This document shows positions 1-64,000 of a DNA stretch of 64,000 bases, in pieces. Position numbers and translations under genes: made by a program. The first letter of the stretch is position 1. Every line of letters begins with the position of its first letter. The stretch lies in NCBI GenBank assembly GCA_964546555.1, contig CAZJJX010000003.1, positions 13,139 through 77,138 of the forward strand. The letters are read 5' to 3'. The DNA is from an uncultured Candidatus Saccharibacteria bacterium. GTDB lineage: Bacteria; Patescibacteriota; Minisyncoccia; Phycocordibacterales; UBA5272. The notes beneath the pieces are model-generated. The model saw only the letters and a list, made by a program, of their open reading frames with translations, was not told where the DNA came from and searched no databases.

Positions 1-155
1 TTGCCATGGTGTATGTGTTATAGATAATAATTATAGTTTACTCTGTTTACAAAAAAATTGTTAGTCTAGTTGTTTAACAGTATCGGTAAACAGGGTGTAG
101 GTATACAGTGCATGGATGTGTACAATAGTTGTATACTATAAAAAATCTCTGAACT

Positions 156-773
156 ATGTCTATGAATTTTTATAATACATATATTTTGCCGAGGTACCTT
201 GATCTAGTTATGAACAATGAGAATCTTAAGCAGCATCGGATGGATGTTGTATCTGAGGTGAGCGGTGTTGGTCTTGAAATTGGTTTTGGGTCAGGACTAA
301 ATATGCCATATTATAAAAATATAACGAAGCTGTACGCTTTAGATACATCAAATGAGTTGCTGGCGGTGGCATGTAAAAATAATCTGGTTACTCAGATACC
401 GATTGAGTATCTTAACGCGTCAACAGAGAAGATACCACTGCCAGACAAGAGTCTTGATTTTGTTGTCTCAACATGGACGTTGTGTAGTGTTGAGCACCCA
501 GAGCTGGCTTTACGAGAGATTTTTAGAGTTCTCAAGACTGGGGGAAAGTTCTCATTTGTTGAACATGGTAAGTCTCCTGTAGTAAGTGTATCAGTGATAC
601 AAAATGTACTCACTCCACTTTCAAAAAGTCTTGCAGGGGGATGTCACCTCAATAGAGACATGGAAGCCCTTGTGGGTGATGCGTCATTTAAAATACAAGA
701 AATAAAAAAGTTTTACCAAAAGTCAAAACCACTTGGTTTTATGTATAAAGGGGTAGCTACAGTTTCGAATTAG
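156..773 (+). CDS. class I SAM-dependent methyltransferase (Methyltransf_11-like)
   Basis: 205-aa ORF. It has the SAM-binding motif I (GLEIGFGSG) and a downstream VLKTGGKF motif typical of small-molecule methyltransferases. Confidence 0.8.
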   Translation: MSMNFYNTYILPRYLDLVMNNENLKQHRMDVVSEVSGVGLEIGFGSGLNMPYYKNITKLYALDTSNELLAVACKNNLVTQIPIEYLNASTEKIPLPDKSLDFVVSTWTLCSVEHPELALREIFRVLKTGGKFSFVEHGKSPVVSVSVIQNVLTPLSKSLAGGCHLNRDMEALVGDASFKIQEIKKFYQKSKPLGFMYKGVATVSN

Positions 774-829
774 ATAGCGCCCACTGGTCCTGATTCTATA
801 ATTTTTTAATTATATTTTATGTTTGCGTA

Positions 830-1195
830 ATGATATACTTACAGTACATTATGTTCACGTTTCTAAAAAATATACACTACGCAAAAGCAAAGAAAAAAGC
901 TCAAAAAGAGATTTCTTACTTTATTGAATTTTTGGTATCGCACCCAGATGAGAAAGGTGATTTATTTGTGTATTTAGTAAAAAGTTTTTTTTCTGAAGGT
1001 AACAACATTGAACATATGTGGGTTCAGGTTTTTAGCTATAGTGATGGGGTGTTTGTTGGGAGATTAGCAAATGAGCCTAGACTGCTTTCTAATCTAAAAA
1101 TAAATGATGTAGTAAAGATTAAAAAAGAAGAAGTAGAGGACTTTGTGCTTTTAGATAAAATGGTGGGAGTAAAGACGGGTGGGTTTTCATTATAA
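830..1195 (+). CDS. DUF2314-like protein
   Basis: The stretch EHMWVQVFSYSDGVFVGRLANEP...NDVVKIKKEEVEDFVL resembles the DUF2314 (YegJ-like) core. The start could instead be the downstream Met at 851. Confidence 0.5.
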   Translation: MIYLQYIMFTFLKNIHYAKAKKKAQKEISYFIEFLVSHPDEKGDLFVYLVKSFFSEGNNIEHMWVQVFSYSDGVFVGRLANEPRLLSNLKINDVVKIKKEEVEDFVLLDKMVGVKTGGFSL

Positions 1196-1227
1196 TTTCA
1201 ATGGTTACTTTATTCTATACATAGCTC

Positions 1228-1731
1228 ATGAATACACAATTTTGGAAAAATAAGAGTAAGTACGAGGAGGAAACTTACGTCAGTAAACCATTTGCCGAAG
1301 ATGATATCGTGTCACTTGAAAAAGATCTTGGTTATACGCTCCCATCGTCATACAAAGATTTGATGAAAACCCAAAATGGTGGTGTGCCACACGCGACAGT
1401 ATTTACTCCACAAGATGGCTCTGCGGCAGGTGAGACACTTTATGTTAATGCGTTATTTGGTATCGGGGGCGAAAAAGACTATTCACTTAGTGGAGCATTA
1501 GGGAGTAAGCATATGATTACAGAGTGGGGGTATCCAGATATTGGTATCTATTTTGCTGATACGCCATCTGCTGGGCATGATATGTTTGTTCTTGATTATA
1601 GAAAAAATGGTAGAGATGGTGAGCCAGAAGTTGCACATGTAGATCAAGAGCGTGAATATGCGATTACTTTTTTGGCAAAGGATTTTAAAACATTCATTGA
1701 TGGCCTTACGGTGGATCCACTAGAAATGTAA
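1228..1731 (+). CDS. SMI1/KNR4 (SUKH-1) family protein, immunity-protein-like
   Basis: Has the N-terminal LEKDLGYTLPSSYKDLMKTQNGG signature of the SMI1_KNR4/SUKH fold. Size is 167 aa. Confidence 0.7.
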   Translation: MNTQFWKNKSKYEEETYVSKPFAEDDIVSLEKDLGYTLPSSYKDLMKTQNGGVPHATVFTPQDGSAAGETLYVNALFGIGGEKDYSLSGALGSKHMITEWGYPDIGIYFADTPSAGHDMFVLDYRKNGRDGEPEVAHVDQEREYAITFLAKDFKTFIDGLTVDPLEM

Positions 1732-1760
1732 CTCAAAAGAATACAACCAAACCAATTTCC

Positions 1761-2120
1761 ATGAAATCCTATAAAAATGTAGATGACTATATCAAGCAAG
1801 CGGATAAAGATAAGCAAGATCTTCTTAAGGAAGTAAGAGAGATTATTGTTACAACTGTTAAGGATTCTGAAGAAAGTGTTGCCTACGGTATGCCAGCATA
1901 TTCTTGGAAAGGAAAGCCACTTTTTTATTTCGCGGCAATGAAGGGGCATCTTGGATTGTATCCAACACCAGGGCCGATAATTACCTTGAAAGAATCACTT
2001 ACAGATTACTCTACATCAAAAGGTTGTGTGCGGGTACCATATACTACGAAGTTATCTAAGACACTCATTATGAAGTTGCTCAAAGAACGGATAAAGGAAA
2101 TAAAGAGCGGTAACCCCTAA
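1761..2120 (+). CDS. DUF1801 (YdhG-like) domain protein
   Basis: Pattern VDDYI...LLKEVREII...ESVAYGMPAYSWKGKPLFYFAAMKGHLGLYP matches the DUF1801 family. Confidence 0.7.
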   Translation: MKSYKNVDDYIKQADKDKQDLLKEVREIIVTTVKDSEESVAYGMPAYSWKGKPLFYFAAMKGHLGLYPTPGPIITLKESLTDYSTSKGCVRVPYTTKLSKTLIMKLLKERIKEIKSGNP

Positions 2121-2211
2121 GTGATCCGTAATATTGTCATTTCGTAAAAGATGTTGTATTATTTTATTTATTAAAAGGAATAAAACTTTCACTATTTTTC
2201 ACTTAGTAAGT

Positions 2212-3105
2212 ATGAAATTATCACACGCTCTTCCTTCTTCAAAAACTATAGCAACATTCTTTCTTGGTTTTGTTAGTGCTTTTGTATTCATAGCAGTATT
2301 TGGATATTTATATGGCGGTGATAGAAAAAATGAAATAAAGAAGCCTACTGTTTCATCTAATGAAGTCAACGTTTCTATCGTTCCTATATGTAAAGAGCTC
2401 TTGGATTTTTCTGTTGTCGTTGTTGATAAATATACAAAAAATACAACCGATAGACAGGTGAGGCTTTTTAATAAAGAGGGGCGTGGTATAGGTACATTTG
2501 ATGTTGAATATAATAAGTTTAATGGTAGCGATGCAAGTGCCTACTATTGTCGTTATGATAAGGATACACATCAGCTTATGATACAAACGGGCGGAGGAGA
2601 AATAGGTCTTTATAGTTCAGAGACGGTTGTCATAAATATTTCTTCAGATAGTGCTATGCTTGCTAATCGCATTATAGCATCGATCGATAATAACGGCTCA
2701 TCCTTTGTTCAAAATGGTGCCCCAAAAAGACTTACTGGACATGGACTATCGATACGAAGTAACAATCATAGTTATTTCTTAGTAGAAGAAACTGGTGTTG
2801 TGAAGGATCAAATGGTCCCAGTACGAGTAGTACTTTTTGAGGAAAAAATTGGTCTACGAGGTGCTCCATGTAACACCGTAGACGAATGTGCGCAAGTTAC
2901 AACCACACTTAGGGTCGTAAAGGATGTCACTGTTGTGTCACCAATTATTGATGAGCGCTATTATACAACAGAATTTAGCATTAAAAATAAAACGAGTAAT
3001 TCTGCAGATGTAGTTTTTGAGCTTACTGAAGAAATTATAAAAAATGGCTCACCTACAAAGTCTCCAAAACCTAAAATTATTTTTAGTCAGAAAGTAGAAT
3101 TGTAA
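2212..3105 (+). CDS. hypothetical membrane-anchored protein
   Basis: The long ORF runs 2134-3105. I chose the internal ATG at 2212 (MKLSHALPSS) because it directly precedes a single N-terminal TM helix (IATFFLGFVSAFVFIAVFGYL). No recognised domain. Confidence 0.5.
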   Translation: MKLSHALPSSKTIATFFLGFVSAFVFIAVFGYLYGGDRKNEIKKPTVSSNEVNVSIVPICKELLDFSVVVVDKYTKNTTDRQVRLFNKEGRGIGTFDVEYNKFNGSDASAYYCRYDKDTHQLMIQTGGGEIGLYSSETVVINISSDSAMLANRIIASIDNNGSSFVQNGAPKRLTGHGLSIRSNNHSYFLVEETGVVKDQMVPVRVVLFEEKIGLRGAPCNTVDECAQVTTTLRVVKDVTVVSPIIDERYYTTEFSIKNKTSNSADVVFELTEEIIKNGSPTKSPKPKIIFSQKVEL

Positions 3106-3144
3106 GTGCTCTGTGGTTATTGTTTCTTTGCAGTTTTTATATGT

Positions 3145-3513
3145 TTATCTAAAATAAAATCTACGCTCTCCCGTTTGTGTAGGCATCGCAAGGCCGATAA
3201 TTGTATCACCATCTTTGATTGGTGTCTTAATTGGGCACCCTTCCTGCGGAGGAAGCCATGAGTTGTCTTCGCCCATGATTGCGTGCATGCTACAGTGCTC
3301 TTCATCGTTATATCCCCATGCAATATAAAGATGTTTGTTGTTGTGAGAAAAAAGACCAACTGAGAGTTCTCGGCCATCACATTGAGTTTTTTTAAAAAAT
3401 TGTGCAGACACTTTATCGGTCACTGAGGAGTCATCATAAGTGATGCCAATTTTTTCTTTATAAAGGGTAAATGTAGAAAGATTAGGGAGGTTATTCATCG
3501 AAAATTTTTCCAT
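3145..3513 (-). CDS. hypothetical protein (weak SPRY-like pattern)
   Basis: 122-aa ORF in a visibly GC-richer patch. The stretch AWGYNDE...GDTIIGLAMPTQTGERRFYF loosely recalls the SPRY C-terminal pattern. This is unverified. Confidence 0.45.
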   Translation of the reverse strand: MEKFSMNNLPNLSTFTLYKEKIGITYDDSSVTDKVSAQFFKKTQCDGRELSVGLFSHNNKHLYIAWGYNDEEHCSMHAIMGEDNSWLPPQEGCPIKTPIKDGDTIIGLAMPTQTGERRFYFR

Positions 3514-3550
3514 GTAGCTAGTGTAGCATCACAAGAAACAATAAAAAACA

Positions 3551-3586
3551 ATAAAAAAGCAGGATCCCAAAAATGGAATCCTGCTT
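3551..3586 (-). terminator. rho-independent terminator
   Basis: The stem AGCAGGAT/ATCCTGCT is followed on the minus strand by TTTTTTATTGTTTTTT. It lies just downstream of the 3601-3960 gene. Confidence 0.6.
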
Positions 3587-3600
3587 GCGGAAGGGAGGTC

Positions 3601-3960
3601 TCACGCGTAGCTGCCAGCTTTTTGCTGAAAGATAGTGGAGCTACCCAGTGTCCTTTGGATAATGTTCATGAGAATCAAAAACATTCCAAGCATCAGGCAT
3701 GCAATCATCATCAACCCACCACCTTGGACGAACATCCAGTGTGTGACGGCTGTTTGCCAGGTTGTCTCTGAAATGCAAACGGGCTGGTAAAAGGCCACAA
3801 CCCACTGACCTTGCCCAATCCAGAAGTCTGCTTGACGAAGATGGTTCTGTAGATGATCGATTGGATCGATCCCGTTGTGATCGCTTGCAAAAGCAGGCAT
3901 TGCACAAAGTGCAAATACCAAACAAACCAGCAGAGAAAAAACTTGCTTCAACGTCTTCAT
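3601..3960 (-). CDS. small secreted/membrane protein, hypothetical
   Basis: An internal ATG at 3960 is preceded by an AAGGAG RBS. The N-terminus MKTLKQVFSLLVCLVFALCAMPAFA looks like a signal peptide, and there is a C-terminal hydrophobic helix. The 5-prime extension to 4119 overlaps the upstream gene and is unlikely to be real. Confidence 0.5.
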   Translation of the reverse strand: MKTLKQVFSLLVCLVFALCAMPAFASDHNGIDPIDHLQNHLRQADFWIGQGQWVVAFYQPVCISETTWQTAVTHWMFVQGGGLMMIACLMLGMFLILMNIIQRTLGSSTIFQQKAGSYA

Positions 3961-4067
3961 GATGTGCTCCTTGGAAAAGAACTTACGAACACCCAACACT
4001 ATATCTAGTATACAATGAATCTTTGAAATAAAAAGTCTCACACTGTATAAGTGCGAGACTGGATTCT

Positions 4068-4637
4068 TTAATGAATGTTTTTGTGTCGGGAGATTGCAAG
4101 TATATGGGACACCACGCACCCAAGAATTCCCCCGATAACTAGATGGTATAAAACTCCCCCACCATGTGAGTGAACTGCTCGCATAGTTTTTTGTACTTTA
4201 AGGGCTTGAGTTACTAGAGGTGAAATATTGTTTGGAATTGTATTTGGTGCTGGAACATAGTTCCACCAAAAAACTACAATGATTGAGGCGATGACCACCC
4301 CAACGAATACTACAGTGTATTCTTTATAATGTTCGTTCGCTTCAACACTCAGGAACACCAGGTCAAGAACTGCGTGTGTTCCATGGAAGATGAACTCGCT
4401 TGTAGTGTAATGGTTGCCATGGAGTGCGTGACTGTACCATTCAATGATCATATGACATACAAGAAGCACTGATGGTAAGTATCCGTGCTGTTTGTGAGCA
4501 TATACAGCAACAGCAGTACCTGCAAACATACAGCCCACTAAATACAATGAACTAAACCCAGTATTCCAAATGTGTAAAGCAAGAAACCCAGCGTACACAA
4601 AAAGAAATATCTTAAAGAACAGATTAGAATGTAACAT
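4068..4637 (-). CDS. His-rich polytopic membrane protein, hypothetical
   Basis: 189 aa with about 5 hydrophobic helices and many His residues at helix ends (HKQHG, HMIIEWYSHALHGNH, HGTH, HSHGGG). It is the last gene of the NAS-like operon. Confidence 0.55.
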   Translation of the reverse strand: MLHSNLFFKIFLFVYAGFLALHIWNTGFSSLYLVGCMFAGTAVAVYAHKQHGYLPSVLLVCHMIIEWYSHALHGNHYTTSEFIFHGTHAVLDLVFLSVEANEHYKEYTVVFVGVVIASIIVVFWWNYVPAPNTIPNNISPLVTQALKVQKTMRAVHSHGGGVLYHLVIGGILGCVVSHILAISRHKNIH

Positions 4638-4656
4638 TCATACCTCCTGTGTTTGA

Positions 4657-5274
4657 TTAGCAGGTGCAACTGACTTCACAGTCATGATCCGGAGATGTAA
4701 GAATATACTCCTTCCATTTTCCTGAAGCGCCATTCTCATGGTGACTCCACAGACTCATGAATTCTTGATCAAGACACATGTTGATAAACCTCGAGTCTTT
4801 AGCCGCGTCTTCAAGATCCGTGTTTTGATCCATGAAAGCAGGCGACTTCATATCCTTACCACCATATGTACGACGTAAGTACACGTTGATAGCATCAAAT
4901 CTTTTATGGCAAATACCGTCTACCTTACAATGATCGACAAGGTTTCTGAGAGTGCGTATTGATTTACCTGGTTCGTTTGCATATGCTAAATATTTGTAAT
5001 GTAACCAAATAAGGGGGTTCTGAAACTTCATACTCTCACCAAGCTGTTCTAATTCTTTCCTTAGTTCTCGTTTGGGGTCAAAGTTTTGCATCTTACCTTG
5101 ATTACTTCCAAAACTAAATTTAGGAGCGCTTGTTGAAATGATATCACTTTCGATCTGTGATACCAAAGACTTGTACTTTTCATATGCTTTGAGTAGTAAA
5201 TCAACTTCCTGAGTTGTATAGTTCAGGAGTTTTTCTTTTGAATCGACTTGTTCCATGGTTTGTCCTTTAAACAT
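4657..5274 (-). CDS. hypothetical soluble protein with C-terminal Cys cluster
   Basis: 205 aa with no family I recognise. The C-terminus reads SPDHDCEVSCTC. It is tightly packed between the NAS-like gene and the His-rich membrane protein. Confidence 0.55.
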   Translation of the reverse strand: MFKGQTMEQVDSKEKLLNYTTQEVDLLLKAYEKYKSLVSQIESDIISTSAPKFSFGSNQGKMQNFDPKRELRKELEQLGESMKFQNPLIWLHYKYLAYANEPGKSIRTLRNLVDHCKVDGICHKRFDAINVYLRRTYGGKDMKSPAFMDQNTDLEDAAKDSRFINMCLDQEFMSLWSHHENGASGKWKEYILTSPDHDCEVSCTC

Positions 5275-5299
5275 TTGTTGATTTTTATCTTACAAAAAA

Positions 5300-6058
5300 C
5301 TATGTCTTTTGTAAGATAAAAAATGAATTGATAATTGAGTTATAAGGTCGTACTTCTAGAACAGGTTGCACTTCTTTAAGGAGTTCTTTTGCGATAGGGG
5401 TATAGAGGAGTTTGCGGGTTCCATGGGATGATCTGCAGAGAAGAATTTTCCCTGGCTGTAACATACTGTGGATGAGGCTAATGATCTTAGTCTTTGTTTT
5501 TTCATTTTGCCCAACCATTGCAGCAAGGTAGATGACGTTATATTTATTATAGTCAGTGTACATGTGTGTGTCGATATTAAGCACTTTGATTGCCTGAGAA
5601 AGTCCTAATTTTTTAATTAAAGAAACTGATGTTGCGTAACTGCTTGCATCCTTTTCTATTATTGTGCACCGTAGGTTATATTTTTTGCAAAGGAATATTG
5701 CAGTTAATGGGAGTGGACCTCCTCCTACGAATAACACACTGCGTATTTTTTTATAAAGACATGCTAAGTTCGTATACTCAAGGTCTACTAGTTGTTCGTA
5801 GTTTTTGTAGTACCAGAATTTTTCTAGCTCTTTATTTGGATTTTCGGATGCCAGTATTTTATTTGCCCAATAGACTTCCATTTCATATTCGGCAATCGAG
5901 GATAGTTCTCGTAGTTTTTTTATCTGGTGTTGCTTTAAGTTTATTTCTTTATTGTTGCTACAGTATGCAACTAAGTCTGAAAACGCATCATTCGTTTTCA
6001 TAGATGGCTTAAGTGTGTCTAGTTTTAAAATTCTATCAAATATCTTTACGTCTTCCAT
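5300..6058 (-). CDS. nicotianamine synthase (NAS/CntL)-like enzyme
   Basis: Several stretches match NAS-family hallmarks as I recall them. These are FWYYKNYEQLVDLE (FPYYxNYxxLxxLE), VLFVGGGPLPLTAIFL (VAFVGSGPLPLTS), VIYLAAMVGQNEKTK (VFLAALVGM..EEK), LLCRSSHGTRKLLYTPI (RSAHGARAFLYPVV) and INSFFILQK. Confidence 0.8.
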   Translation of the reverse strand: MEDVKIFDRILKLDTLKPSMKTNDAFSDLVAYCSNNKEINLKQHQIKKLRELSSIAEYEMEVYWANKILASENPNKELEKFWYYKNYEQLVDLEYTNLACLYKKIRSVLFVGGGPLPLTAIFLCKKYNLRCTIIEKDASSYATSVSLIKKLGLSQAIKVLNIDTHMYTDYNKYNVIYLAAMVGQNEKTKTKIISLIHSMLQPGKILLCRSSHGTRKLLYTPIAKELLKEVQPVLEVRPYNSIINSFFILQKT

Positions 6059-6067
6059 ATGTAGCTG

Positions 6068-6904
6068 CTAAATATCAGGTAGGCCTCTTTTCATCTCTTG
6101 AAAATCTTTGATTGTTGAAAGGTTGCCACGCTTGTTTAGTTTCTTAACTTTCTCAAGTATAGAAATCATGTTTTGTTTTGTGGTATCGTTTATATTCGTA
6201 TAGTCATAATTCATAATCTTTTGGTCAAACGGAACCTCGCCTAAAATTTTCTCAGTATTTTTTGATACAAAATCTTTGTAGAAATCATTGTCGGTTGGCT
6301 TATTAATGACTGCAAAACACGGGATAAAAGATTTGCGACAAATGTCCTGGATTTGTTCAAAGACTTTTATACTATTGCGGTGAGGTTCTACAACTCCAAT
6401 CACTGCATCGATACCTGCGTAGAGTCCGTAGTTAAGCATGTCGGCACCAGCAACACTGTCTATCACAACGAAGTTATCTTTCTCTTCGAGTAATCCAAGG
6501 TAATATTTTAGTGGCCCCGAAAGACCGTGAGCACACTTGCCAGAAAACATAACATCAGGTGAACCAAGACCGATATTAATAAGTGATAGATTTTTTGAAA
6601 CAGGAGTTGTGATTGATTGGGTATATGTATCGAGCGGGTCGAGTGTAAACGAAGGAAGTGATGATGCGTCTTTATCAAGTACGCCACTTACTTTTGTTAC
6701 TTGTGTGTGTTCCATGAACTCTCTTTCTGTTTTGTGCATAAGAGGGGTCTTTTCTGGATTAAGACCAAGGTTACTCGTTAAGTCCATGTTATGGTCAGCA
6801 TCCACAGCAAGCACAGTAGAACCCATGTCTTCAAGGGTTTTTATAGCAAGCCATGATACTGAGCTCTTCCCGCTCCCGCCTTTTCCAACAAATGCGATTT
6901 TCAT
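6068..6904 (-). CDS. CooC/MinD-superfamily P-loop NTPase (metallochaperone-like)
   Basis: Has the deviant Walker A motif MKIAFVGKGGSGKSS and a VLAVDADHNMDL segment. The CooC-like metal motif region reads GKCAHG (Cys-x-His) rather than Cys-x-Cys. Confidence 0.7.
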   Translation of the reverse strand: MKIAFVGKGGSGKSSVSWLAIKTLEDMGSTVLAVDADHNMDLTSNLGLNPEKTPLMHKTEREFMEHTQVTKVSGVLDKDASSLPSFTLDPLDTYTQSITTPVSKNLSLINIGLGSPDVMFSGKCAHGLSGPLKYYLGLLEEKDNFVVIDSVAGADMLNYGLYAGIDAVIGVVEPHRNSIKVFEQIQDICRKSFIPCFAVINKPTDNDFYKDFVSKNTEKILGEVPFDQKIMNYDYTNINDTTKQNMISILEKVKKLNKRGNLSTIKDFQEMKRGLPDI

Positions 6905-6943
6905 AATAGTAATGCAACGTAGTTGCGTATAACTCTATACTAC

Positions 6944-6966
6944 AATGTAATGATTATTATTGCAAT
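6944..6966. promoter_or_regulatory. candidate Fur/Zur-box in divergent promoter
   Basis: The AT-rich segment AATGTAATGATTATTATTGCAAT resembles Fur-box hexamer arrays. The 94-bp intergenic region also carries three (A)ATGCAAC motifs, one inside the inverted repeat GCAACGTAGTTGC. Confidence 0.3.
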
Positions 6967-6997
6967 AGAGTTGCGTTAGTGATATACTAATGCAACT

Positions 6998-7429
6998 ATG
7001 GTGCAACAAGATTTTGAAGCAGAAACAAAAATCCTCAAAGATTCTGGTTTTCGGGTAACGAAAGGAAGAGTTGTGTTACTTAGTATTTTACGAAGTACTC
7101 ATTCGCCATTTACTGCCAATGAGCTTCATAAAAAACTGCAAGGTAAAATAGACAAGGTAACATTGTATCGCGCTCTTGAAGATTTTGTTGAAGTAAATAT
7201 TGTCACTAAGGTTAATCTCATGGAAGGTGTGATGCATTATGAATTCTCGCACCACGACCATCACCATCATCACATTGTGTGCGAGAAGTGTGGGAAGATA
7301 GAGGATATAGAAAGTTGCGATCAGAAGAGACTTCAAAAAGAGACACTCACCCATTCTCAATATTTCAAGATTATTAATTCTCACTCACTGGAATTTTTTG
7401 GAATTTGTAATGCTTGTAGTAAAAAATAA
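6998..7429 (+). CDS. Fur-family metalloregulator (Fur/Zur/PerR type)
   Basis: Contains a winged-helix segment (RVTKGRVVLLSIL...FTANELHKKL...VTLYRALEDFVE), a His run (HHDHHHHH) and two CxxC pairs (CEKCGK, CNAC). Confidence 0.85.
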   Translation: MVQQDFEAETKILKDSGFRVTKGRVVLLSILRSTHSPFTANELHKKLQGKIDKVTLYRALEDFVEVNIVTKVNLMEGVMHYEFSHHDHHHHHIVCEKCGKIEDIESCDQKRLQKETLTHSQYFKIINSHSLEFFGICNACSKK

Positions 7430-7485
7430 TCCCATGATACAACAGTATAAGTACCCTACACTAACTAATTGCTATACTCACTAGT

Positions 7486-8610
7486 ATGTTACGAAGAATA
7501 TTGATAGTAATAAGTATATTTTTTTCATGGAGTGCATGTGCTTTTGCGCAAACCTCTACTCTTATTACTGATGTTGAGGTATTTGAAAAGGCGATTGTGG
7601 AGAAAGTAAGTAGTACAACTGTTACAACGATACCAGGATTCGACACGCAGTCACCGTCACAAATGGTAACTGTTAAAATTATTGAAGGAAATAACAAAGG
7701 TAAGACGACAACATTTAAAAATGATTATGTGCAAGTTAATGAAGGAGATAAAGTGTATGTAAGACATCTCATACATCATGCAGATGGTGTAGAAACATGG
7801 TCTATGGCTGACCCGTATCGCTTAGATGTAATTTTCTGGTTAATGATTACTTTTGTGGTGCTGATTTTTATATTTGGTGGCGTGCAAGGTGTTCGGGGTC
7901 TTGCTAGTTTGGTCGGGAGTATCGGTCTATTATTTTATGTTCTTATTCCTGGAATATACGGTGGGTACAATGCAGTTATGGTGAGTATCGGAGTTGCTTC
8001 ACTCATTATCATTGTTGGTTCATATATTACACATGGCTTTAATCGCACGACATCATCTGCTGTTCTTGGAATGATAGCTACTGTTATTATTACAGGTCTC
8101 GGTGCGTACTATGTTGTTGATGTTGCAAAATTAAGTGGGTACAGTTCTGATGAAAGTATGTTTCTTAATTTAAATGCACGAGGTGCTATTGATATGGTCG
8201 GACTACTATTTGGTGGAATTATGATTGGTCTTCTTGGTGTGCTTTATGATAGTGCTATCGGGCAGGCAGTTGCGATAGAGGAGTTATATAGAGCAGGAAA
8301 ACATCTCACACGTGTAGAGGTATATAAGCGGGGCATAAGGATTGGTCGTGAGCATATTGGTGCACTTGTTAACACACTTGCGATTGCATATGTTGGTGCG
8401 TCGCTCCCATTATTTTTACTTGTTCAAAATGCAACGACTGGTGTGCTGTTTATTATTAACAGTGAGACATTTGCAACTGAGATAGTCCGTATCCTTATTG
8501 GAAGTATTGGCCTTATACTTGCTGTGCCGATTACTACACTTATTGCTTCTTATATGTTACACGGTAGAGTTACAGATTCGGGAGGTGGTGCGCATCATCA
8601 TGTGCACTAG
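7486..8610 (+). CDS. YibE/F-like integral membrane protein
   Basis: Has a signal peptide, an extracytoplasmic N-domain, and then about 6 TM helices with the YibE/F-like layout. The C-terminal tail is His-rich (GGGAHHHVH). Confidence 0.6.
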   Translation: MLRRILIVISIFFSWSACAFAQTSTLITDVEVFEKAIVEKVSSTTVTTIPGFDTQSPSQMVTVKIIEGNNKGKTTTFKNDYVQVNEGDKVYVRHLIHHADGVETWSMADPYRLDVIFWLMITFVVLIFIFGGVQGVRGLASLVGSIGLLFYVLIPGIYGGYNAVMVSIGVASLIIIVGSYITHGFNRTTSSAVLGMIATVIITGLGAYYVVDVAKLSGYSSDESMFLNLNARGAIDMVGLLFGGIMIGLLGVLYDSAIGQAVAIEELYRAGKHLTRVEVYKRGIRIGREHIGALVNTLAIAYVGASLPLFLLVQNATTGVLFIINSETFATEIVRILIGSIGLILAVPITTLIASYMLHGRVTDSGGGAHHHVH

Positions 8611-8634
8611 GTGGTACAACAGAAGAATGAGTGA

Positions 8635-9090
8635 TTACTTTTCAGTAAGAGCTTTTAGTTGTTGTAATGCTTTAGGCCACATTTCATCAAACATTTGTTT
8701 ATATTCATCATTAACATCAATATCAACAGTTAGCTCTGTCCCATCATTAATCTCTGTGAATGTGTAATTTTCAAAGGATGGTACCCATTTCATAACTTCC
8801 TCACTCGTGGTATCAATAGTGCCGTTTTTAATAAACCCTAGATGTTCGATAGAAATAAATTCATAGTTTCTATTTTCTTTAATGCGACTGAACATGCCTG
8901 ATACTTCATTTTTGTTATCATCATTTGAACCAACGAATCGCATCTCACTGCCTTGCTCCCAGGTACCTTCGTAGCTTGAAGATGGGCCAAAAGCAGTTGC
9001 CCATTGCTCATATGTTTCTTTGCTTAGCATTGTATTCCAAACCTTTTCTTTTGAAGCGTTAATATGTATAGAAAAGCGTATCTTTTGCAT
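8635..9090 (-). CDS. SRPBCC (AHSA1/START-like) domain protein
   Basis: N-terminus reads IHINASKEKVWNTMLSKETYEQWATAF. Size and pattern are typical of the Aha1-like SRPBCC family. Confidence 0.75.
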   Translation of the reverse strand: MQKIRFSIHINASKEKVWNTMLSKETYEQWATAFGPSSSYEGTWEQGSEMRFVGSNDDNKNEVSGMFSRIKENRNYEFISIEHLGFIKNGTIDTTSEEVMKWVPSFENYTFTEINDGTELTVDIDVNDEYKQMFDEMWPKALQQLKALTEK

Positions 9091-9109
9091 AGTTTACTTG
9101 TATTATTTA

Positions 9110-9526
9110 TTAATTCGACTCAACGTACTTTTTGAAATTATCAAGAATAGACTGCCAGCCACTACGCTGCATCTCCTCAGGGTTCTCATTTTCTGGATCG
9201 AATGTTTCTGTAATGTGTGTAGCCTCACCATGTGATTCAAATGTAATGTGTACGTTTCGGGCACCATCGCCATCCATTGTATACGCGATAATTTTGTGAG
9301 GATCTATTTGTGTGTACGTACCAGTAAAATCAAATGAAGCACCACCATCTTTTGCGCTCATTGTTGTCTTGAATCGTCCATTAACAGTTACGTCATTTTC
9401 TGCATATGGTGCTTCCCAAGTATCAGAAGCGAATGCCCACTTGGTGATATGTTCAGGGAGTGTCCACATATTCCAGACTTTTTGAACAGGTGCATTAATT
9501 GTTGCTTTTATAGTGATTGGTTGCAT
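9110..9526 (-). CDS. SRPBCC (AHSA1/START-like) domain protein
   Basis: I chose the internal start MQPITIKATINAPVQKVWNMWTLPEHITKWAF at 9526. The longer ORF would overlap the upstream gene. It is a paralog of the neighbouring gene. Confidence 0.75.
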   Translation of the reverse strand: MQPITIKATINAPVQKVWNMWTLPEHITKWAFASDTWEAPYAENDVTVNGRFKTTMSAKDGGASFDFTGTYTQIDPHKIIAYTMDGDGARNVHITFESHGEATHITETFDPENENPEEMQRSGWQSILDNFKKYVESN

Positions 9527-9530
9527 GATG

Positions 9531-10226
9531 TTACTTTGTTGCAAAACAATAGAATAGTCCTGCTCCACCAGTTGATCTAAGTGCTGGAAGACTACATCCA
9601 CGAGACATATGAGATGAGTTCCATGATTTCATTGGAGCTGACTCATTGATACCGATACGGTCATGATGCCCAACGTACGCCGAACCTGCGTCACTTGATG
9701 TCCAGTTATTACATGTCGTATCGGTTGATGTCGCTACTGCGGTGCCATACATGGTAGATCCAGTTAAGATGTCATGCATATTAACTGTATCTCCGCGACC
9801 AGAAATAATTTCTCCTTTTTCATTGAGTGCTGTTATTTTCGAAAGTGCATTAACGCCATGGAGCTCTTCGAGGTTTCTTGCAACAAGCTCACCACGAGCG
9901 TTATACCATGGACCGTTACCAATTCTGTCTTTTGCATTAACTCCAGGAGTACCATTTTTATCAACAGTACTTAGGTATGCCTTCCAAGTCTTGCCAGTTA
10001 TACCAACTTCCTTTGCAAGTGATGTACAGTATGAGTCAGCGCCTGCTAATCCACCGAGATCTCCACCACGACCCGGGTTGACGCTTGTTATAAAGAAAGA
10101 CATTTTAGGAGATACGTTGTACGAAATTTTTGAATCTTTCCATTTATCGGCAAATTGTACAAAGAATGCCAGTAAGAGGATAACAACAATAACAAGGAGT
10201 GCGATTTTGTGTATTCTTTTTTTCAT
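9531..10226 (-). CDS. secreted protein with endostatin-like/DUF1554-like domain
   Basis: Start at MKKRIHK followed by a TM/signal helix. Three segments parallel the collagen XVIII endostatin pattern as I recall it: FFITSVNPGRGGDLGGLAGADSYCTSLAKEVGITGKTWKAYLS, TTCNNWTSSD and the C-terminal FYCFA. The domain call is tentative. Confidence 0.5.
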   Translation of the reverse strand: MKKRIHKIALLVIVVILLLAFFVQFADKWKDSKISYNVSPKMSFFITSVNPGRGGDLGGLAGADSYCTSLAKEVGITGKTWKAYLSTVDKNGTPGVNAKDRIGNGPWYNARGELVARNLEELHGVNALSKITALNEKGEIISGRGDTVNMHDILTGSTMYGTAVATSTDTTCNNWTSSDAGSAYVGHHDRIGINESAPMKSWNSSHMSRGCSLPALRSTGGAGLFYCFATK

Positions 10227-10385
10227 ATAGTTATATTGCATAGAGTGTAGCATTTAATGCATAGTTGCGCTCATTTGATAAGTTGAAATTTATGAACAAC
10301 CTGTCACGAAATCTGTTGACAACTGTTAATATAAGTACAAGGGAAAACCTCTTTCTTTATCGGTAATAAAAGCAATTATATATTC

Positions 10386-11732
10386 ATGTCAAAAAAAGCA
10401 CTTATTGTAGCGGGGGTTCTTGCGGTAGTAAGTTTGCACAGTGCTTTTGCCTTTCAGGTAAAAGAAACAGCTCGGTATTTTAATGGTCCAACAATTAATG
10501 CTGTTACTTCAACTACAGCAAAGTTGTCGCTTTCCGAGTTGGTTCTTGGTGATTTAACTTCAGAAGAAAAGCAGGGGGTATATTTTCAGTATTATGAGAC
10601 AGATCTAGTGTGTATTGCAATATATCCAACACCAGAGTATTGTCTTCCAAAGAAAACTGAAGTAGGAAAGACAGATATAACAATTACAAACCTAAAGCCT
10701 AATACATCATATACTGCTGTCTATAAAAGAGATAATACAATTCGATGTATAACGACACCATGTCCTGAGAATGGATATGAAAGTTTATCAGTACAATTCA
10801 AAACTCTACCTAATGGGTCTACAGGAGAAATAAGTAAAGATACACCATCTGGAACAAAGCGTGTAACAGGTAATCTAAGTATACGAAGTAGAGGTGAGCA
10901 AGTTACAACACTTCAGAGTATTCTTATCCAAAAAGGATATCTAACCGGTGAGCCGACAGGATACTTCGGAGTAGTAACACTAAAGGCGGTAAAAGAGTTT
11001 CAGAGAGCTAATAATATTCCTCCAACAGGATTTGTGGGCCCACTCACTCGAGCCCTTCTTGTAAAGATTCAGGATGTTGCTCCTGTTGCCGTAGAGACAT
11101 TTGAAGGTGTTGTTACAGCATACTCAACAGCATGTTTTGCAGATGGTGAATGCAGTATAACTGTTGATGGTAAGAAAGTTGTAACAACTATTGGCTGGTC
11201 GCAGGCAACGGTTGGTAAAGTGACAGGTATTCCTGATTTTGGCTCTATCGAAAAGTACGTTGGTTCACGTGCAAAGGTGTATGCCAAGAAGACAGAAGAT
11301 GGTTACACACTTTATGGTAGTGAAGATTATTATATTCATGTGCTCGGAGCTTCTTCTTCTAAGTTGCCAGCAGGAAGCGCTACACCAGGAGCGGTGTCAT
11401 CGTTACATGGTATAACATGGGTATGGAATAAAACTCTTGTCGATGGCGTTAATCAAGTTACACCAGAAAAGAAGGGTGTGTTTACGTTGAAACTCAATGA
11501 AGATGGGACCTTATCTGGTACCACAGATTGTAATAGTTACTTTGGTACATATAAGGTTGGAAGTGACGGAGTAGTATCTTTTGGTGCGCTTGGTTTGACT
11601 AGAATGGCATGTGAAAATTCTCAGGAATCAGTATTTACTAGTTATCTTCAAGGTGTTTCATCGTACAATCTTGGATTAGATGGTGTGCTAACACTTAAAA
11701 ATGGCATAACAGTAAGCTATTTTACAAAGTAG
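10386..11732 (+). CDS. secreted protein with peptidoglycan-binding (PG_binding_1) and C-terminal META domains
   Basis: Has a signal peptide and the PG-binding segment TLQSILIQKGYLTGEPTGYFGVVTLKAVKEFQ. The C-terminus has a META/HslJ-like pattern (WVWNKT...TDCNSYFGTYKVG...LTRMACE). Confidence 0.75.
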   Translation: MSKKALIVAGVLAVVSLHSAFAFQVKETARYFNGPTINAVTSTTAKLSLSELVLGDLTSEEKQGVYFQYYETDLVCIAIYPTPEYCLPKKTEVGKTDITITNLKPNTSYTAVYKRDNTIRCITTPCPENGYESLSVQFKTLPNGSTGEISKDTPSGTKRVTGNLSIRSRGEQVTTLQSILIQKGYLTGEPTGYFGVVTLKAVKEFQRANNIPPTGFVGPLTRALLVKIQDVAPVAVETFEGVVTAYSTACFADGECSITVDGKKVVTTIGWSQATVGKVTGIPDFGSIEKYVGSRAKVYAKKTEDGYTLYGSEDYYIHVLGASSSKLPAGSATPGAVSSLHGITWVWNKTLVDGVNQVTPEKKGVFTLKLNEDGTLSGTTDCNSYFGTYKVGSDGVVSFGALGLTRMACENSQESVFTSYLQGVSSYNLGLDGVLTLKNGITVSYFTK

Positions 11733-11814
11733 TATCTTGTATTGTGAATATTCATAATTGTGTGTAATTAATTTGCTATACTCATTATAAGTCTATATAT
11801 TAAGACTGATCATT

Positions 11815-12390
11815 ATGAAAAAACATACTATACTTACAGGAATTCTTATTTCAACAATTGCATTTTCGTTTGCTCAAGAAGCAGGAGAAAGAAAGTTTAC
11901 CGCAACAGGGACTCGTCCAATTAAATCAAAGATTGAGGACAACAAAGGAAAGATGATGCGTGCTATGCCGAACTCTGGTATGGGTACATCAACTATGGGC
12001 ATGAAAGATGACGACATGCCACCAATGACAGGAGATGCTGCTACTGATAAAAAAATCCAAGCACTTCATAAAGAGATGATGGACAAAATAAAAGCAACTC
12101 GTGAAGAGTATCAGAAAAAGATTAAAGCTGTAATTGGTGAGAGAAAAGTTTTAACAAAAGAAGCTGTCCGTATGATGCAAGCATCATCTACAATGAAAGG
12201 TGATGATCATATGCGTATGATGAAGGGTTCGTCTACTATGGTGACTAGCTCTTCAACAGAAGGGCGTCGGCCATTCCCTCGAAATGGCGAGGTGCGAGGC
12301 GAGAGTACAGAAGCAAATGAAGTAGGTGCTACTGAAGCTCAAGGACAAGGTGGTTTCAGGGGTTTCTTTAATAGATTCTTTGGTCATTAA
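11815..12390 (+). CDS. secreted Met-rich low-complexity protein
   Basis: Has a signal peptide and repeated Met clusters (MMRAMPNSGMGTSTMGMKDDDMPPM, MRMMKGSSTM). No recognised domain. Confidence 0.55.
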   Translation: MKKHTILTGILISTIAFSFAQEAGERKFTATGTRPIKSKIEDNKGKMMRAMPNSGMGTSTMGMKDDDMPPMTGDAATDKKIQALHKEMMDKIKATREEYQKKIKAVIGERKVLTKEAVRMMQASSTMKGDDHMRMMKGSSTMVTSSSTEGRRPFPRNGEVRGESTEANEVGATEAQGQGGFRGFFNRFFGH

Positions 12391-12466
12391 TTTTTAAAGC
12401 AAGTTGGATAAAAAGCACCTATTCATAGGTGCTTTTTGCTTAATTTTCATGTATACTGTCACGATT

Positions 12467-12553
12467 GGAGGATTGGATGAGTGGCTTAAATCAACGGTTT
12501 ACTAAACCGTCGAGCCTTTATTGGCTCCGTGAGTTCGAATCTCACATCCTCCG
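12467..12553 (+). tRNA. type II (long variable arm) tRNA, Ser-like, anticodon reads ACT
   Basis: Hand-folded cloverleaf. Acceptor stem is GGAGGAT/ATCCTCC and the D arm is GAT-GAGTGGCTTAA-ATC. The anticodon arm is ACGGT-TTACTAA-ACCGT and the variable arm is GAGCC-TTTATT-GGCTC. The T arm is GTGAG-TTCGAAT-CTCAC with discriminator G. No encoded CCA. Confidence 0.8.
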
Positions 12554-12568
12554 CTCGTACAAAAATGC

Positions 12569-12598
12569 GCCAACCTGGGAAACCAGGTGGCCATTTTT
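12569..12598 (+). terminator. rho-independent terminator after tRNA-Ser
   Basis: Stem GCCAACCTGG / CCAGGTGGC (one bulged A) with a GAAA loop, followed by CATTTTTG. Confidence 0.6.
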
Positions 12599-12600
12599 GT

Positions 12601-12925
12601 TGAGCGGAGGATAGTAAACCAAACTGCTTTGGTTTACGGTGAGATTCGAATAGGGGTCGCGAATCTGCTTCGAGGAACAATGTAAGGAAAAAGATCGAAG
12701 AACAAATGAGGAAGGGGTTTGGTGTTGACGTTTACACGGACGACTCCGACATGGCTCTCTATCTGTTCACTGTCCATTCGATGGATAGTCTCTACTGGAG
12801 AACCCGAGAGACGTTCACCACTCAGCAGAGTGGCCGCCATCTCGGCCAGCGATTCGTTCAATAAACTGGTTTGACCAGTACAACCCGCCCAACGGTGAAA
12901 AGCCCGTTTCGGCGGGCTTTGTTTT
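12601..12925 (+). ncRNA. putative structured RNA: tRNA-skeleton/T-arm-like repeat module fused to a GC-rich hairpin-dense region ending in an intrinsic terminator
   Basis: The 5-prime module has a CTGC-loop hairpin (12614-12637) and a 27-nt core (12648-12674) identical to 48578-48604. Consecutive short hairpins follow: CCAT-TCG-ATGG, GTCTCT..AGAGAC, CACTC-AGCA-GAGTG, GGCCG..CGGCC and CTGGT-TTG-ACCAG. It ends with the stem AAGCCCG/CGGGCTT plus TTGTTTTT at 12899-12925. No family assigned. Confidence 0.4.
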
Positions 12926-13064
12926 TATAGATTAGATTTAATTAACAAACCATTTGTTTTAATAATAGTGTCCCAACCTTGCCCCATATTCTCCGCTTAA
13001 AGTTTTTAACCAAGCAGGGGGTCAATGTTAAAGACCAGAATCTCTCTTTTCAAGAGCTGTGGAA

Positions 13065-13096
13065 TAAAAAATCACCTCTACGAAAGTAAAAGGTGA
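13065..13096 (-). terminator. rho-independent terminator
   Basis: Stem TCACCT/AGGTGA is followed on the minus strand by TTTTTTATT. It lies directly downstream of the 13112-13621 gene. Confidence 0.5.
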
Positions 13097-13111
13097 CTTG
13101 TTGAATATGTC

Positions 13112-13621
13112 TCAAACAATTTTTCCGAGATCGTTCGGATTAGATAGGTCATTGACGATAATTGCCTTGCCTTTGCTTTCACCAGACAAGAGTATTTCAA
13201 TCGGCGAAGGAATTCGCTCGACTCTGCCAGGTGGCATCCAGAATCCTTGTCTATCTATTCCACTGCCAGCGCAATTCCAACCTAAGCATCCAATAAGGAG
13301 ACGTTCATCCTTGTCATACCGTACTGCATGTTCGGGGACCTTGTAGGATTCTTTTGGAATGAAGAGCGTGACTGGATCTCCTACATGGATTGAGTTCTCG
13401 CACCACGCACACTTGATCGACATTTTGGCAATGCAATCGAGGCAGTAGTCTGGGTTACCGTTCTCGGAGAGAGGCATTGAAGTTATATGACTTTCTCCGT
13501 GAGATGTCAGCTCACCAGTCTTCTTTGTGAGATGTTTGCAGACCTTTGCGGTGTGTGTTTTGCGAAACGGATACGAAATTGCGAGCCAGAAGACTCGTAG
13601 ACGATACAGTATTTGGTACAT
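13112..13621 (-). CDS. hypothetical Cys-rich protein in GC-richer islet
   Basis: 169-aa ORF whose composition is visibly more GC-rich than the flanks. Contains CLDC...CAWC and GCLGWNCAGSG. No recognised domain. Confidence 0.55.
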   Translation of the reverse strand: MYQILYRLRVFWLAISYPFRKTHTAKVCKHLTKKTGELTSHGESHITSMPLSENGNPDYCLDCIAKMSIKCAWCENSIHVGDPVTLFIPKESYKVPEHAVRYDKDERLLIGCLGWNCAGSGIDRQGFWMPPGRVERIPSPIEILLSGESKGKAIIVNDLSNPNDLGKIV

Positions 13622-13858
13622 ATAGGGCTCCTTTTGGTTTGGGTTTCTCCGGAGGTAATACTACGTGATATTCAGCAATAAGTCTAGAGTTATCAAACTT
13701 TTTATTTCTACTTGCGTACCTAATTAAAACTTCTAAAAGTATTCTAATGTAGCATTTTGCGCCATATACCAAAGAGATGACTGGGTGGTTTTACTGTCAG
13801 ATCATCTCTTATATTAGGAATAACAAAATTTTCGATGCAGTTTGTTATACTCTTTATT

Positions 13859-14371
13859 ATGAAATTTATAATGCTTAATGGGCCCTCTTGTGCTGGGAAA
13901 AGTACTATTGTTAGTAGAATTATGGCTGAAAAAGAGAGATATTATAAATTATCTTATGATGCTCAGAAATGGTTATTTTCAAAGTATGATAGAAATATTC
14001 ATTTTGAAGATGTAAGGACTGTGCAAAGAGGTCTTGCTGAGACTGTTTGTGGGTTGAGTTATAATATTATCTGTGACTCTGCATTATATAAAGAGAATCG
14101 TGAAAAACTTTTAAGCATACCAAAAAAGTATGGATATGAGGTTATAGAAATAAATCTTGAAGCGGACTATGAAACTTTAGCAGTGCGTTTTGATGAACGT
14201 GTTAAAGATGCTTTAGCAAAAAACAGTAAAACTATTTCCAGTACATCAAAAGAAAGATTCAAAGAATTGTATGATATTTACCAAAGTGAGAAAAATAGCT
14301 CTGCAGTTGTATTAAGAACAGATCTGCACAACCAAGAAGAAATATTTAAGAGTATCTTAGAATTGATTTAA
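13859..14371 (+). CDS. P-loop kinase-like protein (AAA_33/zeta-toxin-like fold)
   Basis: Has the Walker A motif LNGPSCAGKST near the N-terminus and is about 170 aa. I chose the start at the ATG at 13859. Confidence 0.6.
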   Translation: MKFIMLNGPSCAGKSTIVSRIMAEKERYYKLSYDAQKWLFSKYDRNIHFEDVRTVQRGLAETVCGLSYNIICDSALYKENREKLLSIPKKYGYEVIEINLEADYETLAVRFDERVKDALAKNSKTISSTSKERFKELYDIYQSEKNSSAVVLRTDLHNQEEIFKSILELI

Positions 14372-14498
14372 GGGTGTTGCAACCTCGTATCACAATGCCC
14401 ACAAGATGATATTTATTTATAAGAGTTAGGTGTTCTGATTAATTATGAGATACTTGATATGTACGTAATACGTTGCACTAAATCATTTTATAAGCACT

Positions 14499-15497
14499 AT
14501 GCCTGCAGAAAATAAAGACAGTAATAAAGTTAAGATTCCCTTCGGTGTAAGATTTTTTAGATTTATCACTTTTATTTTTTTATGTAATGTGGTAGTTGCT
14601 GTCCTGGCTTTTTTGTCTCACGGTGAAGCGTTGGGTTTGCTTATTATTTTTGATATTGTGTTTATGCTTGCTGCATTTTCGATTTTATTTCAAAAATACG
14701 AAGCACAACCACAGAAGATAGCTAAGTCTGCAAGAAAGACTAAGTATTCTTTATTTGTGATTCTGGCTGGAGTTTTATTGGCATTTATTGTTTACTATTT
14801 TTCTCGTCATTTTGGAGTCTCGGTAATATCGTGTTTGTTTGTAGTTCAAATTGCAATTATCTACAGTATTATTGTTAACAAAAAAGAGCAAGAAAAAAAT
14901 TGTCGAGAATTTGCAGCTAAGGCAGGGTACACCTATTTTCCAAAAGGGGCAGTGAATACTCTTCCGAGTATGTTCACTAATCTCGGAGATGGTTTGCTTA
15001 TATGGAATATTTTTGAAACATCGTACCAGAATTATCCTGTTCGATTATTTGATTTATCGTTTAGAGTTGGTAGTGGCAAACATGAAAGAGTGCATACAAG
15101 TACTGTATACGAAATGACATTACCACAGCAGTTTCCTTTAATGATTATTGCAGCAAAAGAAGGTATTGCTTCATGGGTAGAAAGGTTTTCGTCCCAGCGG
15201 GTAGAGCGTGTGAAACTCGAAGGTAACTTTAATAACACTTTTACTACATATGCTGAAAGTGGTGCGCAGATGGAAATACGAGTGATCCTTTCACCAGATG
15301 ATATGGCGTTACTTATAGATGAGATGAGCGAACACTCTTTTGTTTTTAGTGAGAACAAAGTATTTGTGTTTTACTCTGGGAAAATGATTGATTATATAGA
15401 AGAACTGGCTTCCGAGGAAGAATATAAAAAACAGCTAGGTCAGATAGAAAAGGTGATTTTAAAATGGTTACCGAGTTTACTTAGACTTCATACTTAG
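14499..15497 (+). CDS. hypothetical membrane protein (possibly DUF3137-like)
   Basis: Has four N-terminal TM helices followed by a soluble domain of about 200 aa. The family assignment is tentative. Confidence 0.5.
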   Translation: MPAENKDSNKVKIPFGVRFFRFITFIFLCNVVVAVLAFLSHGEALGLLIIFDIVFMLAAFSILFQKYEAQPQKIAKSARKTKYSLFVILAGVLLAFIVYYFSRHFGVSVISCLFVVQIAIIYSIIVNKKEQEKNCREFAAKAGYTYFPKGAVNTLPSMFTNLGDGLLIWNIFETSYQNYPVRLFDLSFRVGSGKHERVHTSTVYEMTLPQQFPLMIIAAKEGIASWVERFSSQRVERVKLEGNFNNTFTTYAESGAQMEIRVILSPDDMALLIDEMSEHSFVFSENKVFVFYSGKMIDYIEELASEEEYKKQLGQIEKVILKWLPSLLRLHT

Positions 15498-15589
15498 TCT
15501 TATTAATAGTTGCTACTGTTAGGTTTATGATTGAATTGTGTGAATAATAGTGTACGTTCTAAAAGTATGTTATGTGGTAACATATATAT

Positions 15590-16441
15590 ATGAAAATAAA
15601 AAATAATGTAGCCACTCTTTTACTAGTCGCGTCTTTTGGAACTACATTTGCGTACGGTGACTGTCGAGACACAATAAATGGTTGTACAATTGAGCAATTA
15701 GTTGTACTTGGTAGTAGTGCTCCAACGAATAATCAAGATAGAATCAATGCATATACAATGGCAATTGAAAAAATTAATCTAAAAATAAAGGAGCTTTCTA
15801 CAACAAGTATGCCTAGTAGTGGTATCACCGAAACTTCTAAACAGTCTTGTATTGACCTAAAGAATAATTTGGTGCTTGGAAAATCTGACATAGAGACTGG
15901 TGGAGAAGTTTCTGCACTTCAGAAGTATTTGATTGATGGAGGTTATTTACCTGTCGCTAAACCAACTGGGTATTATGGTTCTGCTACCGCAAAAGCAGTT
16001 GTTAGTTGGCAGAAAGCAAATGGTATGGATTTTGTAACCACTTCAAGTGGGGTTGGGCAGATGACACGAGGAAAGATGAAATGTGTAGCACAAACAAATA
16101 CTCCTACAGTACAAAAAATAAGTTGGAATATTCAAAAGGCAAATGCAACAGTTGCTCCAGGTTATGAATACAAAGCAGATGAACAAGCAATTTCAATTGA
16201 TGTTACGTTCGCTAATAATATAACTAAGCGCTACAGTCTTGGTAATTCATACGGTTGTACAGTATCTACAACGCTACCAGTACAAAATGGTAAAACAGTG
16301 CTTGGACAACTACAGTGCTACTACTCGTTATCAGGTAGTTACTTTTTGGCATATACCCAGAATGGGAAGTTCATTGTTGAGCGAGGTGATGAGTCAGCAA
16401 AAGACGGAAGTGTCGCCAAATCAAAGTTGCTAGAAATATAA
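15590..16441 (+). CDS. secreted protein with peptidoglycan-binding domain
   Basis: Has a signal peptide and the PG_binding_1-like segment VSALQKYLIDGGYLPVAKPTGYYGSATAKAVVSWQKANG. Confidence 0.65.
   Translation: MKIKNNVATLLLVASFGTTFAYGDCRDTINGCTIEQLVVLGSSAPTNNQDRINAYTMAIEKINLKIKELSTTSMPSSGITETSKQSCIDLKNNLVLGKSDIETGGEVSALQKYLIDGGYLPVAKPTGYYGSATAKAVVSWQKANGMDFVTTSSGVGQMTRGKMKCVAQTNTPTVQKISWNIQKANATVAPGYEYKADEQAISIDVTFANNITKRYSLGNSYGCTVSTTLPVQNGKTVLGQLQCYYSLSGSYFLAYTQNGKFIVERGDESAKDGSVAKSKLLEI
16406..16440 (+). repeat. 35-bp direct repeat, copy 1 (3-prime end of CDS 15590-16441)
   Basis: GGAAGTGTCGCCAAATCAAAGTTGCTAGAAATATA is identical to 17065-17099. Confidence 0.9.
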
Positions 16442-16460
16442 TTAATTTTAAATAACAAGT

Positions 16461-16976
16461 ATGATGTTTAAAAAAAGTATTCTCGGAGTTTCTCTTTTTT
16501 CTGTAGGTATTTTAGTTGGTGTTATAGGGGGTCGCATGATCTCAGATAGTTCTAATCCTATAACTATTTATGTGTGTCCAGATGGCACTATTCAGGATGT
16601 CGGTGCAAATGCATGTATAAAGAATGAACAAAAGAAAGAAGAATTACCTCTATTTTCTGTAAATTATGTTTCTGGGAACGCTTCGCTTAAGGTTCTTTTT
16701 ACTTCTGATCAAATTTCATCACATGATTTGTTTGACGAGAATCATGAGGTTGATTTTGGTGATTCAAGTGAAAATGGACCGGTGAGGTGTCTCAACTGGC
16801 AAAAAGGCGAAGATTTTCAATCGGCAAAATGTTTGAATTGGGGTGTTGAACATACCTACTTAACTGCAGGTGTGTATGAGACAAAACTTATAAGAAACAA
16901 GCGATGTTCCTCAGATAAAGAATGTGAGACAAGACAAAAGGAGGTCTTGAAGACACTTACTGTTACAGTTAATTAG
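16461..16976 (+). CDS. membrane-anchored hypothetical protein (PKD-like C-terminal pattern)
   Basis: Has an N-terminal TM helix. The stretch VEHTYLTAGVYETKLI resembles the PKD-domain HTY..G.Y motif. Confidence 0.5.
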   Translation: MMFKKSILGVSLFSVGILVGVIGGRMISDSSNPITIYVCPDGTIQDVGANACIKNEQKKEELPLFSVNYVSGNASLKVLFTSDQISSHDLFDENHEVDFGDSSENGPVRCLNWQKGEDFQSAKCLNWGVEHTYLTAGVYETKLIRNKRCSSDKECETRQKEVLKTLTVTVN

Positions 16977-17064
16977 CTGAACACACATTAGTGAACACAA
17001 AAAATCCTAATATAATGAAGCTGTGTCCATTTACAAGTTCTCCCTAAAAACTTCTGAATGGGAA

Positions 17065-17099
17065 CGCTTAATTTTATGGAAGTGTCGCCAAATCAAAGT
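17065..17099 (+). repeat. 35-bp direct repeat, copy 2 (intergenic)
   Basis: Identical to 16406-16440. Together the two copies bracket the 16461-16976 gene. Confidence 0.9.
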
Positions 17100-17227
17100 T
17101 GCTAGAAATATAGTTTTCTCAGGTTTAGTTTTTTAATAGAATCTAAAGTCTTTTACAGACCCACGAGGAGAGTTTGTTGTAAGTGCAATATGGTGACTAA
17201 GTTCAGAAATAAACTATTATTAAAGAT

Positions 17228-17755
17228 ATGAATCTTGAGCAAATAAAATCGCCTGAAAAATTTATTTTGAAAAAAGTTCTCCCAGAAGATTGGGAGAAAT
17301 TTAAGGAAATTCGTCTGTATGGATTACAGACTGATCCGCAAGCTTTCGGTAAAAGTTTTGAAAACGAGTCAAATGAAACTGATTCATATTGGAAGGAAAT
17401 GGTTTCTGGTTCTGAAAGAAGTTTCTATGTGGTCGAAGGTGGTCTAAAATTTATTGGTATAGCAGGATTAAAAAAGATGACTAGAGACAATTGGCAGATT
17501 GTTGCTGTTTATGTATTGCCAGAATTTCGTGGTCAGAATCTTTCTAAGCGGCTAATTGAACAAGTTATACATGAAGCAAAAATAAATAATGCTATCAAGG
17601 TTTCGCTAATAGTAAACACTAAACAAGAAAGTGCTGTTAATCTTTATAAGAAAATTGGTTTTGAAATTATTAACACCAAGAGAGATCAAATAATGGGTGA
17701 TGGCAAGACGTACGATGAATACTATATGGAAAAATCCCTCGAACCCAAAACCTAA
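17228..17755 (+). CDS. GNAT family N-acetyltransferase
   Basis: The acetyl-CoA binding region VYVLPEFRGQNLSKRLIEQVI matches the Q/RxxGxG/A-type motif, followed by LYKKIGFE. Confidence 0.8.
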   Translation: MNLEQIKSPEKFILKKVLPEDWEKFKEIRLYGLQTDPQAFGKSFENESNETDSYWKEMVSGSERSFYVVEGGLKFIGIAGLKKMTRDNWQIVAVYVLPEFRGQNLSKRLIEQVIHEAKINNAIKVSLIVNTKQESAVNLYKKIGFEIINTKRDQIMGDGKTYDEYYMEKSLEPKT

Positions 17756-17851
17756 GTTCAGGATTGTTATTATCATAATTCTCCAATAATTGTTATTTTA
17801 TGTGAAGAATCTAATATTCTCCCTCATTACATGATGTACAAATAAGAATAT

Positions 17852-17879
17852 AAAAACCGCGACAAGTTGTCGCGGTTTT
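17852..17879. terminator. bidirectional rho-independent terminator
   Basis: Stem ACCGCGACA/TGTCGCGGT is flanked by an A-run and a T-run. It lies between convergent genes. Confidence 0.6.
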
Positions 17880-17906
17880 GTCACCCTACACCAGATGGTA
17901 AAGAGC

Positions 17907-18434
17907 CTACTTCAGCTCAAAGCCCCGAGTGATACTCCCTTTGGGAACATGAAACTCATACTTTTTATCAACAGGTTTTTTACCAAAGAAGTTATGCCAC
18001 TCTTTGGCATACTCTAGGTTATAAACTCTGAGTTCGCCATCGTTACGGTCTTCCTCAAAGATAATGACCTCGCTCATCGAACCTTTCAACTTGTTTTGGT
18101 TGATAGAAGTTTTCTTGAAACCACCCTTGTGCTCGTAGAAGTATGTGTAGTAATGCTCACCAGAAATTTCCGCACTTCCCAGAATGAAACTACCATTGAG
18201 GTTGTCTTTGTCTTTCAAGCTAACAAGCTTGGTTAAGGAGTAGACATTCGACCATTTCGTGGGTATGAAATTTTCTCCAAAGCTAATAATCAGAAGTGAA
18301 AAAACCTGACAAGCTGCCCCTATGAGAAAAGCCTCAACAAATCGATTGAAGGCTCTTGTACTTCGATTAAGATACGAAGTAGCAAAAAATCCCACAATGA
18401 ATAAAAAGATAGGAATGAACAAGTATTGCGGCAT
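17907..18434 (-). CDS. hypothetical membrane protein
   Basis: I chose the internal ATG at 18434 (MPQYLFIPIFLF) with a purine-rich RBS upstream. There are two TM helices followed by a soluble domain. Confidence 0.5.
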   Translation of the reverse strand: MPQYLFIPIFLFIVGFFATSYLNRSTRAFNRFVEAFLIGAACQVFSLLIISFGENFIPTKWSNVYSLTKLVSLKDKDNLNGSFILGSAEISGEHYYTYFYEHKGGFKKTSINQNKLKGSMSEVIIFEEDRNDGELRVYNLEYAKEWHNFFGKKPVDKKYEFHVPKGSITRGFELK

Positions 18435-18861
18435 GGTGACCCTTTCTTTTGTAATTGAAATGAACGCAATAAATATTTTATAACATTTATTATAAAATGT
18501 CAAATTTTAAGGGTGAAAGTTCAACTAAAAAAATTGAGTATTTGTAATCGTAAAGTAAATGAATTTTACCTCTGTATTTACATATAATAAGGTTTGTATC
18601 TGTGATTGAGTAATGTAAGAACTTCGGTGAATACTGTTACAAAGTTCCTGGGCGTATTGACTCATAATTTGCAAGAATTGAGAAAGCAAGAAGAGTTTTT
18701 TGCATAATATTTTTAGAATAACAAAGAGCTTTCGGTTCGGTGTGTAGTTTGCTATCTGTTAATAGTCCTGCTTCTTGTAACGGTATTAGTGTTACACTAC
18801 AATAAGCGGGGTTAATCGTGCACACAAGATATTTCTTGTGCCCTCATAGCTACATAAAACT

Positions 18862-19788
18862 ATGAAATTATTTATGCGCGTGTTTTCAATTGTGTTTGTT
18901 GTTGGGTTCTTATCGTACCTAGCTTTGTATATCAGTAATCACAATATGGGAATATTAAATCCTAAAGGTGTGATTGCTGTAGCAGAAAAAAATCTTATAG
19001 TAACATCAGTGCTGCTTATGATGATTGTCATCGTGCCTGTTTTTGTCATGTTGTTTACGTTTGCTTGGCGATACAGAGCAAGTAATACAAAAGCAAAATA
19101 TACCCCAGAGTGGCACAACAACACTGCACTTGAAATTACATGGTGGGCTATACCTATTTGTATTATTGTGATACTTGGTACCATTACTTGGAAATCAACA
19201 CATGAACTTGACCCTTTTAAACCTCTTGATTCTTCGGTTAAACCACTCACCATTGAAGTAGTCGCGCTTGATTGGAAATGGCTTTTTATTTATCCAGAGC
19301 TCAATATTGCAACGGTTAACCTCCTTGTTGTACCTAATAATACACCGCTTAATTTTAGAATTACCGCTGATGCACCGATGAATGCATTTTGGATACCACA
19401 GCTTGGTACGCAGATTTATGCAATGCCAGGCATGGATTCTAAGCTACACCTCATGGCTCATGAAGAAGGCATCTATAAAGGTGTCTCATCAAACTTTAGT
19501 GGTGATGGTTTTGCTGGCATGAAATTCGACACCCATGTACTTTCTTCAAATGATTTTACTGCATGGCAAGCAATAGTAAAAACCAACCCATCAATACTTA
19601 CGCTTGAGGATTATAAAAATCTCTCAAAGCAATCTAAGAATAATGCAGTCGTGTACTATTCTTTTGTTGAGCCAAGATTATTTGATTCTATTATTATGAA
19701 GTTCATGTCTCCAGGTGGAATACGGTCACTTGGTACATCGACAAAGATGATGGATCACAGGGAAATGATGGAAGGAATGAATCACTAA
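18862..19788 (+). CDS. cyoA: cytochrome bo3-type quinol oxidase subunit II
   Basis: Two TM helices plus a cupredoxin domain. [19 protein letters not shown]...[13 protein letters not shown] parallels E. coli CyoA. The CuA Cys/His ligands are absent, which points to a quinol oxidase rather than a cytochrome c oxidase. Confidence 0.85.
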
Positions 19789-19819
19789 TTATTATAACTA
19801 TAAACGCAACTCATATACT

Positions 19820-21766
19820 ATGTTAGGAAAACTCTCACTGGAAGTTCTACCACATGACCCAATCGTTCTTGGAGCGACGGCGCTTATGGCATGTATTGTG
19901 ATTTTGGTATCTACTATTCTTACGAAGACAAAAAAGTGGGGATGGCTCTGGAATGATTGGGTTACCTCAGTTGATCACAAAAAAATCGGCATTATGTATC
20001 TTATTCTTGCGTTTGTTATGCTCATACGTGGGTTTATTGATGCTGTAATGATGCGTACACAGCAAGCTGTAGCTGTTGGAGGTAATATGGGATTCCTTCC
20101 ACCAGATCACTTTGATCAGATATTTACTGTGCACGGAGTGATTATGATCTTCTTTGTGGCGATGCCATTTATGTTTGGATTGATTAACTTAGCAGTTCCT
20201 CTTCAGATTGGTGCGCGTGATGTTGCGTTCCCATATCTTAATTCGATGAGTCTTTGGCTTACGATTATGGGGGCTCTTCTTGTTAACGTATCACTTTTCC
20301 TTGGGGACTTTGCTGCTGCTGGATGGCTTGCATATCCACCGCTCTCTGGTCTTGAGTTTAGTCCTGGCGTTGGTATGGATTATTATATCTGGGCTATACA
20401 ACTTTCCGGTGTAGGAACACTTCTTTCTGGTGTAAACTTCATTGCAACTATCTTTACGATGCGATGTAAAGGGATGACACTTATGCGAATGCCTGTGTTT
20501 ACATGGACGAGCTTAGCGGCTATGATTCTTGTTGTTATTATCTTCCCAATTTTAACAGTGACGCTTGCCCTTCTTGGTGCAGATAGAATATTTGGAATGC
20601 ATTTCTTCACGTCATCGTTTGGTGGTAATCCGATGATGTACGTTAATCTTATATGGGCATGGGGACATCCTGAAGTGTATGTTCTTATTTTGCCAGCATT
20701 TGGAATCTTTTCTGAAATAGTGGCGACGTTTTCTAAGAAGCGTTTGTTTGGTTATACGAGCATGATTTATGCAACGATTGCAATTACAGTGCTCTCGTTT
20801 TTGGTGTGGCTCCACCATTTCTTTACTATGGGGGCAGGGGCTAATGTTAATGCATTCTTCGGTATTATGACTATGATTATTGCGATACCAACGGGGGTAA
20901 AAATTTTCAACTGGCTCTTTACGATGTACAGAGGACGTATTACGTTTACTTCCCCAATGCTTTGGATGATGGGTTTTATTTTTACGTTTACCATAGGGGG
21001 GATGACAGGTGTGATGCTTGCTGTTCCGGGTATTGATTTTCAAGTCCATAATAGTCTTTTCCTTATCGCTCACTTCCACAACACAATTATCGGAGGGGTG
21101 GTGTTTGGTTATTTTGCTGGGCTTGTGTATTGGTTTCCAAAGTTTTTTGGATTTACTCTTAATGAGAAGTTCGGAAAACTTGCGTTTTGGCATTGGATTG
21201 TTGGTTTCTTTGTAACGTTCACCCCGCTCTATATTCTTGGTTTTATGGGTATGACTCGACGCTTACAGCATGTAAGTGATAAAGAGTGGCAACCACTTCT
21301 CATTGCTTCGCTTATTGGTGTTGGTATCATTGCGGTTGGTGTTGTTATGCAAGCAGTGCAGCTCATTGTGAGTATTAAAAATAAAAAGTTATACAAAGAT
21401 ACAACAGGGGATCCGTGGGACGGCAGAACACTCGAGTGGTCAACATCGTCACCTCCGCCAGTCTATAACTTTGCAGTGATTCCTGAAGTGTATGGTAGGC
21501 ATGCATTTTGGGATATGAAGTATAGTGATACCCATCCTGCAAAGAAGGCTACGTATCATGATATTGTTATGCCGAAGAATACACCGCTTGGTTTTTATAC
21601 AGCGATTATGGGCTTTGTAGTCTGCTTCTCTTTGGTGTGGCACATGTATGTAATTGCTTTACTTGCGATGGTTGCAATAATTGGACTTGTTATTTATCGA
21701 TCATACGAAAAAGAAACAGAGTATGTAATTAAGGCAGATGAATTACGTACACTTGAGCGTGTATAG
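19820..21766 (+). CDS. cyoB: quinol oxidase subunit I (heme-copper oxidase)
   Basis: 648 aa with heme-copper oxidase signatures [26 protein letters not shown] and HFHNTIIGG. Confidence 0.95.
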
Positions 21767-21786
21767 CAATAATTATTACGACTACT

Positions 21787-22401
21787 ATGAAAAAAAACGA
21801 ACACACACATCAGTTAGCTCATCACGAGGAAGTAACACACGATGAACAAGGAAGATCACTTTTTGGATTCTGGGTTTATATCATGAGTGACTGTCTTTTG
21901 TTTGCAAGTATTTTCGCAACGTATGCAGTGCTTAGGAACAGTACCTTTGATGGCCCAACAGGAAAAGAATTATTCAGCATGCCTTTTGTGCTTACTGAGA
22001 CATTCCTTCTTTTGGCAAGTACTTTTACATACGGTCTTGTCACTATTTTTGCTTACCACAAAAAGAGTAAGACACAGTTACTTACATGGATGTCGGTAAC
22101 ATTCCTCCTTGGTGCCGCATTTATTAGTATGGAAATCTATGAGTTTGTGTCACTTATACGAGATGGTCACGGGCCACAGGTAAGCGCATTTCTTTCGGCG
22201 TTCTTTGTGCTTGTAGGTACTCATGGCCTCCATGTATTTGCTGGACTTATATGGATGGCAAGTGTGTTTTTTCAGGTGCTTACTCGACCTCTTACTCCTA
22301 AGCTTGTCGGCAACATCTCAATGCTTGGAATCTTTTGGCATTTCCTTGATATTATATGGATCTTTATTTTTACAATTGTGTATTTAGTGGGATTGCTTTA
22401 A
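21787..22401 (+). CDS. cyoC: quinol oxidase subunit III
   Basis: 204 aa with 5 TM helices. FFVLVGTHGLHVFAGLIW and FWHFLDIIWIFIF are typical of subunit III. Confidence 0.85.
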   Translation: MKKNEHTHQLAHHEEVTHDEQGRSLFGFWVYIMSDCLLFASIFATYAVLRNSTFDGPTGKELFSMPFVLTETFLLLASTFTYGLVTIFAYHKKSKTQLLTWMSVTFLLGAAFISMEIYEFVSLIRDGHGPQVSAFLSAFFVLVGTHGLHVFAGLIWMASVFFQVLTRPLTPKLVGNISMLGIFWHFLDIIWIFIFTIVYLVGLL

Positions 22402-22416
22402 TTTTTATACAACACT

Positions 22417-22794
22417 ATGCAAAAATCATTTGAAGTTATTGATGAAAAGTTTGAATCATCTCGTAATGCTGTCTTGTCATACGTGACAGGTTTTTTACTG
22501 TCTATTTTTTTGACAGTGATCCCTTATACGATGGTGACAGAGGGTATGCTTACACGAACAGGCCTCCTTGTTGCAGTGAGCCTGTTTGCCGTTGCTCAGT
22601 TTATTGTACAGATACTATTTTTCCTTCACTTACCTGCAAAACATAAGCCGTACTGGAATATCATAGTTTTTATATATACGATACTTATTGTTCTATTTTT
22701 TGTGATAGGTTCTATGTGGATTATGTATCATCTTAATATGAATCTTATGGGTACATCTCCATTTCATTCTAACGAAGGTTTTATTCCACAATAA
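22417..22794 (+). CDS. cyoD: quinol oxidase subunit IV
   Basis: 125 aa with 3 TM helices. Its operon position and the YVTGFLLSIFLTVIPY pattern fit subunit IV. Confidence 0.7.
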   Translation: MQKSFEVIDEKFESSRNAVLSYVTGFLLSIFLTVIPYTMVTEGMLTRTGLLVAVSLFAVAQFIVQILFFLHLPAKHKPYWNIIVFIYTILIVLFFVIGSMWIMYHLNMNLMGTSPFHSNEGFIPQ

Positions 22795-22812
22795 AACTTA
22801 CTTTAACTTTAA

Positions 22813-23676
22813 ATGCTAAGAGATTATTACACTCTTACGAAACCGGGTATCATGTATGGGAACGCACTTACTGTGGTTACGGGGTTTGTGCTTGCTTCTT
22901 ATGGCGGGGTCGATTGGCGACTTTTAGCGGTTACAACTATCGGTCTTTCTCTTGTTGTTGCGTCAGGATGTGTGTTTAATAATATTATCGATAGAGATAT
23001 TGACGCCCTCATGGAGCGAACAAAATCAAGACCCCTTGTAAGGGGTGTTATCAAAAAAGATCATGCATTTCTTTTTGGTACCATGCTCCTTATTCTTGGA
23101 ATAGTGGTACTTATGGTTGCAACTAATTGGCTTGCTGTTGTTGCTGCTTTAGTTGGATTTTTTGTGTATGTAGTTGTATATAGTTTATGGCTTAAAAGAA
23201 ACTCGGTACACAGTACCCTTATTGGAGGTATATCAGGAGCGATACCTCCGCTTGTAGGCTATGTTGCAGTAAATGGCACAATTGACATTGTTGCTGTACT
23301 ACTTTTTGTGGTTATGGTTGTGTGGCAAGTGCCTCATTCCTTTGCAATTGCATTATACCGTCTCTCAGATTATGAAAAAGCAAATATTGCGGTCTTTCCT
23401 GTTAAGTGTGGAATATATGCAACAAAAGTACGCATGAGTATCTATGTGCTTTTATTTATGGTGAGTACCTATTATCTTGCAAAATATAGTTATCTTGGAA
23501 CGTATTATATTTATACAATGGTTGCGCTTAGTGTAATGTGGTTTGTGACAAGTGTACACTTCTTGCATCAAAAAAGTCTAGAGAGAAAAATAGCGAGAAA
23601 GTTTTTCTTCTATTCAATTCTCATTCTTTTTGTGTGGTGTTGTATGATAATTTTTGATAGATTACTTCATACATAG
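22813..23676 (+). CDS. cyoE: protoheme IX farnesyltransferase (heme O synthase)
   Basis: UbiA-family polytopic protein with NNIIDRDIDALMERTKSRPL (NxxxDxxxD). It lies directly downstream of cyoABCD. Confidence 0.85.
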   Translation: MLRDYYTLTKPGIMYGNALTVVTGFVLASYGGVDWRLLAVTTIGLSLVVASGCVFNNIIDRDIDALMERTKSRPLVRGVIKKDHAFLFGTMLLILGIVVLMVATNWLAVVAALVGFFVYVVVYSLWLKRNSVHSTLIGGISGAIPPLVGYVAVNGTIDIVAVLLFVVMVVWQVPHSFAIALYRLSDYEKANIAVFPVKCGIYATKVRMSIYVLLFMVSTYYLAKYSYLGTYYIYTMVALSVMWFVTSVHFLHQKSLERKIARKFFFYSILILFVWCCMIIFDRLLHT

Positions 23677-23687
23677 TTTTTCTATTT

Positions 23688-24668
23688 ATGAAACCATTTA
23701 GATTATTTATCGGAGGTGTCGGTGCCATACTTATAATCTTAGGTGTTTTTTATACAGTAAATACATTGAATTTTAGAAATAACAAAGCATCTCGTGTGTA
23801 TCTTCGAGAGGCTTCTTCGTCTACTACAAATTCACATGTAATTAAACAAGGTACATCTAGTGCGGCATTGCTTTTTATTGGCGATATGATGTTTGATCGT
23901 TATATAAGATTAAAACAGGCAACGTACGGTGATGATTATGTTTTTTCTTGTATGGGAGATTTGCTTGCTGGGCGTGATCTTATTATTGGGAACTTAGAAG
24001 GACCTATTACAAAGGCGTCGTCCACTAGCCTTGGTTCTGTGATTGGTAGTAAAGAAAATTACTCTTTTACCTTCCCTACCTCAACAGCTAAACTACTTTC
24101 GCGTCATGGTATAACAGTGGTTAATTTAGGTAATAACCATACGCTTAATAAGGGGGTGCAAGGTTTTGCAAGTACAAAAGCATATCTTCGTGATGCGGGT
24201 GTGGAATATTTTGGTGGTTTTGATGAAGCGTCGCTTGTGCTACAAAAGACAGTTAAAGGAATCCCGTTTTCATTTGTTAATTATAATCAGTTCGGAGGGT
24301 CTTCGCCTGAAATTGTCTCGCGCACTATCAAGGAAGAAAAAGCAAAAGGTAGAATTGTCATCGTGTATACCCATTGGGGAGATGAGTATACAGATGTTAC
24401 GAACTCTGTAAGAGATAAAGCAAAGCTCTTTGTTGCAAGTGGGGCTTCTTTGATTATTGGTACCCATCCGCATGTTATACAGCGTCATGAAGTGATTGAA
24501 GGTGTTCCTGTCTACTATTCATTAGGTAATTTTATTTTTGATCAATATTTTCAAGATGACGTCATGGAAGGGCTTGCAGTACTTGTAACTTTTGATGAAA
24601 GTCGTGCTAGTAGGACAAAAGAATATCGAGTTGCTCTTTTAAAAGATGGTAGAACTTGTTTGAAATAG
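23688..24668 (+). CDS. CapA-family metallophosphatase (PGA_cap domain)
   Basis: N-terminal TM helix plus the motifs FIGDMMFDR, GNLEGPIT, NLGNNH, HWGDEY and GTHPHV. Confidence 0.75.
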   Translation: MKPFRLFIGGVGAILIILGVFYTVNTLNFRNNKASRVYLREASSSTTNSHVIKQGTSSAALLFIGDMMFDRYIRLKQATYGDDYVFSCMGDLLAGRDLIIGNLEGPITKASSTSLGSVIGSKENYSFTFPTSTAKLLSRHGITVVNLGNNHTLNKGVQGFASTKAYLRDAGVEYFGGFDEASLVLQKTVKGIPFSFVNYNQFGGSSPEIVSRTIKEEKAKGRIVIVYTHWGDEYTDVTNSVRDKAKLFVASGASLIIGTHPHVIQRHEVIEGVPVYYSLGNFIFDQYFQDDVMEGLAVLVTFDESRASRTKEYRVALLKDGRTCLK

Positions 24669-24683
24669 TATACTGACTAAGAA

Positions 24684-25973
24684 ATGCCCAAAACTACTAA
24701 GAAAGAATTACAAGAAACGACTCCTTATCAGAAAAACTATGACGTCATTGTTATTGGTGGGGGTGCGTCAGGACTTATGGCTTCTGTTGTTGCGGCACAA
24801 AGAGGTGCAAAAGTTCTTCTTGTTGAAAAAAATAAAAGACTTGGCGAGAAACTAAGGGTTACAGGAGGAGGAAGGTGTAATATTTTAAACGCAGAAGAGA
24901 ATGAAAAAATCCTTCTTAAAAAATATGGAAAAGCAGAGCAATTTCTCTATACTCCATTTTCAATGTTTGGTGTAAAAGAAGCAGTATCATTTTTTAATGA
25001 GCGAGGTATGAAACTTGTAGTTGAACATGCAAAGCGTGCTTTTCCTAGTACTTATCGAGCAGAAGATGTTGCTCTGCTTTTTGAAAGAGAATTAAGAAAA
25101 TACGCAGTTGAAGTGCTCTGTTCTACGACAATTGACTCAGTGCATAGTGAAAATGGGGAAATACGGTATGTTGCCAGTAAAGGTAAGAAGTACTATGCGC
25201 ACAACTACATTATCGCAACGGGAAGTCTTTCACATAAGGAAACCGGATCAACTGGCGATGGATATTTATGGCTTAATAAACTAGGGCACACTGTAAAAAA
25301 ACCGACCCCGTCGATTGTTCCGCTTGTTGTTAAAGAGTCCTGGGTAAAAGATATATCAGGTACGTCACTTGATAATGCGAAAATAACATTCTTTGTCGAT
25401 AATATAAAATCTTTTAGTGTTTCTGGGAGAATACTTTTTACACATTTTGGCTTATCGGGGCCGCTTATTCTTAATAATGCTACAAAAGTAGCCGACCTTC
25501 TGTATGTAGGAAATGTTACCGCAGAGATCGATATGGATCCGAAAAAAGATTTTTCGGTTTTGGAACAAGAGATATTGATATTTTTTGACAAACACAAAAA
25601 TAAAACATTTAAAAATATTATAAAAGATATAACGCCGCCCGGAATGCATAAGGGAATCATAGAGGTTTTGGAACAGTATATTGATGTATCAAAAAAAGTT
25701 CATTCTATAACTAAGGAGGAAAGAAAAAAAATTATTCATATAATAAAAGCACTTCCTCTTACAATTGAAGGTCTTGCTGGGTTTGATAAAGCAGTTATTG
25801 CCGATGGAGGGCTTTTGCTTACTGAAATTGATATGAAAACAATGAGGTCAAGAAAAATAAATAATCTTCTTGTGACTGGAGATATTATTGATATTAACCG
25901 ACCTTCTGGAGGTTACTCTCTTATGCTATGTTGGACTACTGGATATATTGCTGGGTGCAGTGTATCATCGTAG
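24684..25973 (+). CDS. HI0933/BaiN-like NAD(P)/FAD-dependent oxidoreductase
   Basis: Has the FAD-binding segment YDVIVIGGGASGLMAS and the family signature TGGGRCNILN. Confidence 0.8.
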   Translation: MPKTTKKELQETTPYQKNYDVIVIGGGASGLMASVVAAQRGAKVLLVEKNKRLGEKLRVTGGGRCNILNAEENEKILLKKYGKAEQFLYTPFSMFGVKEAVSFFNERGMKLVVEHAKRAFPSTYRAEDVALLFERELRKYAVEVLCSTTIDSVHSENGEIRYVASKGKKYYAHNYIIATGSLSHKETGSTGDGYLWLNKLGHTVKKPTPSIVPLVVKESWVKDISGTSLDNAKITFFVDNIKSFSVSGRILFTHFGLSGPLILNNATKVADLLYVGNVTAEIDMDPKKDFSVLEQEILIFFDKHKNKTFKNIIKDITPPGMHKGIIEVLEQYIDVSKKVHSITKEERKKIIHIIKALPLTIEGLAGFDKAVIADGGLLLTEIDMKTMRSRKINNLLVTGDIIDINRPSGGYSLMLCWTTGYIAGCSVSS

Positions 25974-25976
25974 GTA

Positions 25977-26663
25977 ATGAGGTTGTTACCTATGAAAAAT
26001 GATTTAGCTATTGATCAGGAGTGGAAAGAAAAAATGAAAGACTTCCTAGTAACAGATACATGTGATAAGCTTTTTTCTTTTGTTTATGAAGAATATAACA
26101 ATAAGCAAGTTTTCCCTCAGCTTAAAAATATTTTTAGAGCGTTTAACGAGACTCCTTTTTCTCAGGTTCGTGTTGTTATTGTAGGACAAGACCCTTATCA
26201 TAACGACAATCAAGCAAATGGTCTTTCGTTTTCTGTTGAAGAAGGTCTTCCGCTCCCTCCTTCTCTTAAAAATATCTATAAAGAAATAGAAAAAGATATC
26301 GGTATATGTAAAGCGTCACCCTCAGGCGATCTTAGTGTATGGGCTAGGCAAGGTGTTTTCCTTCTTAATGCTGTTCTTACGGTTGTTGCGCACACTCCTA
26401 CCTCACATCAAGGGAAGGGTTGGGAAGTATTCACTGATACTGTTATAAAAAAGTTATCAGATGACGGAGATGCTATTGTGTTTTTGTTATGGGGAAATTT
26501 TGCACGTAGTAAGAAGCCACTTATCGACCCAAAGAAACATCTTATCCTTGAAGCATCTCATCCGTCACCATTTTCTGCTTATTCTGGCTTTTTTGGGTGT
26601 AAGCATTTTTCACAATGTAATGCATATTTAGAGAAGCACGGCAAAAAGCCAATTTGCTGGTAG
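25977..26663 (+). CDS. ung: uracil-DNA glycosylase (family 1)
   Basis: Contains the catalytic GQDPYH motif, the LLLN-type segment FLLNAVLTV, and HPSPFSA. Confidence 0.9.
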   Translation: MRLLPMKNDLAIDQEWKEKMKDFLVTDTCDKLFSFVYEEYNNKQVFPQLKNIFRAFNETPFSQVRVVIVGQDPYHNDNQANGLSFSVEEGLPLPPSLKNIYKEIEKDIGICKASPSGDLSVWARQGVFLLNAVLTVVAHTPTSHQGKGWEVFTDTVIKKLSDDGDAIVFLLWGNFARSKKPLIDPKKHLILEASHPSPFSAYSGFFGCKHFSQCNAYLEKHGKKPICW

Positions 26664-26729
26664 TGTCACACTGTATCTTTCTGGTCTGTTATATGTACTA
26701 TAAGGGGATACCCGTAAAAACATAATTAT

Positions 26730-27854
26730 ATGAAAAAAAGACTACTCACCATAACGTGCCTTACTATTATAGGTATATCAACAAATGCTTTATTTGCAGA
26801 TAATAGTGTAACTATTCCAGCCGTTCCGTTGATTTCATCGGTTGGGGTTGCAAAAGAAAGCGATGATATTGTTACGCTTCCTCAGTATCGTAATGTAAAA
26901 AAGCAACGTGTAGATTCATTGGTTAAAGAAAGAATCACTTCACTTTCGGTCAACCTAAAAGCAATAGAAGGTGATAAGTTACTTACTACAGAACAAAAGA
27001 CCAGTTTTGCAACAAGAATTAATGCAACTATTACAGGCCTCCAAGCGCTTAGAGATTCAGCATCTTCAACGGATGCAACGACAACACGTGAGATAGCGCG
27101 AAAAGTTATTAATGATTATCGAATTTATGGCGTTTTCTTACCTCAGATCCGTACAGAAAAAAGAATCTACGATCTGCAAAGTCATGCAGCAACACTTACG
27201 GAGAGATTTGCTAAGATTCAAGAATCTATTGATGATTACAAAGGTAAAGGTCGAGATGTAACCGTATGGCAAAAGAACTTGGATGATGCAAAACTTGTTG
27301 TTGCAAGTGATACGATGAGACTTTCTGCACTTTTGACAAAAGTAGTTGCTCTTAAGCCATCTGATTATGGTACTACAACAAAAGAAACTATCGAATTTGC
27401 TAATCAAGAGCTAAAAAGTATTCAGAAAGATTTCTTGAAACTTAGAAATACCATACACAAACCAAAACAGTTAGCTTTAATTCCAAAAAATAAGCAAAAA
27501 GAACACAACGATCGTGTATCGTCTATTCTTACAAAAACCTCATGGGTCTGGGTTTCATCTACAATAGCAAACACAACTACTCAAGCCCCAAATGGTGAAA
27601 AGTTTGTTCTCTCATTTGGTGAAGATAATCGTGTAAGTAGTAAGACAGATTGTAACGGTGTAGGTGGTTCTTATACTGTAGGGGCAAATAACACACTTAC
27701 TTTTGGGCCATTTATGTCGACAATGATGTTCTGTGAAGGTTCAAAAGAGCAAGAATACTCATCTTCACTAATGAAGACAACCTCATTTTCAATTACTGAT
27801 AAAGTGCTTACGCTTACAAATGCTTCAGGAACAATGATGTTTATCAAAAAATAG
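26730..27854 (+). CDS. secreted protein with C-terminal META domain
   Basis: Signal peptide, then a long helical region, then WVWVSS...TDCNGVGGSYTVG...MMFCEG, which is META/HslJ-like. Confidence 0.65.
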   Translation: MKKRLLTITCLTIIGISTNALFADNSVTIPAVPLISSVGVAKESDDIVTLPQYRNVKKQRVDSLVKERITSLSVNLKAIEGDKLLTTEQKTSFATRINATITGLQALRDSASSTDATTTREIARKVINDYRIYGVFLPQIRTEKRIYDLQSHAATLTERFAKIQESIDDYKGKGRDVTVWQKNLDDAKLVVASDTMRLSALLTKVVALKPSDYGTTTKETIEFANQELKSIQKDFLKLRNTIHKPKQLALIPKNKQKEHNDRVSSILTKTSWVWVSSTIANTTTQAPNGEKFVLSFGEDNRVSSKTDCNGVGGSYTVGANNTLTFGPFMSTMMFCEGSKEQEYSSSLMKTTSFSITDKVLTLTNASGTMMFIKK

Positions 27855-27907
27855 TAAGTATAAGACTTTCATGTTTACAAAAATACAGGCAATGCCTGTT
27901 TTTTGTT

Positions 27908-28528
27908 TTAATGAGCTAAGGTATAAGCATAAACATGGGTTGCGCCAGCTTTTTCAAGAGTTTTCCTTGCCTCCAGGAGTGTGGCGCCGGTTGTTGTTAC
28001 ATCGTCAATAAGTAGGATGTGTGTATTAAGGTTTCTGTTCTTTGTGTAGAATGTATTTTTCTTATTTTTAAGACGTTCATACCGAGATTGTGTGCTTACT
28101 TGTCGTTTTGCAAATAGTGAGGCATGTGTATAAAGCTCAGATTCTGAGCTCTCTAGAGACAAAATATCAGACAGATTGTTCGCTATGCTCTCAGTATGAT
28201 TGTGACCACGTCTGTATTTACGTATTTTTGGCATACCCTTGTACATGGTTAAATCTTTACTAGCATGCAAGATAAGAGGAGGGAGGAGATCTTTTCTGTG
28301 AAAGTATTTTATGGCATGGATTATTTTTTTAACACGTTCATCTTTGAAAGAGTAAGTGCTTGCTATCCATGGGTAGGGTGTGGTATATGCTTTTGATAGC
28401 GTATTAAGACAGGGTGTGCAAAGAGAAGTTTTTTCTTTAGTTGATCTACATAGATAGCACGACACAGGAAAGATACAATCTAAGATCGGATCTAAATACT
28501 TTTTCTTGTTAAGTCGTATCGTCCACAT
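27908..28528 (-). CDS. comF: ComF-family phosphoribosyltransferase-like competence protein
   Basis: Has an N-terminal Cys4 (CYLC...CTPC) and a C-terminal PRTase motif (ILLIDDVTTTGATL). Confidence 0.75.
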   Translation of the reverse strand: MWTIRLNKKKYLDPILDCIFPVSCYLCRSTKEKTSLCTPCLNTLSKAYTTPYPWIASTYSFKDERVKKIIHAIKYFHRKDLLPPLILHASKDLTMYKGMPKIRKYRRGHNHTESIANNLSDILSLESSESELYTHASLFAKRQVSTQSRYERLKNKKNTFYTKNRNLNTHILLIDDVTTTGATLLEARKTLEKAGATHVYAYTLAH

Positions 28529-28576
28529 ACTCTATAAGTGTATAGCAAAAAAGAAAGAAAGATAGTATATACTAGT

Positions 28577-29650
28577 ATGTATATGCTGCAGCTTTTTAAT
28601 AAAGATGAACTTGCACAAGCTATCGGACTCGATATCGGCACATCATCAGTAAAAGTCGTTCAGCTTCGTCGTGAGAAAAATAAAATTATTCTTGATACAT
28701 ACGGTGAAGTTGCACTTGGTCCTTACGCTGGACTTAAGATTGGTCAAGGTGCAAATGTTGGTGATGAAAAATTATTTGAAGCGGTGCAAGACCTCTTTAA
28801 AGAGGCAAAAGTTACTGCTCGCAACACGGTGGTTGCAATTAACCCTTCAGGGGCTTTTGTTTCACTTGTAAAAGTCCCACGAGTAGATGAGGAGCAGTTA
28901 AGAACAATGATGCCACTTGAGGCTCGAAAGTATATCCCAATGCCTCTTACGGAGGTTCAGATGGATTGGTGGCATGTGCCAGATACAGTAAAATTTGGTA
29001 ATGATGAAAAATCAACCAACGTTGTACTTGCTGCTGTAAATAATTCAACACTTATTACCTACGATACACTTGTTAAGAAACTTGAATTAACAAATGTTGA
29101 GTATGAGATTCATGGGTATAGTTTGCTTAGAAGCTCGCCACCTCATACTCATAATATGGTCATGTATGTAGATATTGGAGCAGAAAGTACAGTACTTTCT
29201 CTTGTGTTTCAAGGTATTGTACTCGATATGCATGTTATTTCGCGGGGGTCGCAAGAAAGCACTATGCAAGTCGCAAAAGCACTCTCTGTGACAATTGATT
29301 CTGCTGAAGAAATGAAAAGAGTGCATGGTTATAAAGTTGATGAGGAGAACCCTTATCTGAAAGATATTTTAGAATTATCGAGTTATCCACTGTTTGGGGA
29401 GGTTGCAAGACTATCCCTAATGTACGAAAGAAAGTATAATCAGACTATAGAAGGAATAATTTTAACTGGAGGTGGTGCGCGTGTTCCTGGTATGTTGCCA
29501 ACATATAGTAAAACGGTACATATAGCTGGAAGAATCGTAACGCCATTTGAACAAGTGATTGTACCTGAGTTTTTAACAGAGATGATGGAGCGAGTTGGTC
29601 CAACATACGCTGTTGCTCTCGGATGCGCACTTAAAAAATTAATTTCTTAA
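28577..29650 (+). CDS. pilM: type IV pilus assembly protein PilM (actin-like ATPase fold)
   Basis: GLDIGTSSVKVVQL near the N-terminus and GIILTGGGARVPG near the C-terminus. It is the first gene of the pilus cluster. I chose the ATG at 28577 over the GTG at 28538. Confidence 0.75.
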   Translation: MYMLQLFNKDELAQAIGLDIGTSSVKVVQLRREKNKIILDTYGEVALGPYAGLKIGQGANVGDEKLFEAVQDLFKEAKVTARNTVVAINPSGAFVSLVKVPRVDEEQLRTMMPLEARKYIPMPLTEVQMDWWHVPDTVKFGNDEKSTNVVLAAVNNSTLITYDTLVKKLELTNVEYEIHGYSLLRSSPPHTHNMVMYVDIGAESTVLSLVFQGIVLDMHVISRGSQESTMQVAKALSVTIDSAEEMKRVHGYKVDEENPYLKDILELSSYPLFGEVARLSLMYERKYNQTIEGIILTGGGARVPGMLPTYSKTVHIAGRIVTPFEQVIVPEFLTEMMERVGPTYAVALGCALKKLIS

Positions 29651-29663
29651 AAAGTACACTACT

Positions 29664-30410
29664 ATGGCATTCTCATTTACACCAGGACAAATAGCACCAC
29701 AAGGAAGCGCTACTATGCAGCCACCAGCAGGCGGTGCTCCTGGTGCTGCGCCTGGAGCGGGAATAAGTCTTGGTTCGGCTCCAGTTGAGTCTACTTCACC
29801 TTTTTTGTTTATACGTGATAAAGCAGCAGGTAAGCCTATCTCTGTATTGGCGTGTGCGCAGATTATTCTTGTTGTTGTTGCAATCTTATCAGTTATCGTC
29901 TGTGCTACTCTTTATGGATACAGTCTTTACTTAACTCAGAAAATTGAGAAGAATAAGGAGATTCTTCTTGCTGCAGATTCGTCTGTGCCTGATTACCCAT
30001 ATGAAAAAATGTTAAAGCTTTCAAAGCGAATGGCAACTTTGGATAAAGTTTTGCAAAGATATGTATCTCCACGTGCACCCCTTAAGTTTTTAGAAAATGT
30101 TGTAGAGAATCAGGTTTATTTCGACAAGTTTTTGTTGTCACGTGATAACAGAAGTTCAGATTTTATAGTTTCTTTTATGGCGGTATCAACAAACTATAAA
30201 GTGCTTATACAGCAATTACAAGCGCTTAACTTAAATGAGTACAAAAAAGTTATTCAAAATCCAAAACTCTCTGGTCTCTCAGACAAGAGTTCTACAGTTA
30301 AAATTAACGTCAGTGCCCCAGTCTTTGTTCAGGGTAAACTACCTGAAGAAATTAGTTTTATTGATTCAACTGCTAAAAATAGTTCGTCTACACCAAAAAA
30401 TGAACCGTAG
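29664..30410 (+). CDS. PilN-like bitopic pilus assembly protein (tentative)
   Basis: Has a Pro/Gly/Ala-rich N-terminus, a single TM helix and a periplasmic-type domain. It sits immediately after pilM. The call rests on context only. Confidence 0.4.
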   Translation: MAFSFTPGQIAPQGSATMQPPAGGAPGAAPGAGISLGSAPVESTSPFLFIRDKAAGKPISVLACAQIILVVVAILSVIVCATLYGYSLYLTQKIEKNKEILLAADSSVPDYPYEKMLKLSKRMATLDKVLQRYVSPRAPLKFLENVVENQVYFDKFLLSRDNRSSDFIVSFMAVSTNYKVLIQQLQALNLNEYKKVIQNPKLSGLSDKSSTVKINVSAPVFVQGKLPEEISFIDSTAKNSSSTPKNEP

Positions 30411-30431
30411 TAATTATATTTATTAATATTT

Positions 30432-31025
30432 ATGTCACCAAAACTTCTCAACATACTTCTGATACTTATACCAGCAATGCTGTATTTGGGAGTGTTTAAG
30501 CCGCTCTATCTTGGTCAGCCTGGTATTGTTTGGACTCCTGAGTTTACAATTGGTGGACTACAGGCCTCAGATGTTCAATATCAGAACACCATCAATCTTG
30601 TTGAAGATGTAAAGAGAAAAATGGAAAAAATTAATAAAGAGTATCTTGCTGTTGGTACCACAACCACCAACCGAGTTGAAACAATGTTACCAGATTCAAT
30701 CAATCCAATCAGATTGCAAAATGAAGTTGTTTCAATTGCGAATGCTGCCGGAGTTTCGTTGCAAGGTTTAACTATTAAAGAAGATGGTAAACTTCCTGTT
30801 CCTGGAACTGGTGCATATTTGATAACTTTTACAATGAAAGCTAGATATCCAGTAATTAAGGCAGTTCTTGAAGCATATGAAAAGAATCTTCGTGTCTATT
30901 CTACTGAAAGCTTTAATATAGACAGACAGGATCCTGAGGGTCTTTCAGATTTAGAATTAAAGAATTTTGATAAAGAAGCATTGGTCGCTGCTGTTTCTTA
31001 TAAAGTTTATTATTTAAAAAAGTAG
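30432..31025 (+). CDS. PilO-like bitopic pilus assembly protein (tentative)
   Basis: Has an N-terminal TM helix and a coiled region. The call rests on position in the cluster only. Confidence 0.4.
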   Translation: MSPKLLNILLILIPAMLYLGVFKPLYLGQPGIVWTPEFTIGGLQASDVQYQNTINLVEDVKRKMEKINKEYLAVGTTTTNRVETMLPDSINPIRLQNEVVSIANAAGVSLQGLTIKEDGKLPVPGTGAYLITFTMKARYPVIKAVLEAYEKNLRVYSTESFNIDRQDPEGLSDLELKNFDKEALVAAVSYKVYYLKK

Positions 31026-31027
31026 TT

Positions 31028-31372
31028 ATGCAAATAAGTCTTGAAAAATTCGCATTGTTTATGACAGGGGTTGTCTCAGTAGGTCTTTTTTTGGGAGTAG
31101 GTTATTTTTTCTATGTTGTTTTTTTCACCGGCCCAAAACCAGACGATGTACCTGCCCTTAGTGTTGCCAGTGTCGCTTCTTTTAGTCCTAAGTTGCAAAA
31201 AGCAGCAGCAGCAATTATCGAACCTACAGCTAAAGTAAATCTAGATAAAAATAGTCTCATGTTTATGGAGACACCAATTTATAAGTCATTTACTGATGAG
31301 CCAGCAATTGTGGCAACTAGTACAGTTCGTGGTCGCGATAATCCATTTATTCCGACCTATGTTACTCCTTGA
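31028..31372 (+). CDS. small membrane protein of pilus cluster, hypothetical
   Basis: 114 aa with one TM helix. It is tightly coupled to its neighbours. Confidence 0.4.
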   Translation: MQISLEKFALFMTGVVSVGLFLGVGYFFYVVFFTGPKPDDVPALSVASVASFSPKLQKAAAAIIEPTAKVNLDKNSLMFMETPIYKSFTDEPAIVATSTVRGRDNPFIPTYVTP

Positions 31373-33116
31373 TCTTTTTGTTAGTCAAAATAAATTAACA
31401 GAAATCGAAGCAAAAGAAATCGATGCAAGTGTCTCCTCAAATGAGGGGGTTCTTGTTGATGATTTGCTTGCAAAGAAAAATATTACAAGTGACGAAATTA
31501 CTGAGGTGCGTAGCACACTCCACGGCCTTCCGATATATCGTGGTGACATAGGTGATAACAAGGATCTTACAAAATATATTAACGTTGTTCAGTCCAAGCA
31601 GTTTTTGGCAGTTCCGCTTGAGATAAAGGATGAAGTGTTACTTGTTGGTGTTGTAGACCCAGAACACGGTAATGTTCTTGCGAGTTTACAATTTTTGTTT
31701 GGGGCGGACCATCAGGCATATAAGGTTTATCTTATCACTTATGATGCATTCAAGAAGCATTTTGGAATCCTTTCACCTGAAGATCTTGAAGAAAAAGCAA
31801 GTGTAACTGATCAGGTTGATAACGAGGTACTTTCGTATGTTTCGAAGGAAGATGATAAGTTAGATGATGATGAAGAAGAAGATAAGGATGGTGAAATAGA
31901 TCTTGAAAATGCTAATGCAAGCCTTGATAAAAACCTAGCGAAGCTTCCTGTTCCTGAAATTTTCAGTACGATTCTACGTTATGCTATTGATAATACGGCT
32001 TCCGATATCCATATAGAACATACTGGCCTTGCAGTTAGAACTCGTGTTCGTATGGATGGACGACTCGAACAAATTGCAGCGCTTCCTGCAAAAATACATC
32101 CAATGCTTATCGCGCGTATTAAGATTCTTTGCGCAATGAAGCTTGATGAAAAAAGAAAGCCTCAAGATGGACGTTTCAGTACAAAATTCGGTGACCGAAA
32201 GATCGACTACCGTGTATCGTCATTTCCTGGTTATTATGGAGAAAAGATCGTGATCCGTATTCTTGATAGTATTAAGGGTGTAAAATTGCTCAATGATCTT
32301 GGGTTTTCTACACTACAGATGAAGCAGATTCGAGATGCGCTAGGCGCTCCGTATGGCATGGTGCTTATTTCTGGACCTACTGGATCTGGAAAGACTACAA
32401 CACTCTATTCTATGCTTAATGAAATTGACCGAGACCATAAGAACGTGGTTTCTCTTGAGGATCCTATTGAATATAACGTAGGAGGAATGAATCAGTCACA
32501 GGTGTTCCCAGATATTGGGTACACGTTTGCTTCTGGGCTTCGTTCGATTCTTCGTCAAGACCCTGACGTAATCATGGTGGGAGAAATTCGTGACGGCGAA
32601 ACTGCTCAGCTCGCAATCCAAGCTGCGCTCACTGGTCACTTGGTATTCTCAACAATCCACACCAATACGTCCATAGGTGTAATTACACGTTTGCTGGACA
32701 TGGGAATTGAGCCCTATCTTATTGCTCCAGTGTTGGTTGCTGCGCTTGGCCAGCGTCTCTCTCGTAGAATTGCTGAGGATTGTGGTAAGCCTATGGAAAT
32801 GACACCATCGCTTAAAGAAATGGTAGAGAAGCAATTTTCTGACCTTCCTCAAGAATTTAAAAAAGAGTTTCAAATTGATCGACCGCTCTATGAAGCTGTG
32901 CCAAGTGCTCAATTCCCAACTGGTATGAAGGGGCGTGTGCCTGTGTTTGAAGTTTTGTCTATTACCGATGAAATTGAAGAAGCTATACTTCGAAGTAAAG
33001 GAGAAGAAGTTATTCGCGAGCTTGCCCGAAAAAACGGCATGATTACCATCAAGGAAGATGCAATGCTTAAGTGTATGGGTGGCCTCGTGCCATTTATTGA
33101 TCTTGCAGAGCTTTAG
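31359..33116 (+). CDS. pilB: type IV pilus extension ATPase PilB (GspE family)
   Basis: Contains Walker A (SGPTGSGKTTT), the Asp/His boxes (MVGEIRD, GHLVFSTIHTN) and an N-terminal T2SSE_N-like domain. The start at ATG 31359 overlaps the upstream gene by 14 nt. Confidence 0.9.
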   Translation: MLLLDLFVSQNKLTEIEAKEIDASVSSNEGVLVDDLLAKKNITSDEITEVRSTLHGLPIYRGDIGDNKDLTKYINVVQSKQFLAVPLEIKDEVLLVGVVDPEHGNVLASLQFLFGADHQAYKVYLITYDAFKKHFGILSPEDLEEKASVTDQVDNEVLSYVSKEDDKLDDDEEEDKDGEIDLENANASLDKNLAKLPVPEIFSTILRYAIDNTASDIHIEHTGLAVRTRVRMDGRLEQIAALPAKIHPMLIARIKILCAMKLDEKRKPQDGRFSTKFGDRKIDYRVSSFPGYYGEKIVIRILDSIKGVKLLNDLGFSTLQMKQIRDALGAPYGMVLISGPTGSGKTTTLYSMLNEIDRDHKNVVSLEDPIEYNVGGMNQSQVFPDIGYTFASGLRSILRQDPDVIMVGEIRDGETAQLAIQAALTGHLVFSTIHTNTSIGVITRLLDMGIEPYLIAPVLVAALGQRLSRRIAEDCGKPMEMTPSLKEMVEKQFSDLPQEFKKEFQIDRPLYEAVPSAQFPTGMKGRVPVFEVLSITDEIEEAILRSKGEEVIRELARKNGMITIKEDAMLKCMGGLVPFIDLAEL

Positions 33117-33229
33117 AATTTTTTCTACACAGTTATCCAGTTGTGTTTACTTCGCTGCACGTTATACTTAGATATATCAGGATAAATGTCGTGCTTGCGT
33201 TATTTACTCTATAAACTATAAAGGATTTT

Positions 33230-34288
33230 ATGAACTACAAAACAGAACTTGATGATATTGTGATGACGCTTGTAAAGGAGGGTGGTTCTGATATTCACTT
33301 TACTGTAGGTAATCCGCCTATTCTCCGTATTAACAGAGAACTTATCCCGCTTACACGAAAACCAGAATTAACAGCGGAGCATACGCTTGGTTTTCTTCAT
33401 GAAATGATCGAAGAAAAGTTACTTACAAACTTTGTTGTGTCACAAGAACTTGATTTTTCATACGAACATAGAGGGGAGTACCGTCTTCGTGGTAATGCAG
33501 CTTTCCAAAAAGGTGTTATTTCTGTAACACTTCGACTTATTCCACGAGTGAGATCTCTTGCGGAGCTTGCGTTACCTGAGCAACTTATTCATATTTCACG
33601 AGAACGACAAGGATTCTTTCTGGTTGTGGGTTCTGTAGGTCAAGGAAAATCAACGACGCTTGCTGCGATGATTCAACAGATTAACTCAGAGTCAAAGCGC
33701 CATATTTTGACTATTGAAAATCCAGTTGAGTTTCATTTTGATCAAGAAAAGTCACTTATTGAGCAGCGCGAAGTTGGTATTGATACCTCAAGTTTTAGTT
33801 CTGCGCTTGTGCATTCGCTCCGTCAAGATGTAGATGTGATTATGATTGGAGAAATGAGTGATAGAGATACAATGCAAACTGCTGTTACTGCAGCAGAAAC
33901 TGGTCACTTAGTTCTTACAACATTGCATAGTAACTCTGCGGCGCAAACAGTTGATCGTATTATCGACTCTTTTCCTGCAGATCAGCAAAATCAGATTAGA
34001 CTCCAGCTTGCATCATCTCTTATTGGAGTGTTATCGCAACGTCTTATCCCTACAACTACTGGAGGTCTCGTTCCAGTTTTTGAACTTTTGCTTAATACTG
34101 GTGCGGTTGCAAACCTCATTCGTGAAAATAGAACAAATGAAATCGATAATATTATTGAAACCGGAGCAAAAGATGGCATGATTGACCTTGATCGTTATCT
34201 TGCCGATCTCGTAAGAAGGGGTATTGTTGCAAGAGATGTTGCGTATGGATATGTTAGACGTAAGCAGTTGTTTGATAGATTGTTGTAA
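33230..34288 (+). CDS. pilT: twitching motility retraction ATPase PilT
   Basis: 352 aa with GSDIHF, Walker A GSVGQGKSTT, MIGEMSD and GHLVLTTLHSN. Confidence 0.9.
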   Translation: MNYKTELDDIVMTLVKEGGSDIHFTVGNPPILRINRELIPLTRKPELTAEHTLGFLHEMIEEKLLTNFVVSQELDFSYEHRGEYRLRGNAAFQKGVISVTLRLIPRVRSLAELALPEQLIHISRERQGFFLVVGSVGQGKSTTLAAMIQQINSESKRHILTIENPVEFHFDQEKSLIEQREVGIDTSSFSSALVHSLRQDVDVIMIGEMSDRDTMQTAVTAAETGHLVLTTLHSNSAAQTVDRIIDSFPADQQNQIRLQLASSLIGVLSQRLIPTTTGGLVPVFELLLNTGAVANLIRENRTNEIDNIIETGAKDGMIDLDRYLADLVRRGIVARDVAYGYVRRKQLFDRLL

Positions 34289-34293
34289 TAATT

Positions 34294-35520
34294 ATGCTAT
34301 TTCATTATGCGTGGCTCAATGATAACGGGAACAGAGTGGAGGCTGACATCGAAGCGACCTCTCTTGATAATGCTATAGTTCAGATTCAGGGCAAAGGAAT
34401 CAAGACCATTCTTGAGGTTAATGAGAAGATAGATGTTCAGAATAATGTGTTTAAGGCCTTTACGCACTCAAAGCTCTTCAAACAAAAAATTAAGCCAAAA
34501 GATGTCGTTCTCTTCTCAAGACAGGTGTCAACATTGTTTGAAGCGGGGGTGTCTGCACTGCGTGCATTTCGCCTTCTTGCTCAAGAAAATGAAAATAAGA
34601 CTTTGCAGGAAGAAATTATGGCGGTTGCAGATGATATTGAAGGAGGTATTTCACTTTCTGATGCGCTAGAAAAGAGACCAGATCTATTCTCTAACTTTTA
34701 TGTAAACATGGTGAGAGCGGGTGAAGAAAGTGGGAAATTAAACGAAGTGTTCTTGTACCTTGCTGATTACCTTGATAGAAACTATGAGCTTTCACAAAAA
34801 ATTAAGAAAGCGCTTACGTATCCAAGTTTCGTTATTGGAACATTTATCCTTATTATGGTGGGTATGCTTACATTTGTGGTACCAAAAATGGCGAAAATGT
34901 TTGCGGAAGAAGGTGCAACGCTCCCGCTGGTTACTCGTATAGTGCTTTTCATGTCAGATCTGTTTGTAAAATACGGTCCAATTACATTTCCACTTATAGG
35001 TGTTGGGGTTTGGATGTTTATTAGGTGGAAAAATACCGAAGAAGGTGGTCTTGTTGTTGATCAGAAAAGTATGAAAGTCCCTGTCTTTAAGGATGTTATT
35101 CAGAAGATTTTTTTGCAACGACTCGCAGATAACATGAACACGATGCTTTCAAATGGTGTTCCAATTGTTAAGGCGCTTGATATTACGACATCAATTCTTG
35201 AAAATAAAGTGTACAAGCAACTCATGGTTAGAGTTTCTCAGAAAGTGCAAACAGGAAAGTCATTTTCTAAAGCGCTTTATGAAGAGCCTCTTGTGCCTAA
35301 TATTCTTGTACAGATGGTGCATATTGGTGAGGAAACTGGAGAATTGGCATATATTCTTAAGAATCTCGCGTCGTTTTACCGCCGTGAGCTTGATACGGCA
35401 ATCGATAGTATGATTGGTCTTATTGAGCCTGCTATGATTGTTAGTCTTGGTATTGGTGTAGGTGTTCTTGTGTCTGCGATCCTCCTCCCAATGTACTCAC
35501 TTTCAGATGCTATCAAGTAA
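34294..35520 (+). CDS. pilC: type IV pilus platform protein PilC (GspF family)
   Basis: 408 aa with duplicated T2SSF domains and 3 TM segments. Confidence 0.9.
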   Translation: MLFHYAWLNDNGNRVEADIEATSLDNAIVQIQGKGIKTILEVNEKIDVQNNVFKAFTHSKLFKQKIKPKDVVLFSRQVSTLFEAGVSALRAFRLLAQENENKTLQEEIMAVADDIEGGISLSDALEKRPDLFSNFYVNMVRAGEESGKLNEVFLYLADYLDRNYELSQKIKKALTYPSFVIGTFILIMVGMLTFVVPKMAKMFAEEGATLPLVTRIVLFMSDLFVKYGPITFPLIGVGVWMFIRWKNTEEGGLVVDQKSMKVPVFKDVIQKIFLQRLADNMNTMLSNGVPIVKALDITTSILENKVYKQLMVRVSQKVQTGKSFSKALYEEPLVPNILVQMVHIGEETGELAYILKNLASFYRRELDTAIDSMIGLIEPAMIVSLGIGVGVLVSAILLPMYSLSDAIK

Positions 35521-35542
35521 ACAACCGGCATAAGTATTAAGA

Positions 35543-35581
35543 AACAAAAAGAACCTTTGTTTGCAATGGTTCTTTTTGTTT
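35543..35581 (+). terminator. rho-independent terminator after pilC
   Basis: Stem AAACAAAAAGAACC/GGTTCTTTTTGTTT. Confidence 0.55.
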
Positions 35582-35698
35582 CCAATAATCTATGTAGATT
35601 AAGGCTAATTGGTTATCCACATGATTTTTAAAAAATAGTTGTTTTTTGAAATCAGATAGGTATATACTCTATAGTATCTATAAAGATAGAAAAAAATT

Positions 35699-36406
35699 AT
35701 GTCAAACACATTTACAAAATCAGGTTTCCGTGGATTTACACTTATTGAACTCCTTGTGGTGATTGCAATCATCGGTTTGCTCTCCACAATTATTGCGGCA
35801 CCGATTCAGAGTGCTCGTAAAAAAGCGCGTGACGCAAAGAAGATTGCCGAACTTAAGTCAACGCAGCTTGCTCTTGAGCAATACGCTGAATCAAACTCAG
35901 CGCAGTATCCTAATACACTTTCTGCACTTTCACCTCAGTTCATGCCACTCCTCTCATCATTTGCTGCTTCTAGTACTTCAAACCAGCGTGATGCGTTTAC
36001 ATATGCATACTATACCGCGTCAGCATCAGGAGCTGCTTCAACAACATTCTCTTATCACCTTGGTGTTAAGCTAGAAGTATACGGTCCATCACTTGAAACT
36101 GATCGTGACTGTATCGGTGCTACACTTAGTAACTCACTTGTAGATCCTGCATGTGCTGTATATAACGGTAACGCAATGGAAAGTGCAATTGCTCTAACAG
36201 GAAGTCTCCTTTCTACTACGGGTGCAAGTTCTACATGGCATTTAGCTTATCCTACAGCATTCCCAACTGTAAACGGTGGATATAGTGGAGATGACTTTGA
36301 GGCTATTGTAAACCCTGGAACACCATCTAAGCCTTACACAGAAATCTCCACAAGTACCTGTGTTGGTGTTAAAGACTGTATCTTTGACGTAACTTCACAG
36401 CAATAG
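35699..36406 (+). CDS. type IV (major) pilin with prepilin N-methylation motif
   Basis: The motif KSGFRGFTLIELLVVIAIIGLL is a class III signal peptide with G/F cleavage. The gene has its own terminator and a large upstream gap. Confidence 0.8.
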   Translation: MSNTFTKSGFRGFTLIELLVVIAIIGLLSTIIAAPIQSARKKARDAKKIAELKSTQLALEQYAESNSAQYPNTLSALSPQFMPLLSSFAASSTSNQRDAFTYAYYTASASGAASTTFSYHLGVKLEVYGPSLETDRDCIGATLSNSLVDPACAVYNGNAMESAIALTGSLLSTTGASSTWHLAYPTAFPTVNGGYSGDDFEAIVNPGTPSKPYTEISTSTCVGVKDCIFDVTSQQ

Positions 36407-36428
36407 TTTCTATCTTTAATAATCTTAC

Positions 36429-36456
36429 AAAAACCAGAGCATTGCTCTGGTTTTTG
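36429..36456 (+). terminator. rho-independent terminator after pilin gene
   Basis: Stem CCAGAGC-ATT-GCTCTGG followed by TTTTTG. Confidence 0.6.
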
Positions 36457-36526
36457 TTTATATGTACATGGACATGTTTATGTTTGGTTACTATACTAAG
36501 AGTGTTATTATTTACTTTTACATTAT

Positions 36527-37288
36527 ATGTTAGCAATCTTATCTTTTATCTACGGTGCCTCTATTGGAAGTTTTGTACAAGTTGTTGCATCACGACTACA
36601 TGTTGCGCCTATTTTAAAAGGTAGAAGTAAATGTCTTTCTTGTGGAGAGACTCTACATGCATCTGACCTAATACCAGTATTTTCCTATGTCTTTCTTGGG
36701 GGGAAGTGTAGGTACTGTAAGTCTACATACGGGGTGTCTGCACTCGTTATTGAATTACTGTATGGTTTCAGCTTTTTTTTGGTGTATAAGTTGATCGTTG
36801 CAGATTTAGGGCTGTCTCTTGAAGCATTACTCTGGCTTGTATACTACACGCTACTATTTATAGTGCTTGGAGTTATGGCCTTATATGATAAAGCTCATTC
36901 ATACATACCTTCAAAATTCTTAATGGCTTTTCTTGCTTTATGTGGAGTTATCTTTGTTAGAAGAATTATGGAGGATCAAGATATCACCACATGGCTATCT
37001 CCATTTTTTGTGGCTTTACCATTTCTTTCCATTTGGCTCATTTCCAAAGGTAAAGGGCTCGGCTTAGGTGATGTGATACTATTTTTTGGTGTTGGGGCAT
37101 TTTTTGGATCATTGCAAGGATTTGCTGTGCTTATGATTTCTGTATGGCTCGGAGCCCTCTATGGTCTATATATAAAGTTTATTGTTCATAAAAATAAAAA
37201 TAAATTCACTCCTATTCCGTTTGTGCCATTTATCGCTATTGCATTTTTAATTGTCTTGTTTACTGGAGTTGATATATTCTTTTTCTAA
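36527..37288 (+). CDS. pilD: prepilin peptidase (A24 family)
   Basis: Has the N-terminal Cys motif (CLSC...CRYC), a polytopic topology and a GLGLGDV Asp-containing motif. Confidence 0.8.
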   Translation: MLAILSFIYGASIGSFVQVVASRLHVAPILKGRSKCLSCGETLHASDLIPVFSYVFLGGKCRYCKSTYGVSALVIELLYGFSFFLVYKLIVADLGLSLEALLWLVYYTLLFIVLGVMALYDKAHSYIPSKFLMAFLALCGVIFVRRIMEDQDITTWLSPFFVALPFLSIWLISKGKGLGLGDVILFFGVGAFFGSLQGFAVLMISVWLGALYGLYIKFIVHKNKNKFTPIPFVPFIAIAFLIVLFTGVDIFFF

Positions 37289-37354
37289 ATTCTTGTGCAC
37301 AGGTAAATTCATACTAGTACCTATGTGCTCTAGTTTTGATGGTATTATATAGGT

Positions 37355-38023
37355 ATGTTCTTGCGGAAATTAATTTTACTTAAAGCGGTAAGAAAAGGTT
37401 TTACGCTTATTGAGCTTACGATGAGTATTGCGATTATGGGTATTATTCTCGGTATCTCTATGTCCGGTGGACCACAGACACTTATGAGAGTCTCACTTGC
37501 AGATAATGCACACAAGATAGAACTTTCAATGCGAGAAACCCAGCTTCAAGGTAGTACTATTAATTCCCTCAATAATACATTTGGTGGGGCAGGGTTGTAT
37601 TTTTCTCGTGCAACCTCAACGAGAGTTATAAAATTTAAAGATAGAGCTATCCCTGATGAGACGAGAGCTATAAATATCGGCAACGGTCTTTATGATATTA
37701 CTCCTACAAACGAAAAAGTGGAAGAGTATAATATTACAAATGGACATAGAATAGGAAAACTATGTGTTGCAACAACATCCCCGTCAGTATTTTATTGCAA
37801 TGCAGAAAATGATCCTACGATACCTTCTATTAATAATTTAACAGTCTCATTTAGTCGCCCAAAGCAAATAGCACATATTTATATTAATAATTCTACAACA
37901 ACAGACTATGCGGCGGCATGTATTCAGTTTGACTCTACTCGATCACCTGCAAAGGGCTTTGTTCGTTCGGTACTTATTTATAAATCTGGCCTGATTTCAA
38001 GAAAGGTGGACACATGTAACTAA
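37355..38023 (+). CDS. minor pilin-like protein
   Basis: Prepilin motif KGFTLIELTMSIAIMGI. Confidence 0.7.
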   Translation: MFLRKLILLKAVRKGFTLIELTMSIAIMGIILGISMSGGPQTLMRVSLADNAHKIELSMRETQLQGSTINSLNNTFGGAGLYFSRATSTRVIKFKDRAIPDETRAINIGNGLYDITPTNEKVEEYNITNGHRIGKLCVATTSPSVFYCNAENDPTIPSINNLTVSFSRPKQIAHIYINNSTTTDYAAACIQFDSTRSPAKGFVRSVLIYKSGLISRKVDTCN

Positions 38024-38027
38024 TTTT

Positions 38028-38687
38028 ATGACTCTATTTAGAAACCAACTAAAAAAATATGTGGTACAAGGATATTCACTTGTTGAAATTCTTATGGTGC
38101 TCGGTCTTTTTTCAGGGATTGCAACATTATCTTTAGGTGCACTTTTTAATGCACAGTCAGTAAATACTAAACTTCTTGAGACACAAACAATTCTTGATAA
38201 TATGAATCTTTCTTTACAGACGGTGACGCGAGATATCCGTTTTGGTTCAGACTTTTATTGTACTTCTTCACTACCTGTTGGTTTGAGGGCTGCTGTGCCT
38301 ACTGTGCGAAAAAATTGTACAAATATTGATGCTCCAGGTACTGTTCTTGTTTTTAAGCCATCAGATGCAACAAGTGATCTTGATCGTGTTGCATACTATG
38401 TAAGTAATGGGGTTCTTTATAAGGATGTGTATCCATACCTTGGGTCAACAACAATACTTCAAATGACTTCAGATGATGTTACTGTAAATTCATTGTTTTT
38501 TAATGTTGATGGAGCCAATACCTCAAATGGTTCTCTTGATACTGATGATGCTAGTCAGTTTGATTATAGACAACCGATTATTACAATTCGAATTTCTGGA
38601 ACCACAAAACCAACAAAAGCAAACATGAGCCCAACTACTTTCGAGCTACAAACAGCGGTGTCTGCTCGTGAAATAGACAATAAGTAA
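38028..38687 (+). CDS. minor pilin-like protein
   Basis: Prepilin-like motif QGYSLVEILMVLGLF. Confidence 0.65.
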   Translation: MTLFRNQLKKYVVQGYSLVEILMVLGLFSGIATLSLGALFNAQSVNTKLLETQTILDNMNLSLQTVTRDIRFGSDFYCTSSLPVGLRAAVPTVRKNCTNIDAPGTVLVFKPSDATSDLDRVAYYVSNGVLYKDVYPYLGSTTILQMTSDDVTVNSLFFNVDGANTSNGSLDTDDASQFDYRQPIITIRISGTTKPTKANMSPTTFELQTAVSAREIDNK

Positions 38688-38697
38688 GTATACGTAT

Positions 38698-39567
38698 ATG
38701 AAACATTTTATAAAAAATTTACAAGGATTCTCGTTACTAGAAACATTGGCTGCAATAGCAGTTCTTTCACTTGTCGTCGTCGGGCCATTATCTGTAACTA
38801 TTAGCTCTTCTTCCTATGCACGTCTTACAAAAGATAATATGGTTGCAACATATCTTGCAGAGGAGGCGCTTGAGTCAATCCAGAATCAATATGATTCGCT
38901 CTATATTTATTGTAAAAAATACGCCTCATCGACTGAATCTGGTGAGTATTGCGAACCTACTGCATTAGAACAAACAACAGGTCAGACGGCGTGGAGATTA
39001 TTTAAAGATAAGCTAGCAGCATCAAGTAGTCAGCCAACATGCTATATTCCAAAAGGGGAAAGTCTTTCAACAAGTTATCCAGGCAACTCTTCTGGTAATG
39101 AAAATGGTTGTGCGTTTGATTATGTTCATGCACAAGCAGCAAGCACAGACGAGTTTCAGCGGTATGAAGGAGGTGATACATCGTGTGCCTATCTTGTGCC
39201 AGTATCTACATCAACTACAATTATCGTTGCAAGCACAACTGGAGGAGGTAATTACAATGAATTAACTGAAGATGGTCAGGAGTATGTCCCGGGTGGAGGT
39301 GATTACGTAACAATAAGGCAAGTTACAGCAACATCAACAAGATATGTTTGTAATGGTGTTACGTCTCATAGTGTTGCCGGAGGAAAGGTTTCCTCAAAGC
39401 AATACAAAAGAACAATTACCGTTGACCAACTTCCTACGTTTGAGACAGGGCCTGCAAATGAGCAGTATAATGATGACCTTCTTATTGTTTCAACTGTTGA
39501 ATTTAAGGCAATAAACGGTATTACACAGTCGGTGAAAGTCTCTCGCTTTATGCATGCTCGACCATAA
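38698..39567 (+). CDS. minor pilin-like protein
   Basis: Prepilin-like motif QGFSLLETLAAIAVLSLVV. Confidence 0.65.
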   Translation: MKHFIKNLQGFSLLETLAAIAVLSLVVVGPLSVTISSSSYARLTKDNMVATYLAEEALESIQNQYDSLYIYCKKYASSTESGEYCEPTALEQTTGQTAWRLFKDKLAASSSQPTCYIPKGESLSTSYPGNSSGNENGCAFDYVHAQAASTDEFQRYEGGDTSCAYLVPVSTSTTIIVASTTGGGNYNELTEDGQEYVPGGGDYVTIRQVTATSTRYVCNGVTSHSVAGGKVSSKQYKRTITVDQLPTFETGPANEQYNDDLLIVSTVEFKAINGITQSVKVSRFMHARP

Positions 39568-40258
39568 TTCTATGAATCATTTTTTTAAAAAAGTACATAT
39601 AAGAAACATACGATGTAAAGGCTTTGTGCTTCCATTTACCATGCTTATTGCAACACTTGTGCTTTTTATTACCACAGGTGCGCTTGCTATTTTGTCTAAA
39701 CAACAGTATTTTTCAAGAATCTATAAGCAGACTCAGGCAGCATATTATGCAGCTGATGATGCGGTGGCATGTGCTACGTCACTTGATGATACTTATGTAG
39801 GTCAGGATGGTATCGGTATATTTCCTGTTGCTTCTACAACTGATAAAGATGAATACATTAATGGTGTTTTGCAGTATGTTAGCACTAAACGTGATCTTGC
39901 TGTAACGCTCACCCAAGCTGACGTAAAGTGTGGCCAGTCTCCTATCTTCGTTCCAGGCGGAACCCCATCGTTTAATCCAGGCTTCTCTATTGTTGATGAT
40001 AGTTTTGTATATCATTTTACAAATCCTGTTACAGGGCTTCCTGACAGAGAGTACGGGGTTACTTCTTCGTATAATATGAAGATGGACTTAGGGGTTGATC
40101 CGTCTGATATTACAGGGGTTACTCACTTATATAGATGTGCAAAAATTACTGTTAAAAAGACCCCGTCGTTTAGACAAATTATAGCCCAAGGATATTCTTC
40201 ATGTAATATTTCTAACGCTATTGAGCGTGCAGTTGTTAATACAACAATTATCGAATAA
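39554..40258 (+). CDS. PilX-like pilus-associated protein (tentative)
   Basis: Has an N-terminal hydrophobic helix (KGFVLPFTMLIATLVLFITTGALA) without the conserved Glu5. It is the last gene of the pilus block. Confidence 0.5.
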   Translation: MLDHNSMNHFFKKVHIRNIRCKGFVLPFTMLIATLVLFITTGALAILSKQQYFSRIYKQTQAAYYAADDAVACATSLDDTYVGQDGIGIFPVASTTDKDEYINGVLQYVSTKRDLAVTLTQADVKCGQSPIFVPGGTPSFNPGFSIVDDSFVYHFTNPVTGLPDREYGVTSSYNMKMDLGVDPSDITGVTHLYRCAKITVKKTPSFRQIIAQGYSSCNISNAIERAVVNTTIIE

Positions 40259-40287
40259 TCCTTTATTTTCAATGTTTTTTATGATAA

Positions 40288-42294
<2,007 letters not shown>

Positions 42295-42302
42295 TCGTAC
42301 GT

Positions 42303-42587
42303 ATGTCATTTACTGAACTTGAACTTGATAATCTTTCGAAGCTTGCGCGTATTGATATTGATCCTAGCGAGAAAGCGCAGATGCTTACAGATATGCAGGC
42401 AATTCTTGGCTATATTTCTGAAATTAACTCGATAGAAGGGGAGCTTAGTCGTGGAGAAGAGGATGTCTTTAATGTGGTACGAGAAGATGTCATCACACGA
42501 GAAACTGGATCAAATACTGATGCGATACTTGCTAATGCTCCAAAGGTGAAGGATGGATATGTTGAGGTGGAGCAAGTACTGAAATAG
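42303..42587 (+). CDS. gatC: Asp/Glu-tRNA amidotransferase subunit C
   Basis: 94 aa. The segment LSKLARIDIDPSEK... and its position upstream of gatA fit gatC. Confidence 0.85.
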   Translation: MSFTELELDNLSKLARIDIDPSEKAQMLTDMQAILGYISEINSIEGELSRGEEDVFNVVREDVITRETGSNTDAILANAPKVKDGYVEVEQVLK

Positions 42588-42626
42588 ACCAGAGACAGTC
42601 AGACTGACAGACATCAGACAATACAT

Positions 42627-44048
42627 ATGCAAAAAACATTACGACAATTACATGAAGAATTAAAAAGTGGAACGCTTACCATTGAAGCGCTTGTTGAAAA
42701 TTCTAAAAAAGTAATTGGAGAAAAAGAAATGGATGTACATGCGCTACTTGGAATGTACTCAGATGCTTTGGTTGCGTCTCAAATTGCGCAAGCTAAGAAA
42801 ATGTTTGCTGAAGGTGCGGCAACAGTGCTTACTGGTATACCAATTGTTTTAAAGGATAATATTTTAGTCAAAGGTGAGATTGCAACAGGTGGTTCTAAAA
42901 TCCTTGAGAACTATGTAGCAACCTATGATGCAACGGTGGTGAAGAAATTAAAAGCATCTGGTGCGATATTACTTGCTCGAGCTAACATGGATGAATTCGC
43001 AATGGGTGGATCAACTGAAAATTCTGCATACGGTGTTACGAAGAATCCAATTGATATCACAAAAGTAGCAGGAGGGTCATCAGGTGGATCGGCAGCTGTT
43101 GTTGCATATGGCGGAGTACCTGTATCACTTGGATCAGATACTGGAGGATCAATTAGACAGCCGGCGTCTTTTTGTGGGCTTGTGGGGCTCAAAACGACAT
43201 ATGGTGATGTGTCTCGATATGGTCTTATGGCAATGGGAAGCTCTCTTGATCAGATTGGCCCATTTGCGCATTCTGTAGAAGATGCAGAAGAGGTGTACAA
43301 AATAATTACAGGGTACGATGAACACGATAGTACGTCATTGCCCCAGACAGTCAGACAACCAGATGGTCAGACAGTCGGATTAAAAAAAGTAATAGGAGTA
43401 CCTAAGTCATTTGTTTCTAAAGATGGAGTCGACGCTGAGGTGTTAGAAAATTTTAATGCTTCACTTGAGAAATTAAAAGCAGCAGGATACACAATTAAAG
43501 ACATTACTATTAACCATCTTGAAAAGGCGCTTTCGGTGTATTACGTAATTATGTTCGCAGAAGTTTCGAGTAATCTCGCACGCTACGACGGTATTCGTTA
43601 TGGACTCTCTCATCCAGGAGAGACAAGTATTCGAAGTTATTTTGAATCTCGTACCGCAGGATTCGGTCCTGAAGTTCGACGTCGCATCCTCTTAGGTACC
43701 TATGTCTTATCATCGGGATACTATGATGCGTACTATAATAAAGCGAACCTTGTTCGCGATATGCTTAAAAAAGAATTCGCACGTGTTTTTAAAGACGTTG
43801 ATGTTATCGCTACGCCCACATCTCCAGTGCCAGCGTTTACTCTTGGTGAGAAGTCTCATGACCCACTTTCGATGTACTTGGCCGATATATTCACTGTACC
43901 AGTTAATATTGTAGGGGTACCTGCGATTTCTATTCCATCAGGAAAAACACAATCAGGACTCCCTCTTGGAATGCAGTTTATTGCACCACATGTGCGTGAA
44001 GATCTTCTTTTTGCTATTGGTAAAGATTTTGAAAAAATTAGAAGTTAG
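42627..44048 (+). CDS. gatA: Asp/Glu-tRNA amidotransferase subunit A
   Basis: Has the amidase signature GGSSGGSAAVVA...GSDTGGSIRQPASFCG. No gatB follows it in the window. Confidence 0.95.
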   Translation: MQKTLRQLHEELKSGTLTIEALVENSKKVIGEKEMDVHALLGMYSDALVASQIAQAKKMFAEGAATVLTGIPIVLKDNILVKGEIATGGSKILENYVATYDATVVKKLKASGAILLARANMDEFAMGGSTENSAYGVTKNPIDITKVAGGSSGGSAAVVAYGGVPVSLGSDTGGSIRQPASFCGLVGLKTTYGDVSRYGLMAMGSSLDQIGPFAHSVEDAEEVYKIITGYDEHDSTSLPQTVRQPDGQTVGLKKVIGVPKSFVSKDGVDAEVLENFNASLEKLKAAGYTIKDITINHLEKALSVYYVIMFAEVSSNLARYDGIRYGLSHPGETSIRSYFESRTAGFGPEVRRRILLGTYVLSSGYYDAYYNKANLVRDMLKKEFARVFKDVDVIATPTSPVPAFTLGEKSHDPLSMYLADIFTVPVNIVGVPAISIPSGKTQSGLPLGMQFIAPHVREDLLFAIGKDFEKIRS

Positions 44049-44120
44049 ATTTCCTGGATAAACATAAAAAAGTTTAATCTTTGTGTGTTACTATAAGAGT
44101 ACGTAATACATATTAGGATC

Positions 44121-45548
44121 ATGGGCCCAACCATTTCCATCGACTATATTTTTAATAGGGTGTACGATGTTTTGTTGTGGTTTAAGTACACATGGCTTTT
44201 TTCTATTTTACGGACAGAGCCAGAGCAGTATCTCAAGGAGATTTCCTATCGTGACTGGGATGGGTTGCGTGATAGAGGGTGGTTTGATGATTATTTTGCT
44301 GTGAAGAATGCGGTTGTTCCTGATGTTCATGCAGTTCCTGAGACATTTTGGCAAAAGTTCTTTGGAATGTTTGGTTACAAATTACCTGATAGTGATGGTG
44401 ATGGAATACCTGATGTTTCTGACGATAGTATCTATGATAGTAGTAATCTTACCAAAGCAGAATTAAAAGAACGCTTTGAAGCTGACTATTCATTCTCTGA
44501 TAAAGTGCTTGATACTTTTGGTGTAGCTCCTAAGGATTTTGATCAAGATGGAGTTCCTGATAGCTATGAAGAAAAGCATGGCATGAATCCTAAATTTCCT
44601 GACTCTGACCGTGATGGTATTTTGGATGGTCAGGAACTAGTTGCAGGCACTGATCCTCTTAATAGTGATTCAGATGCAGATCTCGTGCTTGATGGTCGAG
44701 ATGAGGCACCGCTTGATAAAGTAGTTTCTTCTATTGGTAGAGATACTGATGGAGACGGGGTAAGCGATAGAGTGGAAGGATATCTGGGCACTGGTGTTTC
44801 GCAGAAAGATACAGATGGGGATAATATTATGGATTCTATGGATACGTACCCGCTTGATCCAGAGAATCTTAGTCAGTATGCAACAATTGATTTTACTAAA
44901 GTTGGTGAGACTCTTAAACTTTCTATACAAAATCCGGTACTTTCATTTTTCTCTGACATTGTCTCAATCCTCTTCCTTCTTGCGCTGTGTTTTTTTGTAT
45001 ATGTTGTCTCAAGATGGTTTATAGCTTTCTCAGAAGGAATGAATCATTATGAGCACCATTTTCATCACGATGATCATGGTCATGATCATAAGCACAAAGG
45101 TCATGTTATTAAAGACACAAGTAAGAGTAGTCACCATGAAGAGGGGGTTGCACCTGAAATGCCAAGTGGTATTCCTGGTCTACCTATAGCAGGATATGAG
45201 GAAGAACATGTTGTGCCGCCAACTATTCAAGATATAAAAGATCATCCAAAGTTTTCTATTATCCAAGGATATATGAGTAGTGAAAGTGAGGCTCTTTGGC
45301 GAATTGGAATCTTAGAAGCTGACAATGTGTTACTTGAAGTGCTTACAGAAAAAGGGTATCAGGGTGATGGTGTGGGTGAGAAATTAAAAAATGCTAGTTT
45401 CAAAACGATAGATCTGGCGTGGGATGCACACAAGCTTCGTAATCGAATAGCTCATGAAGGGTCTGATTTTGAGCTTACAGAACGAGAAGCAAAAAGAGCT
45501 TTTATGTTGTTTGAGTCTGTTCTGCGTGATCTAAAAGCAATTAGGTAG
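44121..45548 (+). CDS. membrane protein with thrombospondin-type-3-like Ca-binding repeats, His-rich linker and C-terminal HEPN/DUF4145-like domain
   Basis: Repeated Asp-rich motifs (DSDGDGIPD, DQDGVPD, DSDRDGILD, DTDGDGVSD, DTDGDNIMD). A TM helix follows (ILFLLALCFFVYVV), then a His run (HYEHHFHHDDHGHDHKHKGH). The C-terminus has WDAHKLRNRIAHEG, an Rx4H motif. Confidence 0.6.
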   Translation: MGPTISIDYIFNRVYDVLLWFKYTWLFSILRTEPEQYLKEISYRDWDGLRDRGWFDDYFAVKNAVVPDVHAVPETFWQKFFGMFGYKLPDSDGDGIPDVSDDSIYDSSNLTKAELKERFEADYSFSDKVLDTFGVAPKDFDQDGVPDSYEEKHGMNPKFPDSDRDGILDGQELVAGTDPLNSDSDADLVLDGRDEAPLDKVVSSIGRDTDGDGVSDRVEGYLGTGVSQKDTDGDNIMDSMDTYPLDPENLSQYATIDFTKVGETLKLSIQNPVLSFFSDIVSILFLLALCFFVYVVSRWFIAFSEGMNHYEHHFHHDDHGHDHKHKGHVIKDTSKSSHHEEGVAPEMPSGIPGLPIAGYEEEHVVPPTIQDIKDHPKFSIIQGYMSSESEALWRIGILEADNVLLEVLTEKGYQGDGVGEKLKNASFKTIDLAWDAHKLRNRIAHEGSDFELTEREAKRAFMLFESVLRDLKAIR

Positions 45549-45572
45549 CGACTAGGGGTCAGTGAACACAAA

Positions 45573-45606
45573 AGAAAACATCTTACATAATGTAAGATGT
45601 TTTCTT
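45573..45606. terminator. bidirectional terminator hairpin
   Basis: AGAAAACATCTTACA-TAA-TGTAAGATGTTTTCT. It lies between the 44121-45548 gene and the minus-strand tRNA. Confidence 0.6.
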
Positions 45607-45618
45607 TTTCTATTCTTG

Positions 45619-45689
45619 TTGCGGAGACCAGAATCGAACTGGTGTCCCGAGGTTATGAGCCTCGTGAGTTACCTCTACTCTACTCCGCT
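45619..45689 (-). tRNA. tRNA-fMet-like initiator (anticodon CAT)
   Basis: Hand-folded on the minus strand as AGCGGAG-TA-GAGT-AGAGGTA-ACTC-A-CGAGG-CTCATAA-CCTCG-GGAC-ACCAG-TTCGATT-CTGGT-CTCCGCA-A. It has a 1:72 mismatch (A.A) and an A11:U24 pair, both initiator-like features. Only 2 of the 3 canonical G-C pairs are present in the anticodon stem. Confidence 0.7.
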
Positions 45690-45862
45690 ATCTTTGTTAC
45701 TAACGCACTCACTGTATACATAATAGTAATGTTATGCAATAATACCATATCTAGAACAATAACACAATAGTTTAGTTGAAAATAACTGCATTTTGTAGTA
45801 ATATAGAGAAGCTTCAATTAAAAAGAAAGTCGCAGACTAGTTTCGTACTAAAATAAACATAC

Positions 45863-45936
45863 GTCAGTGTAGCTCAGTTGGTTAGAGCGAAGGACTCATA
45901 AGCCTTAGGTCGGTGGTTCGATCCCACCCACTGACA
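45863..45936 (+). tRNA. elongator-type tRNA with CAT anticodon (Met or Ile2)
   Basis: Fold: GTCAGTG-TA-GCTC-AGTTGGTTA-GAGC-G-AAGGA-CTCATAA-GCCTT-AGGTC-GGTGG-TTCGATC-CCACC-CACTGAC-A. The 1:72 position is paired. Confidence 0.8.
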
Positions 45937-45981
45937 CAATAGTAAATATACCCAGCTTCTTGCTGGGTATATTTACTATTG
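45937..45981 (+). terminator. perfect 20-bp-stem hairpin abutting the tRNA 3-prime end (H1)
   Basis: CAATAGTAAATATACCCAGC-TTCTT-GCTGGGTATATTTACTATTG. The loop and stem top resemble hairpin H3 at 49160-49198. Confidence 0.6.
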
Positions 45982-45994
45982 TAAAAGTATTGGA

Positions 45995-46095
45995 GCAAGC
46001 AAACTACTTTGCTTGCGAGTGGGATCGAATACGGGGTAGCGAAACTACTTCGAACGTAGTGAGGAGTTTTGTGACCGATCCAACCCACTAACACA
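45995..46095 (+). repeat. structured repeat element, copy B
   Basis: Has a CTAC-loop hairpin (45995-46016) followed by GAGTGGGATCGAATACGGGGTAGCGAAACTACTTCGAACGTAGTGAGGAGTTTTGTGACCGATCC. The 3-prime end CCCACTAACACAA mimics the tRNA 3-prime end plus flank CCCACTGACACAA. Confidence 0.6.
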
Positions 46096-46100
46096 AAAAT

Positions 46101-46128
46101 AAAAACAATGTTGTTTTACATTGTTTTT
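46101..46128. terminator. bidirectional terminator
   Basis: AAAAACAATGT-TGTTTT-ACATTGTTTTT. It lies downstream of the minus-strand gene 46140-47333 and of repeat copy B. Confidence 0.6.
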
Positions 46129-46139
46129 ACTACGCACAA

Positions 46140-47333
46140 CTACACCTCCCATTTTTTTGTCATCTCATCTTTTTCTTTCTTTGCTTTTTCTATAAAACCT
46201 TTATAGATGAATGCATTTTTAAGAAGCTGTCTTCCATTTCTATGTGGTGCAAAAAGTGGACAAAGGTTAGAGCGTACTTTTGATATTGTTACAGGGACTT
46301 TGATAGTGCTATCAGTTTTCTTTGGGTGAGGGAAGAAGAATATACACGATACTCCATCTATAGAATACTCGGATCTATTTTTGTTCATGCCAAGTTCTTC
46401 TAGCATGTGAGTAAGTGGTGACATGCCTCTCCCTTCACTTTGGCTTGGAAGTGTGAGTTTTATTTTTTTAAGAGCTTTATCACTACCGTATGAAAGTGTG
46501 ATTCCTTTTATTTTCCATCCCGCAAAAGGAATACCTTGTGTGTGGGTATTAAATTCAAATGTTTCTTTATTGAATGGTGATAAATCAAAATGTTCCTCCT
46601 TACCCTCAAAAGCTGAGTCGGTTACAACTCGTAGGAATGTATCAAGATAGATAAGCTTATCATATTTTGCGCCAGTGTATGATACGAGCACTTCTTGTGT
46701 TTCTCCTATATAAATAAGACGTAGTATTGCAGATTCTTTTTCCTGACGTCCTTTGTCGTGCTCGCTTGCATAGACCTTTAGGAGTACGTATATTGTTGTA
46801 CCTAATATGCCAGTTGTAATGTCTGTTACTTTTGTCTCATCTTCTTTGGTCGCAATTCGAGTAAGCTCTTTTGTGAGTGTTGTGAGAGCAAGCTCTGCTT
46901 TTACCATGTCTACTTCTTTTGATTCATAAATCATGTACGATGGTCGCTCGTAGAATGTGTAGTAAAAGAGCATCGACTCAAAAAGTTCTTTTTTGTGTGT
47001 GAAATAATAGAGTACTGTGTCGTGATCAGTGTGACATTCAAGGAGGGGTTCCTGCACCGCTCCTTCTTCTTTTGTTTCAAGAAGTTTAAGGAGATTTGCG
47101 CCATGTTCGTTTGAAACTCTTGCGATTGTCATTACATCTTTTAAGATTTCTATTTTATTTGTTTCTGGGAGATTGGTATAAAAATCAACAAGGATATTGG
47201 TTGCATTTTTGCGAGGAGTATCCTCTGTTATTTCAAAAAATGCATCTATGGAATATAGACTGTAGAACTTTGTTACGATTTCGTGGTTGTTAATTTTTTT
47301 GAAGTATTGTTTAGGTAAAAATGCTTTTGCCAT
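46140..47333 (-). CDS. orphan hypothetical protein (397 aa)
   Basis: A long uninterrupted ORF with its own terminator. I recognise no motif (no P-loop, Zn finger, or recombinase/nuclease signature). It is flanked by tRNAs and repeat elements. Confidence 0.6.
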   Translation of the reverse strand: MAKAFLPKQYFKKINNHEIVTKFYSLYSIDAFFEITEDTPRKNATNILVDFYTNLPETNKIEILKDVMTIARVSNEHGANLLKLLETKEEGAVQEPLLECHTDHDTVLYYFTHKKELFESMLFYYTFYERPSYMIYESKEVDMVKAELALTTLTKELTRIATKEDETKVTDITTGILGTTIYVLLKVYASEHDKGRQEKESAILRLIYIGETQEVLVSYTGAKYDKLIYLDTFLRVVTDSAFEGKEEHFDLSPFNKETFEFNTHTQGIPFAGWKIKGITLSYGSDKALKKIKLTLPSQSEGRGMSPLTHMLEELGMNKNRSEYSIDGVSCIFFFPHPKKTDSTIKVPVTISKVRSNLCPLFAPHRNGRQLLKNAFIYKGFIEKAKKEKDEMTKKWEV

Positions 47334-47607
47334 CGAGGTGGTTATTAGTGACTAGTAATTAGTTGTTAGTGAATACACACAATAGCAGTTAGTGTAGCAT
47401 GTAGAATTAAATTCCCTTAAAGTAAAAAAAGAGAAGTTAGTTAAGTAAGTGTATTGTCACGATACATATTCATAATAGTAGCGATAAATACCCTTGTTTG
47501 GCCTTAAGCACACTTGACTCTTTAAAAATTTACAAAATAATGTATAATAGGACGACAAAGCTATTTTTACAACGAAAAAAAGTAGTCTTTGATAATTTAA
47601 TCAAGTT

Positions 47608-47679
47608 GCGGCTGTAGCTCAACGGTAGAGCACTCGCCTGTCACGCGAGAGGTCGTGGGGTCAGCACCCATCAGCCGCG
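47608..47679 (+). tRNA. tRNA-Asp (GTC) with atypical T-loop
   Basis: Fold: GCGGCTG-TA-GCTC-AACGGTA-GAGC-A-CTCGC-CTGTCAC-GCGAG-AGGTC-GTGGG-GTCAGCA-CCCAT-CAGCCGC-G. The T-loop GTCAGCA deviates from the TTCRANY consensus. Confidence 0.7.
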
Positions 47680-47759
47680 CAAACTGAAAAAGTCTTCGAA
47701 AAGAAGATTTTTTCTTTTGATGGATTAAAGGATATTGAGCTGAATGATATAATCATGGT

Positions 47760-48338
47760 ATGAATACATTTTTATCTTGGGAAGATATCCGTGGGCAAGA
47801 AGAATCCTTTGGGTTTCGTTTACAAAATGCCCTTAATCAGCTTGGAATAGTAGATATGTGTAAAGAACTTTCAATATGTCATGCATGTGTACGTATCAAG
47901 AATCCTGATAATGTCACAGCATTAAAAGAAAGTGTTTCTCAAGTTGGTGTAATAATTTCTTCTGCAGTAGTAAATGGAAGAGAAATACTTATTATTCAAT
48001 TGGATAACCCGCTTAGCGTTAGCGGGTGGTATGTGTCTGGGATCGAGTTGCCGTATCCTAAAAAGAATCATTCGTACGAGGATGGATTAGAGCATGTTGA
48101 GTTCGTATTGCCGGATACAGAAAATACAATGGATGCTGTGCGGGAAAAAGTTACTACAATAATAAAAAATATCTCCCTCGAAGAATTAAAGCAAAACTAT
48201 TCTTACTCAGAAGATGAGCCACAGGCGGAAGGTGACCAGAAACCTAACCCGACAATTTCAATCAAGGTAGATGGAGTCGGTATTAAGTTCCATGCATTAT
48301 CAATACAAGATGTTGTGGGTTTTAGTGAGTCAAACTAG
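47760..48338 (+). CDS. YecM-like VOC-superfamily protein
   Basis: Three stretches parallel E. coli YecM as I recall it. ICHACVRIK matches ADHISLRC. IELPYPKKNHSYEDGLEHVEFVLP matches VELPWPGEKRYPHEGWEHIEIVLP. PNPTISIKVDGVGIKFH matches PNPTLAVTDGKTTIKFH. Confidence 0.65.
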   Translation: MNTFLSWEDIRGQEESFGFRLQNALNQLGIVDMCKELSICHACVRIKNPDNVTALKESVSQVGVIISSAVVNGREILIIQLDNPLSVSGWYVSGIELPYPKKNHSYEDGLEHVEFVLPDTENTMDAVREKVTTIIKNISLEELKQNYSYSEDEPQAEGDQKPNPTISIKVDGVGIKFHALSIQDVVGFSESN

Positions 48339-48360
48339 TTCTCACTTCATTCACCAGAGT

Positions 48361-48409
48361 ACGCAAATATAAAATGCCCGACTTAAGTCGAGGCATTTTA
48401 TATTTGCGT
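48361..48409 (+). terminator. long AT-rich hairpin (H2) downstream of YecM-like gene
   Basis: ACGCAAATATAAAATGCC-CGACTTAAGTCG-AGGCATTTTATATTTGCGT. It is preceded by the 12-mer CTCACTTCATTC (48341-48352). Confidence 0.55.
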
Positions 48410-48418
48410 AGCGAAAGC

Positions 48419-48544
48419 AAATGACCTGCGTCATTTGAGTTGGGATTTGAAGGCCGCAGCGTTATGAGCCTAGCAAGGCGAATCGCGAGGGGCGGGCTGC
48501 GAGAAATTTTTGTGACGACAAAAATTTACTTGTAGCGAAATCCC
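48419..48544 (+). repeat. structured repeat element, copy C1
   Basis: Has a CTGC-loop hairpin (48419-48436), then GAGTTGGGATTTGAAGG, and an internal 10-bp hairpin AAATTTTTGT-GACG-ACAAAAATTT. It closes with AAATCCC pairing to GGGATTT. Confidence 0.6.
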
Positions 48545-48552
48545 ATTTGTAT

Positions 48553-48634
48553 TCACCTGCGTGAGACTTCGGGATTTGAATAGGGGTCGCGAATCTGCTT
48601 CGAGCAACGCGAGGCAGATTTGTGACCAAATCCC
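48553..48634 (+). repeat. structured repeat element, copy C2
   Basis: Has the mini hairpin TCAC-CTGC-GTGA, then GGGATTTGAATAGGGGTCGCGAATCTGCTTCG-AGCAACG-CGAGGCAGATTTGTGACCAAATCCC. The 27-nt core is identical to 12648-12674. Confidence 0.65.
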
Positions 48635-48656
48635 TTTTGCTTGCTATACTTAAACA

Positions 48657-49094
48657 ATGAAATTACTTGATACTCAACAATTTAATTTTGGTGTGTATGG
48701 TATTTGTATGAAAGATGACCAAGTCTTAGTAATTAAGAAAGGCCGTGGTCCATATAAAGGACTATATGATCTACCTGGTGGACGAATTGAATTCGGCGAG
48801 CATGTAGAAATTGCTCTTAAACGAGAATACGAAGAAGAGATTGGCGTAGCTGTAACAGGGATGACATTTATTGGCTATAACGAATATTTTTGTCAGTTTA
48901 CGAATGATCTGGGTGAATTAAAAGACTTTCACCATGTCGGATTATATTTTACTGTTGAGTGTGATACTTCGGTTATTAAAACTGATGCTGATGGACATGA
49001 CTCACTCGGAGCCTTATTCATTTCAAAAAAAGAACTTGGACTTCATAACTGCTCTCAGATTGCATTTGAGATGATCCAAAAAGTAAATAATTAA
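48657..49094 (+). CDS. NUDIX hydrolase
   Basis: Nudix box GGRIEFGEHVEIALKREYEEEIGV, matching GX5EX7REUXEEXGU. Confidence 0.85.
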   Translation: MKLLDTQQFNFGVYGICMKDDQVLVIKKGRGPYKGLYDLPGGRIEFGEHVEIALKREYEEEIGVAVTGMTFIGYNEYFCQFTNDLGELKDFHHVGLYFTVECDTSVIKTDADGHDSLGALFISKKELGLHNCSQIAFEMIQKVNN

Positions 49095-49159
49095 AACTCT
49101 AAGTGAAGCGGTGATTCCAGTCCTCACTTCATTCTCACTTCATCCGCTAGTGTGCTCAT

Positions 49160-49198
49160 AAACAAAAATACCTAACTTCTTGTCAGGTATTTTTGTTT
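49160..49198 (+). terminator. AT-rich hairpin (H3) downstream of NUDIX gene
   Basis: AAACAAAAATACCTAAC-TTCTT-GTCAGGTATTTTTGTTT with one mismatch. It is preceded by CTCACTTCATTC (49123-49134). Confidence 0.6.
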
Positions 49199-49241
49199 CC
49201 TTGTAAAGCACCAAACTTCTAATAGAGTAAGAGAGAGGGGT

Positions 49242-49286
49242 CTGCGAGAAATTTTTGTGACGACAAGAATTTACTTGTAGCCAAAT
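49242..49286 (+). repeat. partial structured repeat, copy D (direct repeat of 48497-48541)
   Basis: CTGCGAGAAATTTTTGTGACGACAAGAATTTACTTGTAGCCAAAT differs from the C1 segment at only 2 of 45 positions. Confidence 0.8.
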
Positions 49287-49357
49287 ATCATCTCTGAATT
49301 GTCGTGATAGGTTTGTGATTAGTTCCTATTTGGCATTTATTTGTTGCTTTACTTTCG

Positions 49358-49380
49358 ATATATATATATATATATATATA
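49358..49380. repeat. (AT)n microsatellite
   Basis: About 11 AT dinucleotide units sit upstream of the 49430 ORF. Confidence 0.9.
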
Positions 49381-49429
49381 CTTTTCATAAGCTATACATG
49401 TTATAAATTAATGTAGCTAATCTTAATTT

Positions 49430-49780
49430 ATGAAAAATTTTAATTCAAACTCATCACCAGAAGATTCTGATCCACATAATCCAAAAAATCCTGGAAGATT
49501 AATTTCTAGCATTACAATAAAAGGAGTTAACCTTGGACCTGTTTCAGATTCTGAAGGAGATAAAAAATATATTCTAGATTTGTCACAAGATAATGGAGTC
49601 GAAGATGAACCAAAAGAATTTAGAATTGCCCATAAAAGTCCTACAGGTATCCTTGGTGGAGGTAAAGAGTTTATGACAAGAGAAATGGCTGAACGTTGGT
49701 TAGAAGATACTCGCAAGGAAAATCCTGGTTTTGAGGTTTGGGTTGAGGATAAGAACGGAAACCGAAGAGAAGATTTTTAA
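49430..49780 (+). CDS. hypothetical protein
   Basis: 116-aa acidic ORF with no recognised domain. Confidence 0.45.
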   Translation: MKNFNSNSSPEDSDPHNPKNPGRLISSITIKGVNLGPVSDSEGDKKYILDLSQDNGVEDEPKEFRIAHKSPTGILGGGKEFMTREMAERWLEDTRKENPGFEVWVEDKNGNRREDF

Positions 49781-49940
49781 TAGTTAGTTTTTTATCCCTA
49801 AGACCAGTAACGATACTGGTCTTTTTCTTTGTTCGTATTCTAATTAATTTTATAACATCAGCATGTTTACTGAGAGTGTTCTTTGTGATATAACCTATTC
49901 TCGGGTACTGATTTGTTCTTTTGTATTTCAAGGAGTTTAT

Positions 49941-50456
49941 ATGAATGAGCTGACAATCGAGAATCTTTTGAAGCGTGTCGGTACAGTGCTCTATGCACTA
50001 CGAAGTGTAATGTCATTGTTTTATATTGGACTTGCACTTATTATGTGCACAATACTATATAAATTTGGCATTGAGTTCTTTGCTCTAATGTCCAAACTAC
50101 AAGGAATCGGCAAGATGGACCTTATCATTAAGGTTCTTGAGATTGTTGATATGACAATGGTTGCACAACTTGTGTGGGTGGTTGCACTTGCCGGGTATTC
50201 GCTTTTTGTAACATCAAGTCATTTTGATAATAATCAAATTAAAAAACCCGATTGGCTTGATCATGTAAACACATATAACCTGAAACTGAAACTTGCTTTT
50301 GCGATTATTTCTATTTCAGGTGTTCATACGCTTAAGACTTTCCTGCAAGGAAATGTCACTCCAGAACAGATGTTTACGTTGATCGCAGGGCATCTTGTGT
50401 TTGTAATTTGTGCTGTAGGTATTGCATTTGCAGAGAGACTTTCACGAGATAAATAA
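49941..50456 (+). CDS. YqhA/UPF0114-family membrane protein
   Basis: The ATG at 49941 is preceded by AAGGAG. The stretch LRSVMSLFYIGLALIM... and the 4-TM layout are typical of UPF0114. Confidence 0.6.
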   Translation: MNELTIENLLKRVGTVLYALRSVMSLFYIGLALIMCTILYKFGIEFFALMSKLQGIGKMDLIIKVLEIVDMTMVAQLVWVVALAGYSLFVTSSHFDNNQIKKPDWLDHVNTYNLKLKLAFAIISISGVHTLKTFLQGNVTPEQMFTLIAGHLVFVICAVGIAFAERLSRDK

Positions 50457-50568
50457 CAAGAACATATGTTCTTAAAAGACCACGCACCCTGTGGTCTTTT
50501 TTGTGTGTAATGAGAAAAGAAGATATATGGTAACATAATTGCATTTTGTCAATAATTTTGGTAGATTC

Positions 50569-51180
50569 ATGTGTGTAATGACAACATCTACCCACACAAA
50601 AATCTCACAGAGCAACACAGGGTCATTTCTTGACCGTGTGATATTTTATATTTTGAGCGATGTAAGAAAAACCCTCTCCTTGCTACTAAGGGGGTTTGTA
50701 CATCTTTTTCAAAGTGTTATTTCAGCTTTTAAAACACTCAAAAAAGAACCCATAGAAAATGAGATTGTAAAGTATGGAATCATGCTTGCGTTGCCAGTTA
50801 TTGTGTTTGCTTCTGCTGATGATATTCCTGGTGCTGGTTCACTTATATGGTATGTGGTTTTTATCGGTGTTCTTGTGTGGGTGGGGCAGAACCTTCTTGA
50901 TGAGCTTGGTGATACCCATGGTGATGAGGTGTTAGGTGTGCGGGTTACTACATTTCTCGTTGCTGCAACAGTAGCTTTCTTTGGAATTACATATTTGACT
51001 AGTTTTTCTAATTACATGATTGTTTTTGTGACTGCGCTTGTGGGGTATATTTGTTTCCGATCCTTTGCTGAAGGTGAAGAAAAGTCGGCCTTAGAGACCC
51101 TTAAAAAAGTGCCTACCATGGTAATAGGGCTTGTAATGATTGCATTTCTATACTCAGTAATTCACGCGTTTCTTATCTAG
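50569..51180 (+). CDS. hypothetical polytopic membrane protein
   Basis: Several TM helices. The start is uncertain: ATG at 50569 or ATG at 50578. Confidence 0.5.
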   Translation: MCVMTTSTHTKISQSNTGSFLDRVIFYILSDVRKTLSLLLRGFVHLFQSVISAFKTLKKEPIENEIVKYGIMLALPVIVFASADDIPGAGSLIWYVVFIGVLVWVGQNLLDELGDTHGDEVLGVRVTTFLVAATVAFFGITYLTSFSNYMIVFVTALVGYICFRSFAEGEEKSALETLKKVPTMVIGLVMIAFLYSVIHAFLI

Positions 51181-51240
51181 AAGTGTTTAAGGTATAGTTT
51201 TGTTTTTGGGGTGATTTAGTGGTATAGTTTGTTCATTACT

Positions 51241-52149
51241 ATGCAATATCAAGTATTACTTTTTTATAAATACGTTCATATAGACGACACAGAAGCTTTC
51301 AAGAAGTTCTATACAGAGCTGTGTACTCGTCATGGACTACTTGGTAGAACAATAATCGCAGAAGAAGGGTTAAATGGTACGCTTGAAGGAACTCTAGATA
51401 ACACAGAAGCATTCGTTAAAGAGCTTTTAGAAGATAAGCGATTTTGTGATATGCAGATCAAAAGAAGTGAGGGAACCGGTGCGACCTTCCCAAGACTTTC
51501 TGTAAAAATTAGAAATGAAATTGTGGGTACACATTTTCCTAAAGAAGTTGATCCAACAAAAAAAACTGGAAAGTATCTAAAACCAGATGAGCTGCGAGAA
51601 TGGTATGAATCAGGAAAAGATTTTGTGGTAGTAGATATGCGTAATTCGTATGAGTTTGAGTCAGGACATTTCAAGAATTCATTTGATCCTAAAATGGATG
51701 CATCACGTGAACTGCCAGAAAAAATTGAAGCAATCAAAGAAGCTGTGAAAGATAAGCCAGTGCTTACGGTATGTACTGGTGGTGTGAGGTGTGAGAAGAT
51801 GTCAGCGTATCTCCTTCATGAAGGTTTTGATGAAGATAAAGTCTATCAGTTAGATGGTGGTATGCATTCGTATATGGAAAAGTATCCTGGTAAGGACTTT
51901 CTTGGGACATTGTTTACCTTTGATAACCGGCTTGTGATGGACTTTGGTGGAGAGCGTGAAGTAATTGGAAAGTGTAAACGTTGTGGAGCTACGAATGAGC
52001 AATATCAGAATTGTGCAAATGCAGATTGTAATATGCTCTTTCTTATTTGTGATGATTGCATGAGCGCTGAAGGGCCAGGATTTTGTAGTGAGAAGTGTGA
52101 AAAGTCTACTGCGCGAGTGGTTAACAGGGTAAGGGGCAGAGTGGTCTAG
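51241..52149 (+). CDS. trhO: rhodanese-domain tRNA uridine(34) hydroxylase TrhO/YceA family
   Basis: LLFYKY near the N-terminus, a rhodanese active-site segment VCTGGVRCEKMSAYL, and a C-terminal Cys cluster (CKRCG...C..C). All parallel E. coli YceA. Confidence 0.8.
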   Translation: MQYQVLLFYKYVHIDDTEAFKKFYTELCTRHGLLGRTIIAEEGLNGTLEGTLDNTEAFVKELLEDKRFCDMQIKRSEGTGATFPRLSVKIRNEIVGTHFPKEVDPTKKTGKYLKPDELREWYESGKDFVVVDMRNSYEFESGHFKNSFDPKMDASRELPEKIEAIKEAVKDKPVLTVCTGGVRCEKMSAYLLHEGFDEDKVYQLDGGMHSYMEKYPGKDFLGTLFTFDNRLVMDFGGEREVIGKCKRCGATNEQYQNCANADCNMLFLICDDCMSAEGPGFCSEKCEKSTARVVNRVRGRVV

Positions 52150-52185
52150 TTTTTTTGTTGCAAATAAAGTACACTTAATCATATA

Positions 52186-53148
52186 ATGACAAAACGTATA
52201 GATTTAGATAATGAGCGAGTTCGTCCAAGAGAAACTTTGTTCTTGCGATGGTTTGCGTCGGTTATTAGTACCTGGATAATTATACTTAGTTCTGTTTATG
52301 TTTTGTATGCTATCTTTAACTACGCTTTGTTTGTTAATAGATCATTATCAACGGTGCTTTTGCTTGTACTAAGTACTGTTATGGTTTGGTTTATTGTAGG
52401 GAACCGTCAGCACGCGCTTGCTGTGCTTGGGCATGAAGGTGGTCATGAGTTAGTGCTACAGAATCTTCGACTGAATGATCTTTTTACTAATCTATTTGCT
52501 TTTTATCCGTTAACAGCAAGTATTGAGCAGTTTAGAAAATTTCACTTCGCGCACCATGAGTTCCTTTCAACATCAAAAGATCCAGAGATGATTCATAAGC
52601 GACGCTCAGCACCGGATTATGACCTTCCTATGGTTGGTAAAAGTTCTTTAGTTCGGTTGTTGTTTAGAGATCTGTGCGGTTTGAGTTATAAAGAGCTTTT
52701 TGTTTTTATTACAATGATTGCGCCAGCTACCTTTGCTCAGATTGGTGGAATAGTAGCATGGTGGGGTGTGTTTATTTCATTTGCATTTTTTTGTAACATT
52801 AATTTTATTTTCTTTTTTACGGCGGTATGGTTTATATCTCTAGGAACAACGTTCTGGGCATTTTTTAGACTTAGAATTTTAACAGAACACGTTGGAACAA
52901 AGACAGTACATAGACTTCGTCCGACGTTTTTTCAGCGCATAGTGCTTTTCCCATACAATATTTGGTGTCATTATGAGCACCATGCATATCCTTTTACTGC
53001 ATCACCTAAGCTCTCCCATATCAGGAAAACCCTTGATGTTGATGTTAAGGAAGATACCATGGTTGAGCTTCTTGAGTCATATAAGCATATGCCTCATATT
53101 CCCTCAGGAACTCCACTTGCAGAGGTTCATATCAAAGGGGTTTCATAA
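52186..53148 (+). CDS. membrane fatty acid desaturase family protein
   Basis: Three His boxes (HEGGH, HFAHH, HYEHH) with the TM topology typical of the family. Confidence 0.75.
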   Translation: MTKRIDLDNERVRPRETLFLRWFASVISTWIIILSSVYVLYAIFNYALFVNRSLSTVLLLVLSTVMVWFIVGNRQHALAVLGHEGGHELVLQNLRLNDLFTNLFAFYPLTASIEQFRKFHFAHHEFLSTSKDPEMIHKRRSAPDYDLPMVGKSSLVRLLFRDLCGLSYKELFVFITMIAPATFAQIGGIVAWWGVFISFAFFCNINFIFFFTAVWFISLGTTFWAFFRLRILTEHVGTKTVHRLRPTFFQRIVLFPYNIWCHYEHHAYPFTASPKLSHIRKTLDVDVKEDTMVELLESYKHMPHIPSGTPLAEVHIKGVS

Positions 53149-53903
53149 TGACTGTTCAAAATTCAGAATTTCCATTGCTGGGTGTATTTGATTCAGGTGT
53201 TGGAGGATTTTCAGTGTACAAAAAAATTCGTACTGTAACTGATGCAGATATTGTCTATTACGGTGATACGCTTCGTGCACCGTATGGTAATAAAGAAGAG
53301 CAAGAAATCATTCAATGTATACGAGATGATATACAATTTCTTAAAGATGAGGGTGTAACATACTTTGTAAATGCCTGTAATAGTATGTCTGTATTAACCA
53401 CGGAGCAATTACTAAAAGACTGTAAGGTTTCGTTTGATCATTATGTAGACATGACTCGAGCATTTGAAAAACATACAGTATGTACAAAGGATGATCGTGT
53501 TGTTGTCTTCGCCACCAAAGCAACCATAGAAAGTGGCAGCTATGAGAGAGTTCTTCAAAAAAGTGGAGCACAAGTTTTTCCGTATATCTTTACAACACTT
53601 GCACAGGCAATTGAAGAAAATAGAAAAAGGGGTGATTTACTGGAGATAGTGCGTGGTGGTGTGGAATATGCTAAGAGTCATGATGCAACCCATATCGTCT
53701 ATGGGTGTACTCACTACCCACTTATTCATGATATCTTCAAAGAAGTAGGAGATGAATATGGCCTAGATGTTGCATATATTGATCCTGCTGATGCGGTTAA
53801 GGAAGAGGTTAAACAATGGCATCTTGTTGGTGATCGAAAATTCTACCCTCATGCAAGCAAGGACACTCCTGCGTTTATAAAGTATATGGTGACATTGCTT
53901 TAG
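53148..53903 (+). CDS. murI: glutamate racemase (Asp/Glu racemase family)
   Basis: GVFDSGVGGFSV, NACNSMS and GCTHYP carry the two catalytic Cys motifs. The ATG overlaps the upstream stop codon (TAATG). Confidence 0.85.
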   Translation: MTVQNSEFPLLGVFDSGVGGFSVYKKIRTVTDADIVYYGDTLRAPYGNKEEQEIIQCIRDDIQFLKDEGVTYFVNACNSMSVLTTEQLLKDCKVSFDHYVDMTRAFEKHTVCTKDDRVVVFATKATIESGSYERVLQKSGAQVFPYIFTTLAQAIEENRKRGDLLEIVRGGVEYAKSHDATHIVYGCTHYPLIHDIFKEVGDEYGLDVAYIDPADAVKEEVKQWHLVGDRKFYPHASKDTPAFIKYMVTLL

Positions 53904-53986
53904 CTTTAATCTGAACGGGTCGTACACTTGTTAGTGTACGAAAAAAATTACAATAGTGAATATAAAATAATATAATTAAAACAAAT

Positions 53987-54700
53987 ATGAATACACCGTC
54001 TAGTGCACCACAAATAGAGGTTAAGTATTCTTCAAACGAAGAATTAAATATTTTTATTAAAAATTTAATTGAAAAAATTCAAAAAGGAGAAATACCAGAT
54101 GGGGCAGTTAAGATGAAGAAAAATTCTCCTACCAAACTTTTAAAAGCTGATCCTTCAAATGCTCATAAAAGATATCAGCCAGGGGGAAGGTTAATCACCT
54201 ATACAGGAATGAATAAGGATGGTGATTTAATTAAAGAGACATACGGGGGTGGCGTTGCTGACATTAAAGATAATAGTGTTATTCTGCAAAATCAAGAACC
54301 AAGAAGATATCCAAAAGATTATATGGATCCTTCATTGGTAGGGCAACCAATTAAGGGAGAGTTTAATGATGACGGAACTTTTGTTGTAGACCAAAATGGA
54401 GAGACTGTATTATATAACGAATATGTTTCGGATACTGAATTTGTAAAGGGTGCTTATGGTGTTGATTTGAATACTGAAGACATAGCGTGGCATACAGCAA
54501 TTAAACTTGACCCAAGTTTCGTTATTAAAAATCCTGGAATTACAGGCGCAGAAATTGTTGGTAAAAATGGTGTTAAGAATGAGCTATTTCCAGATAGTTA
54601 CATTGTTATAGATGCAAGAGTAAAAAATGGGGCAATAACTGTGCAGTCTGTACACCCTATAACCGAGAAAGATCTTGCGGATACATACGTGCCATTTTAA
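53987..54700 (+). CDS. hypothetical protein
   Basis: 237-aa ORF with no recognised domain. Confidence 0.5.
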   Translation: MNTPSSAPQIEVKYSSNEELNIFIKNLIEKIQKGEIPDGAVKMKKNSPTKLLKADPSNAHKRYQPGGRLITYTGMNKDGDLIKETYGGGVADIKDNSVILQNQEPRRYPKDYMDPSLVGQPIKGEFNDDGTFVVDQNGETVLYNEYVSDTEFVKGAYGVDLNTEDIAWHTAIKLDPSFVIKNPGITGAEIVGKNGVKNELFPDSYIVIDARVKNGAITVQSVHPITEKDLADTYVPF

Positions 54701-54853
54701 GTAGGTTTATAAACATACTTTATTCGTTATGTTCAATAATTAACCAAGGACTAATTTGTCATTGTTTTTTTTGATTTGGTAAAGTTTTTTCTTTAGGTGG
54801 TTTTTGGTAATAGGTTGTAATGATCTGTGATAGGATAAGTAAAAATTATACAT

Positions 54854-55612
54854 ATGAAATTTGAAGATAAAGTAAAAGGGTTACGTGAAAAGAAATACAA
54901 AGGAAAGGAAACAAAAGAGTTCCTCGCTGATGTGTCACGTATGGCACAAGGGGAGGCGGATGAATACCTTTTAGGTGAGGTCGATTTTTGCGGAGCAAAA
55001 ATCGACCTCACCTACCGTCCGATGATCCCACGTCCTGAGACGGAGTTTTGGGTAAAGCAGGCTCTAGATGGAGGTGATATCAGAGACCAGATATCAGATG
55101 GTAAGGTTCTTGATGTATTTGCTGGTTCTGGTTGTATTGGTTTTTCTATACTAAAGAATATCCAAGGGGGTAGTGTGATGTTTGTTGATACGATGAAAGA
55201 TTTTGACAAACAGATAGAGGTCACTCGAAATAAAAATAACATCGATGGGTCGCGTGTACTAGTGTCTCACAGTGGTGTAGAATATTTTGTTAAAAATAAT
55301 ACTACAAAGTTTGATTATATTGTTGCTGTACCACCATATGTCCCACTATCTATGAAAGATGAAGTGATGCAAGAACTTCATAATGAACACCCTGATTATT
55401 TTTTTGATAAAGATGATGGTTATTATTATCACAGACTCATTCTTTCTTCTGTTGCACAGCTTCTTGTTTTAGGTGGGGTGTTGTATATGGAGTTTGATGT
55501 TACGCAACGAAGTACGATTGAAACGATGGTGAAGGGGTTCGGGTTCAGTGAGTACACTTTTCTGCGCGATCCGTATGGGCATGATTATGTCCTTCGTGTA
55601 AAGAATAATTAA
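54854..55612 (+). CDS. HemK/PrmC-like N5-glutamine methyltransferase
   Basis: Contains YLLGEVDFCGAKIDLTYRPMIPRPETE, the SAM motif VLDVFAGSGCIG, and an NPPY-type motif VAVPPYV. Confidence 0.75.
   Translation: MKFEDKVKGLREKKYKGKETKEFLADVSRMAQGEADEYLLGEVDFCGAKIDLTYRPMIPRPETEFWVKQALDGGDIRDQISDGKVLDVFAGSGCIGFSILKNIQGGSVMFVDTMKDFDKQIEVTRNKNNIDGSRVLVSHSGVEYFVKNNTTKFDYIVAVPPYVPLSMKDEVMQELHNEHPDYFFDKDDGYYYHRLILSSVAQLLVLGGVLYMEFDVTQRSTIETMVKGFGFSEYTFLRDPYGHDYVLRVKNN
54972..55014. repeat. perfect 20-bp inverted repeat inside the PrmC-like CDS
   Basis: TAGGTGAGGTCGATTTTTGC-GGA-GCAAAAATCGACCTCACCTA, read directly from the sequence. Confidence 0.95.
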
Positions 55613-55619
55613 ACTTTTT

Positions 55620-56429
55620 CTAGACCTCAACGAGGTTCTGTGTATCAAGAGATTGTTTAATTTTATTATAGATATAACTATACCCTTCATCACTAGGGTG
55701 AATTTTGTCATCAGCAAAGTAAAGGTTTCTGTTGAGATAAAAAGGGTCATCATACCTTTTTGCATAGACATCAACATAAGTGATAGATAAAGTTTTGCAT
55801 ACTTTGTAAAATATGTCTGACATCATTTTGCTGCGCGCACTATAGAGTAATGTAAATGGGAACCAAAAAAGAGAAGAAGATCCGACATTTAGTGGGCCAA
55901 CAAGAATTACATTATTATTTGTCATCTTTTTAATTTTTGGAAGAACAAAAAATAAATCTCGAATAATATCTTTAGGTGTAGAATAGGCGAGAATGTCATT
56001 GCCTCCTATTTGGATAATGGCAAGATCGAAGAATTGCTCTTCAAGTTGCAGCACGTTCTCAACAAGATCGTTAACTTTTGAGCCATTTTGTCCATGGTTG
56101 TTGATATGTGCTGATGGGTAATCTCGTGACAGTCTACCAGCGATTGAATTATGTGCGTCTTTTGCTCCAACTCCAGCGGCTAGACTATCCCCGATAATGA
56201 GAAAATGATGGGTTGGTTTTTTTGGTGAAGCTTCAAACGGTATAGTCATTCTCCCAAGGCGTTTATCTGTCACAAGGAGATTTACTGCTCTAAGAATATA
56301 AATAAAGACGTAAATACTGATAACTAGTATACAATCAGCAAGTAGGATTAGTATTGTTCTTTCTGATTGTTCGAATTGTGCAAAAAAAGAGATAAGATCA
56401 GATGTCATGGTTGTGCTGTGAGTTTGCAT
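55620..56429 (-). CDS. SGNH/GDSL hydrolase with N-terminal membrane anchor
   Basis: Block I is FLIIGDSLAAGVG, block III is IQIGGND, and block V is DKIHPSDEGY. Confidence 0.8.
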   Translation of the reverse strand: MQTHSTTMTSDLISFFAQFEQSERTILILLADCILVISIYVFIYILRAVNLLVTDKRLGRMTIPFEASPKKPTHHFLIIGDSLAAGVGAKDAHNSIAGRLSRDYPSAHINNHGQNGSKVNDLVENVLQLEEQFFDLAIIQIGGNDILAYSTPKDIIRDLFFVLPKIKKMTNNNVILVGPLNVGSSSLFWFPFTLLYSARSKMMSDIFYKVCKTLSITYVDVYAKRYDDPFYLNRNLYFADDKIHPSDEGYSYIYNKIKQSLDTQNLVEV

Positions 56430-56529
56430 CGTAAGTATAATATATATTTACGTACGAATCATTTTTTTGTCAGTGTGTGGCTAAACTGTATTTGTTATTA
56501 TACAATGTGTACGGTTTTTAGTTCTTTTA

Positions 56530-57045
56530 TTGGAGTTTGTGATGAATATCAATACTGTAGCTATTCCAAAAGAACATGAACGTAGATTTTTCCCAGATCG
56601 TTCTACGTTTAAATTCGACAAGCATCTGTATCCTTCGGTGTTCATTATTCAATCGTATCTTGAAGATGAGCTGCGCACCAGAATAAGAGATGAGTTCGAT
56701 GCTTCTACCGGGCATGTCTACACATTAACTAGAAAGACCGGTGAAGGCGTTTCGCGTGTAGAAAATGAGCGCACAATTACAAAACATAAGTACTGTGCAT
56801 TGTTTCAAAAAGCTACATGTAAGCTAAGTAAAAGAAGATTTTTTATGCAATGCGAAGGGTACGTTGCGCAAGTGAATTTTTTTGAAGAAAAGCTTCAAGG
56901 GTATGTTCAGATTGAAGTTGAATTCCAAACTAATGAAGACGCGAAAGCTTTCAGGCCACCTAACTGGTTTGGTCTTGAAGTGACAGAGGACAAACGCCAC
57001 GATAACTATGCGCTCGCCAAACACGGATGCAATGAACTTTTGTGA
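56530..57045 (+). CDS. CYTH-domain protein
   Basis: N-terminal EHERRF (ExExK-like), 171 aa, and a beta-barrel-type alternating pattern. Moderate confidence. Confidence 0.55.
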   Translation: MEFVMNINTVAIPKEHERRFFPDRSTFKFDKHLYPSVFIIQSYLEDELRTRIRDEFDASTGHVYTLTRKTGEGVSRVENERTITKHKYCALFQKATCKLSKRRFFMQCEGYVAQVNFFEEKLQGYVQIEVEFQTNEDAKAFRPPNWFGLEVTEDKRHDNYALAKHGCNELL

Positions 57046-57256
57046 GCCAATGTCCCAAGCATCCAAAACCCGCTCACCAGCGGGTTTTTTATATGAATGT
57101 AGTTAGCTTTCTTTCTCGTATCTCGTTGAGATGTCTGTAAATATGCCTGAGATAAGTTTGATTTTTGTACGCGGTGTATTGACTAAATATAGTATGAGTT
57201 GTAGTATTCTAAATAGCTTATATTTTTGTAAGCAGCTCTTTGTATAAGGAACAGTC

Positions 57257-57922
57257 ATGGAGAGAGTCTTTCTTTTTCTTCCTTCGATGTTGGTGATTGC
57301 ATTAATTGGTCTTTTGGCAAGATTTTATGCCAGAAGTCAGTTGAAAAAATTTGGTAATAATGTGAACAATCTTGAGTGGATGAGAAAAAATAAGTTTGCT
57401 TTTGAAATGAAGTTTGGTTCCCCTTTGTTGTATATATGTGCACCAACAATTGAGGAGCTTCTTTTTAGGGCGCCACTCATTATTCTGTTTAGCTCAGTTA
57501 CTTCACATGCAGTTTTAGGTATTACTGCTTCTGCTGTTCTTTTTGGACTGATGCATATTTTCAACAAAAAAGTTAAATTACCTCAAATTCTTTCTGAATC
57601 AAATGAGTGTAGTCAAGAAAAGTTAACTGTTTCAGAGCTTGTCGCTAAAATAGAAAAGAGGGATAAGAAAAGAATTTTTTATCTGAATATTATTGCTGTA
57701 TGTGCAACAACTATTCTCGGATTGCTTGCTGGGTACTTCGGTGTTTACTATCAGTCAATTTGGGTGGCAGTTGGGATACATGCAGCATGGAATATGTTTG
57801 TTCCTCCTTTGTTGATTATCGTTTGTTTCTTCTATGAGGCTTTGCGTCGTACAATATCAGATTTCATTTCTGAATATAGATTGAAAAATAGTCGCAAGAA
57901 GTATTTACAGTCATCTAGGTGA
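57257..57922 (+). CDS. CPBP-family intramembrane glutamic endopeptidase
   Basis: Motifs EELLFRAPL (EExxxR), FGLMH (FxxxH) and HAAWN (HxxxN). Confidence 0.8.
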   Translation: MERVFLFLPSMLVIALIGLLARFYARSQLKKFGNNVNNLEWMRKNKFAFEMKFGSPLLYICAPTIEELLFRAPLIILFSSVTSHAVLGITASAVLFGLMHIFNKKVKLPQILSESNECSQEKLTVSELVAKIEKRDKKRIFYLNIIAVCATTILGLLAGYFGVYYQSIWVAVGIHAAWNMFVPPLLIIVCFFYEALRRTISDFISEYRLKNSRKKYLQSSR

Positions 57923-57929
57923 TTGGTCG

Positions 57930-57964
57930 CCGTTGGTATTATGAAATATACCAACGGTTTTTTA
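57930..57964 (+). terminator. rho-independent terminator
   Basis: Stem CCGTTGGTAT/ATACCAACGG followed by TTTTTTATT. Confidence 0.65.
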
Positions 57965-57980
57965 TTATGTACAGCAAAAG

Positions 57981-58009
57981 TTGACATTTAGCATCAAGTT
58001 TGCTATAAT
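57981..58009 (+). promoter_or_regulatory. consensus sigma70-type promoter
   Basis: TTGACA (57981-57986), a 17-nt spacer, then TATAAT (58004-58009). It sits about 270 nt upstream of the helicase start. Confidence 0.6.
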
Positions 58010-58279
58010 ATATGTATTATTTCCTTATGGATATCCATGTGTAGTCAGGTAAAAGTTACTGATTTGACGCGTTGTGGTTAACCATACGTCTATCCATCTG
58101 ATAGAAGAGATTTCATCGAAAGAAATCGAGCGCAAATAATTTAACTAATCGGGATTCATAGGGCTTCTGAGTTTTTTAATACAAATGTTAGACAGGTAGT
58201 TTCTCTGTCTGTGTCAGGTTTGTAACTAAAGCTAAATTCTCACTTCTTCTTGTGTGTTCCTCAATATAATAATTTTTTT

Positions 58280-59608
58280 ATGTACACAATTACTACAGGC
58301 GGATCTTCTGATTCACGTTCACGTTCACCAAGTCCTCGAGGACGCTCTTACTCATCTCCACGCCGTGAAGGTGGTTATTCTTCACGTGACAGTGGAGCGC
58401 GCGGTGGGTATTCATCACGAGGTCCATCTCGTGGCGGATATTCACGTGGCGGTTCATCACCGCGACCATTTAATGCAAAGCGTAGTTTTAAGAAAGACTA
58501 TATCGATGAAAAGCTTTTTATCAACAAAGAAGCAGGGGTTACAGAAACAGATAACTATGTACCAAAGCATAAGTTCACAGATTTTAATATCGCAGAACAA
58601 CTTTCTGCTAATTTAACAGCAAAGGGGCTGATTAATCCATCACCGATCCAGGATCAGTCTATACCTGTTGTTCTTACAGGAAAGGATGTTATTGGTATTG
58701 CTTCAACTGGAACAGGTAAGACTGCTGCATTTCTTATTCCGCTTATTAACAAGCTTGTTGCTGATAAGGAGCATAAGATGATGGTGCTTTGCCCTACTCG
58801 CGAGCTTGCTCAGCAGGTAGAAGCAGAGTTCATTGCATTTACTCGTGGAATGAAACTATTCTCAGTATCATGCGTAGGGGGGTCTCCTATTATGCGACAG
58901 ATTAAGGAGCTTGAGCTTGGTGTTCATGCAGTTATTGGTACTCCAGGACGAGTTATGGATCTCATCGAACGAGGGAAGATCAAGATGGATTACTTCGATA
59001 GTATTGTACTAGATGAAGCAGATCGTATGCTTGATATGGGATTCATTGATGACATGCGCTCAATCCTTGGTGCTATGCCAAAGACAAAGCAAGGACTTTT
59101 CTTTTCAGCGACTTTTTCTCCAGAGATTAAGAAGCTCTGTAATGACTTTTTGAAAGACCCTGTTACTGTCTCTGTTAAGACACGTGATACCGCGTCATCT
59201 GTTATGCAAGATGTTATTCGTGTAAGTGGTGATGCTGAAAAAGTGGAAGCGCTTCATGATATTCTTACAAAGCCTGAGTATTCTAAAGTTCTTATTTTCC
59301 GCGAAATGAAGCGTCACGTCGACGGTCTAGCTACCGAGCTTACAAATCGTGGCTTCAAAGCGCTTGGTCTTCATGGTGATATGCATAACCGTGAACGAGA
59401 ACGAGCAGTACGAGCACTCGAAAGCGGAAAAGTTCAGGTTGTGATTGCAACGGATGTTGCCGCACGCGGACTTGATATCAATGATATCTCTCTTGTTATT
59501 AACTATGATATTCCAAATAACTACGAGACATACATTCATCGTATCGGACGAACAGGACGTGGTACTAAATTAGGACATGCGCTTACATTTGTCCCAAAGC
59601 GTGGATAA
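58280..59608 (+). CDS. DEAD-box ATP-dependent RNA helicase with N-terminal Arg/Ser/Gly-rich tail
   Basis: Q-motif region, Walker A ASTGTGKT, DEAD box (VLDEADRM), SAT, and HRIGRTGRG. The first roughly 70 residues are RS/RGG-like low complexity. I chose the ATG at 58280. Confidence 0.9.
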   Translation: MYTITTGGSSDSRSRSPSPRGRSYSSPRREGGYSSRDSGARGGYSSRGPSRGGYSRGGSSPRPFNAKRSFKKDYIDEKLFINKEAGVTETDNYVPKHKFTDFNIAEQLSANLTAKGLINPSPIQDQSIPVVLTGKDVIGIASTGTGKTAAFLIPLINKLVADKEHKMMVLCPTRELAQQVEAEFIAFTRGMKLFSVSCVGGSPIMRQIKELELGVHAVIGTPGRVMDLIERGKIKMDYFDSIVLDEADRMLDMGFIDDMRSILGAMPKTKQGLFFSATFSPEIKKLCNDFLKDPVTVSVKTRDTASSVMQDVIRVSGDAEKVEALHDILTKPEYSKVLIFREMKRHVDGLATELTNRGFKALGLHGDMHNRERERAVRALESGKVQVVIATDVAARGLDINDISLVINYDIPNNYETYIHRIGRTGRGTKLGHALTFVPKRG

Positions 59609-59748
59609 GTTTGCGTAATTACATCATAGATCAATCTAAAAGCACTCGACAAGGTCGGGTGCTTTTAGTAAGATGAAAATACGTTATGTGAAGCTACTAA
59701 GCTACGCGATGTTCTTTCAAAAACTTTGTAACCAATGGAGTAATTACC

Positions 59749-60027
59749 ATGAAAGATGTTCTCATGTACACAACGACAATGTGTCCATATTGTGCACGTG
59801 CCAAAAGTTTGTTGCACACATATAATGTTGAGCCCACAATTATCGATGTCACCTCAAATGATGGGCTTCGTAATGAGATGGTTACTAGAAGTGGCAGGAG
59901 GTCTGTCCCGCAGATTTTTATCGGTGGTGATCACGTGGGCGGAGCTGACGAATTGCAACATCTCCATGCACAAGGGAATCTTGATAAAGTGCTTTCTGGT
60001 GAAATGACACTGCTTTCTGCACGCTAA
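59749..60027 (+). CDS. glutaredoxin (CPYC type)
   Basis: TTTMCPYCARAK active site, plus RRSVPQIFIGGDHVGGADEL. Confidence 0.85.
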   Translation: MKDVLMYTTTMCPYCARAKSLLHTYNVEPTIIDVTSNDGLRNEMVTRSGRRSVPQIFIGGDHVGGADELQHLHAQGNLDKVLSGEMTLLSAR

Positions 60028-60094
60028 ATTGAATATATAGTACGTTTTGTACTATAGCTAATCCACATCTGAAAATGGTGTGGATTTTCTTTAC

Positions 60095-60119
60095 AGTATA
60101 CCCCCCGGGGTAGTATACT
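60095..60119. promoter_or_regulatory. candidate CsoR/RcnR-family operator
   Basis: AGTATACCCCCCGGGGTAGTATACT contains the G/C-tract inverted repeat TACCCC-CC-GGGGTA flanked by GTATAC. It lies 7 nt upstream of the regulator start. Confidence 0.55.
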
Positions 60120-60125
60120 CTTTTC

Positions 60126-60383
60126 ATGCGGATAGAAGATGATAAAAAAATTAAATCGCTTGTTGTGAGGCTTGCTAAGGTGGAAGGACAAGTTAGAGGT
60201 GTTGCAAAAATGATAGAAGAAAAAGAAGACTGTACCAAGATTGCTGAACAGTTATCAGCGACACGCTCTGCCTTATCTTCTATGCTTGCTTCGTTTACAA
60301 TGTGTGCATTTGAAGAAGCTGAGCACCCTTACAATCACACAAACAATGCTTCTATCGCAAAGATTGTAAAAATTATTACCTAA
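60126..60383 (+). CDS. CsoR/RcnR/CstR-family (DUF156) metal- or thiol-sensing repressor
   Basis: 85 aa with LVVRLAKVEGQVRGVAKMIEE..DC..I..QLSA, typical of the family. The only Cys residues are at positions 36 and 60. Confidence 0.8.
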   Translation: MRIEDDKKIKSLVVRLAKVEGQVRGVAKMIEEKEDCTKIAEQLSATRSALSSMLASFTMCAFEEAEHPYNHTNNASIAKIVKIIT

Positions 60384-60401
60384 TATATTTATTTGTATTT
60401 T

Positions 60402-60938
60402 ATGAAACATCCACTTATTGATATGACTGTGCCAAATGTAACCTTTAAGACTCGTGTACGTGATGAGTCAATTGGAGGAGATAATCCATTTAAGTGGTAC
60501 GATCTTACTACAGAAGAATTGTTCAAGGGTAAGAAAGTTGCTTTCTTTTCACTTCCTGGTGCTTTTACACCAACATGTTCTTCTACGCATGCGCCTGGTT
60601 ACGATGCTAAGGCAGAAGAATTTAAGTCACTTGGTATAGATACCATCGTGTGCGCTTCGGTAAACGATGCATTTGTGATGTATCAGTGGGCAAAGCACCT
60701 CGGTCTTAAGAATATATTTATGCTTCCAGATGGAAGTGGTGAGTTTACTCGTAAAATGGGTATGCTTGTTATGAAAGACAATGTTGGTTTTGGAGCTCGA
60801 TCATGGCGTTACTCTATGGTTGTTGATGATGGGGTAATCAAGAAGATGTTTATTGAGCCTGGGTTTTCTGATAATTGTCCAACGGATCCATTTGAGGTAT
60901 CTGATGCAGATACGATGCTTGCGTATTTGAAGGGGTAA
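60402..60938 (+). CDS. Prx5-type (glutaredoxin-dependent type) peroxiredoxin
   Basis: [12 protein letters not shown] peroxidatic Cys motif, size about 178 aa. I chose the ATG at 60402. Confidence 0.8.
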
Positions 60939-60950
60939 AAGAAGATGGGA

Positions 60951-60982
60951 GAAAGGGCGGCCGCGAAGCGGTCGCCCTTTTA
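60951..60982 (+). terminator. rho-independent terminator
   Basis: GC-rich imperfect stem AAGGGCGGCCGC-GAA-GCGGTCGCCCTT followed by TTAATT. Confidence 0.55.
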
Positions 60983-61024
60983 ATTCCTTTTACTTTACAA
61001 TATACAGCAATGTCACTGTAGAAT

Positions 61025-61510
61025 ATGGTACACTCACAAGATATGAAAAAAGTTTTGTCATTATTTAAAAACATGCAAATGTTTAGTTTCCTTGTTGGTA
61101 TGTCATTTGGGGCAGCTCTTGGACTTGGTCTATTTTGCTACCTTGTGCCACACGGTCCAAAAGCAATCGCAATGCTTCAGCATTACACGATGCATATGAA
61201 AAAAGAAGATGCAAAAAATAGAGCTAATTTTCAAAAGCTATATTCTTCTTTTGTTTCAGAGAATCCAGCAAATATGCATCACGATGGACAAAATCTTATA
61301 AATCCTTACATGATGGAACCTGTTACGACGGAGAAGCAGTTTCTTAAGGATATGATTCTTCACCACGAGGCAGCAATTACAATGGCTAAGCAAGTGCTCG
61401 AATTACCTGACCTTCATACAGAAGTACAGAAAACAGCAAACGACATTATCGATGCTCAGTCAAAGGAGATATCTCAAATGCGTGCATGGATGACAAAGTG
61501 GAGCTATTAA
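61025..61510 (+). CDS. DUF305-domain protein
   Basis: TM/signal helix plus MILHHEAAITMA and a second helix pair (ANDIIDAQSKEISQM) typical of DUF305. Confidence 0.7.
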   Translation: MVHSQDMKKVLSLFKNMQMFSFLVGMSFGAALGLGLFCYLVPHGPKAIAMLQHYTMHMKKEDAKNRANFQKLYSSFVSENPANMHHDGQNLINPYMMEPVTTEKQFLKDMILHHEAAITMAKQVLELPDLHTEVQKTANDIIDAQSKEISQMRAWMTKWSY

Positions 61511-61541
61511 TAAATAATAAAATTATAATCAATTACAATCT

Positions 61542-62054
61542 ATGTTTACTTCAACTGTTACAATGTTTCGCAAAAATTTGATCAACCTACGTGCTATCTT
61601 AGAGAAGGCAAAAGCATGGCAGACGTCACTGTCTATACAAGATAGCGCCATCATAAACGCACGACTTGCGCTAGATCAATTCACGTTTGCGGCACAGGTA
61701 AGGTCTACAACCAACTTTGCAAAGAATGCTTCTGCTTCGCTCTGTGGAATTGATGCACCAATGTTTGAGGATAAGGAAGCAACACTTGATGATCTTATTG
61801 CTCGTATCGATGCTGTTGTTGCATTCCTAGATAGTCTCAACGAGTCAATGGTAAAAGATGATCTTGATACTCGTCTTGTTGCGCTTCCTTGGATGCCAGG
61901 GAAAGGTCTTACTGTAAGGTACTTTGTAGAGGAATACTCACTGATGAATTTTTATTTCCATTACACAACTGCATATGCAATTTTGCGTCACTATGGACTT
62001 CAGATAGGAAAAGGTGATTTTATCACAAACGTGCCACTAAAAGATCTTGCTTAA
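61542..62054 (+). CDS. DUF1993-domain protein
   Basis: 170 aa. The helical-bundle pattern (LALDQFTFAAQVRSTTNFAK ... FHYTTAYAILRHYG) is typical of DUF1993. Confidence 0.65.
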   Translation: MFTSTVTMFRKNLINLRAILEKAKAWQTSLSIQDSAIINARLALDQFTFAAQVRSTTNFAKNASASLCGIDAPMFEDKEATLDDLIARIDAVVAFLDSLNESMVKDDLDTRLVALPWMPGKGLTVRYFVEEYSLMNFYFHYTTAYAILRHYGLQIGKGDFITNVPLKDLA

Positions 62055-62066
62055 TATTCTATACAT

Positions 62067-62786
62067 ATGAAGCATGCGCTCTGCATCACAAATCTAAAAA
62101 AGACCTACGAAGGAGGTAAAGTTGCTCTTAAGGGGCTTTCACTTACGGTTAAAGAAGGGGATTTCTTCGGATTGCTTGGCCCAAATGGTGCTGGTAAGAG
62201 TACACTTATTGGTATTGCAAGTGGACTTGTTACAAAGACTGAAGGTGAAGTTATTGTTGGTGGTTACAACATAGAAAAAGATGGAGATAAAGCAAAATTA
62301 CGAGTTGGTCTCGTGCCGCAAGAGTTTAACTTCAATATGTTTGAGACTGTTGAGAGTATTTTGTATACCCAAGCTGGGTATTATGGAATTTCTCGAAAAG
62401 AAGTCGAACCTCGCATAACAATGCTTCTTGAGAAGCTTGGACTTATAGACAAGAGAAATGCGAAGTCGATGATATTATCAGGTGGAATGAAGAGACGTCT
62501 TATGATTGCTCGCGCCTTAGTGCACGAACCGACATTACTATTTCTTGATGAGCCAACCGCAGGTGTCGATGTGGAGCTTAGGCTTTCGATGTGGGATTTT
62601 TTGCGAGAACTAAATGACGGTGGTGTGACTATTATTCTTACAACACACTATCTCGAAGAAGCTGAAAAGCTTTGTAAGCATATTGCAATTGTAAGTCATG
62701 GTGAAATTAAAAAATACGGAACTAAAGAAGAAATCATGGCAGGCCGTCCATTAGAAGAAGTGTATTTGGAAGCAACAAAAATGTAA
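62067..62786 (+). CDS. ABC transporter ATP-binding protein
   Basis: Walker A GPNGAGKST, signature LSGGMKRR, and Walker B LLFLDEP. Confidence 0.9.
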   Translation: MKHALCITNLKKTYEGGKVALKGLSLTVKEGDFFGLLGPNGAGKSTLIGIASGLVTKTEGEVIVGGYNIEKDGDKAKLRVGLVPQEFNFNMFETVESILYTQAGYYGISRKEVEPRITMLLEKLGLIDKRNAKSMILSGGMKRRLMIARALVHEPTLLFLDEPTAGVDVELRLSMWDFLRELNDGGVTIILTTHYLEEAEKLCKHIAIVSHGEIKKYGTKEEIMAGRPLEEVYLEATKM

Positions 62787-62884
62787 GGTGATGGGCAAAA
62801 TAGTTTGTAGTTTATAGAAAAAACAATTAAAAACGTATGTATTTGCAAATATAAATAAAACTACGTAAACTTTTACTTATCTAG

Positions 62885-62913
62885 CTACAACCTACAACCT
62901 ACAACCTACTAAC
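62885..62913 (+). repeat. heptamer tandem repeat (CTACAAC x3 plus variant)
   Basis: CTACAACCTACAACCTACAACCTACTAAC lies immediately upstream of the permease start. Confidence 0.85.
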
Positions 62914-62923
62914 CACTACCCCT

Positions 62924-63697
62924 ATGAATCCTCGTCAACTCTACATCGCATATTACACAATCGTACGAAAGGAAGTCGTTAGATTTTTGCGTATTTGGCC
63001 ACAGACATTTCTTCCATCGGTTGTTACAACACTTCTCTACTTCCTTATCTTCGGAACTTTTATCGGCTCACAGATTAAGGATGTTGGCGGGGTGTCGTAT
63101 ATGGCATTTATTGTGCCTGGGCTTGTGATGATGGCAATACTAAATGGGTCATTCCAAAATATTGCATTCTCTTTTTTCCAGTTAAAGTTCATGAAAACCG
63201 TCGAAGAGATACTTGTATCTCCTATGCCTGCTTGGACTGTCGTGTGTGGGTATATTACAGGGTCGCTCTTACGTGGGCTCACTATCGGAGTTTTAGTATT
63301 TTTGTCTTCATTTTTGTTTGAGGCGATACCGGTCGCACACCCAATCTTTGCACTTCTTATCGCATCACTTACTTCTGTCATCTTTTCTTTAGCTGGACTT
63401 ATCAATGCGCTTTATGCAAAGGGGTTTGATGGTATCAATATCATTCCGACGTTTGTAATTACACCTCTTACGTACCTAGGAGGAGTGTTTTATTCAGTGT
63501 CTTTACTTCCGCCAATCTGGCAAACAATATCACTCTTTAATCCGGTGCTCTATATGGTTAATGCATTTCGCTTTAGTATCTTAGGATTTTCTGATATTGC
63601 AATAGGTACTTCAATTATAGTGCTTTTTGGATCAACATCAGTGTTATTTATTTGGGTGTTGTATCTTTTTAAGACAGGGCGCGGGTTGCGTGCGTAG
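62924..63697 (+). CDS. ABC-2 type transporter permease
   Basis: 257 aa with 6 TM helices, directly downstream of the ATPase. Confidence 0.8.
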   Translation: MNPRQLYIAYYTIVRKEVVRFLRIWPQTFLPSVVTTLLYFLIFGTFIGSQIKDVGGVSYMAFIVPGLVMMAILNGSFQNIAFSFFQLKFMKTVEEILVSPMPAWTVVCGYITGSLLRGLTIGVLVFLSSFLFEAIPVAHPIFALLIASLTSVIFSLAGLINALYAKGFDGINIIPTFVITPLTYLGGVFYSVSLLPPIWQTISLFNPVLYMVNAFRFSILGFSDIAIGTSIIVLFGSTSVLFIWVLYLFKTGRGLRA

Positions 63698-63741
63698 TTT
63701 GTTTATGGTTGAATGATCTGAGTTCATTAAAGGAGAACGCG

Positions 63742-64000
63742 ATGAGTTCAACACCAAATGTTACTGTTGCAAAAAGAACTTCACAAGGCCTCGGTATAGC
63801 TATTAAGAGACTTAAGGGTGGCGAAATTGTAGGAACGGAACATCCTAAAAATGGTTATTTCTATGTTGCTTGGGTAAAGACACCTCATAAGCTCACGCAA
63901 GAAGTTACAAACCTCTTTCGTACTAAAAGAACCGCAGAGTGTGTTGCGTCAATGCTTAATGCCATGACAAGACGTGAGGCAATTTTGCTTATTAGGAAGC
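63742..64000 (+). CDS. hypothetical protein (3-prime truncated by window end)
   Basis: ATG at 63742 is preceded by AAAGGAG. The frame stays open to the end of the window. Confidence 0.4.
   Translation, partial: MSSTPNVTVAKRTSQGLGIAIKRLKGGEIVGTEHPKNGYFYVAWVKTPHKLTQEVTNLFRTKRTAECVASMLNAMTRREAILLIRK

Follow-up and report, generated by a model that had tools for sequence, protein, structure and literature searches.

What are the structured repeats that lie beside tRNA genes in the window, the whole 64,000-nucleotide stretch of Saccharibacteria DNA analysed here: mobile elements, small RNAs or cassette boundaries? A sequence-only reading had listed all three, and as a whole it is partly supported. 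The sequences and coordinates on which it was built were all confirmed, and the repeats exceed chance: the 27-mer GAATAGGGGTCGCGAATCTGCTTCGAG occurs without mismatch at 12648-12674 and again at 48578-48604 (no matches in 100 shuffles), a diverged copy is present at 46027-46052, and the tetraloop hairpins are exact at 12614-12637, 45995-46016, 48419-48436 and 48553-48564. The closing helices (GGGATTTG/CAAATCCC, GGGATTT/AAATCCC and GGATCG/CGATCC) also occur as described, in elements whose folds are much more stable than those of shuffled sequences (z = -4.1 to -5.3), and copy B ends in CCCACTAACACAA, to be compared with CCCACTGACACAA at the tRNA-Met end. The window repeats are members of a large unannotated family of the CPR (Patescibacteria), made of ~115-nt hairpin modules behind tRNA genes. 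Most likely, they are the sign of a small element that moves or recombines, and not ordinary terminators.

A widespread family of structured modules

A 23-base pattern drawn from the core was found at 60 loci in 32 CPR assemblies, with 0 matches in viral contigs, and a covariance model detected 96 copies in 522 kb, its matches being confined to one strand (antisense scores are ~20-25 bits); none of the copies matches any family in Rfam 15, in agreement with the earlier reading. The start of 57 of the 97 copies lies at most 55 nt from the 3' end of a same-strand tRNA, versus roughly 0.7% by chance (an estimate from counts), and the tRNA-adjacent copies span at least 25 anticodon classes; conversely, 57 of the 113 tRNAs in the sampled loci are followed by a module, co-oriented with the tRNA and always on its downstream side. 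The units, of ~170 bp, lie directly 3' of tRNA genes, CPR-wide. Ordinary Rho-independent terminators or generic REP-like extragenic palindromes, near tRNAs by chance, would be in keeping with the AT-rich hairpins with T-runs in the region and with the extragenic, multi-copy nature of the units, but the module proper has no T-run, yet carries tRNA-specific sense and antisense segments, and its core is conserved across assemblies; this explanation is hardly credible and is refuted by these segments and the adjacency counts.

The module is a real hairpin, on one strand. The helices covary strongly: compensatory changes were found in 22 of 31 pairs and pairing in 96.9% of the cells, values that none of 500 shuffles attained. 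The ~60-nt core is kept and covarying in 32 assemblies, and this conservation together with the covariation argues for a recognised structure rather than a decaying scar. In the variable helices, G.U pairs show no excess over A.C (10 vs 8 and 7 vs 4). The proposed coupling of tetraloop and core holds in the window, where CTGC occurs with AATCTGC and CTAC with AAACTAC, but not in the family, where the loop is CTGC for either core (among 66 members, AAACTA accompanies this loop in 27 and AATCTG in 20).

Anatomy of a unit

X denotes the last ~19-21 nt of the tRNA, from C56 of the T-loop to the discriminator plus one base. On the tRNA-sense strand, a unit runs from the X in the tRNA through a hairpin (h1), an inverted X, a bulge and a clamp helix to a direct X, and is bounded by these two direct copies (Table 1). 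The inverted X is usually cut at the T-stem/acceptor boundary by a CUGC-tetraloop hairpin (loop CUGC in ~52 of 66 copies) into two pieces, named a* and P_T5'; it is followed by the conserved bulge AAUA(C)GG and by the clamp helix GGUCGCGAA...UUUGUGACC, which is conserved, varies at its tip and contains three invariant G.U pairs. At least 10 copies, belonging to different tRNAs, share a recurrent 2-nt insertion after A58 at the core/X joint. When single-stranded, the inverted X is able to fold onto the X downstream of it, forming a rod whose stem is a duplex replica of the tRNA gene 3' end; the position of the side hairpin corresponds precisely to the point at which the D/anticodon domain branches off in a real tRNA (the 7/49-equivalent junction). 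The likeness of the 5' strand to half a T-arm, noted earlier, is retained, but the strand is more exactly the reverse complement of the T-loop 3' half and T-stem 3' strand of the neighbouring tRNA.

Table 1. tRNA-associated features of the window
Feature	Position	Strand	Remarks
tRNA-Ser (anticodon ACT)	12467-12554	+	ARAGORN; Rfam tRNA 53.4 bits; its X is the template of module A
h1, terminator-like, tRNA-Ser to module A	12559-12601	+	stem continues into tRNA 3' end and a*
Module A, truncated	12602-12684	+	covariance-model match 33.3 bits only
A: a* GAGCGGAGGAT	12602-12612	+	reverse complement of tRNA-Ser 3' end
A: CUGC hairpin	12614-12637	+	
A: P_T5' GGTGAGATTCG	12638-12648	+	then bulge AATAGG
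A: core 5' strand	12655-12672	+	then AGGAACAATGT loop remnant
tRNA-Met	45618-45689	-	tRNA scan
tRNA-Met(CAT), elongator-type	45863-45937	+	ARAGORN, Rfam; X = 45919-45937 (CGATCCCACCCACTGACAC)
h1 of unit B, loop TTCTT	45936-45982	+	h1 family also behind Ile, Leu and Arg tRNAs elsewhere
Module B	45983-46095	+	covariance model 94.6 bits, E = 4.8e-22; fold z = -4.06
B: degenerate a* region, then CUAC hairpin	45995-46016 (hairpin)	+	
B: P_T5' GTGGGATCG	46019-46027	+	then bulge AATACGG
B: core hairpin	46035-46076	+	
B: X tail CGATCCAACCCACTAACAC	46076-46094	+	2 mismatches to tRNA-Met
tRNA-Asp(GTC), atypical T-loop	47608-47680	+	heads array; compared with canonical tRNA-Asp of relatives
Cassette 1	47681-48364	+	flanks also in L009
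Cassette 1: terminator hairpin	47686-47714	+	terminator scan
Cassette 1: promoter TGATATAAT	47745-47753	+	
Cassette 1: YecM gene	47760-48338	+	Pfam YecM, E = 3.7e-39
Cassette 1: 27-nt boundary motif GTTCTCACTTCATTCACCAGAGTACGC	48338-48364	+	includes 12-mer CTCACTTCATTC
Unit C1, type-2 core	48363-48545	+	z = -5.28; covariance model fits 5' part only, 23.1 bits
C1: h1	48363-48407	+	
C1: a* GCGTAGCGAA	48406-48415	+	matches canonical tRNA-Asp 3' end
C1: CUGC hairpin	48417-48437	+	
C1: P_T5' GGGATTTG	48442-48449	+	then two inner hairpins
C1: tail GAAATCCCA	48537-48545	+	
Module C2	48537-48646	+	covariance model 92.5 bits; fold z = -4.79
C2: CUGC hairpin	48553-48564	+	
C2: P_T5' GGGATTTG	48571-48578	+	then bulge AATAGG
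C2: core hairpin	48585-48627	+	
C2: truncated X tail CAAATCCC	48627-48634	+	tRNA-Asp type
Cassette 2	48657-49157	+	NUDIX gene and duplicated boundary motif
Cassette 2: NUDIX gene	48657-49094	+	Pfam NUDIX, E = 1.8e-14
Cassette 2: boundary motif, duplicated	49120-49157	+	3 mismatches to tRNA-Ser 3' end
h1-type hairpin, loop TTCTT	49160-49202	+	within 49160-49282 element
Core D, partial, type-2	49237-49282	+	z = -2.5

An h1-type hairpin stands between tRNA and unit in 45 of the 56 tRNA-adjacent copies, with a T-run in 38 of those 45, and a terminator of its own is often present downstream of the module. The h1-centred palindrome is uninterrupted from the tRNA 3' end and genomic flank (not CCA) into a*, with stems of up to 31 bp. 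In L054 the inverted copy is contiguous, without the CUGC hairpin, and in L055 the outer arms of the terminator are duplicated together with X. A promoter scan of the window region shows no excess; this, with the hairpin and T-run ahead of most units, points to insulation from transcription, which we count in favour of an element.

Fit to the cognate tRNA

The X tail equals the cognate tRNA at 19 of 19 nt in 11 of 43 copies (mean match 13.5, versus 8.7 to non-cognate tRNAs), and P_T5' forms a perfect complement averaging 7.5 nt with the cognate tRNA versus 2.5 nt with non-cognate ones. P_T5' complements the tRNA's own X better than the unit's own tail, and that of module B is closer to the X of tRNA-Met than to the module B tail; many X tails end after 7-13 nt, and a* matches in only 27 of 56 copies, the acceptor-like stem being missing from about half. 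In 9 of 10 cases, the base of a* at an acceptor-stem wobble position is the one that would form a Watson-Crick pair with the tRNA 3' strand and does not follow the tRNA 5' strand. This pattern, the recurrent 2-nt insertion after A58 and the missing G.U excess are signatures at the level of DNA, and the matched antisense copy was probably templated rather than selected as a strand for pairing.

These features bear on a rather unlikely alternative, that the module has a function as a tRNA-like non-coding RNA, a 'pseudo-tRNA' 3' trailer made by read-through from the tRNA. In this RNA, an acceptor-like stem of a* and X would stack on P_T, with the CUGC hairpin in the D/anticodon place and a conserved protein bound to the clamp helix; its role could be that of an RNase P/Z processing signal, of a decoy that draws off a toxin or tRNA-binding enzyme, or of a switch competing for pairing with the tRNA 3' half. 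The constant downstream position and orientation, the acceptor/T minihelix topology, the strong one-strand covariation, the conserved core in 32 assemblies and the frequent downstream terminator favour it, and the core sequence conservation (G.U pairs, CUGC loop) and side-hairpin position would fit such a function as well as they fit an element. What survives of the small-RNA proposal of the earlier reading is this copied topology, whereas the terminator-like hairpin before most copies, a module without its own promoter, the short tails and the frequent lack of an acceptor-like stem weigh against it, as do an apparently templated a*, a P_T5' that suits the real tRNA better, orthologous tRNAs that do without units and the failure to match Rfam.

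A passive by-product of replication is more doubtful still: fold-back (snap-back) template switching at the terminator hairpin and T-arm would give a direct-inverted-direct triplication resembling tandem inversion duplication, with arms kept matched by quasi-palindrome correction and conserved hairpins spread by gene conversion, and with neither a dedicated enzyme nor a function. The zig-zag of X, inverted X and X with hairpins exactly at both turns, the long h1 palindrome, the Watson-Crick copying in a* and the arrangements in L054 and L055 all suit this explanation, but a clamp helix, bulge and CUGC hairpin common to more than 20 different tRNAs in 32 assemblies cannot arise from independent local fold-backs, the flanks lack the homology that gene conversion would need, and the purifying conservation and covariation of the core point to a recognised structure.

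Very improbable is a guide RNA of TnpB/Cas12 type, with the hairpin as scaffold and the 3' X tail as a ~19-nt guide, masked by the internal antisense copy and directed at DNA in which GGTT adjoins a tRNA 3' end, such as the attP of tRNA-integrating elements or an empty site for homing. The scaffold-then-3'-guide layout, the 19-20-nt length and the T-loop GGTT that always precedes X in the tRNA, possibly a PAM- or TAM-like mark, resemble such a system, and in the omega-RNAs of IS200/IS605 the guide is likewise automatically the local flank; against this, neither a TnpB/Cas12-like ORF nor any other large conserved one is found close to the units, many tails are cut back to 7-13 nt, the guide would be locked in a perfect duplex, and a terminator precedes the module.

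Gain, loss and cargo

Compared across loci, as the earlier reading had proposed, units are present or absent at orthologous tRNAs, and the same tRNA species is found both with and without one: tRNA-Met(i) is accompanied by two units in L009 but by none in the window, which is syntenic, and 5 of 5 metagenome loci with an identical tRNA-Met 3' end, syntenic L063 included, are empty. Tandem arrays, half copies and truncated copies occur, different core variants are found at orthologous positions, and h1 and core variants are common to different tRNAs. Module A breaks off in the apical loop, and the window contains neither the missing 3' half nor the X tail; an intact orthologous copy exists in L019.

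One or more genes lie between tRNA and unit in L030, L044, L053, L056, L058 and the window, and hairpin units bracket swappable gene cassettes, with YecM and NUDIX in the window. In L009 the 5' and 3' flanks of cassette 1 enclose a methyltransferase-like gene instead of YecM, the C1-C2 tandem lies directly 3' of tRNA-Asp, and positions 7786-7870 (reverse-complemented locus) are homologous to the h1-type hairpin and core D. The 12-mer reported after the protein genes occurs exactly at 48341 and 49123 and once more, with a single mismatch, at 49134; its count alone is within chance (4 of 100 shuffles), and it forms part of the 27-nt boundary motif, common to a related genome. A large serine recombinase adjoins the tRNA in L056 and L026, but the small units have no associated recombinase or transposase, their recurrent neighbours being housekeeping genes; none is found among the 30 window ORFs, a crude tyrosine-recombinase motif scan gave no match, and a search for a free, circular or viral form of the unit found none.

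A proposed origin at tRNA 3' ends

Our preferred explanation, held tentatively and at slightly under an even chance, is that a small non-autonomous element accretes at tRNA 3' ends and that the unit is the end of it that forms the hairpin attachment site. Of the three earlier proposals, integrative elements or their scars is the best supported, by the direct X copies, gain and loss, arrays and cargo, although the units are not decaying scars. Integration would target the T-loop-to-3'-end segment of tRNA genes, with a recombinase supplied in trans and acting on the folded tRNA-sense strand. Strand exchange in the T-loop, with which the junctions seen (...GTGAC/C56) agree, would leave the tRNA completed by the element-borne X and terminator h1, and the old X moved to the far side; repeated events would line up units in tandem, with distal X copies that decay, and the extra X copies may become sites of gene cassette exchange. 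What keeps the antisense copy matched would be quasi-palindrome correction, in which the polymerase takes its template from across the hairpin, rather than selection for RNA pairing, and such correction could be the step by which one conserved element is fitted to more than 20 different tRNAs.

Comparison with known systems

To our knowledge, classical att sites of tyrosine and serine integrases contain no 50-nt hairpin interruption, which counts against an element of this kind. The attC-like boundaries suggested earlier stand as an analogy only, in that hairpins delimit swappable cassettes; integron attC has core sites, which the units lack. Direct repeats of a tRNA or tmRNA 3' segment, in turn, are the classical footprint of integration. 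Dehalococcoides provides an example in its tandem ssrA islands, which have a serine recombinase (PMC3146451). By analogy with the attP of CTX phage and integron attC, both of which are used as a folded strand, these units may likewise be recognised in folded form.

Distribution of the modules and adjacency to tRNA genes

Re-reading of the stretches 45600-49600 and 12300-13900 bore out all the sequences and coordinates of the sequence-only reading, including the 27-nt core found twice in identical form and once in diverged form in the window (0 of 100 shuffles match), and the four tetraloop hairpins with their closing helices; the elements fold much more stably than shuffled sequence (z = -4.1 to -5.3). 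These elements belong to hairpin modules of about 115 nt (about 170 bp as a unit with the preceding hairpin, h1) that lie behind tRNA genes of CPR bacteria, with copies A, B, C1, C2 and a partial D in the window. A degenerate pattern for the core, GAATAN{0,1}GGGGTNGCGAANCTNCTTCG, retrieved 60 loci from a species-representative genome set; they are spread over 32 assemblies, frequently several to an assembly, and belong without exception to CPR/Patescibacteria MAGs under such labels as Nomurabacteria, Paceibacterota, Parcubacteria and Taylorbacteria, and neither the strict nor the relaxed pattern gave a viral copy in IMG/VR (0 matches). The covariance model built from 59 aligned copies found 96 copies at E ≤ 1e-7 within 522 kb; its scores for the window copies are 94.6 bits (B), 92.5 (C2), 33.3 (A, truncated) and 23.1 (C1, 5′ part only), and on the opposite strand it reaches no more than about 20-25 bits. 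The association with tRNA genes is close: 57 of 97 copies start at most 55 nt from a same-strand tRNA 3′ end (against a chance expectation of some 0.7% per copy, estimated from counts and lengths), the tRNAs concerned belong to at least 25 anticodon classes, and 57 of the 113 tRNAs in the sampled loci bear a module.

ARAGORN calls only four tRNAs in the window and detects a tmRNA neither there nor in the 60 loci; with Rfam 15, only tRNAs reach the threshold in the window and six related loci, the modules being unmatched even at E ≤ 10, in agreement with the sequence-only reading, which could match them to no Rfam family. The type-II tRNA-Ser of the window is called with the anticodon ACT (A34), which is unusual for bacteria; the same species occurs in the metagenome loci L027, L053, L056 and L058, in several genomes beside tRNA-Ser(GCT), and often hosts islands and units.

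Positions of the features discussed (rc, reverse complement)
Feature	Sequence	Position	Remark
tRNA-Ser(ACT)	window	12467-12554	ARAGORN
tRNA-Met	window	45618-45689	ARAGORN; minus strand
tRNA-Met	window	45863-45937	ARAGORN
tRNA-Asp	window	47608-47680	ARAGORN
27-nt core, identical copies	window	12648 and 48578	start positions
27-nt core, diverged copy	window	46027	start position
DNA interrupting module A	window	12685-13650	about 1 kb
Strong terminator	window	about 12895-12925	within the interruption
Cys-rich ORF	window	13112-13621	169 aa; minus strand
Putative terminal-oxidase cluster	window	18862-23676
Type IV pilus cluster	window	28.5-40 kb
a* before C1	window	48406-48415	GCGTAGCGAA
Promoter-like site	window	48622-48650	before NUDIX gene
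Perfect (AT)n run	window	49362-49382	intergenic
Cassette flanks	window	47681-47759 and 48338-48364
Cassette flanks	L009 (rc)	6985-7100 and 7783-7810
Heptamer tandem repeat	L009 (rc)	6775-6842	CAGTGCTT type
Serine recombinase gene	L056	about 5507-7069	ends at tRNA-Ser(ACT) 3′ end
Serine recombinase gene	L026	2008-3612	ends at tRNA-Leu(TAA) 3′ end
Partial tRNA-Met array	L062	about 8150-8400	three copies

Anatomy of the module

On the tRNA-sense strand the order of elements is X, h1, inverted X split by a CUGC hairpin, core, and X again, where X denotes the last 19-21 nt or so of the tRNA. The hairpin h1 is long and AT-rich, follows the tRNA in 45 of 56 copies, 38 with a T-run, and has stems of up to 31 bp. 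The first piece of inverted X, a*, is the reverse complement of the acceptor 3′ strand, the discriminator and one further base, and is present in about half of the copies (at least 5 of 7 matches in 27 of 56, 15 of the 27 being perfect); a 9-bp hairpin with the CUGC tetraloop separates it from the second piece, P_T5′, the reverse complement of the tRNA T-loop 3′ half and T-stem 3′ strand. The core consists of an invariant bulge, AAUA(C)GG, followed by the clamp helix GGUCGCGAAWCURCUUCG/CGAGGYAGWUUUGUGACC, in which three G.U pairs are fixed and the tip varies; C1 and D of the window have a core of a second type, containing two inner hairpins, which is also found at tRNA-Cys and elsewhere. The module ends in X, which repeats the tRNA in direct orientation from C56 through the discriminator plus one base; this copy is identical to the cognate tRNA at 19/19 nt in 11 of 43 copies and matches on average 13.5 of 19 nt of cognate versus 8.7 of non-cognate tRNAs. 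Folded as a single strand, inverted X and downstream X rebuild the duplex tRNA-gene 3′ end, clamped by the conserved helix.

The T-arm mimicry proposed from inspection of the window is real in itself; as the P_T5′ behind tRNA-Leu, AAGGACTTG for CAAGTCCTT, shows, the segment is a complement of the tRNA and not a copy of the T-arm 5′ half. The covariation of the closing helix between copies is equally real, and both features arise because each module is written against the tRNA beside it. The perfect complementarity of P_T5′ averages 7.5 nt with the cognate tRNA, 2.5 nt with non-cognate tRNAs and 5.7 nt with the module's own tail. A role of the modules as guide RNAs seems very doubtful.

In the window, TTGTGACC, on the module 3′ strand, is followed 17 nt downstream by TGCTATACT, a promoter-like arrangement before the NUDIX gene; TGCTATACT also occurs, at different spacings, behind tRNA-Cys modules in L021 and L059.

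Selection on structure and signatures at the DNA level

Across the 96 copies, 96.9% of cells pair, a share that falls to 80.7% on shuffling and to about 40% on sliding the partners; changes on both sides are seen in 22 of 31 pairs, 0 of 500 shuffles reach any observed measure, and the 59-copy MAFFT alignment gives the same picture of covariation. All nine pairs of the CUGC-hairpin stem covary, each with up to five standard pair types, the clamp helix contains two two-allele compensatory positions, and in diverged members its entire distal part is replaced with pairing kept. The structure of the module is under selection. The supposed coupling of tetraloop and core allele did not hold, the CTGC loop occurring with the AAACTA core 27 times and with the AATCTG core 20 times.

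The units might be functional pseudo-tRNA RNAs, since the side hairpin is placed where the D/anticodon domain leaves a tRNA, and the core shows sequence conservation, as does the CUGC loop; terminators nevertheless stand upstream of the modules, the acceptor-like stem is often absent and the units are dispensable, and we regard this explanation as plausible but rather unlikely. An asymmetry of G.U over A.C was rejected as proof of RNA, the unbiased count in the variable helices showing no excess (10 vs 8 and 7 vs 4).

At 9 of 10 wobble positions of the tRNA acceptor stem, a* is complementary to the 3′ strand by Watson-Crick pairing and does not follow the 5′ strand, by which its derivation from a duplicated tRNA 5′ acceptor strand was rejected. 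The palindrome, with h1 at its centre, leads straight from the 3′ end of the tRNA, genomic flank included, into a*, and thereby mirrors the genomic sequence and not the CCA-ended tRNA. A retro-origin through cDNA of mature tRNA was likewise rejected, because the inverted copy goes on into the stem of h1 and the 3′ flanking genomic sequence, not into CCA. In at least 10 copies, at different tRNAs, two extra nucleotides follow A58, precisely where core and X meet.

Gain, loss and rearrangement of units

Across loci, units are present or absent at one and the same tRNA species. The locus L009 is syntenic with the window at 44-49.3 kb, and the presence and position of units differ at orthologous tRNAs: tRNA-Met(i) bears two units in L009 and none in the window, the tRNA-Met(e) unit of L009 has a core variant different from that of B, and tRNA-Asp directly precedes the C1-C2 pair in L009, whereas a YecM cassette lies between them in the window. 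An identical tRNA-Met(e) 3′ end is empty in 5/5 metagenome loci, including L063 with the same convergent downstream gene. Tandem arrays are found in L015, L021, L022, L051 and, as C1-C2, in the window; there are also truncated copies, and half copies in L021. Variants of h1 and core are common to different tRNAs in different genomes. A search for strain-level variants of the window gave none, its YecM and 397-aa proteins being absent from the record.

Copy A lacks its 3′ half and tail and gives way to about 1 kb of DNA with a higher GC content (0.45-0.49, against about 0.37 elsewhere), which contains a strong terminator, a possible gene fragment and a Cys-rich ORF without a Pfam or PHROG match; a tmRNA body after copy A was considered and rejected, the 330-nt downstream region being unrelated foreign DNA. 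The tRNA-Asp of the window has an atypical T-loop, GTCAGCA, and an atypical acceptor, GCGGCTG. The a* before C1 fits not this tRNA but the canonical tRNA-Asp 3′ end of the relatives, TTCGCTGCGC, which suggests that the original tRNA-Asp may have been replaced together with the YecM cassette.

Other repeats accompany these loci. In L062, three tandem partial copies of tRNA-Met, from the anticodon arm to the 3′ end and about 100 nt apart, represent tRNA-end accretion of another kind, without the hairpin module; the (AT)n run of the window lies right behind the last partial module, and the heptamer repeat of L009, beside a masked stretch, sits between the C1-C2 pair and the next cassette.

Cargo, cassettes and the search for a recombinase

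In L030, L044, L053, L056 and L058, genes occupying 1.4-5.7 kb lie between tRNA and unit, the island of L056 spanning 5.7 kb up to a module; the cargo includes a DNA-methyltransferase-like gene pair, read as restriction-modification, and other small ORFs. A large serine recombinase abuts the tRNA in L056 and L026. Between island cargo and the h1-module unit, L053, L056, L058, L011 and L031 have a conserved, degenerate tRNA-like element of about 95 nt directly upstream of h1, with the T-arm GTGGG-YACTTAA-CCCAC and the end ...CCGCA, which neither ARAGORN nor Rfam calls.

The cassettes of the window and L009 have in common a 5′ hairpin with a TGATATAAT promoter and a 27-nt 3′ boundary, GTTCTCACTTCATYCACYAGAGTRCGC, which includes the 12-mer previously noted behind protein genes and is a tRNA-Ser-type 3′ end degenerated by 3 mismatches; despite these common flanks, the genes differ (YecM and NUDIX in the window, methyltransferase-like in L009). 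The suggestion of attC-like boundaries stands in so far as hairpins delimit small gene cassettes, and fails at the attC core sites: RYYYAAC is present in 1/96 copies, GTTRRRY in 1/96, and both together in none.

As stated before, no integrase gene is present in the window, where thirty ORFs proved either to be of an ordinary chromosomal kind or to be unmatched in Pfam, nor in the units of about 170 bp. Clustering of 558 ORFs near the copies gave no recurrent transposase or integrase and only housekeeping neighbours, the recurrent ones being, by sequence, RluA-, IF2-, RbfA-, L19- and RelA-like; a crude regex detected no tyrosine-recombinase motif in the 60 loci and the window, no HUH gene recurs near copies in the loci searched, and the unknown ORFs near copies match neither PHROG nor Pfam. 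Elsewhere in the window, a COX2/COX_ARM protein, a 648-aa ORF and a UbiA-family prenyltransferase in a row look like a terminal-oxidase cluster, uncommon for a CPR genome, and a type IV pilus cluster comprises PilM, T2SSE, T2SSF and pilin-like genes.

Interpretation

Tentatively, and with somewhat less than even confidence, we take the units to have been left by integration of a folded single-stranded att site at tRNA genes, because the layout of X, h1, inverted X, core and X is what such integration would leave. Strand exchange would occur at the T-loop, the tRNA would be completed by the X and terminator borne by the element, and the former X would come to lie behind ...GTGAC; arrays would grow as such events recur, and we infer that retargeting to more than 20 tRNAs might proceed by templated quasi-palindrome correction. 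The weakest points of this reading are the missing enzyme and the retargeting. A bolder proposition, which we consider unlikely, is that the units are either a self-retargeting, protein-less hairpin element writing inverted and direct copies of its target at each insertion, by a new mechanism of transposition or recombination with the tRNA minihelix as template, or a library of structured RNAs, tRNA by tRNA, that as guides or decoys police tRNA 3′ ends as CPR integration sites.

The tiny genomes of CPR bacteria are believed to contain little mobile or repeated DNA. In the sampled loci, however, roughly one tRNA gene in two is accompanied by a conserved structured module fitted to that tRNA, which RNA and repeat databases do not list. 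As recombination sites, the modules would account for the way small cassettes (YecM, NUDIX, methyltransferases, restriction-modification genes) are shuffled at tRNA genes that have no resident integrase, and would provide an instance, open to testing, of a hairpin att site copying its target; as RNAs, they would constitute a new class of tRNA mimic. Either way, thousands of metagenome-assembled genomes are affected, as the modules interrupt assemblies and mislead the annotation of tRNAs and islands, and the covariance model from this analysis can be used to annotate them.

Comparison with known systems

No description of such elements was found in the literature. Tandem inversion duplications and quasi-palindrome mutations have the same direct-inverted-direct order, hairpins at both junctions and arms kept perfectly complementary by templated copying; here, in contrast, the junction hairpins are a conserved sequence family shared between loci, the triplicated segment is just about 20 nt, and the layout is met again at dozens of loci. 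A passive fold-back origin of the units is improbable.

The tRNA-like RNA modules (tRNA-like domains of tmRNA and bacterial Y RNA, mascRNA-type processing signals) likewise stack acceptor-like and T-like helices and have the D/anticodon domain replaced; here, however, P_T is formed from 5′ and 3′ strands and not from a T hairpin, and the units are multi-copy, tRNA-specific and without a tmRNA, Y RNA or tRNA match. The core motif GAUUCGAAUAGGGGUCGCGAA may resemble, in linear sequence, tmRNA 5′ regions and Ro-binding helices. A tmRNA or Y-RNA identity was rejected, as ARAGORN and Rfam give no match and the strand topology differs; the modules, lacking a D arm and a 7-nt anticodon loop, are not true tRNA or tmRNA genes, and a hidden tRNA with a T-loop intron was rejected in the absence of D and anticodon arms. 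A study of group I introns in Patescibacteria tRNAs deals with position 35/36 (PMC13011429).

With REP/REPIN sequences and IS200/IS605-derived PATEs, mobilised in trans by HUH transposases, the units share the character of short, protein-less, multi-copy palindromic hairpins outside genes, with conserved imperfect pairs, strand specificity and a place at gene 3′ ends; those elements, however, lack target-derived sense and antisense segments and a 19-nt duplication, REPs do not show such tight tRNA specificity, and no RAYT or TnpA gene was found near the units. That the units are plain terminators or REPs is scarcely credible. They are not IS200/IS605 elements or omega-RNAs, which insert 3′ of a fixed tetra- or pentanucleotide and duplicate nothing, for they have a 19-nt duplication and the copies have no tnpA or tnpB ORF nearby; nor are they MITEs, as the left end AAAATAAT... 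and the right end ...TTTTGTGAC are not inverted repeats, and the flanking repeat is about 19 nt instead of a target-site duplication of 2-10 bp.

In CTX phage attP and integron attC, a folded single strand is the site used in integration. As in attC and attP(+), the latter used by XerCD, structure prevails over sequence in the units, one folded strand, an imperfect inverted repeat with the pairing and compensatory changes reported here, recreates a duplex recombination site, bulges are asymmetric, strand specificity is seen, small cassettes are delimited and the units contain no recombinase. In contrast to those systems, the stem copies the neighbouring tRNA gene instead of a fixed site, a TGATATAAT promoter belongs to the cassettes themselves whereas attC cassettes are promoterless, no IntI or dedicated Xer system was identified, and the crude motif scan gave no sign of the adjacent intI that, with attI and Pc, accompanies attC.

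Islands and prophages that use the stretch from T-loop to 3′ end of tRNA or tmRNA genes likewise have an intact tRNA at one end and a direct repeat of its 3′ end, about 19-20 nt, at the other, with tandem accretion, decay of older distal repeats, cargo genes and a large serine recombinase beside the tRNA, here in L056 and L026; the tandem ssrA islands of Dehalococcoides, with a serine recombinase, are an example (PMC3146451). The units differ in being gene-less and about 170 bp long, in adding an inverted copy of the tRNA end and a conserved, covarying junction hairpin, and in that one conserved element serves more than 20 tRNAs instead of one. The 3′-segment direct repeat and the presence/absence polymorphism of tRNA-gene integrative elements are both found here, and an internal integrase is not, the serine recombinase being confined to the larger islands; the closest kind is the tRNA-gene integrative element with a 3′-end direct repeat.
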